Source: Mobula hypostoma
Taxonomy: Eukaryota
DNA: 64,000 nt
NCBI RefSeq assembly: GCF_963921235.1
Contig: NC_086108.1
Span: forward strand, 41,480,001-41,544,000
Direction: 5' to 3'
Shown piece after piece: positions 1 to 64,000 of the stretch. The position numbers were made by a program, and so were the translations under genes. The notes below the pieces were generated by a model that searched no databases, was not told the DNA's origin, and saw only the letters and a program-made list of their open reading frames with translations. Numbering within the stretch: the first letter of the stretch is position 1; the number at the start of each line of letters is the position of its first letter.

Positions 1-352
1 CACTCTGGCCTTTTACCTCTTCTCACCTACCTATCACCTCCTCCTTGGTCCCCTCCTCCTTCCCTTTCTCCTATGGTCCACTTTCCTCTCCTATCGATTC
101 CTTCCTCTCCAGCCCTTTACCTTTCCCACCCACCTGCTTTCACCTATCACCTACTAGCTAGCATCCTTCCCCTCTCCCCACCTTTTTATTCCCACTTCTT
201 CCCCCTTCCTTTCCAGTCCTGTTAAAGGGTCTCGGGCCGAAATGTCGACTGTTTATTCATTTCCATATATGCTGCCTGACCTGCTGAGTTCCTCCAGCAT
301 TTTGTGTGTGATGCTCTGGATTTCTAGCATCTGCGACTTTTTCATGTTTATG
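1..352 (+). mobile_element. Penelope-like 3' end fragment with decayed hammerhead motif (214-251)
   Basis: C/T-rich UTR followed by CAGTC-CTGTTAA-AGGGTCTCGGGCC-GAAATGTC-GACTG and gctgcctgacctgctgagttcctccagcattttgtgtgt. Confidence 0.85.
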
Positions 353-1359
353 ATTTGTCACACGCCTCTTGTATTGTTAAGAAATACCTGTGATTGGAAG
401 TTTATTCTGTGCACAGCAGCTGGCCATCGCAGTGCCGAGCACAGTTATTGTTGGTAGATGGAACCTTGTTAACCTGGGAATGACCGGTTTTTCAAGAACA
501 ATGATCTCTTAATTTTCATTCAGAGGCTTTAGCGGGAGACATGATTAGAGATGTGAAACTGTTATACGTTTAGATAGGAGGTTCATTATTTGCTGTAGTA
601 GTAGAACTAGATGCACCATGTGCCGTCATGCACAGATGGAAAGATAATCAACTACAAAAGTGATGGTGCAGAGCAATGTCAAATCTTGTCCCTCTCTTAC
701 ACAGCACACCAGCTGTAACAGATGCACTTTTCGGAATCAGATGAAGAATCAGTTTTATTATCACTAACCAATTTGTTCTTTTGCAGCAGTACAGTGCAAA
801 CAAATAAAAATTACTATAAGTTACAAAATAAATGAACAGCACGAAAAAAAAACTAGCAAAGTAGTGTTCATGGGTTCATGGATCATTCAGAAATCAGATG
901 ACAAAGAGGGAGAAGCTGTTCCTAAATCATTGAGTGTGTTAGTGGCAAATTGTTCCAAAAAGGTGCAATTAAAAACAAGGGGCCACTAATCCAAATATGA
1001 GATACACAGGTCAAATTTTGCTGGCAGAGTCCTCCTGCCCAAGCTGACCATCTATTCTCCACACATTCTTAATTGCCTGGCCCAAATGCAATAAGTCAAT
1101 CTCATTGCCAGTTAGTATCCCACAATGCAGCAGCATGGCCTGAGCTTTGCTGCACATGGAAAGCCCATCTCTGACAGTGCTTTATAGCTGACCAAAATGC
1201 TACCCTCAGTCAGACTTTTTGAAAATATTGTGAGGGGCATTTTGGTGCTTTTGACTTACCACAAATGTTCAGAAACATTTAAAAAGCTCTAGCAAATAAT
1301 ATAAAAATAAGAATATTGCAAAGTTCACTAAATGTTAATAACTAATTTAAACATTGAAG

Positions 1360-2010
1360 GAAGGAGGAGAAGACGGTGGCGCGACGCAGCGCACACAGCT
1401 GTTCCGGATAATATCGGTATGTGTTAACTAGGGGGCTGTGCACAATCCTGATTTGATGGAGACGGCCGTGAGAAGCATAGAGGAACACCTGGAGAAACTT
1501 CTGAAATGCCCGCTTCACTGCCGCTGCCACTGTGCAATCGAGAATCTCCGGAGGGGAAGGCCCCAAATCCTCGGCTTTGCCTATTGCCTGTTGCCGGGGC
1601 TGGGGTCGAAGCGCTTGGCAGAGATGGTGCTCGGTGTTCGGTGTCAGAGAGCTGGTCGGAGGCTCGGAGTTTTCGGACGGACTCGGAGTCGGACTGTGGT
1701 CAGATGCTTCCAGGATGCTGCATCGGCAAGTTTGCAGTGCTGGAGGTTTACCGTCTGCGTGAGGTGATGGGACTTCCGAGAGGCTTTGAGACTTTTACCT
1801 TGCCCATGGTCTGTTCTTATCAAAATACGGTATTGCTTTGCACTGTTATAACTATATATTATAATTATGTGGTTTTTGTCAGTTTTTAAGTCGGTTTGTC
1901 ATGTGTTTCTGTGATATCATTCTGGAAAAACATTGTATCATTTCTTAATGCATGCATTACTAAATGACAATAAAAGAGGACTGCATGTCCTCATAATCTA
2001 ATCTAATCTA
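1360..2010 (+). mobile_element. Young non-coding SINE-like retroposon with CpG-rich head and (AATCT)n tail
   Basis: The 3' 240 nt recur in reverse orientation at 7060-7295; tail taatctaatctaatcta. Confidence 0.75.
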
Positions 2011-2039
2011 AATCATTTTTAACCTTTATTTTTATCCAA

Positions 2040-2565
2040 CACATTTATGCAACCATGAAGAAGGCATGACAGCAGTTATACTTCATTAGGAATTTGAGGA
2101 GATTCGGTAAGTTACCAAAGACTGTAGTAAATTTCTACAAGTGCACTGTGGGCATTCTGGGTGGCTGCATCGCTACCTGGTATGGAGGTGCCAATGCACA
2201 GGATGAAAGGAGGCTGCAGAGAGTTATATACTGTGCCAGCTCATCATGGTCACAAGCCTCCACACCATCGAGGATATCTTCAAAGCGCAGTGGATCAAGT
2301 GTCTGTCACTAAGGACCCTGACCATCCATAACGTGCCCTCTTCTCTTTACTACCATTAGTGAAGAGGTACCGGATGCTGAAAACCCATTCTCCCATTCTC
2401 AATGCTTTAGAAACAAGTTTCTTCCCCCGCCATCAGATTTCTGAACAATCCATGAACACAACCTTGCTCTTCCGCTATTCCACCGTTTATTTACTTTATG
2501 TTTTATTGTAACATAATATATTTATGTCGTGCATAAATGTCAGTGATAATAAACCTGATTCTGAT
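2040..2565 (+). mobile_element. Rex1/Babar-type LINE 3' fragment
   Basis: RRFG...NFYKCTVGILGGCIATWYG; ends aataaacctgattctga. Confidence 0.85.
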
Positions 2566-2619
2566 GGAGAAGCAAAGATGATTAAATAAGATGAAGAGAA
2601 CATTAAATTAGCAATGTGA

Positions 2620-3150
2620 TGGGATGCAGAGAGAAGCCAGTTAGCCTGGGATAGGATAAGCAGACCTGACATTTGAGTGGGTTGAATCCTACAGGCTGAG
2701 GTTGAGGAGTCAAGCAGGAGACCACTGTGAGTAGTTGATCTGAGTGGAGATCATGGAATGTCTGTAAGGTTCTAAAGGAAATGAGTTGTGGCATGAGAGG
2801 ATAATATTGTAGAGATGGAACTGGACAGTTTTTGCAATAGGGGTGATGTTCAACAGAGGGTATGCAGTTCAACTCATAGGCAAGCAGGACGCTGAGAAAT
2901 CCAGTGCTCTGCTTCTGCAAGAGGTCTTGGTCCGCTTGTTTGGCATACCGATGATGCATGTCTAGAACCCAAAGTGAAGCAGATACTAACAGCAATCCTT
3001 CGCAAATCTGGAGTGAGATGACACAGTTTTGTAAGAACTTCACTGGAACCTTCAAACGGCAGCTGTTATCAGATGTACCTTTGACAGGAGATATGTTATC
3101 CAGATGGAGTACACTTTGCATACCATTCAGTTTTATGCTAACCATTCCTT
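2620..3150 (-). mobile_element. Possible ancient Penelope-like relic (thumb/linker region)
   Basis: ORF 2603-3145 segments SVEHHP, LISFRTLQTFHDL and GFNPLKCQVC occur in the same order as LVLTYHP, LSAFRRDRSLHNSL and GTYPCKRNKCYTC of the young element. Confidence 0.35.
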
Positions 3151-5617
3151 CCGTATGGCAGTTCTTCCTGTTCCAGGTCCTTTTTCATGCAAAACCTTTG
3201 TGATCAAAATCAAGACCAAAAATTTGAAGTAGTTCAGTTCCTCCAGTGACATCTCTTCCTGTTACGGGAGATAATAGTGAATGATGGTGGAGTTTATCAC
3301 AGTGGTGCTTAACTGCCAGGTTCAGATATACAATTTACTGACATTGAGTGCACTAGCTCTACAAGTGAACAAAACCTTTATTTAATCATTTAAATCTTAA
3401 GGTGCTATATTTGGCAAAGATTATATTAAATTATGTGTTTCTTACGTTGTACAAGCATTAGAATACCTATTGTAAATAAAGTAAAGGAATCACTAGAAGG
3501 AGTTAGGACAGGGAACATCTGTAGAATGAAACAGTCATGATTTCTGTTCAGACCTCTCAGTAGAAATGGTAAATACAATGGTCATAAAACTAGCTTTCAG
3601 GCTAGATAACTTGAAATTTTATCAGGGGGAAGAGTCGTTTTTTTTCAAGGTTAGCATTATTCAAAAGGAAAAAAACAGTCAAGTAATAATACAAAATACT
3701 ACTGATGATGATATCAAAAATAGAAAGAAACAGAAATATTCAGCAGGTCAGGCAGTATCTGTGGAAAAAGAAACAGGGTTTTAATGTTTCCATGGCCGGA
3801 AATGGACAACTTTTAAGTTGAGGCAGATGGAATTTAGGTTGCTGTTGGATTGTGAAATAGTTAAATCTAAGTGTAAAATTGACCATTGTAGTCCTAAGTC
3901 TTCGAGTCATATCAGTTTCAGTGAAGTCCTGTTTTATACAATGGACCTGAACATGGATGATTCTCAATGGCAGCCGATCTGAGTGACAGGAAGCTATGTG
4001 TCCCAAAGCAGATTTTGTTGCATCATAATTGTGGATTCTATTTATTGACTTAATACTATATATATTTCTAGAATTAAGCAATCTTTTTCAGTATGACGTT
4101 ATATTTTCAATCAGTATCAGACCTGAATCCTGAATCTTAGTCATCATCCGCCTATACTGGCGAGCTTCACTATTTCTAGACTGGTCCACTAGATGGAGCA
4201 CTATACAATCCCATCCTGAAAAACAGGTGGGAAGTATTTGCAAGGGAGTTGGAATTGAAAACTCCAGAAAAGTTCAGACTTTCTTGGAGATTACATACAC
4301 ACACTGAAGTGACATTAGAGTATTTGTGTGATTGAATTCTATCACTTACAGACAAGTTATAGTAAAAGGAGGAAAGCTGGGGATGTTACAGACATAAACA
4401 AAAGATCATACCATGGATAGATTCATCACTGCTGCAACCTTTTAACAACTGCACATAAGGTATTTTGACAAATTTAATAATACTACAAAGGAAAAAGAGA
4501 CTTAGATAGGTTACTAAATTGTCCACTTAACCTAAAGTCCCAAAGGACCATCATTCAGAGACACATCTCCATCAGCTGCAGTCTCATTTATTCTTAATGG
4601 CTTCACCACTTCACCAAAAAATTCTCAGGAATAAAAATGGAAATGGGAGAACTGGCTGCTGTAAAGCCGAGCAATGAAAATGTAGATCGGCAATGATATT
4701 GGTTGCAAATGGTTTGGGTACCAAGTTTCAGGTAGTGGAAGTAAAACTTTTTTTAATTTGTAAAGGAAGACTTACAGAGCATGATTTCTTCTTATTAGAT
4801 TAAACAGGATTCCATGAAATATTGTTCAAGCACTTGTTATGGTGAAATAAGTTGTGAATGTTATGATTATTAATAATTGACAGAGGAAAGACCAGTTGAT
4901 CCATAAAATTTCCTGTCCATCATAATAACTAGAACACACTGAAACAAAACGTGATTTTAAATTTGATGAAGAATAACCAATAATGTGACATGAGAATGAA
5001 GTCTCAAGGTTGAAGACAATATGTCATTTCCTCCTCACAGATTGTTATCAAATATCCAGCAAAAAATAGTTTCTGTTGTTTTAACATTGAAGGAATAGAC
5101 ATACATTGAGATCTATTTTGGAATGAGACTTAATGAAAACTGTTTTGTTTAAATGACAAGACAATTTTTATTTACAAAATTACTAATAGCTTGCCTTCAA
5201 CAAACTCAGAATTGAATATTGTTCAACATGCCATGAGGTTCTGCTGAAATATCGGTTTCAAGTGGGGTACTGCATGAGGTCTGGGCTGGAGTCCTTATTG
5301 TTTCAGTAGGTACTAATCTAGGGATGAGACTGTAATCTGAGAAGCTGACAAAGGACATTTACAAGTGGACAAATGTATGACAAATTAATTTAATTTAAAA
5401 GTATGACAAATTAAAATGAAACACAAATCATAATTATAAAACATTGTAAGTTACAGGGAGAAAATTCTTAACCTGACTGGAGGGAATCTGAAAGAGATCT
5501 AGTAGATTGGGCACTTAGGGGATCAAGTCAATATACAGCAACAATTGACAACTTCCAGAGAAGAAGTGAAACAGACCTCCTGAAACACAAGTTGTGTCCT
5601 TTGTGATAATGCCCACA

Positions 5618-6261
5618 AAGCCCTCTGCAGGCCGAGAAAAAATGGGGAAGACATAAAACAAGTACAGAACTTTTGCTACTTAGGAAGCTGGGTGACATCA
5701 GATGGCAGGTGTGACATGGACATCAAAAGAACAATAGAGATGGCAAAAGACACCTTTACGAGAATGAAGAGTATACTGACCAATACTAAACTAAGCATGA
5801 CAACCCGCTTCAGAGTACTGAAATGTTACGTTTATCCAGTTATGTTATATGGCTCAGAATGTTGGACAATATCTAGTAACATGAGGAAACAAATTGTAGC
5901 AGCAGAGATGTGGTTTTTGAGGAGAATTCAAAGAATATCATGGACGAAATGATTATCTAACGAGGATATCATGAACAGAGAAAACACAAAAAGAGAAATA
6001 ATGTATGAGATCATGAAAAGGCAACATAACTTCATTGGACATGTGATTAGGAAAGAGGAGTTAGAATGCACGGTAATTATGGGAAAGATTGAAGGGAAGA
6101 AAGCAAGAGGAAGACAAAGACAAATGATGATGGAGACAGCAGCCAGAGAACTAGAAATTAACACTAATGAATTGATCCACTTGACCTGAAACAGGAGTGT
6201 GTGGGCCATGGCAGTCAAAGCTCAAACTGAGCACGCCACCTGATGATGATGATGATGATAA
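5618..6261 (+). mobile_element. RTE-clade LINE 3' fragment with (TGA)n tail and 14-bp target-site duplication
   Basis: KCYVYPVMLYGSECWT, EMWFLRRIQRISWT, GKIEGKKARGRQR. TGATAATGCCCACA at 5604-5617 and 6262-6275. Confidence 0.92.
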
Positions 6262-7059
6262 TGATAATGCCCACAGTACTATCCCCCCTTATCCTTCTTG
6301 ATGCCAATGCAATTGACCAGACCAACATCCTCCAAAGCCTCTCCTGCTTTTGAGATGTTCCAGTCTGATTCCATTCTTGACTTGTAGCAGTAAATAGAGT
6401 TTTATGCAGTAGCTTCTTTCCCACACCCTACTGTCTAACAACCAGTAGATTCTCCAATTAAATATTACGAAGACCAAAACCAATGCTTTATACCTTAAAT
6501 TCTATTTCCTCTATATCCTCTTATTTCAGGCAACTTTCTGAGGCTAAACACAATAGTCAAAAGTGGCTCTTGTATTTGAAACCAAATAGGCTTTCTACCC
6601 TTCATCAAAACTAAACAGTGTCAGCTCAAATCTGCCTCCACCATGTCTACTGCTTATAATCTTATCCATGCTTTGGAGTGGATTACCTCTTGACCAGTTT
6701 AATCCAGTGCTTTCATGACCAATAAATACTTGAGCTGTTGAAACTTTATCCTAACTCACACTGTTTTCTGTTCTTTCTTTGGCCTTAGCTCACTAATCCA
6801 CTAGGGCTCCCCCACCATCACATCACATCAATTTAAAATCTTTTTTCCAATTACCGTTCTCCAAAGACTTCTTCCTCCTTATCTCAGTAATCGCATCCAG
6901 TCCCAGAGCCACCCTAGATATTACCCTCACCACCAATTCTTGGCTTTTATGCATCACCAATTTTAATTATGTTGCCATTATGAACCTTCCAATAGAGATC
7001 TGTAAAATTCTAGAATCTCCTTTTTAAGCATCTCCAGATCATGCATCACTTTCCTCTTT

Positions 7060-7295
7060 TAGATTATGAGGACATGCAGTCCTCTTTTATTGTCATTTAG
7101 TAATGCATGCATTAAGAAATGATACAATGTTCCCCCAGAATGATACCACAGAAACACAAGACAAATAAGACTGAAAAACTGACAAAGGCCACATATTTAT
7201 AACATATAGTTACAACAGTGCAAAGCAATACTGTAATTTGATAAGAACAGACCATGGGCACAGTAAAAAAAAGTCTCAAAGTCTCTCGAAGTACC
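7060..7295 (-). mobile_element. 3' fragment of the same SINE-like family as 1360-2010
   Basis: agattatgaggacatgcagtcctcttttattgtcatttagtaatgcatgc is the reverse complement of 1949-1999. Confidence 0.85.
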
Positions 7296-9099
7296 TTGAA
7301 CCTCTTTGACCAACCATAAGTTTCCAGTTTTATTTGACAACGCTGCAGCAGGGATTACAATAAAGGCCACATAAATATACTAGTTATAGTTTCCCTAGAG
7401 CCTTGCCTTGGGTATTCCATTCTACTCTGATCACTGGGTAGAGAAGGGAAATAAAAAAAGCTTCCAAGTGGCTTAGGAAAAGATCTCACAAAGCTGAATT
7501 CCTGATCTTAATTTCCATAATTACAAGCAATTGAACATCAAAGAGGGTTGTCTGAAACTAATTTCAACAATTCTTTTAACTTGAGGATGTGACAAAGGTG
7601 CACCATTTAGTTTGGTCTTAGATAGAACTGGTGCCTAATTCTCTAAGTGATGGCGACACATTAGGGCTACAATGATTGCAGATGACTCTCAGCTCCTACA
7701 GCTCCAGTTTGATTCTGACCTCCAGTGCTAACATTGGAAAGCTTGGAAACTACCAATATCCCAAGTTTTCTTTGCAAATTTTTCTATGCATTATTATATG
7801 CTGTTTATCCTCCTCAACTCACTGTGGGTTGAAATCAAGATCTATTGCCCAGACCCCAGCTCTGGCTCAGTTTTTGCTGAGGACCCTCCCACCATCTGCA
7901 GTTTTAAGAATTTAATAGTCAAGATCAATGTTATTCAGCTGCTATCTCTTTCTTTGCTTATATTTCATTTTTTTAGATATATTTTTGTTTTGATAACACA
8001 GTGACACAGCAGAAAGTGCTGCTTCCCCATACCCAAGTTCAGTACTGTCTATATGGAGTTCAATGTTCTTATTGTGACCATTTGCAGCTCTTAAGTGCAG
8101 ATACTATGGATGTTCAGTGGATGAGTACATTCAAGGCTGAGATTGATTGTTGAAAACAAGGGGATCTGAGGATTCCCTGACTTGATCAGTCTGAACCCGA
8201 TTGAATGTTAGAGCAGGCACGAGGCACCATTTAGCCAATTCCTGTATTTCATTTGATACAGTTATTTGTTTATTCCTCGCCTGGTAATGTTACATTTAAG
8301 TTAAGAAGAGTTCAGATCACAAGGACAGAATAGTTTTGAAAGTATGGGGAGATGAAAATAATTTACAAGACTAAGTTTTGATAAGAGTGCAAGAATCATT
8401 AGTCGATACAACACAGAAGAAAGTCATTCTTGCTGATTACAAGGTTTTGAAAGAATTATCTAATTAATGCACCTGTCCTTTCCCCAATTTCATGTGATGC
8501 TTTTCCCATCAGGAATTGTACTTTTGAAAGTTATGATTGAATCTAACTCCTTCAAGCAATACCTTCCAGATCATAATAGATGTGTACAAGTAAACAAAAG
8601 ACCTCACCTCTTCTCTTCACTATTTATAAACCTCCTTAAATTTGTGTCCCACTGTATATAGCTTGTCTTCCATCAGAGACTGTTCTGAATTATCTATGAA
8701 TGCCTATATACATTTTGAATTAACTCTATTAAATTTTCTCTTAACCTTCCAGGCTCTAAAGAGAACAATCATAGGTATCTGTTATCTCTCCACAAAAATG
8801 AAGTCTCGCATCTTTGATGTTAATCCATTCATCTCCTTTGCACAATCTCAAATGCTGTGGCATCCAGAACTGGACAGAAACTCAAGCATTGCCTAAATTA
8901 TATAGGTAGAAAACAGTGAGGAACAGAGAAAGAGCAAACCTATTCATGCAAACAAATAGAGAACTCTTCAAGAAAAAGTAATTTGGGGAATATCAGGCAT
9001 TGGTTAAACATAGTTATGCTGGTATCTCACAAAGCTAATTCACATCCCTTGTGTCAGCCAATTGTAAACACCATTAATAATAATGGTGTTTGAACAATA

Positions 9100-12000
9100 G
9101 CCAATCAGAGATCAGGAGCAAGAGAAGAAGTGGCTCACACAGGTCAGTGAGTGTGCCTCAAAAAGCAGTGCTTTGTGGGAGTTTCTATGTTTGAACAGTG
9201 GCGAATCAGAGATCAGGATTCATTAGCAAGGGCACATCCAAAGTAGACTTTATTGGAGTGGATGGTGTAAGAGTGGGTATTTTGAAGCTTTAGCTCTTCG
9301 AGATTCAGTGAGGAAAGCCTTGAGTGAGAGAAGGAGAGAAGCTGTAGGTAGATTGATTCTCAGTTTATTTATTGTTTCCTTCTTTATAACTACACAGTTA
9401 GAGCAGTAGGGATGCCAGATAGACTAGCTGAATGCTCCTCTTGCAGGACGTGAGAAGGCAGGGAGACCTCTAGTATCCCTAAGGACTTCACCTGTAAAAA
9501 GTGCATCCAGCTGATACTCTGCACTAAGGAGCTGGAGCTACAAGTGGATGAACTTCAGATCATTCAGGAGGCTGAGGGGGTGATAGACAAGACATATAGA
9601 GAAGTAGTTACACCCCAGGTGCAGGGCACAGGAAACTGGGTGACAGTCAGAAGGGTTAAAGGGGTTAGGGAGCCAGTGCACAGTACCCCTGTGGCCACCC
9701 CCCCCACCCCACCAACAACAGGTGTATCACTTTGGATACTGTTTGGCAGGGGTAGTGGGTGAACTAGAAGAGGAAAGTCATAGCCACCAGGTCTCTGGCA
9801 CCGAGTCTGGCTCTGTGGCGCAGAAGGGAAGGGAGAGAGAAGAAGTGAGCTGTGGTGACAGGGGATTCATTAGCTAGGAGAACAGAGAGGAAGTTCTGTG
9901 CAAGAGAACAAGATTCCCAGATGGTATGTTGCCTCCTGGTTGCTAGGGTTCAGGACATCTCGAATTAAGTCCTCGGCATTCTGAAGCAGGAGGGTGAGCA
10001 TCCAGAGGTCACGGTCCAGATAGGTACCAATGACATACGTAATTAGGAAGAGGGACAAGGTTCTGCAAAGTGAGTTCAGGGAGTTAGATGCTAAGTTAAA
10101 GAACGGGACCTCCAGAGTTGTTATCTCAGGTTTGTTTTCCATGCCATGTGCTGGGGAGGCCAGAAATAGGAAGATCATACAGTTTAACACATGGCTAATG
10201 AGTTGGTGTATGAAGGAGGGCTTCAGATTTTTGGATCACTGGAGTCTCTTCAAGGGAAGAGGGGACCTGTACAGGAGAGACGATTTGCACCTGAACTGGA
10301 GGGGTCTAATATCCTAATATCCTAGTGAGAAGACTTACTAGTACTACATGGGGGGGTTAAATTAGAATTGCAAGGGAATGGGATCCAGAGTATAGGAACA
10401 GATAGTCGAGAGTTTGTGGAAGTTGTTACGACCTTAGACAAAGTCGGGAATCAAAAGTTTGTGCATGGTGAAACTAATGTTCAGAGTTGCATATATTTCA
10501 ATGCAAGAAGTATTGTAGGAAAGGCTGATGAGCTCAGGGCATGGACCAACATATAGAATTATGATATCTTAGTCATTAATGAGACTTGATTGCAGGAGGG
10601 ACAAGATTGGCAGCTCAGTATTTTGGGGTTCCGTTATTTTAGACACGATAGAGTGGGAAGGACAAACGGGGAGATGGTGGCAGCTCAGGCAATGCTCAGT
10701 CAGGACAGACTGCAGAACTCATCTAGTGAGATGTTGTGAGTGGAACTGAGAAATAAGAAAAGCGTGACCATATTAATAGTGCTATCTTACAGACAATCCA
10801 ACAATCCAAGGGATTAGAAGAACAAATTTGTAGAGAGATCGCAGACTGTTGAAGAAACATTAGGTTCTGATAGAAGGTGATTTTAATTTTCCACGTATTA
10901 ACTGAAACTCCCATACTGTAAAGGGGCTAATATGATAGAGTTTGACAAGTGTGCTCAGTACATAGGAGTCCTAACTTGATCTCTTGTTAGGGAAGGAAAC
11001 AGGATGGGTGACAAGTTTGTGAGGGGGAACACTTTGTATCTAGCAATCATAATGTCATTAGTTTCAAGATAATTATGGAAAAGGGTAAGTCTGGTCCTCG
11101 ACTTGAGATTCTAAGTTGGAGAAAGGCCTGTTTTGATGGTATCAGAAAGGATCTGGTAAGTGTGGATTAGAACAGGCTGTTTTCTGGAGAAGGTGTACTG
11201 GGTAAGTGGGGGGCCTTTAAAAGTGTAATTTTGAGAGGATCAAGCCCTGTAAGTGACTGTCAGAATAAAAGGCAAGGATAACAGGTTTAGGGACCCTTGG
11301 TCTTCAAGAGAACAGAAAAAGGAGGTACAGAGTCGGTAGAGGCAGGTAGAACAAACGAAGAACTTGTGGAGCAAAGAAATACAAGAGAACACTTAGGGGA
11401 GAAATCAGGAGGACTGAAAGGCAGTATGGTGGTTCTCTAGCAGACTAGGTGAAGAAGAATGCTAAGGGCTTCTACAGATATGTTAAGAGCAAAAGGATTG
11501 CAAGGGACAAAATTGGTCATCTGGAAGATTTGAATGATAATCAATGCACAGAGCCAAAAGAGATAGGGGAGAGCTAAAATGGATTTTTTGCATCTGTATT
11601 TACTTGGGAGATGGACACAGAGTGGATAGAAGTAAGGCAAAGCAGTGAGCTCATGAATCCTGTACAGATTACAGAGGAGGAGGTGTTTGCTGCTATAAGG
11701 CAAATTAGGGTGGAAAAATCCCCAGGGCCTGACAGGGGCCCTGGGGGAAGCAAGAGCAGAAATTTCAGGGGCCCGACAGAGACATTTAAAACATCTTTAA
11801 TGACAGGTGGGGTAACAGAGGATTGAGGAATGCTAAAGTTGTTCTGCTGTTTAAGAACAGGTCTAAGAACTAACTAGGAAATTAAAGGTCAGTGAGCTGA
11901 CATCAGTAGTGGGAAAGTTATTGGAAAGCATTCGAAGGGAATAGATATCTGAGTACTTGAATGGACGGGGACTGATTAGGGATAGTCAGCATGGATTTGT

Positions 12001-12963
12001 GTGTGGTAGATCATGCCTAACCATTTTTATAGAGATTTTCAAGGAAGTTACCAGGAAAGTTGATGAAGATGAGGCAGTGGATGTTGTCTGTATGGACTTC
12101 AGCAAGGCATTTGACAAGGTCGCATGGGAGATTGGTCAAGAAGGTTCAGTCGCTTGGCTTTCAAGATGAGATAGTAAATTGGATTAGACATTGGCTTTGC
12201 CAGAGAAGTCAGAGAGTGGTAGTGGATTGGTGCTGTTCTGACCAGAAGCCTGTTACTAGTGGTGTGCTTCAAGAATCAGTGCTGGTTCCATTGTTGTTTC
12301 TCATCTTTATCAATGCTCTGGATTACAATGTGGTTAACTGGATCAGTAAATTTGCAGGTGACACCAAGTTTGTGGGTGTAGTGTTTAGCAAGGAAGGCAA
12401 TCAAATCTTGCAGTGGGATCTGGATCAGCTGGTGAAATGGGCTGAAAAATGGCAGATGGTCTTTAATGCAGACAAGTGCGAGGTGTTGCACTTCGATAGG
12501 ACCAACCAGGGTTGGTCTTACACAGTGAGCAGTAGGGATTTGGAATACAGGTCCATAATTCCTTGAAAGTGGCATCACAGGTAGATGAGGCCATAAAGAA
12601 AGCCTTTGACACACTAGTCTTCGTAGATCAAGTATTGAGTTCAAAATTTAGTATGTTCCATTGAAGATGTATAAGATGTTGGTGAGGCCTAAGTTGGAGT
12701 ATTGTGTGCAGCTGTGGTCAGCTTCCTACAGGAAAAATGAAAATAAGACTGAAAGTGTGCAGGGAAAATTTAAGATGATGTTGCTGGGAGTGGAGGACCT
12801 GAGTTATAAAGAAAGATTGAATAAGTTAGAACTTCATTCCTAGAACATAGAAGATTAAGAGGAGACTTGATAGAGGTATATAAAATTATGAAGGGTATAG
12901 AGAGTACAGAATAGATGGGCTGAAGGGCCTGTCTGTGCTGTGCTGTAACTTTCTATGACTCTA
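9100..12963 (+). mobile_element. Near full-length degenerate CR1 LINE (ORF1 esterase-like; ORF2 AP endonuclease + RT)
   Basis: Fragments ELQIIQEAEGVID, RVVISGL...[63 protein letters not shown]. Tail ttctatgactcta. Many stops and frameshifts. Confidence 0.93.
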
Positions 12964-13239
12964 AGACTCAAAAGAAAAATATACATTTCAGTCCTGAAGG
13001 AAGGTAAAACAGCAAAGCCTTGTAGAGATAGGTAAAATGAAATCCAAAAAAAACTAAATGTTATTTCAGGTTAGACTATGGCTGAAGAAAAAGTGAATGT
13101 AGTAAGCAGCAAGTATTATGTTAATGTCAGACAATGCCTCTGGAAGTGAGTAGTACTGGGAAGAGATTTCTTGTAGGGGAGTAAAGACATTTACCATGAA
13201 ATCGCTATTTGTAATTGCTTCAACATATTGATGCAATTA

Positions 13240-13757
13240 CAAAGAAGGCATGTCAGCAGCTATCTTTCATTGGGAGTTTAAGGGGATTCAGTAAATCACT
13301 GAAGACTCTAGCAAATTTCCACAGATGATCGGTGGAAGCCATTCTAACTGCTTGAATCACCATTTGGTCTGGAGGCGCCAATGCACAGTTGCCAGAAACT
13401 CAGCCAGCCCCATCATGGGCACTCCACTATCAGGGACAGCTTTAAAACATGAAGCTTCAAAAAGGTAGGATCCATCATTCGGCACACCCCACCACCCAGG
13501 ACAAGGTCTCTTCTCAATACTACCATCAGGAAGGAAGTACAGGGTCTGAAGATACATGCTCAATGTTTTAGGAATGGCCTCTTCCACTCTGCCACCAGAT
13601 TTCAGAACGGTCCATGAACCCGTGAACATTACCTCACTATTTTGTTTTTCTTCACCACTTATTTATATTTCTTATTGTAACTTATAATACATACCTTTAC
13701 TGCTGTCGCAAAACAACATAGTTCACAATACGTCACGGGTAATAAACCTGATTCTGA
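13240..13757 (+). mobile_element. Rex1/Babar-type LINE 3' fragment
   Basis: caccacccaggaca...taccatcaggaaggaagtacagg; same aataaacctgattctga terminus. Confidence 0.8.
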
Positions 13758-13991
13758 TCGTTTAAGAGCTGGTTAAATATTGCTTTGCAAAGGCCATAAG
13801 TCTATGTGTAACAATAGGCTGGGAAGGACAAAATGATTTCCTTAAACATACTTAATTTTTTTACAGAACCCAGGACAAATACTGAAGAAAGAAATGAATA
13901 TGCTTTATGTGCATGGCCTTTACGTGCTAATTCCAGGGACTCTCCTTCCTATGAAATCAGCTGGTTTGAAATATTTAGTTTAGATTCGAGG

Positions 13992-14561
13992 TGCACGCAG
14001 CGACCACTTTATAAGGTCCTGCACCTGATAAGATGGCCAATGAGTGTATCTTTGTGATCTTCTGCTGCTGTAGCACATCCACTTCAAGGTTCAAGGTCGT
14101 ATGCATTCAGAGCTGCTCTTCTGCACACCACTGTTGTAACACATGGTTAATTGAGTTATTGTTTCCTTCCTGTCAGTCTTGACCAGTCTGGCCAATGACC
14201 TCTCATTAACAAAACATTTTCACCCACAGAACTACCACTCACTGGGTTTTTTTTTGTTTATCACACCATTCTCTATAAACTCGAGAGGCTGTTGTGCATG
14301 AGAATCACAGGAGTTCAGCAGTTTCTGAGTTACTCAAGCCACTCCGTGCGGCACCAACAATCATTCCGAGGTAAAATTCACTTAGGTCACATTTCTTTCC
14401 CATCCTGATGTTTGGTCTGAACAACCACTGAACCTCTTGAGCATGTTTGCATGCTTTTGTAGAAACATAGAAAATAGTTGCTGCCATATGATTGGAGAAT
14501 TAGGCAGCTGCAATACCAAGCAGGTGTACAGCTGTTCCTAATAAAGTGGCCAGTGAGTGTA
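13992..14561 (-). mobile_element. Internally deleted Tc1-like DNA transposon
   Basis: Imperfect TIRs (cacgcagcgaccactttataagg / cctaataaagtggccagtgagtg). Transposase N-terminal HTH relic MGKKCDLSEFYLGMIVGAARSGLSNSETAELL. Confidence 0.8.
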
Positions 14562-14584
14562 CAGCGTTGTTTTTACAGGAACTT

Positions 14585-14780
14585 CTGGCCCAACACACCC
14601 ACATCACTGAATTACACCCATGTGACCAATTAACCCACTAAGCTAGCTGCTTTTGGAATGTGGGAGGAAACCAGAGCACCTGGAGGAAACCCACACGATC
14701 ATGGGAAGAATGTACAGTCTGCTTACAGACAGCTGTGGAGTTGATCCTGGGTCACTGGCCCTGTCATAGTATTACAGTGC
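14585..14780 (-). mobile_element. V-SINE-like element
   Basis: ggaatgtgggaggaaaccagagcacctggaggaaacccac core, also seen at ~16985 and ~36190. Confidence 0.75.
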
Positions 14781-15734
14781 TACTTTACAATACTTTTTAA
14801 CATTGGATAAAAGAAGAGGTGCATTTAAAAAACAGTGACAGAAAAAAAATTGACATCGGTATTTCTCAGACAGAAAGAGATGTTATATGTTCAATGAACA
14901 ATATTGTCTGATCGCATAGTTTAAGTTTTACAGGTATTTCAAATATTTTAACTATCCGGGCATCTAAATTATATTTGTTCACGGCACTGAGTGCGAATCA
15001 GTTCTCAATGGCATTTCTCTACATGCTGCCAATATTAGTCATTTGAACATATTCAAGAAAGTTAGCCAGTTAAAATAAGTACAAAAAAACCAGATGATTA
15101 TGTTAATTATTATATTTAGCTCTATGGATTTAAACAACATTGAAACAAATGTACAAAACAGAATGTATGGTAAAGTTAGTCATGATTCTTTGTAGCAGGT
15201 TTGATTTTTTTAAAGGGTAACAACATTTTCTTTTTCCAGAACAATAACAGAACTGTACTTACCATTTAATGTGTAACTAAACCCTAGTGAATGAGTATGG
15301 AGTAATCGATAAGGCTGGAGCTGAGTCAATGCCTGGGAATATTTCCAATCTGAGGCACTTAGCATTTACAAATGAGTAATTTTTTTTCCATCTCACCATG
15401 TACAAATTATGAATATAAATTGGAAGTTTCTTCGCCTTCTCGGTGCTTTCCCAAAGATAGCAAGAGAATTAGAAACTTTAACCAGGGCTTCTCGGCCAAC
15501 TTCAGCTCTACCTCTCTCAGCCAAACCACAACTCTCCCAGATGATGGGTGAAATTAGAAACCAGGGGAAACTGAAAAAGCTTCTGTGTGTCGATGGTCTC
15601 ACAACTAATCCCCTTTATTTATAGGCAGTAATGTTTTCTGCAACGCAGGGTATTGGAGAAAGTAAGTTAATATGGACTGAAAACTGGCGGCCACATGGAA
15701 ACAAAGGATTGAAATAAATGAGCAATGGGCAGTC

Positions 15735-16010
15735 TCCTGGAAGAACTCAGCAGGCTGAGCAACATCTGTGGGCAGAAAGGAACTGTCAATGTTTCCATCT
15801 GAAACCCTGCGTCAGGACAGAGTGTACAGAGGGAAAATAGCCACTGGAGACAGAGAGTGGGCAGACAGAGGTCAGCGCTGGATAGAGGTGGGGGAGGGCA
15901 CTATTGAATGATCATGGGCAGATGGAATCACATAGGGGAGAGTGAGGACAAGGGCTGGAATTGGAAGACCAAATAGATGGAAGAAACAAAAAATAGGAAG
16001 AAGAATGAAC
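15735..16010 (-). mobile_element. Penelope-derived 3' repeat arm (hammerhead-like at 15783-15820)
   Basis: Minus strand CTGTC-CTGACGC-AGGGTTTCAGATG-GAAACATT-GACAG. Pairs as an inverted repeat with 17741-17940. Confidence 0.65.
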
Positions 16011-16049
16011 CAGCAGTTGGGCTCAGTCCACCAATAGTAGAACTCTTAC

Positions 16050-17738
16050 AATAATCTCGGTTTCAAGGAATGGTTCAGAAAGACTGGAAAATTGCAAATG
16101 TCACTCCATTATTTAAGAAGGGACGGAGGCAAAAGGCAGGAAATTATAATCCAGTTAGCTTGTCTTCAGTGGTTGGGAAGATGTCAGAGTCCGTTATTAA
16201 AGATGACATTTCGGGAGATAAAATAGGCCGAAGTCAACACGGTTTCCTCTACGGGAAATTTTGCCTGACAAATCTGTTGGCATTGTCTGGTGAAGTAACA
16301 CGCCATGGCGGAGTTAAAGAGTGGGAATGAAGGGGGTCTCTTCTAGTTGGCTGCTAGTCACTAGTTGTTTTTCACAGGGGTTGGTGTTGGAACCACTTCT
16401 TCTCATGTTGCACTGGGTGAGCACAGCTTTACTGCACCTGTGCACCAGCCCAATACCTCCTGTACCTAATAAAGTGGCCACAGAGTGCATGCAGTATGTC
16501 AATGATTTGGATGGCTTTGTGGACAAGTTTGTGGATGCTACAAAGAGATGTGGAGGGGCGGGTTGTATTCAGGAAGCTGGGACTCTGCAGAAGGATTAGA
16601 CAGATTAGGATAATGGTCAAGTAAGTGGCAGATGGAATATGATGCACAGTCATGCACATTGGTAGAAGGAAAAAAGACATAGACTATTTTCTAAACAGGG
16701 AGCAAATACAGAAATCAGAGGTGCAAAGGGACTTGTGAGTCCTCCTGCAGGATTCCCCAAAAGTTAACTTGCAGGTTTAATCAGAAGTAAGTTGGCAAAT
16801 GCAATGTTGGCATTCATTTTGAGAGGACTAGTGTACTTATTTATTTATCTATCATTTATTTAACTTCACAGCATGGAGTAGGCACTTCTGGCCCTTCAAG
16901 CCACAGCACCTCAGCAACCCCACAACTCTAAACTAATCACGGCACAATTTACCAAGACCAATTAACCTATCCGGTGCATAGTTGGACTGTGGGAGGAAAG
17001 CAGAGCACCTGGGGAAAATCCAACCATTCCATTAAAGGGCAAACAGAGACTCTTTACAGAACAGCACCAGAATTGAACTCCAAACTCCAGAACATCCCGA
17101 GCTGTAATAGTGTCATGCCAACCACTACACTACCGTAAAAACAAGGATGTAATGCCAAGGCTTTATAAGGCATTGGTCAGACCACACTTGGAGTATTGTG
17201 TACAGTTTTGGGCCACTTATCTAATCAATGTTGAAATGGCATTGAAGAGGGTTCAGAGGACATTCACATAAATTATCCTGGGAATGAAAGGGTTAACATA
17301 TGAGGAGCATTTGATGGATCTGGGCCTGTACTCACTGGAGCTTAGGAGAATGAGGAGGGATCTTATTGAAACCCAATGAATATTGAAAGGCCTAGATAGA
17401 GTGAACATGGAGAGGATGATTGCTATAGTAGGGGAGTCTAGGACTGGAGGGCACAGCCTGGGTATACAAGGGTATCCCTTTAGAACAGAGATGAGGAGGA
17501 ATTTCTTTAGCCGGGGTTGGTGAATCTGTGGAGTTCATTGTCACAAGCAACTGTGGATGCCAAGTCAATTGGTGTATTTAAAGCGGAGGTTGATTAGTTC
17601 TTGATTAGTAAGGGCATCAAAAGTTACAGGGGGAAGGAAGGAGAGTGGGTTTCAGAGGGATAATAAATCAGCCATGACCGAATGACGGAGCAGATTTGAT
17701 GGGTCAAATGGCCTAATTCAGCTCCTGTGCCATGGTCT
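16050..17738 (+). mobile_element. Degenerate CR1 LINE RT/3' part with nested Tc1-type fragment (~16410-16490) and SINE (~16860-17136)
   Basis: DWKIANVTPLFKKG...GNYNPVSLSSVVGK, SQHGF, QGLVLEP, FVDATK. Confidence 0.88.
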
Positions 17739-17740
17739 TG

Positions 17741-17940
17741 TCAGCACTAGCCTCTGTCTTACCACTCCCCCTCTCCTATTTGTACTGGCTAATTCCCTCC
17801 CTGCACTTTCATTCCTGATGTAGAGTTTCAAATTGAAATGTTCACACTACCTTTCTCCCACCAATGCTTCTTAACCCATGAAGTTTCTGGAGCAGAAAGT
17901 GTTGCTCCAAATCCCAACGTCTGCTGTCTCTTGTGTCTCA
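17741..17940 (+). mobile_element. Penelope-derived 3' repeat arm, decayed
   Basis: attcctgatgtagagtttcaaattgaaatgtt... followed by the family's 3' terminal motif. Confidence 0.6.
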
Positions 17941-17999
17941 GTTGAAATAAAGAAGCTTTTTTCAGGCAGTTTGTTCTTAGCCCTTAATTACATAATATT

Positions 18000-18890
18000 T
18001 ACATTAATGGCCTGGAGAATAAAACAAAATGCAAGGCTTTCAAATTTGTCAATGATATGAAAATAGTTGGAAAGGAACATTGTGATAAGGACATTGTGAT
18101 CCGTAAAACCATAAGATCATAGGGTGTACTGTAGGAGCAGAATTAAGCCATTCAGCCCATTGAGTCTGCTCCACCATTTCATCATGGCTGATCCAATTTT
18201 CCTCTCAGCCCCAATCTCCTGCCTTCTCCCTGTATCCTTTTGTACCCTGACCAATCAAGATTTGGCAATGAGCTACAGACAGACTGAGTAATTGGACACA
18301 AACCCGGAAAGTGAAGTTTAATGCGAGGAAGTGTGAGGTTATGCACTTCCGTAAGAGAGAGGGAGACAGCAAATGAGCAAATTTCAGAGGAATCTAGGTG
18401 TTCCAGTGTACAAGTCACAAAATGTTAGCAGGCAGCTCTAGCAAGCTAAGGTGGCAAATGGCATCTCGGACATCATTGTAGAGAGATGGCAAATTAAGAA
18501 TAGAAAGATTTCACAATTGTATAGGATGTTGGAGTGGCTAAATCTAAAATGCTGCAAGTAATTTTCCTCCCTTACCAAACAAAAAAGAATATTGTAGCAC
18601 TGAGTTTGCACAATAGAGATTCACCAGGCGAATGCTGAGATGAGAGGGTTGTCCTATCGAGAGAGGTTAGGAAGTTTTGATCTGTATTCCTTGGAGTTTA
18701 GAAAATACGGTGACCTTATTCAAGTATATAAGATCCTAAGGAAACTTGACAAGGTAAGTTTTCTGATGCTTTCACCAGTGGGGAAGTAACAAATAAGTGG
18801 ACATGCCTGCAAAATAAGGAAGTGACCAATCATTTAAAACTGAGAAATTTCTTCTCTCAGAGGACAGTGAATCTCTTGAATTTTCTGGTA
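18000..18890 (+). mobile_element. Old CR1 3' region; resumes at ~21610-21800 after a Rex/Babar insertion
   Basis: gtgaagtttaatgcgaggaagtgtgaggttatgcactt and tattccttggagtttaga are typical CR1 C-terminal segments. Confidence 0.7.
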
Positions 18891-18892
18891 CT

Positions 18893-21600
18893 GAGTCAGA
18901 ATCAAAATCAGATTTAATATCACCGCCATATGTCAAGAAATTTATTGTTTTGCAGTAGCAGTACATTACAATACATAGTAATAAAAATGATAAATTATAA
19001 TTACATATACAAGTATATAAAAAAGAGAGAGATAAAAATACTGAGGAAGTGTTCATGGGTTCAGTACCCATTTAAAAATCTGATGGTGCAGGGGATGATG
19101 CTGTTTCAGAAACTTTGAGTGTGTGCCTTCAGTTACCTGTATCTCCTTCTCGATGGTAGCAATGATGGTTGCCGTTTTCTGATCCTGCCTGGCACACCCC
19201 CCCCCCCCACCATTCCAGACAGTGATGCAACCAGTTAGAATGCTTTCCACAGTACATCTGTAGAAATGTGTGAATGTCCTTGGTCACATACCAGTCTCCT
19301 TAAATTCCTAATGAAATATAGATGCTGCCATGCCTTCTTTGTAATTGCATCAACATGTTGGGTCCAGGCTTGATCTCCAGAGATGTTGACACCCAGGAGC
19401 TTGAAACTGCTCACCCTTTCCACTGCTGATCCCTCATTGAGAACTGGTGTGTGTTCCCTCAACTTCCCCTTCCTAAAGTCCACAATCGATTCTTTGGTCT
19501 TACTGATGCTGAGTGAAAGGTTGCCGTTGTGTCACCATGCAAACAGCTGATCTATCTCCCTCCTGTACACCTCTCCATCACCATCTGAAATTCTACTAAC
19601 AATAGTTGTGTCATCCGAACATTCATAAATGGCATTTGAGCTGTGTCTAGCCACACAATCAAGGGTGTAGAGAGAGCAGGGCAGTGGGCTAACCATGCGT
19701 CCTTGAGGTGTGCCTGTGTTGATTGCCAGCAAGGAGATGCTATTTCCAATCCGCACAGACTGTGGTCTCCCAGTGAGGAAGTTAAAGGTCCGATTGCAGA
19801 AGCAGGTACAGAGGCCCAGGTTTTGGAACTTGGTTATTAGAGCTGTGGGTAGGATTGTGTTGAATGCTGAGCTATAATCAATAAACAGCAACCTGATGTA
19901 GGCATTACAATTATCCAGCTGAACCAAGGCCAAAAAGAGAGCCAGGAGATTGCATCCACTGTTGACCTGTTGAGGGGATAGGCAGATTGCAGCAGGTCCA
20001 CGTTCTTGCTTAGGCAGGAGTTGATTCCAGCCATGACCAACTGCTCAATGCGCTTCATCACAGCAGACGTGAGTGCCACTGGACAACAATCATTGAGAGA
20101 GCTCACCTTACTCTTCTTGGGCACTAGTACGATTGTCACCCTTTTGAAGCAGGTGGGAACCTCTGACTGCAGCAGTGAGAGATTGAAGATGTCCTTGAAC
20201 GCTCCCACCAGCTGGTTGGCACAGGTTTTACAGAACCCTGCCAGGTACACCATCAGGGCCTGATGCCTTGCAAGGGTTCACCCTCTTGAAAGATGTTCTG
20301 ACATCGGCCTCCGAGACTGTGACTGCAGGGTCACCTGATACCGCAGGTGTAGTTTTGCTCTCCCTTTCAGAGCATGCATAAAAGGCGTTGAGCTCATCTG
20401 GGAGCGAAGCATCACAGCCATTCACGAAATTAGGCTTTGCTTTGCAGGAGGTAATGGCCCGAAATCTCTGCCAGAGCTGACATGCATCCAATTCCATCTC
20501 TAACCTCAATTGGAATTGGTTTTCGCCCTTAAAATAGCCTTCATTACGTTGTACCCGGACTTCATACATAACGCCGGATCACTGGTCTTGAATGCCACCG
20601 ATCTAGCCCTCAGCAGACTAGAAATCTCCTGGTTCATCCACAGCTTTTGGTTAGGGTATGTCTGGTATGTTCTTGAAGGCACTCACACACTCATCCACAC
20701 AGGTCTTAGTAAAGTTGGTGACAACTGTGGCATATTCATTCATACTTGAAGATGCATCCCTGAATATAGTCCAGCCCACCGACTCAAAGCAGACTGTAAG
20801 TACTGCTCAGCCTCCTTTGACTGTACCTTCATGGTCCTCACCACAGGTGCTGCAGACTTTACTCTCTGCCTATACGCTGGGAGTAGAAGTACAGCCAGGT
20901 GATTGACCTTCCAAAGGGTGGGCATGAGATGGCACCATCTGTGTTCTGGATGGTGATATAACAATGGTCACGTGTGTTGGTTCCTCTGGTTCCACAGGTG
21001 ATATGTTAGTGGTAGTTGTTCAGAGCCTACTTCAAGCATGTCTGGTTGAAATCTCCTGCAGTGACAGGGAAGGAATCAGGGTGCACAGTTTCGTGCCTGC
21101 TGATTATGAAGCTTAGCTCCTCCAGTGGCTTCCTGACATTGGCTTGAGGGGGAATGTACACCACTCCTAGGATGATGCCAGAAAACTCCCTCGATCAGTT
21201 GAGCAGGACTGAGACAGAACCACCAGATTTGTGTCCTATTATGAGTTAATAATATGGTCCACCTCCTCTGCCTTTAAAAGACTAAGCTGTCCTGTATTTG
21301 CAGAGAATGGTGAAGCCATTGGGCAGCAGTGCTGCATCCTAAATCTGGGTGTAAGCTATATTTCCATAAAGTAGATCACACAGCAGTCCCTGATGTCACT
21401 CTGGTGTAGCAATCTTGCTCTGAGGTTTTCAATTTTATCCAGAGACTCTACATTCACGAGCAGGATAGTTCGGAATGGAAGTCGAAGGCCTCTGTGTTTC
21501 AGTCTAAATTGTAGACCAGTGCGGCCTCCTCACTTCTGTTTTTTCTGCACTCGTAATCTGAGTCTGCTGTCTGAAGTTTGTCGGTTTTGAGTATCAATAG
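18893..21600 (-). mobile_element. Degenerate Rex1/Babar-type LINE, most of its length
   Basis: Minus-strand ORFs VNPCKASGPDGVPGRVL, FKDIFNLSLLQSEVPTCFK, YIRLLFIDYSSAFNTI, TGTPQG, ESILTGCITVW. ATTCTG-like tail near 18895. Confidence 0.9.
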
Positions 21601-24516
21601 AATTTTTAAACGTGAGTGAAGGCCAGATCAATAGATGTAATTTAAGGTAGAGACAGGATACATATTTGAAAGATTGAAGAACTGAGAGTTATAAGGAACT
21701 GGCACAGAAGAGTTGAGACCAGCACAGATCACTCATGATAATATGGAATGGTAAGGCAGTCTTGAGAGACGTGGTGAACTATTCTTGCTTTTATTTCTTT
21801 GTTTTGTTCTAGTTGGTTATCTTGGTGCAATATTTCTGAGTTGTTTTCTTTTGAATGACTTGAAGCTAGATGAAAGTGAATGGGTGTGCACTCAAATTAT
21901 CATGTTTATCAAAAACTTCATTGATTGCAAGATAATTATTAAAGTGGACAGGACTGATCCACAGAATAGTTATTAAAATTATGAAACATCTAGAGCTTTT
22001 GGCTCCAATTTACAGTCAGTGGCACAAAAAAACACTGAAGCCCTGGCTGTGGTTGAGTCAGGTACTTAACCGCTGAATGTGATCTTTTGACCCTCTCTCA
22101 GCACCTAAATCCCTTCTGTTGAGACGGAGGCCTGCAACATCTCCCATTCCTGTTCTTGTGGTTAATCATTTCTCTGCCATTATCTGAACATGATTCTTAT
22201 CTCTTCTGCTTATCGGTTTATAACAGGGCCGCCTTATCAGCCTGCGCGCATAATGTGGCCAAGCCTCGTCGGTTTTCCACTCTCTCTGACTGAAGCCCAG
22301 TTGGAATGGCTCGCATGGTTTACTGCAGGTCATTGATCATGGAAGCCGTTCAGAGTCCGGCCAGGCACATGCGCTGCATCCTCCCAAAATCTTGAATGAT
22401 ATTTCAATTTCAGTTCTTGTGAAAGTTACAACTGTTGCATGTTCTCGTCCAAGGTCGCCAAAGTTTACAAGCCGACTCAGTGCCGTTTGATGTTACAGGT
22501 TGCACATTCAAGGGCACATCGGTAGTCAATTATGTCCAGTGGCCCTCCCTCCAGCATCACACAGGCGTCTATCAGTTCTAACCTGGCGATTGTTGGTAAG
22601 TGGTATTTATTGGTGGTTCAGCCTCTGAATGGGAAGGGTATACAGAGCGGGCGACACCCGAGCATGCTACAGGTGGGTGACACCCCGCACGTCTCCGCTG
22701 GGTGCTGGGGAAACAGAAATCAGCGGGTCGCGAAAGTGGGAATCTTACATAGTCCTTCAACAACCTACGCGTGTGGGCCTCCTCAGACTGATAGTGACTC
22801 GGAAAGTTTTCAGAGACCTGGCAAACAAATGGTAAATGTATGCCTTTCTTTCACTGGCTTCTAGTTATTTAAACTCTCTGTGATATTGATACATTTAAGT
22901 GCGTTGTCACACCTTTGCAATTCCGCCTTGCTATCTGGAACCCAGAATTCACTTCACGGCGCTGCGTGTCTTTAGTTCTACGGAGACAAACGCGCTCGTC
23001 AAAATGCCCAGATCGATTAGATGATTTTCTTTGTATAGGGATTATAGAGGGGAGGAGGTCATAGATGACCCTAGTCCACTGGAAATGCAAGAGGTCTTTC
23101 AGGTCCCCTGAATAATATATCAATGATCTTAGTGCGTCCATTGATGAGGGGAATTGTTGTAAAACGCGTTGTTTCGGGCACAGTGAAAGCGCGACCACCT
23201 GCGCGCAAAACGATTTGGGTCTTCATCGCTGAGACCATAAGGTTGCGCTTCTGTTTAACGATCGGACACCTGGACCCAGTCCTGAAGTTAAGGTTTTGCG
23301 AGTGGACAACAAGCTCCCCCACAACCGTCATCGTGGTCCCGGAGAGGTGAATGGCCGCGTGTTAACGTAAGGCACTCCCGGTTTTATGTGTCCAGGAACG
23401 CGCGGGCAGCGCCGGAAACTTCACCCCGGCTAGCTGAGCACCCAAATGCAGTTTCTCGGCTTTAACGGATTTTATATACATTCAAAGTGTCCGAAATTAG
23501 CAGGAAAATATGCAACTATCGACATTGCGTTGTGGTCTGCTCTTTAGACAGAATTCAGAATAAACTTCAAGTACTCCCTCATAAAATCGTGCCCCCGAAT
23601 GGTACCATTTGTGTGTGTGTGCTTGTGAAGAAAAGACACGTTGAGGCAGACATGTTTTTAGTTAAGATTTAACTTGTAATATTTAGTTTACTCTGCTAGA
23701 AAGTGAAACTATTGGCGTGTTTTTTTTTAAAGTTTGAGTGCCACCAAGAGGCTTCGCACAGCCGTGAAGGCAGTGGCGGTGGGGGTGGGGAGGTGGAGAG
23801 GAGAGATATTCTCCTGTCACACTGCTGACGGTGGATCTGAAATTGTCGCGACCTCTTCCCTTTTCAAAATGCAAAAACGCCTAGGAGCAGAGATGGGAGA
23901 TGCGTTCGGGAGTTGTATAGTTGTGAGGGAAGTAAATACTAAACAAATTGGTAGAAAATCAAGGTAAAGAACATATAAAATTAATGTATTTCGAGATGGG
24001 CGTTTAGGCGCTTGCAGCGCCATGAATAATTGATATCATCGCATTATTATAGTAGTTACTTAGCATTATGCAACTGTCCATCACGGAAGTGTCGATGGTT
24101 TTATTAGTAAGTGTACAGATCGACTGACAGATAATCTGATAGAAACTTGATCGGCATATGCTGATAAATGGTTGATGGAAAGCCGTGGAAATTCCATCGC
24201 TGACCACAGTCGTAATGACGTGAACGTGCCCAGCAAAATATTTAACTATGCAAAATATAACACCTTGTTCTAGTTAGACTGCGCTTTCTTTAAATAGTTG
24301 TTATCAGCTAATTGTTACTCGGTGATTTGGCAATACATCTTTATTATTTAGATATATTGATCAAGTTGAGAGAAAAGTGCTGATAAGCAAATGAAACTAT
24401 TACCTGTGTAAGCCTAGTTGGAAAAGAGAATAATAATTAAATTTGGTCCTGTGTTTTAGTCTTGTTTCTGTTGGCTTTGTTCGCAGATTCCCGAGAGCTG
24501 ACTGTAATGCACAGGC

Positions 24517-24520
<4 letters not shown>

Positions 24521-24564
<44 letters not shown>
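24521..24564 (+). repeat. (GA)22 microsatellite
   Basis: Direct reading. Confidence 0.97.
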
Positions 24565-24567
<3 letters not shown>

Positions 24568-26574
24568 CCAAGTATGTGAGCTGTCAGAGCCGAGAAAAGA
24601 ATAGCCCGGCAATATTAATGACCATTTCTTTTCAAAGGGACAGTGCGACTTAAATTTGGGCCACGTCGCCCTAGCTACTGTTACATCCGCACTGGAGCTA
24701 TTGAGCAGCTCATTATTTGGTTGGGCATACGTGGAGTTGGTTGAACTCACGTGAAGTGACAAAAATCGCTCGCAGTCGTTTAATGGTTAAAATTGTAAAC
24801 TAATACCACAACCAGGTGCAAAATCCTAGAACTGAGAAAGTGGGAGCTGTTCATTGCTAGTTTTTTTTTAGTACAAATTCTGTAATTAATTGGCAAAAGA
24901 AACATGAATTTATATGGAGCCTTTCACAAACTCAGGGCACCCCAAAACTGTTCTACAGGCACATTAGGATGGTGAACGAGAGTTACTAATTTGTACGCTT
25001 CATAAACAACAATGCGATAACGACCCATTTTTAGTATTATTGATTAATAGATAAGTATCAACCAGGACTCTGGGGCTATCTCCCAGGATCGTAATCGAAC
25101 ATGCGTGTTGAGACTATCTTAGTCTACTACAGACAGGACTTCGTTTAACGATTCACCCGAAACATCCGACGTAGCAGGTACTGGACGGGGATTGTAAATC
25201 TAGATTTTCATGCTCACACCCTCGGAACTCAAGCAAAAGAGCTGCCTGTGAGCCGCGGCTGACACCTCGGCTCATAACAGGTGAAATAGTCACATCTTCT
25301 ATGTTTATTTCTGCTTGTCGCAACTCCACTCCACCCCACCTCCCACCCAGTAAAACGCCACTGTAAGAATAAAAGGTCTTTGGCCTACAAAGTTAGTCAG
25401 CGGATATGTATTTTTCGATGATGTTCAATAATTTAAACAGGGAATATTTTGCAAGTATCAAAGTTGCAACATCGAATGCATTGCGCGGTAAATCCGTCTC
25501 CAAATTAAACTAAGTAGTTTATACGAGCAGAGTGGCGGATTTTTCTCGGTGCTTCGTTAAGACCTGACGCAGTGCTGGGTGATGCTATGCGGGTCACCTG
25601 AAGCTTTTCCGCATTTCATTAACTTCCTTCAACATCCACTGTAAAATGTTCTTTAGATTCTCACTAAGCATACCATCTAAGTTGACGGGAACTGTAGATA
25701 TCAAGGTTGTATTTATGTGCGGAATTGTATTTCGGACATCAATTCACACGAATAACAACATGTCTAAATGCTATCAAAGATTCTTCAAAATATTCTATAG
25801 TTTACCAAACTTGTATATGGGATAACATTCCAAGAAACATTATATATTTGTGCTGTTGAAGCATAATAAATGGACTGTTATATTTCTGATGCTTCATGGA
25901 AGGCGTTGAGATGTGTAGATGAGTTGCGAAGAAAACGGGGTGCAAAATCTCTATTTTGAATAATTGACGACCTGACGCTTTGGAAACAGTCAGATGTAAG
26001 TCTCTAAACTAAAACTAAAAAACGACAGCTTTGAGCTTGTTGAATCTGTCAGTTCACACCTGTGCGGAGCTACTTGCTGAGCCTGCATCATCTGACGTCC
26101 TAATGAAGCTGCACCAGTTCGGATTCAGGTTGATATCTGCTCGAGTCCACATAGTCGGAGCGAATTTCTCAAATCCGCACCTGTTTATCGAGTGACTGAA
26201 CTGCCTGTATCTCACCTGATGCAAAGCCCATTTCAGCACAGAAATCGCTGACGTTTATATTTAATTTTTCATTGAATAATGTTAGGATGATGCAGGAATA
26301 TTAAACAACGTTGTGAAGCTTATAATATTCTATAACATGCAAAGGGATTTATTATTAAATGAATAAAACTGCAGATACTGAATATAAAACAGAAAATCCC
26401 ATAAACAGCAGGTCAGAGCGCAGCGTTATGATTTCACCAGAATGAGTTTTTATTTGGATTTACCATTAGATTGTGTTAATGTCACGAATCACTGATACGG
26501 GGAGAGGCAGCAAGGATATTATTGTGATTTAATTTTCTTATTCCTTGTTCCTGGAGGACTGTTGATATTATGGA

Positions 26575-26790
26575 AGGGCAGGGGTGGGCTCTGGGGTGGG
26601 GCGATGGTGCTGAGTAGAGGCGGTGCCCTTGTTGCTAAGTGTTTCTCCATTGGTTCACCGAACCTGATGCTGGGTCCGGCTGAAGAGCCGATTGGTCAGC
26701 GGGCTCCGAGTGGCTTGTAATCAAGGTCGGGAAAGCGCGGGTGAGGAGGAAGCGAAAGATTCCAACTTCATACAACCTCTCAATGTATTA
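26575..26790 (+). promoter_or_regulatory. Probable proximal nr5a2 promoter: GC/GT box, two inverted CCAAT boxes, NR5A element
   Basis: GGGGTGGGGC at 26593-26602; ATTGG at 26649 and 26691; TCAAGGTCG at 26721-26729. Lies ~250-400 nt upstream of the MLPK exon, inside the CpG-rich domain. Confidence 0.55.
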
Positions 26791-26999
26791 GCAACACGCA
26801 AGGCAGAATTGGCCTCTGTCAGTCTGATCTGGGGGGGGAGGGGAGGGATACGATGCCTTCCGATTTTTCTGCAATACACGTTAACCAGTGCAAACACACA
26901 CACACTGACACACCGCTCGGTTAGTTGCGTTCGATCTCATCTGCAAGTCAAGTCAAGCCAGCCTCTCGTTTCTATCGCGCTGTGTCTTTCCCCGTTCAG

Positions 27000-27128
27000 G
27001 TCTTCGGGTACTGGACGCAGTGTCGCCCCACGGCCAGGCGGGGAATAGTGTCATGCTGCCCAAAGCCGAGGCAGAATCCATTGGCATTGCACGATCGCAT
27101 GGGGAACGGATGCCCGAAACAATGCACG
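27000..27128 (+). CDS. nr5a2: nr5a2 N-terminal exon (equivalent of human exon 2), with in-frame ATG at 27053 (MLPKAEAESIGIARSHGERMPETMH)
   Basis: Acceptor tctttccccgttcag ends at 26999; donor G|gtaagg at 27129. Length is 129 nt, phase 1-1, with an open frame. Peptide resembles vertebrate NR5A2 MLPKVETEALGLARSHGEQGQMPENMQ. Missed by the ORF track. Confidence 0.88.
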
Positions 27129-29357
27129 GTAAGGGAACTGCGGTTTCTTCCGAACTGCTTGGTCAGTTGATCGATTGATCAAACCGGTAAATGTATTCAT
27201 CTGAAGACACCGAGGTGGGGAGGTGGGGTCTGGGGGCCTGCAACTGATATTGTAACTAAAGCACTTTGAGAGGAATACCAAGGCCGGTCGCTCAAGATGT
27301 GTCCAACAATTGAAGTGTTACTAGTGTGGTCCTTAATTATTGTGTACTTAATGAGCTGGGGAAGTACTTGTTCCTATGAAAGGTGCGCAAGAAAAAAAGC
27401 GCAACAGTAAGACCCTTCATTGGAGTGAAATTAGACACAGGCGCACCAAAGTTGTTGACAGAAAGCGATTGCACACTCGATGTGCGTGAACCCGCAGCAC
27501 CCTTACTAACAGTTTTGCAAATTATTTTCTTCTCTGCGTTAAACTGGTTTGTGATAAACTAGATCTCTGATGGGGAAAAGGGCCGGGCTCATTTCAGTGA
27601 AGATTCCGAACGTTTGTAAAAGCGAGGAGCCGCCGTTTTCGGCGCTGTAATCCCATAGTCAGCTGAGCGTGTTGAGCGGCGGCATACTTGAAACTTGGAC
27701 AGTTGTTGGATAGTTCTGACGGCCAAGAAAAAAATACACTCGGATCTCACTAAGCAAAAGGCCGTGTGACTCTGAGTGGGTGCAGAGAGGTTCAAGCGTC
27801 TTTTTATTCAAAAAGAGACACGGTCCATTTCAAATAAACCGCAAAGATAATCATTCCGTGCACTCAGAGCTGAGAAATTGATTTCTACTCGTGGTTTTGA
27901 CGTTTAAATGAACCTACGAAAGCCTAAGCCAATAGCATGTGGACTTGCGAACCAGGACACGTGCCCTCGCAAACTATTTCTTCTCGTGTTTCTGGAACCA
28001 AAAAAAGATTCGGGATTCGATTTTAATTTGTCATCGATGCGCTTTAACATGAAGAGGAGCGTGTTGCACTTTTTTGCCGACTTTCTTAATAACTGTTCAA
28101 CGGAAATGACAAGTTAAGGAGCGCTACCTTGTCCTGCTCTCAGATCTGAGCTACCTGTGCTTAATCTTTTGGCTTGTTGAATCGCTGGATGCGACCCCGT
28201 TCACGTTTGCCCTCAATTCTCCCTGCGTGTAGGCACAATGCGAGGAAACGATAGTCCAACGCGCGAAAGTGCTGTCTGCTTGGTGAGGTGAGCGGGGCAC
28301 TTGGAAAGCCTGCATTGTGAGCTTCTCCGTTTCAGTATACAGTATCATGCAGCTTCAATGAGTGTCCGTTCACCCGTTTAACAGTGGTGACAAGACGGGG
28401 GACCTAAGGGTTTCCTGCTTGCAACCATCAGTGTTCAGCTGCAGCGTGTTTAACTTTCCTTATCCTAAAGTTTGCTTTTCTTAACACTGCTATGTGTTGT
28501 AACACCGACTTCGAATCAGCAACGGAACTCTATCGTCAACGTTCAATTTAAGGAAATCTACACTTTTCCTCCGTTACTCATGCTTCCGATTCATCTGTTT
28601 GGAAGTGTGACTTCCAGTATTTTGTGCGCTTCGGCCTCATCACACTGACCGGCAAACGGTGAGGGTCTTTCCTTCCGTCTGCCCGGAATGCTGGGTTTCA
28701 GTTCAAGTCCTTGGAATGGAGGAAGGAAACGAGCTGAATTCCATTGAATAGCGAATCTAGAAGCGTCAGGTGTCTGCTCTTTGCGAGGTGCCTGCATTTC
28801 TAAACTCGCCAGATGGCCAACCCGATTTTAACCATTGCTAAGTCTTTGCAAAGCACCTGTTTGGGTGGGAGGCACGTGCTCGTGTATGTTATTCCAACCA
28901 CTTTAATTCAGAATATTACAATAGGCTTATAAATAACGGAGCCCGAAATAGATCCGCTCGCATAGTCCTGGAAATAGCGTTGTAACAACAGGGAGTTTAT
29001 CGGCTCGTAAAATGACGCGCCACTGCACTAAAGTTCATCCGAGACGGTCCCTTGAACTTAAAAACATAAATGAATGGAAAAATAAAGCACTCGGGCGGAT
29101 AATAAATCGGATGGTCACCCATTTCACTCTAGTTCCCGAGTTGAATTTCTACATCCTACCCCAGAGGACGAGTTACGGGAGACTAAAGTGACTTGGTTAA
29201 CGTTTGCACTGATGTTATGGTTTAAGTGCCTAATGCAGGCAGATGAGAATTGCCCTGTAATAAGACACACAATCCGTGGAATTTTCATATTTAGGAGTCC
29301 ACCAGCAGTGTTTTTTTCTGTTACTCCCAGAAAATGCGCAGTATTAACATTTTACTT

Positions 29358-29358
<1 letters not shown>

Positions 29359-29390
<32 letters not shown>
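29359..29390 (+). repeat. (GA)16 microsatellite
   Basis: Direct reading. Confidence 0.97.
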
Positions 29391-29392
<2 letters not shown>

Positions 29393-31392
29393 AAGTTTTA
29401 AAAGAATGTGAACTTTTACACCGTCAACACTGCCCGGGGCAGAAGGAAAGGTTTAGACCGTTTACCATCGAATACTTCGGTAATTGCAGAGATGATCGAA
29501 ATATTTTCTTCCACATTAACATTTCTCACCTCACACCCTGGATGGATGCTTCACGCGCGCCCATTTTTCCAGCCATGTTTAGGGAAAATATTATACAAAT
29601 GCTGTCATGCTTAGGGAAATGTTATCCTCTCACCCAGTACCCAGTTTTCCATCAATGACAATATTAAACATCAAGCCCTCGTTCATTCCGCGGATTTGCG
29701 CTGGTTGACGGGGCGTGTGATTAAAACAGAACTCAACCAAGGTTTAAATATATCTTTATAGAAATGCTATACGGCGGATCCTAGACAATTAGCATCATAA
29801 TCCAACCAATATGTTTTAAACGTGTGACTTATTTACTCATTGAAATGTCGCATTTAAATTGTTTCACATCACTATTTTTCAATGATAAATGTTAAATTTC
29901 ACGTGGACAGAATGCCATTTGGAATCCTGCGAGGCGTCCCTGTTGTAGTTGTCAATTATCCTGTGCCCCGATCTGAACCAAATCGCAGACAATCCATGGC
30001 AATTGCTGACCTGCAATTAAACTCAGATGACAAATATCTGAGGACAAATATTTACCCCGCCAGAAAGACTCTCGGGGGGCAATTCTTGCGGTAGCTTTGT
30101 GGCCTGTGCGACTCTGCTCCGACTTTGGCCGCTTATTTACTCAGAGGGACTAAAAAGGTAAGATTCAGGCAGCTCATAATGAAGGATCTTAAAGATGAGG
30201 CTTAAAGGTGAGATTCTGACAACTTTTAATTGAAAGGTGAAGTCTGGATGGCCGAAATAAATTGTGCCCCAAAACAGAGCTCAATTCACTAAATTTTCTG
30301 TAATCCGATAGGAGCGAGGTTGCTAAAAAGAATTCTCCCAGTAAACATGAATTTAGCAGTTTGGAGCTTTTGGCAAAATTGAGTGCAGTATCTGTAAGGA
30401 TTCCATATCAGCAGGGATGAAGTTATGGGCGCTGAAGTCGTGTGCACGGCAAGGATTCCCGAGAACAGGGGTACCGCGTCAAGGTGTGCCAGTATCAATG
30501 CGTTGCGCCCAATCGATACTTTTTGCTCTGTAATAGAAGTGTGGCTCATCGTTTTAAATTGGTCAAAGTAAAGTGGTGTAGTCTGTAACTATGCGGTACC
30601 AGGCTGGCACCCCGAGCCTGTGTTCGCCATATGGATGACAGCGTTAGCACAAAACATCCCCAGCCCACCTACCCCAGCCCATTCCCCGTTTCCTCAAATC
30701 CACGTCCCGTGTATCCAGTGAATGCTACAATAACACCCCTCCTGACACACAAAATAATCTCATTGAGCAGCTGTCTGAATTTCTTCTATTATCTCATCCC
30801 CATAAAGTTTTCATTCAAAAGTTATTTACATTTTATTGCAGTCACCTATCCGCTGACGCCAAGCACCTAAGTCAGTCTGGGGGCAGAGAACCACACTACT
30901 TGCCCGAATTTCAGTTCTTGAAAGTGGCCCGAAATTGACGAGCTTAGTGTTGAGGAAAAAAAGGATACAACAGTTTTAGCAGTCAGTTTCACAAGGTGCG
31001 TTACTATTACCTGCACGTTTTGTTTTCCAGCGCCGGCTTTCTATAAATAAAACTGAAAAGATTCCAGCTCCTGTAATGCGGTGGTCATTAGCTGTGCATA
31101 TTATGGTTACCACAGTCTGTCAGCGAACCCTGTCTTGTGTAATCACCCCCACCCCCTCCACACCTTTCTCTGATGTGTCCTTCAAGGAATAAATTGCTTG
31201 TGTGTACACTCCCGCCCAACGCACACCCGCGCATTCTCCGCCCGCCCTCACTGCCAACCATTCCCGATCGATCGCCTGTGAATTTAGCCGAACTGATTTA
31301 TACCCCAGTGGGGTGTAATTAAAACTACCCCCTCCCTCCCCACCCCGCCACCACCCGCCCACTAACTCGCAGACACACCAAGTAGTATCTGA

Positions 31393-31737
<345 letters not shown>

Positions 31738-32271
31738 TAGTGACCTTGGGGTGGGAGTAATCTTGTTTACACCAGTTCACAGTCTTCCCTTAAGATGCAG
31801 CCAATTCTGGTCTGGTGAAAGCGCGAAACCTCTGCAGGTTTAAAGAGGTGAAGTGAATGAAACGATTCTTGGCGTCCCCGACGTGATATTTACAGGGACA
31901 AACTTCCAGCCCGTTGCCAGAATATTGCTGGAATATCGAACAGCTCCGCTGTGATGTTCCATTAAAATACCGGACTGCATCTGTTGCTGACCTTGTGCAC
32001 ATTTAAATCCCGACAAATGCCAGCCCATCGCTGTGCTCTACCCAGCAGAGCGTTCGTATCGCTCGCTAGAGATGCCATTTGCTTTCTAAATCAGGCAATC
32101 GCCCTTAAATAAAACTCTTTAAGTGACGAGGTGCCCCCCACCTCGGTATCATGGTGGGAGAACCGGCCGCGCTTTTAATGAGTGCTCTACAGAAGAGCCG
32201 CCTCAAGGGAAGGGTGAAACTTGCGCCTCACGGCAATGTGACTCCCCTTCTCCCCTCTCGTTTCTTTTAAG

Positions 32272-32413
32272 GGTTTCTTCAAGCGCACAGTTCAAAATAA
32301 CAAAAGGTACACGTGTATAGAAAACCAGACCTGTCCGATCGACAAAACCCAGAGGAAGAGATGTCCCTATTGCCGCTTTCAGAAATGCCTCAATGTCGGG
32401 ATGAAGTTAGAAG
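32272..32413 (+). CDS. nr5a2: nr5a2 exon encoding second zinc finger
   Basis: Acceptor tttcttttaag|, donor G|gtaagg, 142 nt. Reads [47 protein letters not shown]. Confidence 0.97.
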
Positions 32414-32948
32414 GTAAGGCCCATCAGAACTAACTTGGGGCTGCTGCCTCGTCGGTCGGAGCTTCTAACCTGCATTTAAAATGATACCGTCAGGGTATAT
32501 TGAACATGAAGACATCAAAGCGGGACAGGCATTTATTTCGTTTTCCTCTTACAGTAAATACGCGTTGGTGCTTAAATTGTAGTGTAAACTCAACTCTTCC
32601 CCTTCCCCCCCACTGCATACCCGCTCGATTACATGTACAGACTCCAGCCCGGAGTAAAGTTTTGTTTAAGCAGATCCGAAGCACGCAGAAGGGAGTCACT
32701 CAGAATTACAAATGCGCGGTGTTCGCCAAATTTGAAACTGACGCAGAGAACTCCTGCACAAAAAGCGGATTCTGTGGATGTAAGTTAAATAGAGGAAGGA
32801 ACGGACTGCGGCTCCTTTAATTGAAACGAATAGAAGGGAAGTTCGAGGTCCATAGTACTTCACCCAACGTGTCGGGTGGGGTTACTGACATTAAAACAAT
32901 CCAGAAGTAACTAACCCTTTCTCTTTCACGTCAAATAAGCAGTTTAGT

Positions 32949-33000
32949 TTTTTCTTTAAAAAAAGAACAATAACTTTTTCTTTAAAAAAAGAACAATAAC
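32949..33000 (+). repeat. Perfect 26-nt tandem duplication
   Basis: TTTTTCTTTAAAAAAAGAACAATAAC x2. Confidence 0.92.
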
Positions 33001-34695
33001 TATAATTGATTCAAATTTCGTGATATCTGCAAATTAGTGATATAAATGGTGGCACGTTATGAAGTGTTGTCACCGACTTCGTAAAATTTTAACGTGTTGT
33101 TAAAGGTTATTAGTTGAAAGCAATTAATTGATGTAAAAGATGATTCCTTTTATAACTGTTGTTCAGAACTTCTCAGAGCCATATTTAAACCCACCGTACA
33201 GTATGGTTTCCATCCTTTATAAACAACAGGATTTGGTTAAACTAGTCGCAGCCTCAGAACGCGCTGATTGCGAACCGTGCCGCCTCTGAATTGTGGCTCG
33301 CTGACTACTATAGATCAGCCGGCTGTGTTAGCGATCAAATTCCAAGTGTTTGACTATTGCACCGTTTAATTTCAAACAGTACCAGAACGAAAACAGGCGA
33401 AGATGTACAGCATGTAGGCGGCGATTGGAGTTGATAGCACTCTTGACTATGAGCCGAGTGGTTCTGGGTTCCAGTCCAATTTCAAAGATTTGATTACTGA
33501 AATCCACGTCAGTGTAGCGCTGAAGAGTTACTGTCGAGGTGTAAAATGAAGTCTCCGGCTACTCCAGCCGCTGAAGATAAAAGATTACGGCTGTATTTGA
33601 GAGATGAGCGATGAGCGAGGTGGGGGTGGGGGCGGGGGAGTTTTGCCTGGTACCCTAACTGATGTCTGGCCATTGCCACATTGTTTTGCGTGGGAGCTTG
33701 CCTTGCATAGTCTGGTCGCAGTATTTCTTACAAAGCGATAACTTCAAAAAGTGCCTGGCTGGTTTTAATCTGCTTTGGGAGAGCGAACCGCGCTGTACAA
33801 ATGCAACGAAAAAATGCTGGAAATATTGGTCAGATCAGACAGCATCTCTGGAGAGAGAGCCAGTGCTAACCTATCAATAACTTCACATGATTTCTGCCTC
33901 CCTCTCCACAGAAGCTGCCTGACAGTTTCCCTTCCAAAACTTGACACAATCATCATCCAATGATATCCCTCTGGGCACATCCACTAGGTGAGGGACATCT
34001 GGCACCTGGCTGATCTGTTCAATCTGTAAGCTCTATTGCTTTCACTTTGAGTACTGAGAGGCCTTTTAGAAGAGTCTAAAAGCCTCTCTAGTATCCAAAC
34101 AGGGTCCCCAAAACACCACACAATTGAAAGATAATTGATTTTGACAGTTATTTCTGAATAATGGAGCCAGAAATTACAGCAATTACTTTTTTAGAAATAT
34201 TTATTGTCAGATGGAATCAGATCATGAATTTAGTTTATCTAAAATGAAGCTACAATAAATCCTTCTCTTGTCAGCTTCATTAAATAGATTTTGAAAACAG
34301 ACATGAGAACTGATTTCAAAATCATCCTAAAGTGTCCCCTTCCTTCATCCCTGTGATACCTTGACATCATTTGTCATGCTGGGTCATTTCGTCCCATCTT
34401 TTAGTGTCTTGCCACATCAATCCTGCAGGGCATGGTAGTGAAATGGTTAAATTATTGGATAAGCAGTTAGAGTTCTGGACCATTGATCCAGGGATATGAC
34501 TTTGAATCCCTCCACAGCAGTTGAGGAATTTAACTTCAAGTAAATATGGAATTTTAAGTAAAAATAATCTTGCCAGTAATAATCATGGAACTATGGCATT
34601 GTCATAAAAGTCATGTTTTGTGAATATTCCTCAGGGAATTAAGTCCATTATTTTTACTAAGTCTGAGATGTGAACCCAGCTTCACCTATGTGGTT

Positions 34696-34811
34696 CACTA
34701 TTCCTCTTCTCACCCTGTCTCTTGCACTATTCCTCTTCTCACCCTGTCTCTTGCACTATTCCTCTTCTCACCCTGTCTCTTGCACTATTCCTCTTCTCAC
34801 CCTGTCTCTTG
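34696..34811 (+). repeat. Four perfect tandem copies of a 29-nt unit at the 5' junction of the Penelope-like insertion
   Basis: CACTATTCCTCTTCTCACCCTGTCTCTTG starts at 34696, 34725, 34754 and 34783. The unit is element coding sequence (YSSSHPVSC), single-copy in the other element. Confidence 0.97.
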
Positions 34812-35935
34812 CAAAAACGCCATCCCCTTCTCGCAATTCCTCCGTCTCCGCCGCATCTGCTCTCAGGATGAGGCTTTTCATTCTAGGACGAGGGAGATGT
34901 CTTCCTTTTTTAAAGAAAGGGGCTTTCCTTCCTCCATTATCAACTCTGCTCTTAAACGCATCTCCCCCATTTCACGTACATCTACTCTCACTCCATCCTC
35001 CTACCACCCCACTAGGAATAGGGTTCCCCTGGTCCTCACCTACCGCCCCACCAGCCTCCGGGTCCAACATATTATTCTCCGTAACTTCCGCCACCTCCAA
35101 CGGGATCCCACCACTAAGCACATCCTTCCCTCCCCCCCCCTCTGCATTCCGCAGGGATCGCTCCCTACACAACTCCCTTGTCCATTCGTCCCCCCCATCC
35201 CTCCCCACTGATCTCCCTCCTGGCACTTATCCGTGTAAGCGGAACAAGTGCTACACATGCCCTTACACTTCCTCCCTCACCACCATTCAGGGCCCCAAAC
35301 AGTCCTTCCAGGTGAGGCATCACTTCACCTGTGAGTCGACTGGGGTGATATACTGCGTCCGGTGCTCCCGATGTGGCCTTTTATATATTGGTGAGACCCG
35401 ACGCAGACTGGGAGACCGCTTTGCTGAACATCTACGCTCTGTCCGCCAGAGAAAGCAGGATCTCCCAGTGGCCACACATTTTTATTCCACATCCCATTCC
35501 CATTCTGACATGTCTATCCACGGCCTCCTCTACTGTAAAGATGAAGCCACACTCAGGTTGGAGGAACAACACCTTATATTCCGTCTGGGTAGCCTCCAAC
35601 CTGATGGCATGAACATTGACTTCTCTAACTTCCGCTAGGCCCCACCTCCCCCTCGTACCCCATCTGTTACTCATTTTTATGCACACATTCTTTCTCTCAC
35701 TCTCCTTTTTCTCCCTTTGTCCCTCTGAATATACCTCTTGCCCATCCTCTGGGTCACCCCCCCCCCCGCCGTCTTTCTTCCCGGACCTCTTGTCCCATGA
35801 TCCTCTCGTGTCCCCTTTTGCCTATCACCTGTCCAGCTCTCGGCTCTATCCCTCCCCCTCCTGTCTTCTCCTATCATTTTGCATCTCCCCCTCCCCCTCC
35901 AGCTTTCAAATCCCTTACTCACTCTTCCTTCAGTT

Positions 35936-35971
35936 AGTCCTGACGAAGGGTCTCGGCCTGAAACTTCGACT
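35936..35971 (+). ncRNA. Minimal hammerhead ribozyme motif with a substitution in the stem III palindrome
   Basis: AGTC-CTGACGA-AGGGTCTCGGCCT-GAAAC-TTC-GACT; T replaces the G seen in the other copies. Confidence 0.75.
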
Positions 35972-36079
35972 GCACCTCTTCCTAGAGATGCTGCCTGGCC
36001 TGCTGTGTTCACCAGCAACTTTGATGTGTGTCACTTATGTGGTTGATTCTTTTTTTCATTGACAAACTGAACAAAATAA

Positions 36080-36345
36080 ACCCTACTGGCCCTTCAAGCC
36101 GTACCACTGAGTAATCCCCTGATTTAATCCTCGCCTAATCACGGAACAATTTGCAATAACCAATTAACCTACCAACTGGCAATCTTTGGACTGTAGGAGG
36201 AAACCAGAGCACCAAGGGGAAACTTGTGTGGTCACGGAGAATGTTTCGAATCCTTACAGGCAATGGTGGGAATTGAACCCTAGCAGCCTCTACTGTAAAG
36301 CATTTTGCTAACCACTCCAATGCTACCGTGCCATCCAACTGCACC
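36080..36345 (-). mobile_element. V-SINE-like element
   Basis: ggactgtaggaggaaaccagagcac core; tRNA-like head with gggttcaattccc on the minus strand. Confidence 0.75.
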
Positions 36346-36504
36346 TTTAGTTCAAGGAGAATTAGGGGTAGACAATAAATATCAACTTTACCTGTGACTC
36401 AGCATCCGGTGAAATATTTTTAAAATAGCAATAACAATCTAGCATTTTCCCTATTCCAAATCTCCACTACTTTTTTCCATTTCCTTCTTTCTCATCTTAG
36501 TATC

Positions 36505-37437
36505 AAAGTTCAAAGTAAATTTATTATCAAAGTACATATATGTCACCATACGAACCTGAGATTCATTTTTTTTTGTGAGCATATTAGGTAAATCCAGGAA
36601 ATATAATAGAATCAATGAAAAACCTAACCCCACAGGACAGATAACCAACCAATGTGCAAAAAACAACAAACTGTGCACATGCAAAAAAGAAATAATAATA
36701 AATAAAAGAACAATAAATATCAAGAACATGAGATGAAGATTCCTTGAAGGTGAGTCCATAGGTTGTGGCAACAGTTCAGTGATGAGGCGAGTGAAGTTAT
36801 CCCCTCTGGTTCAAGAGCCTAATGGTGAGGGGTAATAACTGTTCTGGAACCTGGTGGTGTGGGTCCTGAGGCTCCTGTACCTTCTTCCTGACGGCAGCAG
36901 AGAGAAGAGAGCATGTCCTGGATGGTGGGGGTCCCCAATAATGGATGCCACTTTCCTATGACAACGGTCCTTGTAGATGTGCTCAGTGGTAAGGAGGGCT
37001 TTACCTGTGATGGACTGGGCCACATCTACAACTTTTTGTCGGATCTTCCATTCAAGAGCATTGGTGTTTCCATACCAGGCCCTGATGAACCAGTCAATGT
37101 AATTTTCACCATGTATCTATAGAAGTTGGTCAAAAGTTTTAGATGTCATACCAGTTCTTTACAAACCTCTAAGGAGGTTGAGGCACTGCTGTGCTTTCTT
37201 TGTAATTGTACTTACATGCTGGGCCCAGGTCAGATCCTCTGAAATGATAACACCGAGGAGTTTAAAGTTGCTGATCCTCTCCATGTCTGATCCCCCCGAT
37301 GAGGACTCCAGCTTCCTCCTTCTAAAGTCAGTAATCAGCTCTGAAGGGTGGTACCCTTCCACCAGATTTTCCCTCCTATATGCCGATTTGTCACCACCCC
37401 TGACTCAGCCAACAGTAGTGGCGTCATCAGCAAACGT
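36505..37437 (-). mobile_element. Rex1/Babar-type LINE 3' fragment
   Basis: ELITDFRRR, GVIISEDLTW, DPHHPGHALFSLLPSGRRYRS. Confidence 0.88.
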
Positions 37438-39871
37438 CGATACTATCGAATAAAGTTCCATGCCATTGTATATTATGTAGTACGACTCAGGATTTTTCAA
37501 GTTTTCATGTACATTTTGCTGGCCACTAGCTCTACTGGAGAATACAGTTTTGTTGCCCCCGAAGTCTCTAGTTTTGCTCAAATGTAAAAAATAAAATGTT
37601 TTTACAGTTATATTTAGGTATCATGACAAGAAAATGTGAATAATTTTCAATGCAGGATATATTTTTTTAATTTATCTTTATAAATTACTTTAATTTTACC
37701 AAATTTCCTCATCTTTCTGGGCTATATTTCTGTGCATCACGTTTTTCTTGATTCTCATTTCACATTCCTCTACACTTAATTTACATCATTCTATACCAAT
37801 GCACATTAACCTACATTCTTCAGTTCATTCCCTATTTATATGTAGCATTTGGTATCAATATGTCAACACACAATCTCACTTCATATGACCTTTATAGACA
37901 TAAAGAATTAGGAATAACACATATAATGATATCTGAAATCACCGTTGTAAATACTTGCTAATCAATATGAGTTCTCACTTGTGCTTCAACCTACTATAAA
38001 GTTAACAGTAATTTTCTGGCTCCAGTGTAGAGCATTTCCCATGTTGTTTGATCATTTAGTCTCATGTACAAATCACTCAAAGATATTTGGAATAATTCTG
38101 TCAATGTATAATTAATTGATTCCAACAAAAACAAACAATTTGAAGGAATATTTTTGAGAAATTTCTGCTCTAAAACCTTATATTACTTGAATTATGTAAG
38201 GCTTAAATTTCTTGGGTGACCTGCCCTGTTACATTAATATATGGTCAGAATTTCAAGATAGCCTCTGAATTAGCATTTTCATATCAAAAATGCATGCTAC
38301 CCCAATTGCAATATGTTTTTATTTAAATTTCTGAAAAAATGGTATCTCAAAACAATTCTTTATATGGTATCTAGCAAATGTAGAATTAATCAATCCTGTG
38401 GTCAGTCCAAGAAAAACATAAGTTCCCTTTTTAATAGTCGGAGAAATATTTCACGTTCAGATTTGACCACTAAAACATCCTGAACAAATATGATACAGAG
38501 TTGATTTTTTTTGAAAGAGTATGTACTCTATGTATTGGTGGTTAATAATGAATGAGTGAACTGTTATTGGGACACAAATGGAAACACTTGACTAGATTTC
38601 ATGAAGCCAAGAATGTTTTCCCAGAGGAACTCACAATTAGTTACCGATCTGCATTCTACCATGTGGGTTTAGATCTCCCAATCATCAAAAGTTCTTGAAA
38701 TGGATATGCAAAGCCTAGAATAAATTTTTAATGTGGTACTAATTCCTAAGATGAACCAAAAACCTGATTGCAATCTCAGGTGTACGTCTCAGTGGCCTCA
38801 ATATATCACATAGCTGTCAAATGTTCCGGTTTTGCCCTGGTCACCAACGGCCTCAGTGAGAACATCTCAGTGGCAGTGAGACCTGCTCATTGCTGACAGA
38901 CACTACTGTGACAGAGATGATTAAAGTGACTCCCGAGGCATTCTTTGAATTGGATTTGTTTTAATTATTTTTAATTCCAGTGATATTAGAATATACTAAA
39001 TTGAACCAGGACTCCCGTTGAGCTTTTTTACACATGGAAAATATTACAGTACAATGGTGCATTGCTACTGTATAACACCATTTAAAGAAAAGGAGGAGGA
39101 AAACAGGCAGAAATACAAATGCCATATTGTAAGGAGCTGAAACAGAAATAAAAGCAAAAGAATAGGCACAAGGAAATAGAAAAAAGTGATGCATTTACAA
39201 AAGACAAATTAAAAGTTTGAAAGGAACCCCTCATGCAACCTCTACAAAAAGCAACTTTTTTTTATTTTAATGTATTTCTTTTACCCACGCACAGGAAATT
39301 TAAAATCATTTAAATGCAGATAAAGTCTGTAAACTGATTTCTAAGGAAGAAGCCTCCATCAATATTGAAACATATGAATCTGATTAATATATTTTATACA
39401 CAGTTACTGCATACATTAGTGTTCTTTCGTGCCACTGTCCCTTACTACTATTTTGCCTCCATGTTGATCAGTACATTTCATACTTACAGACACACCTATG
39501 CAGTCACAAGTGTGCCTGATCTGTTGAGCTGAAATCCGTTCTTCCCTTAGGAAAAATGCAAACTGTCCTGAAGCATAGTCTAAAGCACAGATTTTCTATG
39601 GTATAAAAATTAATATTTTGATTAAAATAATGATCAGCCTGTTAATGGTAAAGTGCCATTCCAGCCAGAGAATATTAAATTCGCATTCTATAAAACGGAC
39701 TACAGAAACGTAGCCTGTAACCAATGTTCTTGTATTGGTTTTAAAGTGTACAATATTTACTTCCTTATTTCTTTATTATTTTAGAGTAATGATGTCTGAG
39801 AAACAATTCAACACTTACAGATCTTGTATTGCTTTTTTCAGTCACCCAATAGATTGATTTTTTCTTAATAA

Positions 39872-40543
<672 letters not shown>

Positions 40544-43500
40544 TAATTTTGTATTGTAATTGTATGTCAGTGCATCTGAGAGAAATAGAGAATTGAGGCA
40601 GCTATGATATAGTAACAGTGCAACACCCGCATTTTTATCAGGCAAGTTTCTATTTCTAGGAAAGCCATTGTAGTAGATTTCCATCTGTGCCATTTGGGTA
40701 TAAGTTATCACCTTGGACATGATGCTGCATGGGAAATCAGGAGGTAAAGACTGTGCACCCTTGTAAACAAATGGAACAGAAATCAAAACAAATCAAAATA
40801 TAAACAGCACCCTATCAATAAATCATAACTCCCGAAACCCGACAACACTAGTTTCCCATTCTGAGATTTATATCAATGTATAATGTATATGGAATAGCTG
40901 AAACATGAAGTTAATTTTATAGTTGTATAGTGATAAATTTAAATTTGTTTGTTTGTTTGTTGCCACATCTACTTTTCACTATGGCCATTAAGTGAGAAAT
41001 ATATACATTCTATATTTTACATATTGTCCGCTATCAGACTCAATTCATATTAGAAATAGAATTTGCTTAAGTTAGCTATTAAAAGTCATCACTTCAAAGT
41101 GCATAAACAAAATTAGGTATAAGTTCCCCACTAATAATCAAACTTTCATTACTTTTAAAAATAATGGACATAGATTTTATATTTGTAAAGAAAAAGTTTT
41201 CTAATTAGGATGTTCATTTGAAAAACGAAACATTCTGAAATGTCTGATTTCATATTTTGAGGATAATTTATCATGACAATTTTCAATTGTGTGGTCCTGA
41301 AAAATTCTTAGTTCTAGCTATTTTATATTATTCATGACTGAAGAAAAGTACATTTGAAAAACGGGCATTTTGATATTTTCAACTTTTTGTGCAGAATTGT
41401 AGTGCATGAGCAAGACATTCTGTGTGGTCAACATTATAATTTAGTAAACCTTGGAAGTTATGATCTTTCATTCGATTCAGTGCCTATGACTCAGGTCTAA
41501 CTACAAAAGGAAATCTCCCTGGTCGGCTGCAGAAAGATTGCCACATTAAAATAGATGTCACGAATGATCAGACTTTCTAGAAAAATTAGTTGTGGATCCT
41601 TTTCAAAATAGTGTGTGCTTAAATAATGTAATAAAAGTGTATGTACAGTATATGTAGGTAAGGCTTGAATTTTTTGGGGTCAATTTGGGTGGAGGTCTTT
41701 ATTTCGCCATTACCTTTGGTAAAATTGGGTTGCTAAAACAATTTGGCAACTGCTTCAATTATGATAAATTGCAACTAAATTAATAATAGCCATTAAATAA
41801 TATCTGCATGTCCAAAGTCATCCATTGCCACTGTATTGTTACCAATCAGTTGTTTTTTAACTATGGAATTACCAAGTCAGGTCTAAGACAAGCCTACTTT
41901 ATGTTCACAAACAATGTAATTGGTCTGTAGTTTATGGACATTATCGCATCATAAAAGTATTAACAACATGGGGATTTATCATTGTAAGGAGCAAGAAACA
42001 AATTTTTAAAGTAGGTTTTCAGGAGTGCTTTTCAGTAATCATCAAGAAAAAACCTAAAACTTCAGATCCTACATGTCTACCGGTTATTTAAACCATTCAT
42101 TAAACCTCCTTGTGGCTAATCTTTTGGGGGAAGCTCTGAGCTATTATAGAATGACACAGATGATAAGATACAGGCATCCTGGTTTTACAATTAGTTTTAA
42201 TGTCTTTGTTTTCAAAACAAAACAGGCTCTGACTCATTATCACTCATTTTAGTCAATATGTGTAACAACAAAGCACATAAGGACATTGCAACAATACGCA
42301 GCGGGTGTGTTCTGGTGATTAATGACAGGCTAGCTGTAATTCCAGATCACACCAGATTTTAGAATTTATATATCAAAGCAATTTTTTTTAACGTTCTTCC
42401 TTGTTAAAAGAACCTAATGATGTTGGCCATGACTCAGGGAATCATTTCCTGAGTTTTGAGTCAACAGCCATAGGTTCAACTTCTCCGGGGGATCTCCAAG
42501 ACATAATGTTCAAAGCAAAGTGGTAGAGTACTGTACTGTTCGTGATGTTGCATGGGGTTTTGTCCTTTTGAAAATCAAAGGTCTTTGTTCGTTGTTGTAA
42601 GAAGACTTAATTCTTTAAATTCTTGACAATTAAAGGTATTATTTGTTTCCTCCGTAGACCAGATGCCCAAATGACCTTGTGACCCCTCATTGATAATATT
42701 TCTTATGTAATATCTAGTCTCTGATCACAAGTAACAAGAAAATTGCTACTGAATCGTATAATAAGTGATCATCTTTTCAGTGAAATATCATCCCTCAGTT
42801 ATACAAGTTAGTTTATCATCTGTATAGTTTCCCTACAATAATGAAAAGCTCGAGTTCTTATTTCCCACTTGCACCAGCATTTAAAATATGAATAATAAAT
42901 CATATTAAAGGCTAAAAGCAATGGACCTCCATACACAGAAGGTAACTGAGTTATATCAAGAAGCATGGGGCAATAGTAACAATACCTCAATCAATTCTCA
43001 TTGCTGACCCCCATTAATGTGGGCCAGGCAAGATGCCAGAGCTACTTGTACAACTCTTGGACAGTTCAACATTTGGGAAGGAAGGAAATCTGGCCAGGAA
43101 TAACTCAATCAACCTCTAGCAGCCTATTAAAGGGAATAGGTGAAATAAAGTTGAAAAGGCCATCAAGAGAATAGCAGATTGCAATGGAAATGTTAAGAGA
43201 AGTCTGTTTAGTTAAACTAGTACAAATGTATGGATAGAAAAATATCATTTTAAGATGAACTCCACTTTAATTCACCCGAACCTTGCATAATATACAAACA
43301 GCTGCGTTTCAAGCTGCACTACCCAATGTTTAGCAGCAAGTCAAGAAAAAAATGGCAGCAACACCGACTGCAAAACATCTTTGGGCCCCCGTGTTGCATC
43401 ACCTGAGTCTGATGTGAATATGTTATGTAGGTGCTCACCTGTTTGAAACAGTTTTTCCTATTTGACTAATTAAATAAATCCAGCAGCTGTTTTTTCTTTT

Positions 43501-43981
43501 GTTGATTCTGTCTCTAATACCCATAAATCAACAAGAACATGTTAAAAATCAGACTTCTCACTCAACTTCTGGCTATTGGATTGCTCATCAGCTCCCTAGG
43601 GAGATGGCTGGCTACTTATTAAGGGAAATATATAAAATAATCTGTGTGCAAGGCATTATCAATGTCAATTTTTCTCTGTTGTCAAGTAACTTTAAGCTTC
43701 ACGTTATAACCAACTCCAGTCTGCTAAAAAAAAAGACAATTACAGTTTATAATGAATGCTCTATACATACAGTGCATGAGCATTTTTGGCAAGCTTTTAA
43801 TCACTGTGTGTGAAAGGATCACTATGATTTGATCAAACTGAGACGGGCTACAAAATTGACACCAATGAATTTCTTTCTGAGTATGATCCAAAACCCTGTC
43901 CTGTAGTTCAAAGTACAAGGACAGTCCTTTCTTACTACTAAAAAAAAGTTTGAGCCTATTTTCTTGCATCATTCCTAATCT

Positions 43982-44365
43982 TATAACCATATAACCATAT
44001 AACAATTACAGCACGGAAACAGGTCATCTCAGCCCTTCTAGTCTGTGCTGAACTCTTACTCTATCCTATCCCCACCGACCTGCACTCAGCCCATAACCCT
44101 CCATTCCTTTCCTGTCCATATATCCTGTCCATATAAACGACGACATCGAACCTGCCTCAACCACTTCTGTTGGAAGCTCATTCCGCACAGCTACCACTCT
44201 CTGAGTAAAGGAGTTCCCCCTCATGTTACCCCTAAACTTTTGTCCTCTAATTCTCAACCCAAGCCCTCTTGTTTGAATCTTCCCCACTCTCAATGGAAAA
44301 AGTCTAACCACGTCAACTATATCAATTCCCCTCATAATTTTAAATACCTCTATCAAGCCTCCCCT
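43982..44365 (-). mobile_element. CR1 3' end fragment
   Basis: GGLIEVFKIMRGID...TRGLGL...FTQRVVAVRNELP; tandem tail (ataaccat)n. Confidence 0.88.
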
Positions 44366-44477
44366 TTTACCTGTATGCCCTATTTTGATTACTTCTACCA
44401 AAATGTAGCACCTCACATTTTTCAGCATTAAACTGCATCCGCCTCTACTGTAGTCAGATCAAAAGGAAGCCTGAACA

Positions 44478-45380
44478 CTGTGTGACTAGGCATAGCTCAA
44501 ATGCCATCTATAAATTTGCTGATGATACAACCATTGTTGGTAAAATCTCAGATGGAGTTGGGAGGGCTCACAGGAGTGAGATATATCAGCTAGTGGAGTG
44601 GTGTTTCAGCAACAACCTGGCACTCAATATCAGTAAGGTGAAAGAGCTGATTGTGGACTTCAGGAAGGGTAAGATGATGGAGCATGAACCAATCCTCATA
44701 GAGGGATCAGAAGAGGAGAGAGTAAACAATTTGAAAATCCTATATGTCAATATCGCTGAGGATCTGACGTACCAAAATATTGATGTAGCTATAAAGAAAA
44801 CAAGACAGTGGCTATATTTCATGGTGAGGAGATCTGGTTTGTTTCCTAAAACACTCGAAAACCTCTATAGATGTATAGTGGAGAGCATTCTGACAGGCTG
44901 CATTACTGTCTGGTATGGCGGGGGGTGCTACCACACAGAACTGAAAGAAGCTACAAAAAGTTGTAAAATGAGTCAACTCTATCTTGGGCACTAGCCTCTG
45001 TAGTATCCAAGACATCTTCAAGGAGTGGTGCCTCCGAAAGGGGGCTTCCATTATTAAGGACCCCCATCACCCAAGGACCCTCTTCTCATTGTTACCATCA
45101 AGAAGGAGGTGCAGAAGCCTGAAGGCATATACTTAGCAAACAGCTTCTGCCATACAATTCCTAAATGGATATTGAACCCATGAAAACTACTTCACTTTTT
45201 TAAATATATATCATTTCTGTTTTGCACTCTTTTAAATCTAACTATTTAATATACATATGTACTTACTGTAATTGATTCACTTATTTATTAATTTCTATAT
45301 TATCATGTATTACATTGTACTGCTGCTGCAAAGTTAACACATTTCATTACACATGCTGGTGTTAATAAACCTGATTCTGA
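44478..45380 (+). mobile_element. Rex1/Babar-type LINE 3' fragment
   Basis: ORF 44482-44994 IYKFADDTTIVG...KELIVDFRK...ESILTGCITVWYG; ends aataaacctgattctga. Confidence 0.9.
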
Positions 45381-46267
45381 AATCAGGTTTTATTTCACAA
45401 TGAAACTGGACACCAAACTTTGAGGTTTTTCCTTTCCCCAAACCAAGCCCCTTGGTCATAACGGCAATATCTACTAAGCATGACCAGTTGTACTTTTATG
45501 GCAGCTAAACAGTATCAGTGAGCAACCTAGTGCCATTTATTCACTTGTCACCCTCAGATGAAACAATTGTTACTTTAACATTGCTTCCACTTCTGATGCA
45601 GCATGTGCTCCCAGATCTCTTTGACTGGTGCAAAACAGAACGACAAAGAGTGCTTGCATTTCATGTTAAATATTGATAGGCAGGAATTGGCAATGAAAAG
45701 TATCAAGCTTATTAGAACAGCTTTTGATACTTTGTTCAGTGAACACCAGCAGCGATAAAGATTTGTAATTTTGTTAATGATACTAGTTCCTGCTCCTTCG
45801 GGACTTGCCTAGTCCAGTTTTTCAACCCAAATGACAGAGCTGTGCAAAAGTCTTGGGCATATATATAGCTAAGTCTTCTGCGCAATACTGTATCTATCAA
45901 TGTGAAGTGGAGAGCTAAATCTGGCAGGAGCAAAGGATGTTGGGAATGGTGAGGATGGAGCAACATGGGAGGGGAGCGGTGTGGGACACATGACAGAGGA
46001 GTGCTAAGGCAGGAGTTGGTGCAGGTGCAAATACACCCAGCCTTGAGACAACAGGCAAGATCAGTTGATTCCAAACAAGTGCTTTATTAATCATTACAGA
46101 ATGTCTCTCTGGTGCATTCTGCTCCCTCCTCTCTCCTTTCCCCTTTTCTCAACTCTCAGTCCACCTTAGAAACCCATATCAGAATCAGGTTAATCATCAC
46201 TCACATACATCATAAAATTTGTTTTTTTCTTGTGGCAGCAGTACAGTGCAATACATAAAATTACAAC

Positions 46268-46335
46268 AATACTGTGTAAAAATCTTAGGCATCCTAGCTA
46301 TATATACATGCCTAAAACTATTGCACAGTATTGTA
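46268..46335. mobile_element. Tiny palindromic Tc1/mariner-type MITE inside a LINE tail; second copy at ~45836-45892
   Basis: aatactgtgtaaaaatcttaggca ... tgcctaaaactattgcacagtatt inverted arms, flanked by TA. Confidence 0.65.
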
Positions 46336-46586
46336 TTTCTGTAACATGTTGAATTAAGCACATCAGTATATGGAGAATGATTTCCTGACAATATTAGGTT
46401 TACCCCAGATTCCTTTCTATACCACTAGTGACCTCATTAAAATTCTCCTCCCTACCTCTGCCTGGCCAACAACCATGGTTTCTTCAGTTTCCTCATACTT
46501 TTTGTCCTCATGATATGGCGGCATTGCATTAGTTTACACAGGACACTGAGAGAAGGTGTGGAGCTTAACATATTATGATAGGAGCA

Positions 46587-46830
46587 GACAAGAGAAAATC
46601 TGCAGATGCTGGAAATCCAAGCAACACACACAAAATGCTGGAGAAACTCAGCAGGCCAGGCAGCATCTATGGAAAAGAGTACAGTTGACATCTTGGGCCA
46701 AGATCCTTCATCACTCTGACTCCTCATCTTTATTCCCAGTCCTGATTGAGAGTCTCGGCCCGAAACGCCAACTGTACCCTTTTCGATAGATGCTGCCTGG
46801 CCTGCTGAGTTCCTCCAGCATTTTGTGCAT
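46587..46830. mobile_element. Palindromic (head-to-head) Penelope-derived element made of two 3'-repeat arms
   Basis: Arm 46629-46723 is an imperfect reverse complement of 46742-46827. Each arm holds a decayed hammerhead. Confidence 0.85.
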
Positions 46831-47234
46831 GATGGAACAGCATTGAATAGGGCAGTTTTCTTCTTCAAGAAAACCTGCTTCACCAATTTGTGATACTGAT
46901 GTACAGCTAACATTTAAAATTGTGTTCGCTCCTTTCAAATGCTATGATTCCTCCACTGTATGCAAGGAACTGAAAAGGAAGTACAACAATATCATGTGTT
47001 GGTTTTTGGTCATGTGACAAAATAATGCTGCATGTTGAAGCCGGTCCCGTATCTGATCACCACACAGCCTAGAAGAATTGTTTTTAACTTACCGGCACTT
47101 GGATTCAATGCTGCTCAGAATTAGTATCATCCTCTCTTACCAATTTTTTTTCTCTGACATTTGGGTTGGATATTAAATCTGCTTACGCAAATAATTTAAA
47201 ATATTTTCTACTTTGGAATATTTTTTACCAATGC

Positions 47235-47952
47235 TCCTCTACTGCCAGGATGAGGCCACACTCAGGTTGGAGGAACAACACCTCAGATTCCATCTGGAAC
47301 ATCAATTTCTCTAATTTCTGGAAATTTCTCCTTCTTCCCCTTCGTTCTTTTTCCATTCCCCATTCCGGTTCCCCTCCTATCCCCTTTGCTTCGCCTCACC
47401 TGGCCATCACCTTTCTTCCATAGTCCACTTTCCTTTCCTAACACATTTCTTCTCCTCCTACCCTTCACCGCTTCTACCTACCATCTCCCAGCTTTTTGCG
47501 TAACCCACCTTTCCCCAAACTGGTTTCATCTATTACCTGTCAGCTTATGTTCTGTGCCCAATGAAGCAGTGGAGGCTACCTCATTAAATATATTTAAGAC
47601 AAAGTTAGATAGATCTTTGCATTGTAGAGGAATTAAGGGTTATGGGGAAAAGGTAGGTAGGTGGAGATGTCCATGGCCAGATTAGCCATGATCTTATTGA
47701 ATGGCGGAGCAGGGTCAACAGGCCTGATGGCCTACTCCTGCTCCCATTTCTTACGTTCTTATACTCCTTCCCCTCCCCCTACCTTCTTAGGCTGGCCTCT
47801 TCAGCCTTCCTTTCCATTCCTGATTAAGGCCCTTAGCCCAAAACACTGACTGTTAATTCCCTTCCATAGATGCTGCCTGACTTGATGAGTTCCTGCAGCA
47901 TTTTGCGCATGTTTCTCAAGATTTCCAGTATCTGCAGAATCTCTTGTGTTTA
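47235..47952 (+). mobile_element. Decayed Penelope-like 3' fragment with a nested CR1 3' end (~47550-47760)
   Basis: gatgaggccacactcaggttggaggaacaacacctc (DEATLRLEEQHL); decayed hammerhead at ~47816-47851. Confidence 0.8.
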
Positions 47953-50037
47953 TTATTTCCATTATAATTTTTGCAGGACTGAAACTAATAACCTTCTTAT
48001 AACAGAACTGTATGTGTGAACTGATAATATTTCATTGAAGGAACCATGTATTTGGCACCTGAGTGACTAGAAAAAGCAACTGCATATCTGCTTCAAAAAT
48101 CCACTTGAGGGACTATAGTGTTAACAGTGCATGCACTGAAAAGAAGTACAAATTAAACTGTGTGAATTCGATGTCAGATCAACAATGGGAAGCAAAATAA
48201 AAAAAGGAAGAGAGATTGGATTAAAAAAAGAGAAAAGAGGCAGCAGGAAGAATCTTTATTTATTTGATTTCAATGTTTTATAATCCCTTGAATTCAAATC
48301 TGAAGGAATGAGACTCTGCAGTAATTAATTTTTAGTACCAGTGATTATCTGAAAGTAATAAGTGCTAATTTCATTGTTAAAAGTATACTCAGACTGAGGT
48401 GGACAAGGCAATTTTCAGCAATGAGGTTAGTGTGTAGATTGTGCATCTTCAGTACAGTTGATTCACTCCTTTGGCAAGGCAGAGAGCAAGGTGCGATTTT
48501 CTCAAAAATAATGGCTTCTGAGACAGTAAATTTTGGATTTCAGCAATAAGCCACAAATTTGTCCTTCTCTGAAGTCGCTGCAGGATTTGAGCATAAATAC
48601 TACCAATTGCCATTAGGCTCACTGCTATTTTGAGAAGAAATCACGTCTAATTAAGTTCATGGTGCATTTTGTGCACTCCCTACTTGGACAAGTACGGTCT
48701 TACCTGCACCCAGGCTGAGGGCGAGCGTTATGATCTCTCGAGTGCCAGATTCACGGACTATAGCATCACGTCATGAGCTCTGCAAGCCTGTGCATCTGTA
48801 TTTTGTCTTACCTAAAGTCGTTAAGCCCTTCTGCTTTCTGCTTAATCTTGTTAAGTTTATTTTGACTGGCATGGGTTTTCTGCATACTCTGATTATTTAA
48901 AGTGGACCCCCAGTTAGCGATTATGGTCCTTTATGTTTTGAGAGTGATTCTTCTGGCGGTGTCGCATGGTCGAGCCACCAATGTTCTGCTGCAATTCCTA
49001 TGAATAAACTCTTGTTTCTGTCTCTACATGGGAGTGTGTCGTTCCTCCACATCTGAGTTCAGTTGTTAGTCAGAGCGCAGCATGACCCTTCACTTCTGCT
49101 CTTCGGAGGCTTTAACTTAACCTGCTATTGTCAAAACCTCAATAGATCTACTGAGTCCTCCTATTTTCCACTTTGCTGACGTTGTTATAGTGCAAGACTG
49201 CTGATCTCAAGCATGTCCTTCTAGTTATTCTTACATAGCTCTACGATAACCTATAATTTACAAATTAGATAGCCTTATTTTACATTCTCCAATATTATAG
49301 GGGAGATGTATATAATGTTATAATATTACCTAGGTCAGTGACAACCCAATTGTGTCACAAATAATTAATTGGCTTTCTTATAGGAGAGATCAGGAAAGTA
49401 CAGCATTGTTAATGCCCTCATCGCTATAGGTAACCCAGCTTTCTTATGCCCTGAAACTCACTTTGGAAACCATTCCATGCACCTACCTACCTGCATTCCA
49501 TCCCTTGAAAGCCTTTCTGCTGCTAGAACTTATAGATATTGATCCAAATTCACTTTAACTTTTAGCAATAATTGGAATTGGAACTTGAAGGTTAAAACAG
49601 GACTTCAGAGACCTGTTGGCATAAGTGCAGCTCTTTCCCTGTGAACTACGTGGTCATGATTCTGTGCTGAGGGTCTAATGTAAGTACACGTTGTTGGAGA
49701 CTTAAATCTATTTGGCAGTTCTGAAGGTGTACAATTAGGAGATCTTACAAAAAAGATCTTGAATTTCAGAAAGGGAAAATAACACCTTTTTCCAAAAGTA
49801 TACAGCATATGGGAGAAAACTTGTAAGAATCTACATTTAAAAATCATGTCAAATCTTGAACTGCGAAAACACTTTGGACATTGTGCTAGTGTTTGTCTGT
49901 TGAAAATTCTTATAAATTCATACATAAAGGGGGATATTTTATAAAAAGAAAGTGAAAAGATGCCAGTTGGCTGGTTCTAGAATCCAGTAAGCTCCTCTGT
50001 ATGCTGACTGCTTCCTGAACTGAATGGCTTTCTGGGA

Positions 50038-50070
50038 ACACAGATCAAAGTTGCTGGTGAACGCAGCAGA
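50038..50070 (-). mobile_element. 33-nt insertion of the extreme 3' terminus of the young Penelope-like family
   Basis: ACACAGATCAAAGTTGCTGGTGAACGCAGCAGA matches 52870-52901 and the reverse complement near 36000-36030. Flanked by TTTCTGGGA at 50029-50037 and 50071-50079. Confidence 0.85.
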
Positions 50071-51174
50071 TTTCTGGGAGTCTGGCTAAAACAATCTGCT
50101 CAATGGATATAAACCAACAAAGTAGAACCAGCCAAGCCACTAAGCTATAATTGTTACACTTATTTGCATTCTTTGCAGATTATTTATGGAAGCTCCAATT
50201 GGTTCCTCTTTGGTTCTTCTAACTGGAATTCCAAGGACTGCATTCTACTTAAAACTACACTGATAAAGAGAATGCACAATTCTCCTTCTGTTACAGCATC
50301 TTAGGATGTGCAAACAGACACACTGTGTGTTCTTCCTGCACATTTGTTACAATGTGACAGCATCGTTGGACTAGGGAAGCACGGAAAATGTATGGCACAA
50401 AAGGGGACCATTTGGCCAATTGTATCTGTGCTGGTCAAAAAGGACTCAACCTTTTTGTGCCAGGTTCATTGTCCTACAAGTCACAGCTCTTCGGGTATTG
50501 TTTTAAGTACTGTTTAAATGTACAAATCTTTCAACTTCTGCCATCTTATCAGACAGTGAGTCCCAGATCCCTACCATCCTCTGAGTAAAAAAAAAGTCAT
50601 CTTCTCCCCATTTATCCTTCTAATTTACATCATTCATATTTGATGATGATTAACATCATCAGAATTATTCATTATCCTATAATGTACTGGTGCTCTCTGC
50701 CGGCTTGGAGAAACATTAAATGGGTGATCATCTAAACCACCTTTAAAAAGTAGAATTGAATCCTTCAAAGTGCAAAAATTACAAGGGGATTTGGATGTGC
50801 AAATAGGAGACACTGCTGACGATTACAACGGGGATATTAACTAAAAGAGTTCCGATTTTAAGATTGTTGACCAAAGATCCAAAGGGGAATTGAGATACTT
50901 TGATGTTACACAATGGTTTGGAATGGACATTGTTAGTAGAAGAAGGTTCAATATTAATATTGCAAAGGGAATTGGATAAATTCTTAATGAAGAAATGAAA
51001 TGAGCGCAGGTAGAGGCCAGAGGAATGCGTATGCCCTTCAAACACTAAGCACAGATACAAAAGAGTGAAAGACCTTAAATCTCATGGAACGGTTGCTGCT
51101 GTTAATGTTTAATATCGGTAGGACCGTTTGACATAAATAATGCCGTCCCTTGCTACATCAAGACATAACCCTAC

Positions 51175-51485
51175 AAGGGCAGCATGGTACAGCAGCCGTT
51201 AACATAATGCTTTACAATGCCATTGACTGGGGTTTGATTCATGCCACTGTCTGTAAGGAGTCTACACGCTCTCCCTCTGACTACATGGGTTTCCTCCAGA
51301 ATCTCTGCTCTGCTTTCCTCCCATCTTCCAATAGGTTAGTAACTTGTGGGCAGGCTGTGTTGGCACCGGGAGCATGGTGACACTTGTGAGCTGCCCCCAG
51401 AATGTATTCGGTCCATGTTAGTCATTGAAAAACACAACACGTTTCATTGTATGTTTCTATGTACACATGACAAATAAAGCTCATC
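51175..51485 (+). mobile_element. V-SINE-like element
   Basis: gggcagcatggta...ggggtttgattc...ctgtctgtaaggagt...gggtttcctcc; tail gacaaataaagct. Confidence 0.65.
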
Positions 51486-52929
51486 TTTTTTTTTCTCTTT
51501 TAAAATCTTTCTTTTAACGTTTGTTAATTCTGTAAGTTGCTTGTTCTGAGCTTCCACGGCAGTGTATTTTGGTTTCTTTTAGTACCAGTTATCTTGCTGC
51601 TGCCCAGCAATCTCCTTCTCTTTCATTACCTTCGCTGGACTGCAGGAAAGAGCAATTGCACAAAAATCATTGTCTTTATCACCATCAACCCACCTCCCTT
51701 CTCTCACTCCACCCATCCCATTTCTTCCCCCTCCCACACACCAGAAGGCCCACAGTAAACAGTCAGACTGTTCTGCTTACCTCCACAGGTATTGTCAGAT
51801 GTGACCTTGGAAAATAAAGAAATGGAAACAGATAAATTATTACAATCTCCTTCTGGCAAGAGCTGCTTTCAGTTCTTGAGTTGTTCTCATCTGCAATCGA
51901 TCCTCCTCATTTGAAAACAGCCACTTTTCCCAGAGCACCACAGTAACACTATATTCCCAGCACAGATGTTTCTGATTGAATTGTAGATGGTTCAGCTGGA
52001 GTTTGGAATTATATTTACTTTTGTAGGTACTTGACTTGCGAGTCTTCTAGCTTGGATGTTTCCGTTCCTGTCTCTTACAGTGGTTAATGCAAAGTTAATG
52101 TATTTGTCAGCTGCCTTCAAGCTTGCAGATATTGATCAAAATTCATTTTACCTCCCAGCAATATTTGGAATTTGTTACCCTAACTAAAAGGATAAAGCAG
52201 GGTTTTGGTTGGAGGTGGATGGACTTTCTCACTGATAAGGTTTTCCCCGAATATTGGTAATTTCAGATGGGTTAACGTAACAGGGAGGTGGTCTATTCTA
52301 CTTCTGTGACCAAGCGCTTATTGGACAGCTTAATGATATTATTGACTGGCATTTTTTACCTGTTCATTTAGTGCTCATTATCCATATCCAGACCTTTTTT
52401 GTAATCATTATATAGGTACTTCTGTGAGCATAATTCATCTGGCACCATTAATTTGTCACAATTTTCTTCTAAAAATTGTCTCAATTTTATTTTCTTTATC
52501 TGTACTCTATTCACAATTAATCTCCTCTTACCCTATACCTTTTTTTCTTCCCTAACCTTGTCTATCATCATGGCTATCAGTGGCAATGATATATTTTGCT
52601 CACTCCTCTATTTGTTGTAGTCCGTTAGGTAGAGCAAGGTTATTTCATTGATGAAATGCATCCTTCCTGTCTGCCCTTCCTTCCAGCTACAACATGTTGG
52701 TGCTCAGCCTTTTGGGAAGATCCTTAGCACAATTACCTCAATCTAGAATCTGAATTTGGATTACCACAAGTGCTTCAGCTCCTCCACTGGAATGGGGCCA
52801 TTTTGACTCTCTACCCTTACCTATAGTTGGGATTGTTGAGAGGAAATTACAATGTGTAAGAGACAGGCAACATACATCAAAGTTACTGGTGAACGCAGCA
52901 GGCCAGGCAGCACCTGTAGGAAGAGGTGC

Positions 52930-52965
52930 AGTCAACGTTTCAGGCCGAGACCCTTCGTCAGGACT
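52930..52965 (-). ncRNA. Minimal type I hammerhead ribozyme motif, intact core
   Basis: Minus strand reads AGTC-CTGACGA-AGGGTCTCGGCCT-GAAAC-GTT-GACT. Stem I is AGTC/GACT, core CUGANGA, stem II AGG/CCT, then GAAA, palindromic AACGTT and an NUH triplet GUU. Confidence 0.85.
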
Positions 52966-53259
52966 AACTGAAGGAAGAGTGAGTAAGGGATTTGAAAGTT
53001 GGAGGGGGAGGGGGAGATCCAAGATGATAGGAGAAGACAGGAGGGGGAGGGATAGAGCCGAGAGCTGGACAGGTGATAGGCAAAAGGGGATACGAGAGGA
53101 TCATGGGACAGGAGGTCCGAGAAGAAAGACGGGGGGGGGGTGACCCAGAGGATGGGCAAGAGGTATATTCAGAGGGACAGAGGGAGAAAAAGGAGAGTGA
53201 GAGAAAGAATGTGTGCATAAAAATGAGTAACAGATGGGGTACGAGGGGGAGGTGGGGCC

Positions 53260-55412
53260 TTAGCAGAAGTTAGAGAAGTCGATGTTCATGCCATCAGGTT
53301 GGAGGCTACCCAGACGGAATATAAGGTGTTGTTCCTCCAACCTGAGTGTGGCTTCATCTTTACAGTAGAGGAGGCCGTGGATAGACATGTCAGAATGGGA
53401 ATGGGATGTGGAATTAAAATGTGTGGCCACTGGGAGATCCTGCTTTCTCTGGCGGACAGAGCGTAGATGTTCAGCAATGCGGTCTCCCAGTCTGCGTCGG
53501 ATCTCGCCAATATATAAAAGGCCACATCGGGAGCACCGGATGCAGTATATCACCCCAGTCGACTCACAGGTGAAGTGATGCCTCACCTGGAAGGACTGTT
53601 TGGGGCCCTGAATGGTGGTAAGGGAGGAAGTGTAAGGGCATGTGTAGCACTTGTTCCGCTTACAAGGATAAGTGCCAGGAGGGAGATCAGTGGGGAGGGA
53701 TGGGGGGGACGAATGGACAAGGGAGTTGTGTAGGGAGCGATCCCTGCGGAATGCAGAGAGAGGGGGGGAGGGAAAGATGTGCTTAGCGGTGGGATCCCGT
53801 TGGAGGTGCCGGAAGTTACGGAGAATAATATGTTGGACCCGGAGGCTGGTGGGGTGGTAGGTGAGGACCAGGGGAACCCTATTCCTAGTGGGGTGGTAGG
53901 AGGATGGAGTGAGAGCAGATGTACGTGAAATGGGGGAGATGCGTTTAAGAGCAGAGTTGATAATGGAGGAAGGAAAGCCCCTTTCTTTAAAAAAGGAAGA
54001 CATCTCCCCCGTCCTAGAATGAAAAGCCTCATCCTGAAAGCAGATGCGGCGGAGACGGAGGAATTGCGAGAAGGGGATGGTGTTTTTGCAAGAGACAGGG
54101 TGAGAAGAGGAATAGTCCAGATAGCTGTGAGAGTCAGTAGGCTTATAGTAGACATCAGTGGATAAGCTGTCTCCAGAGACAGAGACAGAAAGATCTAGAA
54201 AGGGGAGGGAGGTGTCAGAAATGGACCAGGTAAACTTGAGGGCAGGGTGAAAGTTGGAGGCAAAGTTAATAAAGTCAACGAGTTCTGCATGCGTGCAGGA
54301 AGCAGCGCCAATGCAGTCGTCGATGTAGCGAAGGAAAAGTGGGGGACAGATACCAGAATAGGCACGGAACATAGATTGTTCCACAAACCCAACAAAAAGG
54401 CAGGCATAGCTAGGACCCATACGGGTGCCCATAGCTACACCTTTAGTTTGGAGGAAGTGGGAGCAGCCAAAGGAGAAATTATTAAGAGTAAGGACTAATT
54501 CCGCTAGACGGAGCAGAGTGGTGGTAGAGGGGAACTGATTAGGTCTGGAATCCAAAAAGAAGCGGAGAGCTTTGAGATTTTCCTGATGGGGGATGGAAGT
54601 ATATAGGGACTGGACATCCATGGTGAAAATAAAGCGGTGGGGGCCAGGGAACTTAAAATCATCGAAAAGTTTAAGAGCGTGAGAAGTGTCACGAACATAG
54701 GTCGGAAGGGATTGAACAAGGTATGATAAAACAGTGTCGAGGTATGCAGAAATGAGTTCGGTGGGGCAGGAGCAAGCTGAGACAATAGGTCGGCCAGGAC
54801 AGGCAGGTTTGTGGATCTTGGGTAGGAGGTAGAAACGGGAAGTGCGGGGTGTGGGAACTATAAGGTTGGTAGCAGTGGATGGGAGATCCCCTGAGCGGAT
54901 AAAGTCGGTGATGGTGTGGGAGACAATGGCCTGGTGCTCCTTACTGGGGTCACGATCGAGGGGTAAATAAGAGGAGGTATCCGCGAGTTGTTGCTGTGCC
55001 TCGGCAAGGTAGAGGTCAGTACGCCAGACTACAACAGCACCCCCCTTATCGGTGGGTTTAATAATAAGGTTAGGATTAGTGCGGAGGGAGTGGAGAGCAG
55101 AGCGTTCCGAAGGAGTGAGGTTGGAATGGGGACAAGGTGCGGTGAAGTCGAGACGGTTGATGTCCCGTCGGCAGTTAGCAATAAAGAGATCCAGAGCAGG
55201 CAGAAGACCAGAGCGGGGTGTCCATGAAGAAGAGGAGGGTTGAAGACGGGAGAAGGGGTCATCGGTGGGGGTGGAAGAGTCCTTGCCGAAGAAGTAGGCT
55301 CGGAGACGGAGACGGCGGAAGAAAAGTTCCGCATCGTGGCGAACACGGAACTCACTGAGGTGTGGGCGAAGGGGGACAAACGTGAGGTCCAGAGCAGGCA
55401 GAAGACCAGAGC
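53260..55412 (-). CDS. Penelope-like reverse transcriptase / GIY-YIG endonuclease ORF (N-terminally truncated)
   Basis: Stop-free element-derived portion of the 776-aa ORF; RT and GIY-YIG motifs as above. Confidence 0.9.
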
Positions 55413-57349
55413 GTGTAAGATACATTACAGTTTTGTCATACTTTAATTCTCCAATGATAGGTACACAGTTATTCACTACTAAATATTCACAAAGGCAGGT
55501 ATGATGATTTCCTTGTTTAACAACTGATGTTTGTTTTGCCTTTTCTAATTTTTGATTTGGAGCACATAAATTCTCATAAATTTTGCACATATATAAGTTG
55601 TGTATGTTGCTTCAGGTAGTAGTTGTTATCACTGGAGCAGTTTTATAAATAATAAGTACCCCCATTTGCATCTTATCAGAATACATATGTTCTGGATTCT
55701 CTTTTTCAATTACTCATCTGCAGCTGGAACTGAACTTATTTTTGTCTGTGTGTTGTTGCACCAAGCCAGTAAATGGCTCCTACTCCTGATCATAGGTCAA
55801 AGAATTTCCAAGTAACTTGCTCTTTGAAAGACCCCAAAACTGAATAACAGGAGAGTCACAAGGCAACCGGGAATTTCAAAGTAATTGCTTCCAGAATCTC
55901 ACCCATAATCAATAGGAAGATGTTAGTAATTGGAGCCCTGGACAAATTCTACCTTCATGTTGGGTTTTTTAGTGAGAGACAAAAGACATCGGACATGGCA
56001 CATCTTGTGATTCTAATTGAAATTTCCGCTGTTTATATGAGGACCCACTCACTGAAAGTCGGTGAGCTTGCAAGCTCCACAACGCATTTGAGCACAAGGG
56101 CAGTTTAACAGCCGTGGGGCTGGAGAGCACATAGGAGCCCCAGGTGATTTGTTTTTGGTGTGACTGATGGCATATCACTGGAAAAGAGATATTTCCTTCT
56201 TTCAAAGATGTGCATGTCAATTTGAAATCAATTACTTTTATATAGAAAATAAAAGGCCCTTGGGTAGACCAGAGAGCAGCATTCACCAGCTGATTTGAAG
56301 CAAGGATTGTCAGGAAATAGACTGCAATAAGAAAACGTTCACCAGGGAATAATGACATGGAGATTTAGTCTTTTACTGCCAAGAATTTCAGTGACTTCCA
56401 GTGATATGGTGTCAATAACCAAGACCCTGTAGCTTTCTTCAAAGGCATGCATTTTCTGAACATGACTGAGAAATGTTTGTGGTTCTGGTGAGTAATTTAA
56501 CTTAGCTAAATTCATTAAAATTTTAATGCATTTTCTGAAAAGATTTGCTTTAAGAGGGATAGTTAATACAATAATTTGGAATAGTATTTCTCCAACCCTG
56601 TGTACTATACAATAGTCCATATTGATTCAAAACTAGTACGTTTCTATGAGGGTCCTGTGGATAACTAAAGTGAGACTTGGTTATCTTAATTGAGACTACA
56701 GATAGGTACAACACTTGGCAACAGTGGAAAGCTTTTGAATAATTGGCTCTAATTGGCAGCTCTGCAGAAAAAAATTGTGAAGAAAAAAGACATTAAAGAT
56801 AAAATTAGTGGATCATTTCTTGCTAATAAGCTAAGTCATCCATCAGTTTGTTTTCATACTTTTAATTGTTTGGCCTTTGAAGAGGAAGCAATTTTATACC
56901 ATCAGTGTTCTCTAAAAGATAGCAAACGTCCTCAGTTCAAAGTTGGAGAAAAACTAATTTACGTTGTGGGTGGTTTTCTGAGATAGTATTGTGTCAGCTT
57001 GATGATTGGATTGGGAAGTAGAGCTAACATAGCCGCATAGCTGATGAAATGAATCATTTCCTAGGTTGCTTCTCTCATCATGGAATGTTTTGACAGACCA
57101 AAAGGAGAGCTGTTCTAATTTTAATAGGCTGCAGCTGGATCCTGCTGTGATGAGTGCACTCACTATTACCATACAGTATTTCCTTGTAGAACACTTTAAC
57201 ACCTAGTCTGTTTAAAAGTTCCATTATTGCAATTAACCCTACAAATGCATTAAGTAGCTCCTATGATTTTACAATAATGTTGTTCTTTATTTAATAGGAC
57301 AATTTAATTATATTAAGATAAATGTGCATTAATTTTTAGCAAAGGTACC

Positions 57350-57960
57350 TCTGTTACAGTTAGTACATACACACTGGTCTGAAATAGGCCTCTGTTGGTC
57401 AGGTTTGACCATGTATATTGCGTCCTTGCAGCCTAGATATGCGAGCCAGGGCAGTACAATATGGAGAACAAGCTGTTGCCTCTGTAGCAAGCTCCACACT
57501 CTCCATGCAGCTGATGAAGCCAATGGAGACCAATACAGTTTACCATCAGCAGTATTGTAGGAGTGGCCAGTCAGCGTTGAATGCAATGTAGGACCACCTT
57601 AGGAACTCCAGCTCTGGATTTTTGCCTCTGGATTTATTTCCGAAGCCTTCCCCATGTGTGGGTATGCCCGCAAGGAAGCTGAGGTTTGAAACCAGAGTTT
57701 TCCTTCTCAATGAGCTGCCAACCACAGCTGACAAGCCCCATCTGCCTGAGGCAATTGGTTTTAAGGTGCCAGTAACCTGCTTTTGCCCCTTCTCCTGTCA
57801 TTAGAAACAGTTTCGCCACAGGTGAAGACCAGGAGCTGGACTTGGCTGTCTGAGATTATGTGATGCGCACACCGTTGGGAGCATTTAATAGGTAGTGGGA
57901 ACTTGTACCCATTACCACCCCTGGTTAAAACAACCTTAAGAAACCAAACATTAGTCTGTA
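57350..57960. repeat. Unclassified interspersed repeat, possibly derived from an RTE 5' region
   Basis: GC-richer block with gttttccttctc...gctgccaaccacagctgacaagccc, which I recall from RTE-related repeats; not verified. Confidence 0.35.
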
Positions 57961-58484
57961 AGAGGGAACAAAATGTTGCTTGGCACAAAGAGTATACTGT
58001 TCACCTCGAACATGTCCACCTTCAAATGTGGCTTTTAATCTTACTCTTCAAATTAGATAAAATTTAATTCATTAAAAGCTAATTATTTTGAGTCCTGAAG
58101 TGTACGTATCATCACCCCAGGTATTAAGCTTCTTTCCATGTTGTCAAGCTCCCACTGAAAGCATAGTGGAAGTGAGAGAATGGAACCTAATCACCAAATA
58201 TGCCAGACAGAGAACAAGAAACCAAGAGAACAATTAGTTGCAATTACTTTTCACACTGAAATTGGAAAATTAGTTTATTATTGTCACGTACAGTCTACGA
58301 AGATGAAGTGAAAAACTTGTTTAGCATTCCTTTTTCTCTCCATTTTTAGTAGCTGTTCTTTCCTATCAGTCTTGTGTGCTTATGACGTTATTCATAACAA
58401 TAACATGCAAGTAATACAGTAACTAAAGTAACCTCCATACTATGGTTACCATGTCAAGTGATTTTTGTGTATTTGGTCATTTAG

Positions 58485-60850
58485 TTTATTAGCTTCACTT
58501 GTACCAAAGAACAGTGAAAAACTTGTCTTGGATACAGTTCCTACAGATCAACTCTTTACACGAGTGCATTGAGGTAGAGCAAGGTAAAAAAAAATAACAG
58601 AGTGTAGAATAAAGTGTTACAGTATAGAGAAAGTGCACTGTAGGTATACAGTAAGGTGCAGTGTCATAACAGGTTAGATCATGAGGTCAAGAATCTATCT
58701 TATATTATTAGGGAAACATTCAATAATTTTGTAACAGCATGATGGGAGCTGACTTTAAGCCCAGCTTTATGTGCTTTCAGGCTTTTGTATCTTCTGACCA
58801 TTGAGAGGAAGAAGAAGAGAATATGTCCAGGGTGGGTGGGATCTCTGATTATGCTGGCTGCGTTACTGAGGCTGTGAGAAGTGTAGACAGAGTCCATGGA
58901 GAGCAAGCTGAGCTGTGTCCACAACTCTCTGCAGTTTCCTGCAGTCAGGTGCAGAGCAGTTGCCATACCAAACTGTAATGCATCCAGAGAGGATGTTTTT
59001 TATGATGCCTTGACATGATTCACCCACTTCCTGAAGTCAACGTCCAGCTCTTTTGTCTTGCTGGTGTTGAAGGAAAGGTTGTTGTCTGGACACCATGCCA
59101 TTACGGTCTCTATCACTCTCCTGTACTCTGACCCATTGTGGTGGTGTCACAGATGGAGTTAGAACAGGATGTGACCATGCAGTTGTGAATGTACAGGGAG
59201 CAGAGTATGGGGCTGAGGATACCTTCTTTTGGGGCAACAGTGTTGAGAATAATAGTGGCAGAAGTGTTGCTGCCTATATTTGCTGATAGCAGTCTATCAG
59301 TCAAGAGATCAAAGATCCAGTTGCAAAGGGAGATGTTAAGTTCCAGACTTTGGAGTTTGGAGATGAGTTTGCTTGACATTATAGTGTTATTAAAGACAGA
59401 GCAGTAGTCAATAAACAATAGTCTAACATACGTAGGTGTCTTTACTCTCCAAAGACGGATGTAGGGCCAGGCTGATGGCACATGCCATGGACCTGTTTCA
59501 GCAGTAGGCATATGGCAGTGAGCTGAGCTTATCTGGAAGATTGGAGTTGATGTGTGCCATGACCAGCCTCTCAAAGCACTTCATGGAGGTGGATGTCAGA
59601 GCCATTTGTCTAGTATTTAGGCATGTTACTTTGTTTGTTTTAGATGCAGGGATGAAAGTGATCTTCTTAAAGCAGGTGGAATTCTCACATTTAGGCAGAA
59701 AGAGATTATAAATGTCAACAAATACCCCTGCCAGCTGATCTGCATGGGATATAAAGACATAACCGGGTACATCATCCAGGCAGTGGCTTTCTGCGGGTTT
59801 ACTCCGAGGAAGACTGAACTTACGTCCACAGTGAAGATTATGAGTGCAGGTGCACTGCAAACTGTTGGGGTAGATGGTGACGTTCCAATCCCCTTCTGGT
59901 CCAGACATGCATAGAGTCTATAACCTCACCAAAAAGGGAAGCACTGTTTCCAGTGATACTGCCTGACTTTGTTTTGTAGCCTGATGTAGCGTGTTAATCC
60001 CCGCCACAACTGATGGCTGATCTGGGACTCAGTTTTAAACTTGTTACCATCTCTTGGCATCCCTGAGAGCTTTATGGAGAACATATCTCAATTTCCTGTA
60101 GCAGTCTGGGTTACCTGATTTGAATGCCACAATATTTGACTTGAGCAGGAGTGGTTCATCCATAGTTTCCAATTTGGGAACTCATAGATTATCTTCTTTG
60201 GTGCACAGTCCTCAACAGATTTGCTGATAAAGTCTGTGGTGGTGGTGACGTACTCACCTAGGCTGAGTGCTGAGTCTTTGAACATAGCTGTGTCTACTGG
60301 CGGAAAGCAGCTGTGTCGAAGCTCACTTGTTCCCCAGACCAGCCCTGTATGCCTTTCTGCACTGGATCATCACATTTGAGGTTCTCTCTGTATGAAGGGA
60401 GGAGCGCTTTACCAAAGTGTGAGCGAGGCTGGTTCAATGGGCATTTTTGATGCTTATCTAACCATGGTCAAAGGCGTTTGGGCTGCTGGTGGGTTAAGAG
60501 ACATAGTTTGGTAATATGCTCTTGAAATTAGCCTGGTTGAACTCATTGGCAATGATGAAGAGGGACTCAGGGTATCCTGTTTCAAGGCTGTCGACCAATG
60601 AGTATAGTACCCTGAGTGCAGGCTTCATGTCTACCTATGGTGGGATGTAGAGTACCATCAGGATAGTTTAAAGTGAACTCCCATGGGAGGGATTATGAGT
60701 GAATCTTCATTATTGGATATGCTAGTTTGGGTGAGCAGGAATCTGACAGGACTGTCACGTCTATGCTCCACGGAGTATTGATTAGAAAGAAACCCTCCAC
60801 CTCTACCTTTGGTCCATATGGTGAATTGAGAAGCCCCCAGGTTGCAAGAA
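58485..60850 (-). mobile_element. Degenerate Rex1/Babar-type LINE
   Basis: ADQLAGVFVDIYNL, MALTSTSMKCFERLVM, YVRLLFIDYCSVFN, SIIRDPTHPGH. Confidence 0.88.
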
Positions 60851-61096
60851 AGTCATATAAAGTATATTAATACATTGAATATACAACATACCGTTTACTG
60901 CACCCCTTTGTATCAACAGAGTGATGTGCACTTTGGATTAGCTTGAGAACTCTTCTGAGGATTTCTTTATTACTGTTTGACAATTCTAGGCAGAGGAATT
61001 ACAAGCTCCTTGACTAGAATCAGAATCCCACTCAGAATTATAATCTTACCTGCTATACTTGTCCACGGGTAGAAGACTGCTTGATGTTCACATGCT

Positions 61097-61168
61097 AAAC
61101 CTTTGTCTTATTGTGAGCATTTTGAAACTGTGAAACCTTTGTCTTATTGTGAGCATTTTGAAACTGTG
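61097..61168 (+). repeat. Perfect 36-nt tandem duplication
   Basis: AAACCTTTGTCTTATTGTGAGCATTTTGAAACTGTG x2. Confidence 0.93.
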
Positions 61169-61484
61169 AAAGATTTGCTTTGAAGCGTGATCCAAAATTA
61201 TACTCTATACTATTAATTTCTTCTGTACCTGTATGCCATCACTTCCCTTCAAAGCTGAAAAATTGTTGGACTTTTACTATTTCTGAGGGGTTAAAGTCAA
61301 GGTTGTCTTTTAATTTGCAGCAAGGTCTGAAATTTCCTCTTGTTTGAATAGCTACAACTGGGCAGGGTACTGGAAATGTCCACTGACATCTCACTTATAG
61401 AACTCCTGACTCCTTGACTCAAGCCTGATAGGATCAGGCCTGTGTGTGAAGTTTGGTTTGAGTCCAATGTATCCATTGGTTAAA

Positions 61485-63703
61485 CAGTAAACACAAAATG
61501 CTGGAGGAACTCAGCAGGCAAGCAGCATTTATGGAAAAAGTACATAGTAAACATAGACATAGAACAGTACAGCACAGTACAGGCCCTTCAGCCAACAATG
61601 TTGTGCCGACCCTCAAACCCTGCCTCCCATATAACCCCCCACCTTAAATTCCTCCATATACCTGTCCAGCAGTCTCTTAAACTTCACTAGTGTATCTGCC
61701 TCCACCACTGACTCAGGCAGTGCATTCCACGCACCAACCACTCTCTGAGTGAAAAACCTTCCTCTAATATCCCCCTTGAACTTCCCACCCCTTACCTTAA
61801 AGCCATGTCCTCTTGTATTGAGCAGTTCTGCCCTGGGGAAGAGGCGCTGGCTATCCACTCTATCTATTCCTCTTAATATCTTGTATACCTCTATCATGTC
61901 TCCTCTCATCCTCCTTCTCTCCAAAGAGTAAAGCCCTAGCTCCCTTAATCTCTGATCATAATCCATACTCCCTAAACCAGGCAGCATCCTGGTAAATCTG
62001 CTCTGTACCCTTTCCAATGCTTCCACATCCTTCCTATAGTGAGGTGACCAGAACTGGACACAGTACTCCAAGTGTGGCCTAACAAGAGTTTTATAGAGCT
62101 GCATCATTACATCGCTACTCTTAAACTCTATCCCTCGACTTATGAAAGCTAACATCGCATAAACTTTCTTAACTACCCTGTCTACCTGTGAGGCAACTTC
62201 CAGGGATCTGTGGATGTGTACCCCCAGATCCCTCTGCTCCTCCACACTGCCATTTACTTTGTACTTTGCCTTGGAGTTTGTCCTTCCAAAGGGTACCACC
62301 TCACACTTCTCTGGGTTGAACTCCATCTACCACTTCTTAGCCCACTTCTGCATCCTATCAATGTCTCTCTGCAATCTTCAACAATCCTCTACACTATCTA
62401 CAACACCACCAACCTTTGTGTCATCTGCAAACTTGCCAACCCACCCTTCTACCCCCACATCCAGGTCGTTTATAAAAATCATGAAAAGTAGAGGTCCCAG
62501 AACAGATCCTTGTTGGAAACCACTAGTCACAATCCTCCAATCTGAATGTACTCCCTCCACCATGACCCTCTGCCTTCTCCACCTGGTCAAACTTCCCTGG
62601 ATCCCATGCCTTCTAACTTTCTGAATAAGCCTACTGTGTGGAACCTTGTCAAATGCCTTACTAAAATCCATGTAGATCACATCAACGTTTTGGGCCAAGA
62701 CCCTTCAGCAGGACTGGAGGCAAAATGATGAGGAGTAGATTTAAAAGCTGGGGGAGGAGAGAGAGAAGCAGAAAGTGAACCGACCATCAAGCCCATCTTT
62801 CCCTCCTCTCCCCACTTTCTGCTTTCCGTAGGGATCGCTCCCTACATGACTCCCTTGTCCATTCATCCCTACCCACTGATCTTCCTCCTGGCACTTATCC
62901 TTGCAAGTGGAACAAGTGCTACACCTGCCCCTACACCTCCTTCCTCACTACCATTCAGGGCCCCAAACAGTCCTTCCAGGTGAGGTGACACTTCACCTGT
63001 GAGTCTGTTGTGGGTGGTCATAAACTGTGTCCGGTGCTCCCAGTGTGGCCTCCTGTATATCGGAGAAACCCGACATAGGAGTCTGTTTCGTCGAGCACCT
63101 ACGCTCCATTCCCCAGAAGAAGTGGGATCTCCTGTGGCCACCCATTTTAATTCCATTTCCCATTCCCATTCTAATTTATCAATCCATGGCCTCCTCCACT
63201 GTTGTGATGAGGCTACATTCAGGATGGAGGAACAACACCTTATGTTCCATCTGGGTAGCCTCCAACCTGATGGAATGAACATTAATTTCTCCAGTTTTGG
63301 CCCTCCCTCTTCACCAATTCCCATCCCTTTTCCCTCTCTCACCTTATCTCCTTGCCTGCCCATCTTCTCCCGCTGGTGCTCCTCCCTCCTTTTCTTTCTT
63401 CGATAGCCTCCTATCCTCACCTATCAGACTTCCCCTTCTCCAGCCCTGTATCGCCTTCTACAATCAACTTCCCAGCTCCTTGCTTCATCCCCTCCCCTTT
63501 CTGCTTTCACCCATCACCTTGTGTTTCTCTCTCCCCTCCCCCACCTTTTAAACCTGCTCCTCATCTTTTTTTCTCCTGTCCTGCTGAAGGGTGTTGGCCC
63601 AGAATGTTGACTGTACGCTTTCTATAGATGCTGCCTGGCCTGCTGAGTTCCTCCACCATTTTCTGAGTGCTGCTTGGAGAACATCTGCAGATTTTCTCTT
63701 GTT
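61485..63703. mobile_element. Penelope-like insertion: inverted 3'-repeat arm (61485-61544 plus 62682-62780) and + strand GIY-YIG/3' end (62780-63703), interrupted by a CR1
   Basis: ORF 62999-63406 VINCVRCSQCGLLYIGETR. Both arms carry the variant CCTGCTGAAGGGT. Confidence 0.85.
61545..62683 (-). mobile_element. CR1 LINE 3' fragment nested in the Penelope-like arm
   Basis: ORFs 62378-62698 ([24 protein letters not shown]) and 61613-62326 (LVRPHLEYCVQFWSP). Short tandem tail at the left end. Confidence 0.93.
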
Positions 63704-64000
63704 GGTACAGCATTCAGGTTTGTTTAGGTTGGGTCAGATTCAGTACTTTAAGTCAAGATGATTTGCTCAATATTATTGCACGTGTCCTCTATTCTTGATC
63801 TATATTTAATATTTCAATCTCAAACAGACCAATAATATGTATATATTAGATGGGGTTGACTGAGATACAAAGGTTGGTTTCGGATCAGCTGTGCTTGGAT
63901 CAGCTAGGGATGGCTTTTACCTTTATGGTCTAGGTTTAAAAATTTGACGATTTACTTTGTTTACTCTTGCTCTGAAAGTGACTAGATATGTCCAGCATTA

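Follow-up and report, generated by a model that had tools for sequence, protein, structure and literature searches.

The window analysed here, the whole stretch of 64,000 nucleotides (64 kb), carries three exons of nr5a2 on the plus strand (31420-31539, 32269-32415 and 39827-40537), with 90-98% identity to the skate protein; residues 330-519, encoded by later exons, lie beyond the window. Antisense to this gene, and likely within one of its long introns, is a truncated copy of a Penelope-like element. Its 3′ terminal repeat holds a short stretch that sequence comparison confirms as a genuine minimal hammerhead ribozyme motif. An earlier note had proposed an element which encodes a reverse transcriptase (RT) and a GIY-YIG endonuclease and whose terminal repeat carries a minimal type I hammerhead; both the protein domains and the position of the motif bear this out. 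The features are collected in Table 1.

Table 1. Features of the host element and of related copies in the 64-kb window
Feature	Coordinates	Strand	Remarks
Minimal type I hammerhead motif	52930..52965	-	Matched by the full descriptor; ranked first by the covariance model
Penelope-like element copy, probably Neptune-type, 5′-truncated	52866..55412	-	2547 bp; 3′ terminal repeat only
Open frame	53260..55410	-	716 codons + stop, N-terminus missing; DKG, RT (YIDD), CX4CxxC, GIY-YIG
3′ untranslated stretch, stop codon to hammerhead	52966..53259	-	Pyrimidine-rich; differs between subfamilies
Conserved box downstream of hammerhead	52866..52929	-	Short 3′ end; loose ends at 52867
Target-site duplication, 3′ copy	52854..52865	-	8 bp exact, 12 bp with one mismatch
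Target-site duplication, 5′ copy	55413..55424	-	
30-nt duplicate of internal 55186-55215 at 5′ junction	55384..55413	-	29/30 identical
Second young copy, same subfamily, frameshifted	34696..36031	+	Hammerhead 35936-35971, full core, broken palindrome
Target-site duplication of second young copy	34683-34695 / 36032-36044		
Older terminal-repeat remnant with tail	172..345	+	Hammerhead 214-251, core 9/11
Older, more divergent remnant	15723..15860	-	Hammerhead 15783-15820, core 10/11; stem II and palindrome broken
Older, more divergent remnant	17768..17940	+	Hammerhead ~17811-17846, core 10/11; stem I broken
Two terminal-repeat remnants, head to head in a fold-back	46588..46834	both	
Older remnant with tail	47773..47945	+	Hammerhead ~47816-47851, core 8/11
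Inverted arm of older copy	62682..62766	-	Core 9/11; truncated within stem I by a different insertion
Older 5′-truncated copy	62789..63700	+	Tailed; hammerhead 63577-63613 with core 8/11, preceded by UTR and an endonuclease fragment of 81% DNA identity

Read directly from 52965 to 52930, the minus strand gives AGTC CTGACGA ... GAAAC GTT GACT, letter for letter as previously written. With hammerhead positions numbered as in Fig. 1 of PMC4209133, stem I is made of AGUC and GACU (4 bp, 4/4 paired) plus a U.G pair, and the core CUGACGA is followed by one extra A after A9. Stem II joins GGGU to GCCU (4 bp, 4/4 paired) around the loop CUCG and is closed by G10.1.U11.1; after it come GAAA, CG, U16.1 and U17. 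All core bases are kept (11/11), the H of the NUH triplet is U, and the cut is predicted between 52934 and 52933. There is no stable stem III, its place being taken by the palindrome ACGU (15.2-16.2). The hexamer AACGTT had been put forward in this role, but it is not the substitute, because it includes A14 and N17.

The position of the extra nucleotide depends on how stem II is closed. A register without an extra base, pairing A10.1 with U11.1, is ruled out by the C/U variation at 11.1, which pairs with G, and by stem II pairing in relatives. The variation of 11.1 between C and U suits G and not A as its partner, which agrees with an unpaired extra A and a pair with G10.1. This pair, highly conserved as G-C in the published class, is G.U in the 52930 copy; over the contigs described below, U11.1 accounts for 71-82% and C11.1 for 18-29% of depth, and relatives display G-C in 16/16.

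The host element contains an open frame of 2.15 kb, with its stop about 295 nt upstream of the motif. The RVT_1 match of this frame is weak (E 3e-5, below the curated cut-off), as is the GIY-YIG match in the frame of the sister copy, also below the curated cut-off. The homologues of the frame are RT + GIY-YIG proteins; identity is 91-93% with gene models of Mobula hypostoma, 70-80% with proteins of other rays and sharks (Hypanus, Chiloscyllium and Rhincodon) and 42-56% with invertebrate elements, so that the host is probably a ray. Two ray gene models (P0019 and P0031), named as isoforms of divergent protein kinase domain 1C and chitinase domain-containing protein 1, consist mostly of the element ORF and are likely annotation artefacts or exonised copies. 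The linker of the frame reads CKRNKCYTC, that is CX4CxxC, which fits CX2-5CxxC, and a CCHH motif is formed by CSRC, between the VIY and YIG motifs, with the conserved H639 and H655. Compared with full-length homologues, the copy has lost some 190 N-terminal codons, and its endonuclease is substituted at conserved positions (YIGET to YIGEI, DRF to DRI). It stops at the short 3′ end, without the 30-40 nt tail present in other copies. The predicted cut site lies 68 nt from this end at 52866; the motif had thus been rightly placed near the 3′ end of the element, although the distance had been given as about 60 nt.

The CX2-5CxxC linker is described as common to Neptune and Nematis and absent in Penelope/Poseidon (PMC8557442). 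The CX4CxxC linker of the element thus excludes Penelope/Poseidon and points to one of the first two clades; Neptune is the likely one, the choice against Nematis being made from the linker and one shared motif. Further Neptune-clade features, namely 5′ truncation, inverted arms, an optional 30-40 bp tail and target-site duplication, are all present among the window copies.

All ten motifs listed by the earlier note are present in the window, and they share a common origin: with nine of them as input, an nhmmer profile recovers the tenth (62682, E 2e-12) together with five weaker remnants, and ten shuffles gave nothing below E 0.44. They do not, however, represent one young family, since identities of 96.8% on one side and 69-81% on the other separate at least two age classes or subfamilies. 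Only 52930 and 35936 retain 11/11 core bases, the other eight having 8-10/11, and only 52930 keeps the palindrome, CT replacing CG at 35936. The second young copy differs from that at 52930 by 33 substitutions (25 transitions, 9 CpG-type) and 4 indels in 1258 columns.

Both young copies show a direct duplication of 29-30 nt of element sequence at the 5′ junction, which in the second takes the form of four identical tandem 29-mers (34696-34813, plus strand). These duplications could reflect RT template jumps or reiterative copying, and the 30-nt duplicate at 52930's own element is likely a template jump. In both, moreover, the single mismatch of the target-site duplication falls on the fourth base from the side of the element's 3′ end. 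No microsatellite target was seen at the two young insertions, and the window holds neither a full-length nor a tandem copy.

Among the copies two 3′ ends occur, the short one or another 30-40 nt further on, and two loci have inverted arms. In the fold-back pair, the minus arm starts at the 5′ edge of the hammerhead core and is tailed (motif 46682, core 8/11), and the plus arm, without tail, has its hammerhead at 46737-46774 (core 8/11). At the other locus, a LINE fragment (61613-62680), which we take to be CR1-like, appears inserted in stem I of the older hammerhead and splits the inverted arm of the 62789-63700 copy; the remainder of this arm is likely 61490-61552. More short terminal-repeat remnants lie at 3505-3558, 3740-3791, 33811-33864 and 50034-50069, the last being 36 bp from the young subfamily. 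Sequence present twice in perfect tandem, 26 bp at 32949-33001 and 36 bp at 61097-61171, was also noticed. The box 52866-52929 is complementary to the tail of the copies at 214, 46682, 47816 and 63577. A consensus fold of box and tail from five copies predicts a long helix bracketing both 3′ ends, with weak covariation (2/20 pairs change on both sides, covariation term unfavourable at +1.4).

How well the motif stands out from its background depends on how much of it is asked for. The loose pattern CTGANGA-N5-30-GAAA alone occurs in the window at chance level, with 6 matches against 6.7 expected. The full descriptor, which adds both stems and the palindromic middle to the core, matches once in the window, at 52930, and never in 50 local shuffles. 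A covariance model built from 13 distant loci, all outside the window and from other organisms only, ranked 52930 first in the window (30.6 bits, rough E 6e-6), followed by 35936 and then 62682. A search with the hammerhead models of Rfam, a check suggested earlier, gave no match at the gathering threshold over the whole window nor at E<=10 over 52800-53100; this miss is not evidence against the motif, because the model derived from relatives detects it. The folding energy is unremarkable (z -0.12). With ViennaRNA, an inactive fold comes out ahead of stems I and II alone in the monomer (-8.4 against -6.0 kcal/mol) and is likewise preferred in an artificial tandem (-25.1 against -8.9); these energies omit the tertiary core, so that the unfavourable value of the drawn active dimer says nothing on that core. 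As a model result, this preference fits weak activity.

Relatives of the ORF are encoded by 80 metagenome loci, with 38-63% best-segment identity, of which 29 were eligible for a motif search because their endonuclease end is complete and followed by 350 nt or more. The strict palindromic motif is found in sense, 96-142 nt downstream of the endonuclease end, at nine of these 29 loci and is absent at the other 20; it is found antisense at none, nor in 100 shuffles. If as many as 3 substitutions are allowed, a core can be recognised at 19/29, in some cases doubtfully, and at 10/29 there is none even of this relaxed kind within 400 nt. No protein relative was detected in viral contigs (0 of 85 candidates), and the exact 52930 motif is found in no metagenome contig. 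The CX2-5CxxC linker recurs in 26 of the 38 related loci that have an endonuclease motif.

When relatives were selected on the core only (19 matches, 16 distinct motifs), stem I showed 41/48 Watson-Crick pairs vs 16.8 after partner shuffling, a score reached in 0 of 10000 trials, and stem II 48/48 pairs in the register with the extra nucleotide vs 29/48 without it. The extra A and G10.1-C11.1 are present in all 16. In an alignment of 14 rows, chosen with a stem criterion from relatives that are not independent (about six come from one coral family), 9/11 pairs change on both sides, and pairing falls from 90% to 16-37% when partners are slid. Covariation of stems I and II among relatives, which had been named as a check, is thus supported at the sequence level. 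Elements with only 40-55% protein identity thus retain every catalytic core base as well as the NUH triplet.

Several of these loci deserve mention in their own right. The motif of L020 (46% identity over 530 aa) is the one listed for an Acropora digitifera Neptune element in Table S1 and Fig. S3 of PMC4209133. At L030 (121-164) the hammerhead has AGCU for ACGU, a double change of CG to GC by which the palindrome is kept. GUU triplets also occur in L017, L018 and L053. Upstream copies of the motif precede the ORF in L010, L013 and L030. In the full-length relatives L010:260-3406 and L013:310-3726, the long ORF reads through the 5′ hammerhead, the first ATG of L010 lying inside the core; their 5′ hammerhead is both coding and structured.

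Variation within the family was followed in contigs of four sequencing runs, aligned to 52700-53300 at 82% likeness (about 91,000 contigs per large run). N17 is C in 86, 79, 95 and 95% of contig depth. Because the family majority is C17 (GUC), the GUU triplet of the 52930 copy, and with it AACGTT, represents decay of CpG type. Judged from these contigs, the family palindrome is ACGU and its cut triplet GUC. The motif had been called intact, which holds for the 11 core bases but not for N17, where it carries U and 79-95% of the depth has C. Matches to contigs from other subfamilies stop at both edges of the motif, 52929 and 52965, in all four runs, and depth peaks over the motif: the hammerhead is the module common to the subfamilies. 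The 5′ edge of stem I (52964-52965) collects heterogeneous loose ends, in run X5 from 163 contigs with an agreement of 0.33, and no loose end at the cut site is found among the rows listed (24 of about 1370). The ratio of repeat depth to unique-flank depth reaches about 5e5 to 2e6 (five to six orders of magnitude), which shows only great abundance and gives no copy number, because contigs overlap and are summed.

These runs also bear on age. A 3687-nt contig of X5 (organism B) agrees with the flank 52700-52865 apart from 4 differences, ceases to match once it reaches the target-site duplication and continues for some 2280 letters; a contig of X1 (organism A) spans the element junction with 0 differences. 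An empty site for the 52930 insertion in a sister species about 2.4% apart is likely on this evidence. The copy has about 5 near-private changes in 430 bp, which give it an age similar to the sister-species split. On these sequence grounds it is a fairly young, truncated copy. The family can be called recently active, as the earlier note had it, on an evolutionary scale, because of the open 2.15 kb frame, the target-site duplications and the probable empty site.

The reading that we prefer, with a probability of roughly 0.88, is that a 5′-truncated copy, likely of Neptune type, bears at 52930..52965, within its 3′ terminal repeat, a minimal type I hammerhead, that motifs of tandem master elements likely dimerise via ACGU and cut after GUC with the aid of protein, and that the solitary GUU copy is likely an inert passenger. 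Minimal hammerheads are reported to need a dimer and to have low activity as RNA alone (PMC4209133), and cleavage in an Anolis element is protein-assisted (PMC11167929). By analogy, tandem master elements would be transcribed through two terminal repeats, and the two motifs of the master RNA would jointly form stem III through their ACGU palindromes. Cleavage after GUC, weak or assisted by protein, would then trim or monomerise the RNA, and target-primed reverse transcription would start about 70 or 105 nt downstream of the cut site, giving the two 3′ ends. Nearly every insertion would carry one hammerhead because reverse transcription starts just downstream of it and usually stops early. Some ten relics per 64 kb would then be found because each truncated insertion keeps one hammerhead, which decays neutrally. 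The fold would be under selection only in rare master elements. The 52930 copy, with no 5′ repeat, no tandem or dimer partner and substitutions at conserved endonuclease positions, is likely inert.

A different view is that the motif is conserved in this family as a structural or protein-binding signal (for RT loading, as a pause or termination site, or as part of the ORF start or of an internal promoter) and has ceased to cleave usefully. The hammerhead of the Anolis element is dispensable for insertion in vitro, where core mutants insert normally, and no RNA-seq reads end at its cut site in the data of that paper (PMC11167929), while Naiad elements thrive without a hammerhead (PMC8557442). 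In our material, the pile of loose ends at 52964-52965, with none at the cut site among the 24 rows listed of about 1370, and the drift from G10.1-C11.1 to G.U in the young subfamily point the same way. Yet a pure binding signal need not preserve all catalytic core bases and the NUH triplet at 40-55% protein identity, and related motifs do cleave, weakly or with protein (PMC4209133, PMC11167929). We therefore consider a mere signal unlikely, though it deserves to be kept in mind beside the preferred reading of a cleaving master element.

A bolder extension of that preferred reading would have a still-transposing Neptune family with motifs on the order of 10^5, far more than any genome of the 2014 survey (PMC4209133), whose intronic neighbours dimerise, are chaperoned by protein and cut host pre-mRNAs, and whose 5′ duplications stem from telomerase-like reiterative copying. 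We hold this to be quite improbable; were it true, the family would be the best natural test of the in vivo role of Penelope hammerheads.

Still harder to credit is that the 52930 copy itself is an active ribozyme, kept by selection, which cuts host or antisense transcripts at nr5a2 as a monomer or paired. Its 11/11 core bases, both stems and its palindrome would allow it, and among natural minimal hammerheads GUU is not confined to this one (Fig. S3 of PMC4209133; L017, L018 and L053). Nevertheless, the motif lies outside the host pre-mRNA, because the copy is antisense to nr5a2 (exons on the plus strand at 31420-40537). It has lost C17, has no intact partner on the same strand nearby and appears absent in the sister species, and a copy so young, with its few near-private changes, would be expected to carry few mutations regardless. 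As for a chance likeness of a repeat's UTR to the hammerhead consensus, with which the frequency of the loose core pattern, the folding z-score and the missing Rfam match would agree, its probability is negligible and it is ruled out by the shuffles, which never gave the full descriptor, by the independent covariance model, and by distant relatives that hold the motif at the same place with compensatory changes and whose stems pair even when chosen on the core only.

In the literature, the combination of RT, GIY-YIG endonuclease and minimal hammerhead is standard for Penelope-like elements. Such hammerheads were described in 2014 by Cervera and De la Pena in the pseudo-LTRs of metazoan Penelope-like elements of the Neptune, Poseidon and Xena types, fishes included (PMC4209133). 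The motif itself is consequently of little moment, minimal hammerheads being the norm of these elements, and its value is as material: the abundance of the family, its young copies, its G-C/G.U and GUC/GUU variants and its many 5′ breakpoints give power on questions of germline cleavage and of how insertions are shaped. Our literature search returned no paper on this cartilaginous-fish family, which Repbase, Dfam or preprint supplements may list; it may be an unreported member of the class in cartilaginous fishes.

The motif resembles that published class in being type I, with CUGANGA plus an extra nucleotide, G10.1, GAAA, a palindromic 15.2-16.2, an NUH triplet and a short stem I, and in its place in the 3′ repeat of mostly 5′-truncated copies, some in inverted pairs (PMC4209133). 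G.U closing pairs and U17 both occur in the list of Fig. S3 there; its stem II of 4 bp, on the other hand, is short, unlike that of the class as described. No cartilaginous fish is among the species of Table S1 or Fig. S3 of that survey. As to the Neptune clade, the single ORF with RT and C-terminal GIY-YIG endonuclease, the CX2-5CxxC linker and the CCHH motif agree with its description (PMC8557442), from which the family differs by the lack of a microsatellite target at the young insertions and of a full-length or tandem copy in the window.

Two further systems invite comparison. In the Poseidon element PAc of Anolis carolinensis (PMC11167929), the hammerhead likewise lies upstream of two reverse-transcription starts which define a tail, with similar spacing from cut site to 3′ ends. 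PAc, however, has no Zn-finger linker, which the window family has, and its ORF starts in stem II; moreover, its cleavage has been shown, with protein assistance, whereas that of the window family is predicted. Animal non-LTR retrozymes, reported in one chondrichthyan genome, also carry a type I hammerhead derived from Penelope terminal repeats (bioRxiv 10.64898/2026.07.22.740005). They are non-coding head-to-tail tandem arrays, whereas the window copies are dispersed and that at 52930 is attached to an RT-endonuclease frame. Identity with a retrozyme was rejected, as no tandem array with the motif exists in the window and the 52930 copy is joined to an ORF. Lastly, the 10 recognisable motifs per 64 kb far exceed the density behind the genome totals of about 4,000 and 9,000 termed ‘remarkable’ in PMC4209133, those being strict matches while ours include relics, and it is only by this abundance that the window family is set apart from its class.
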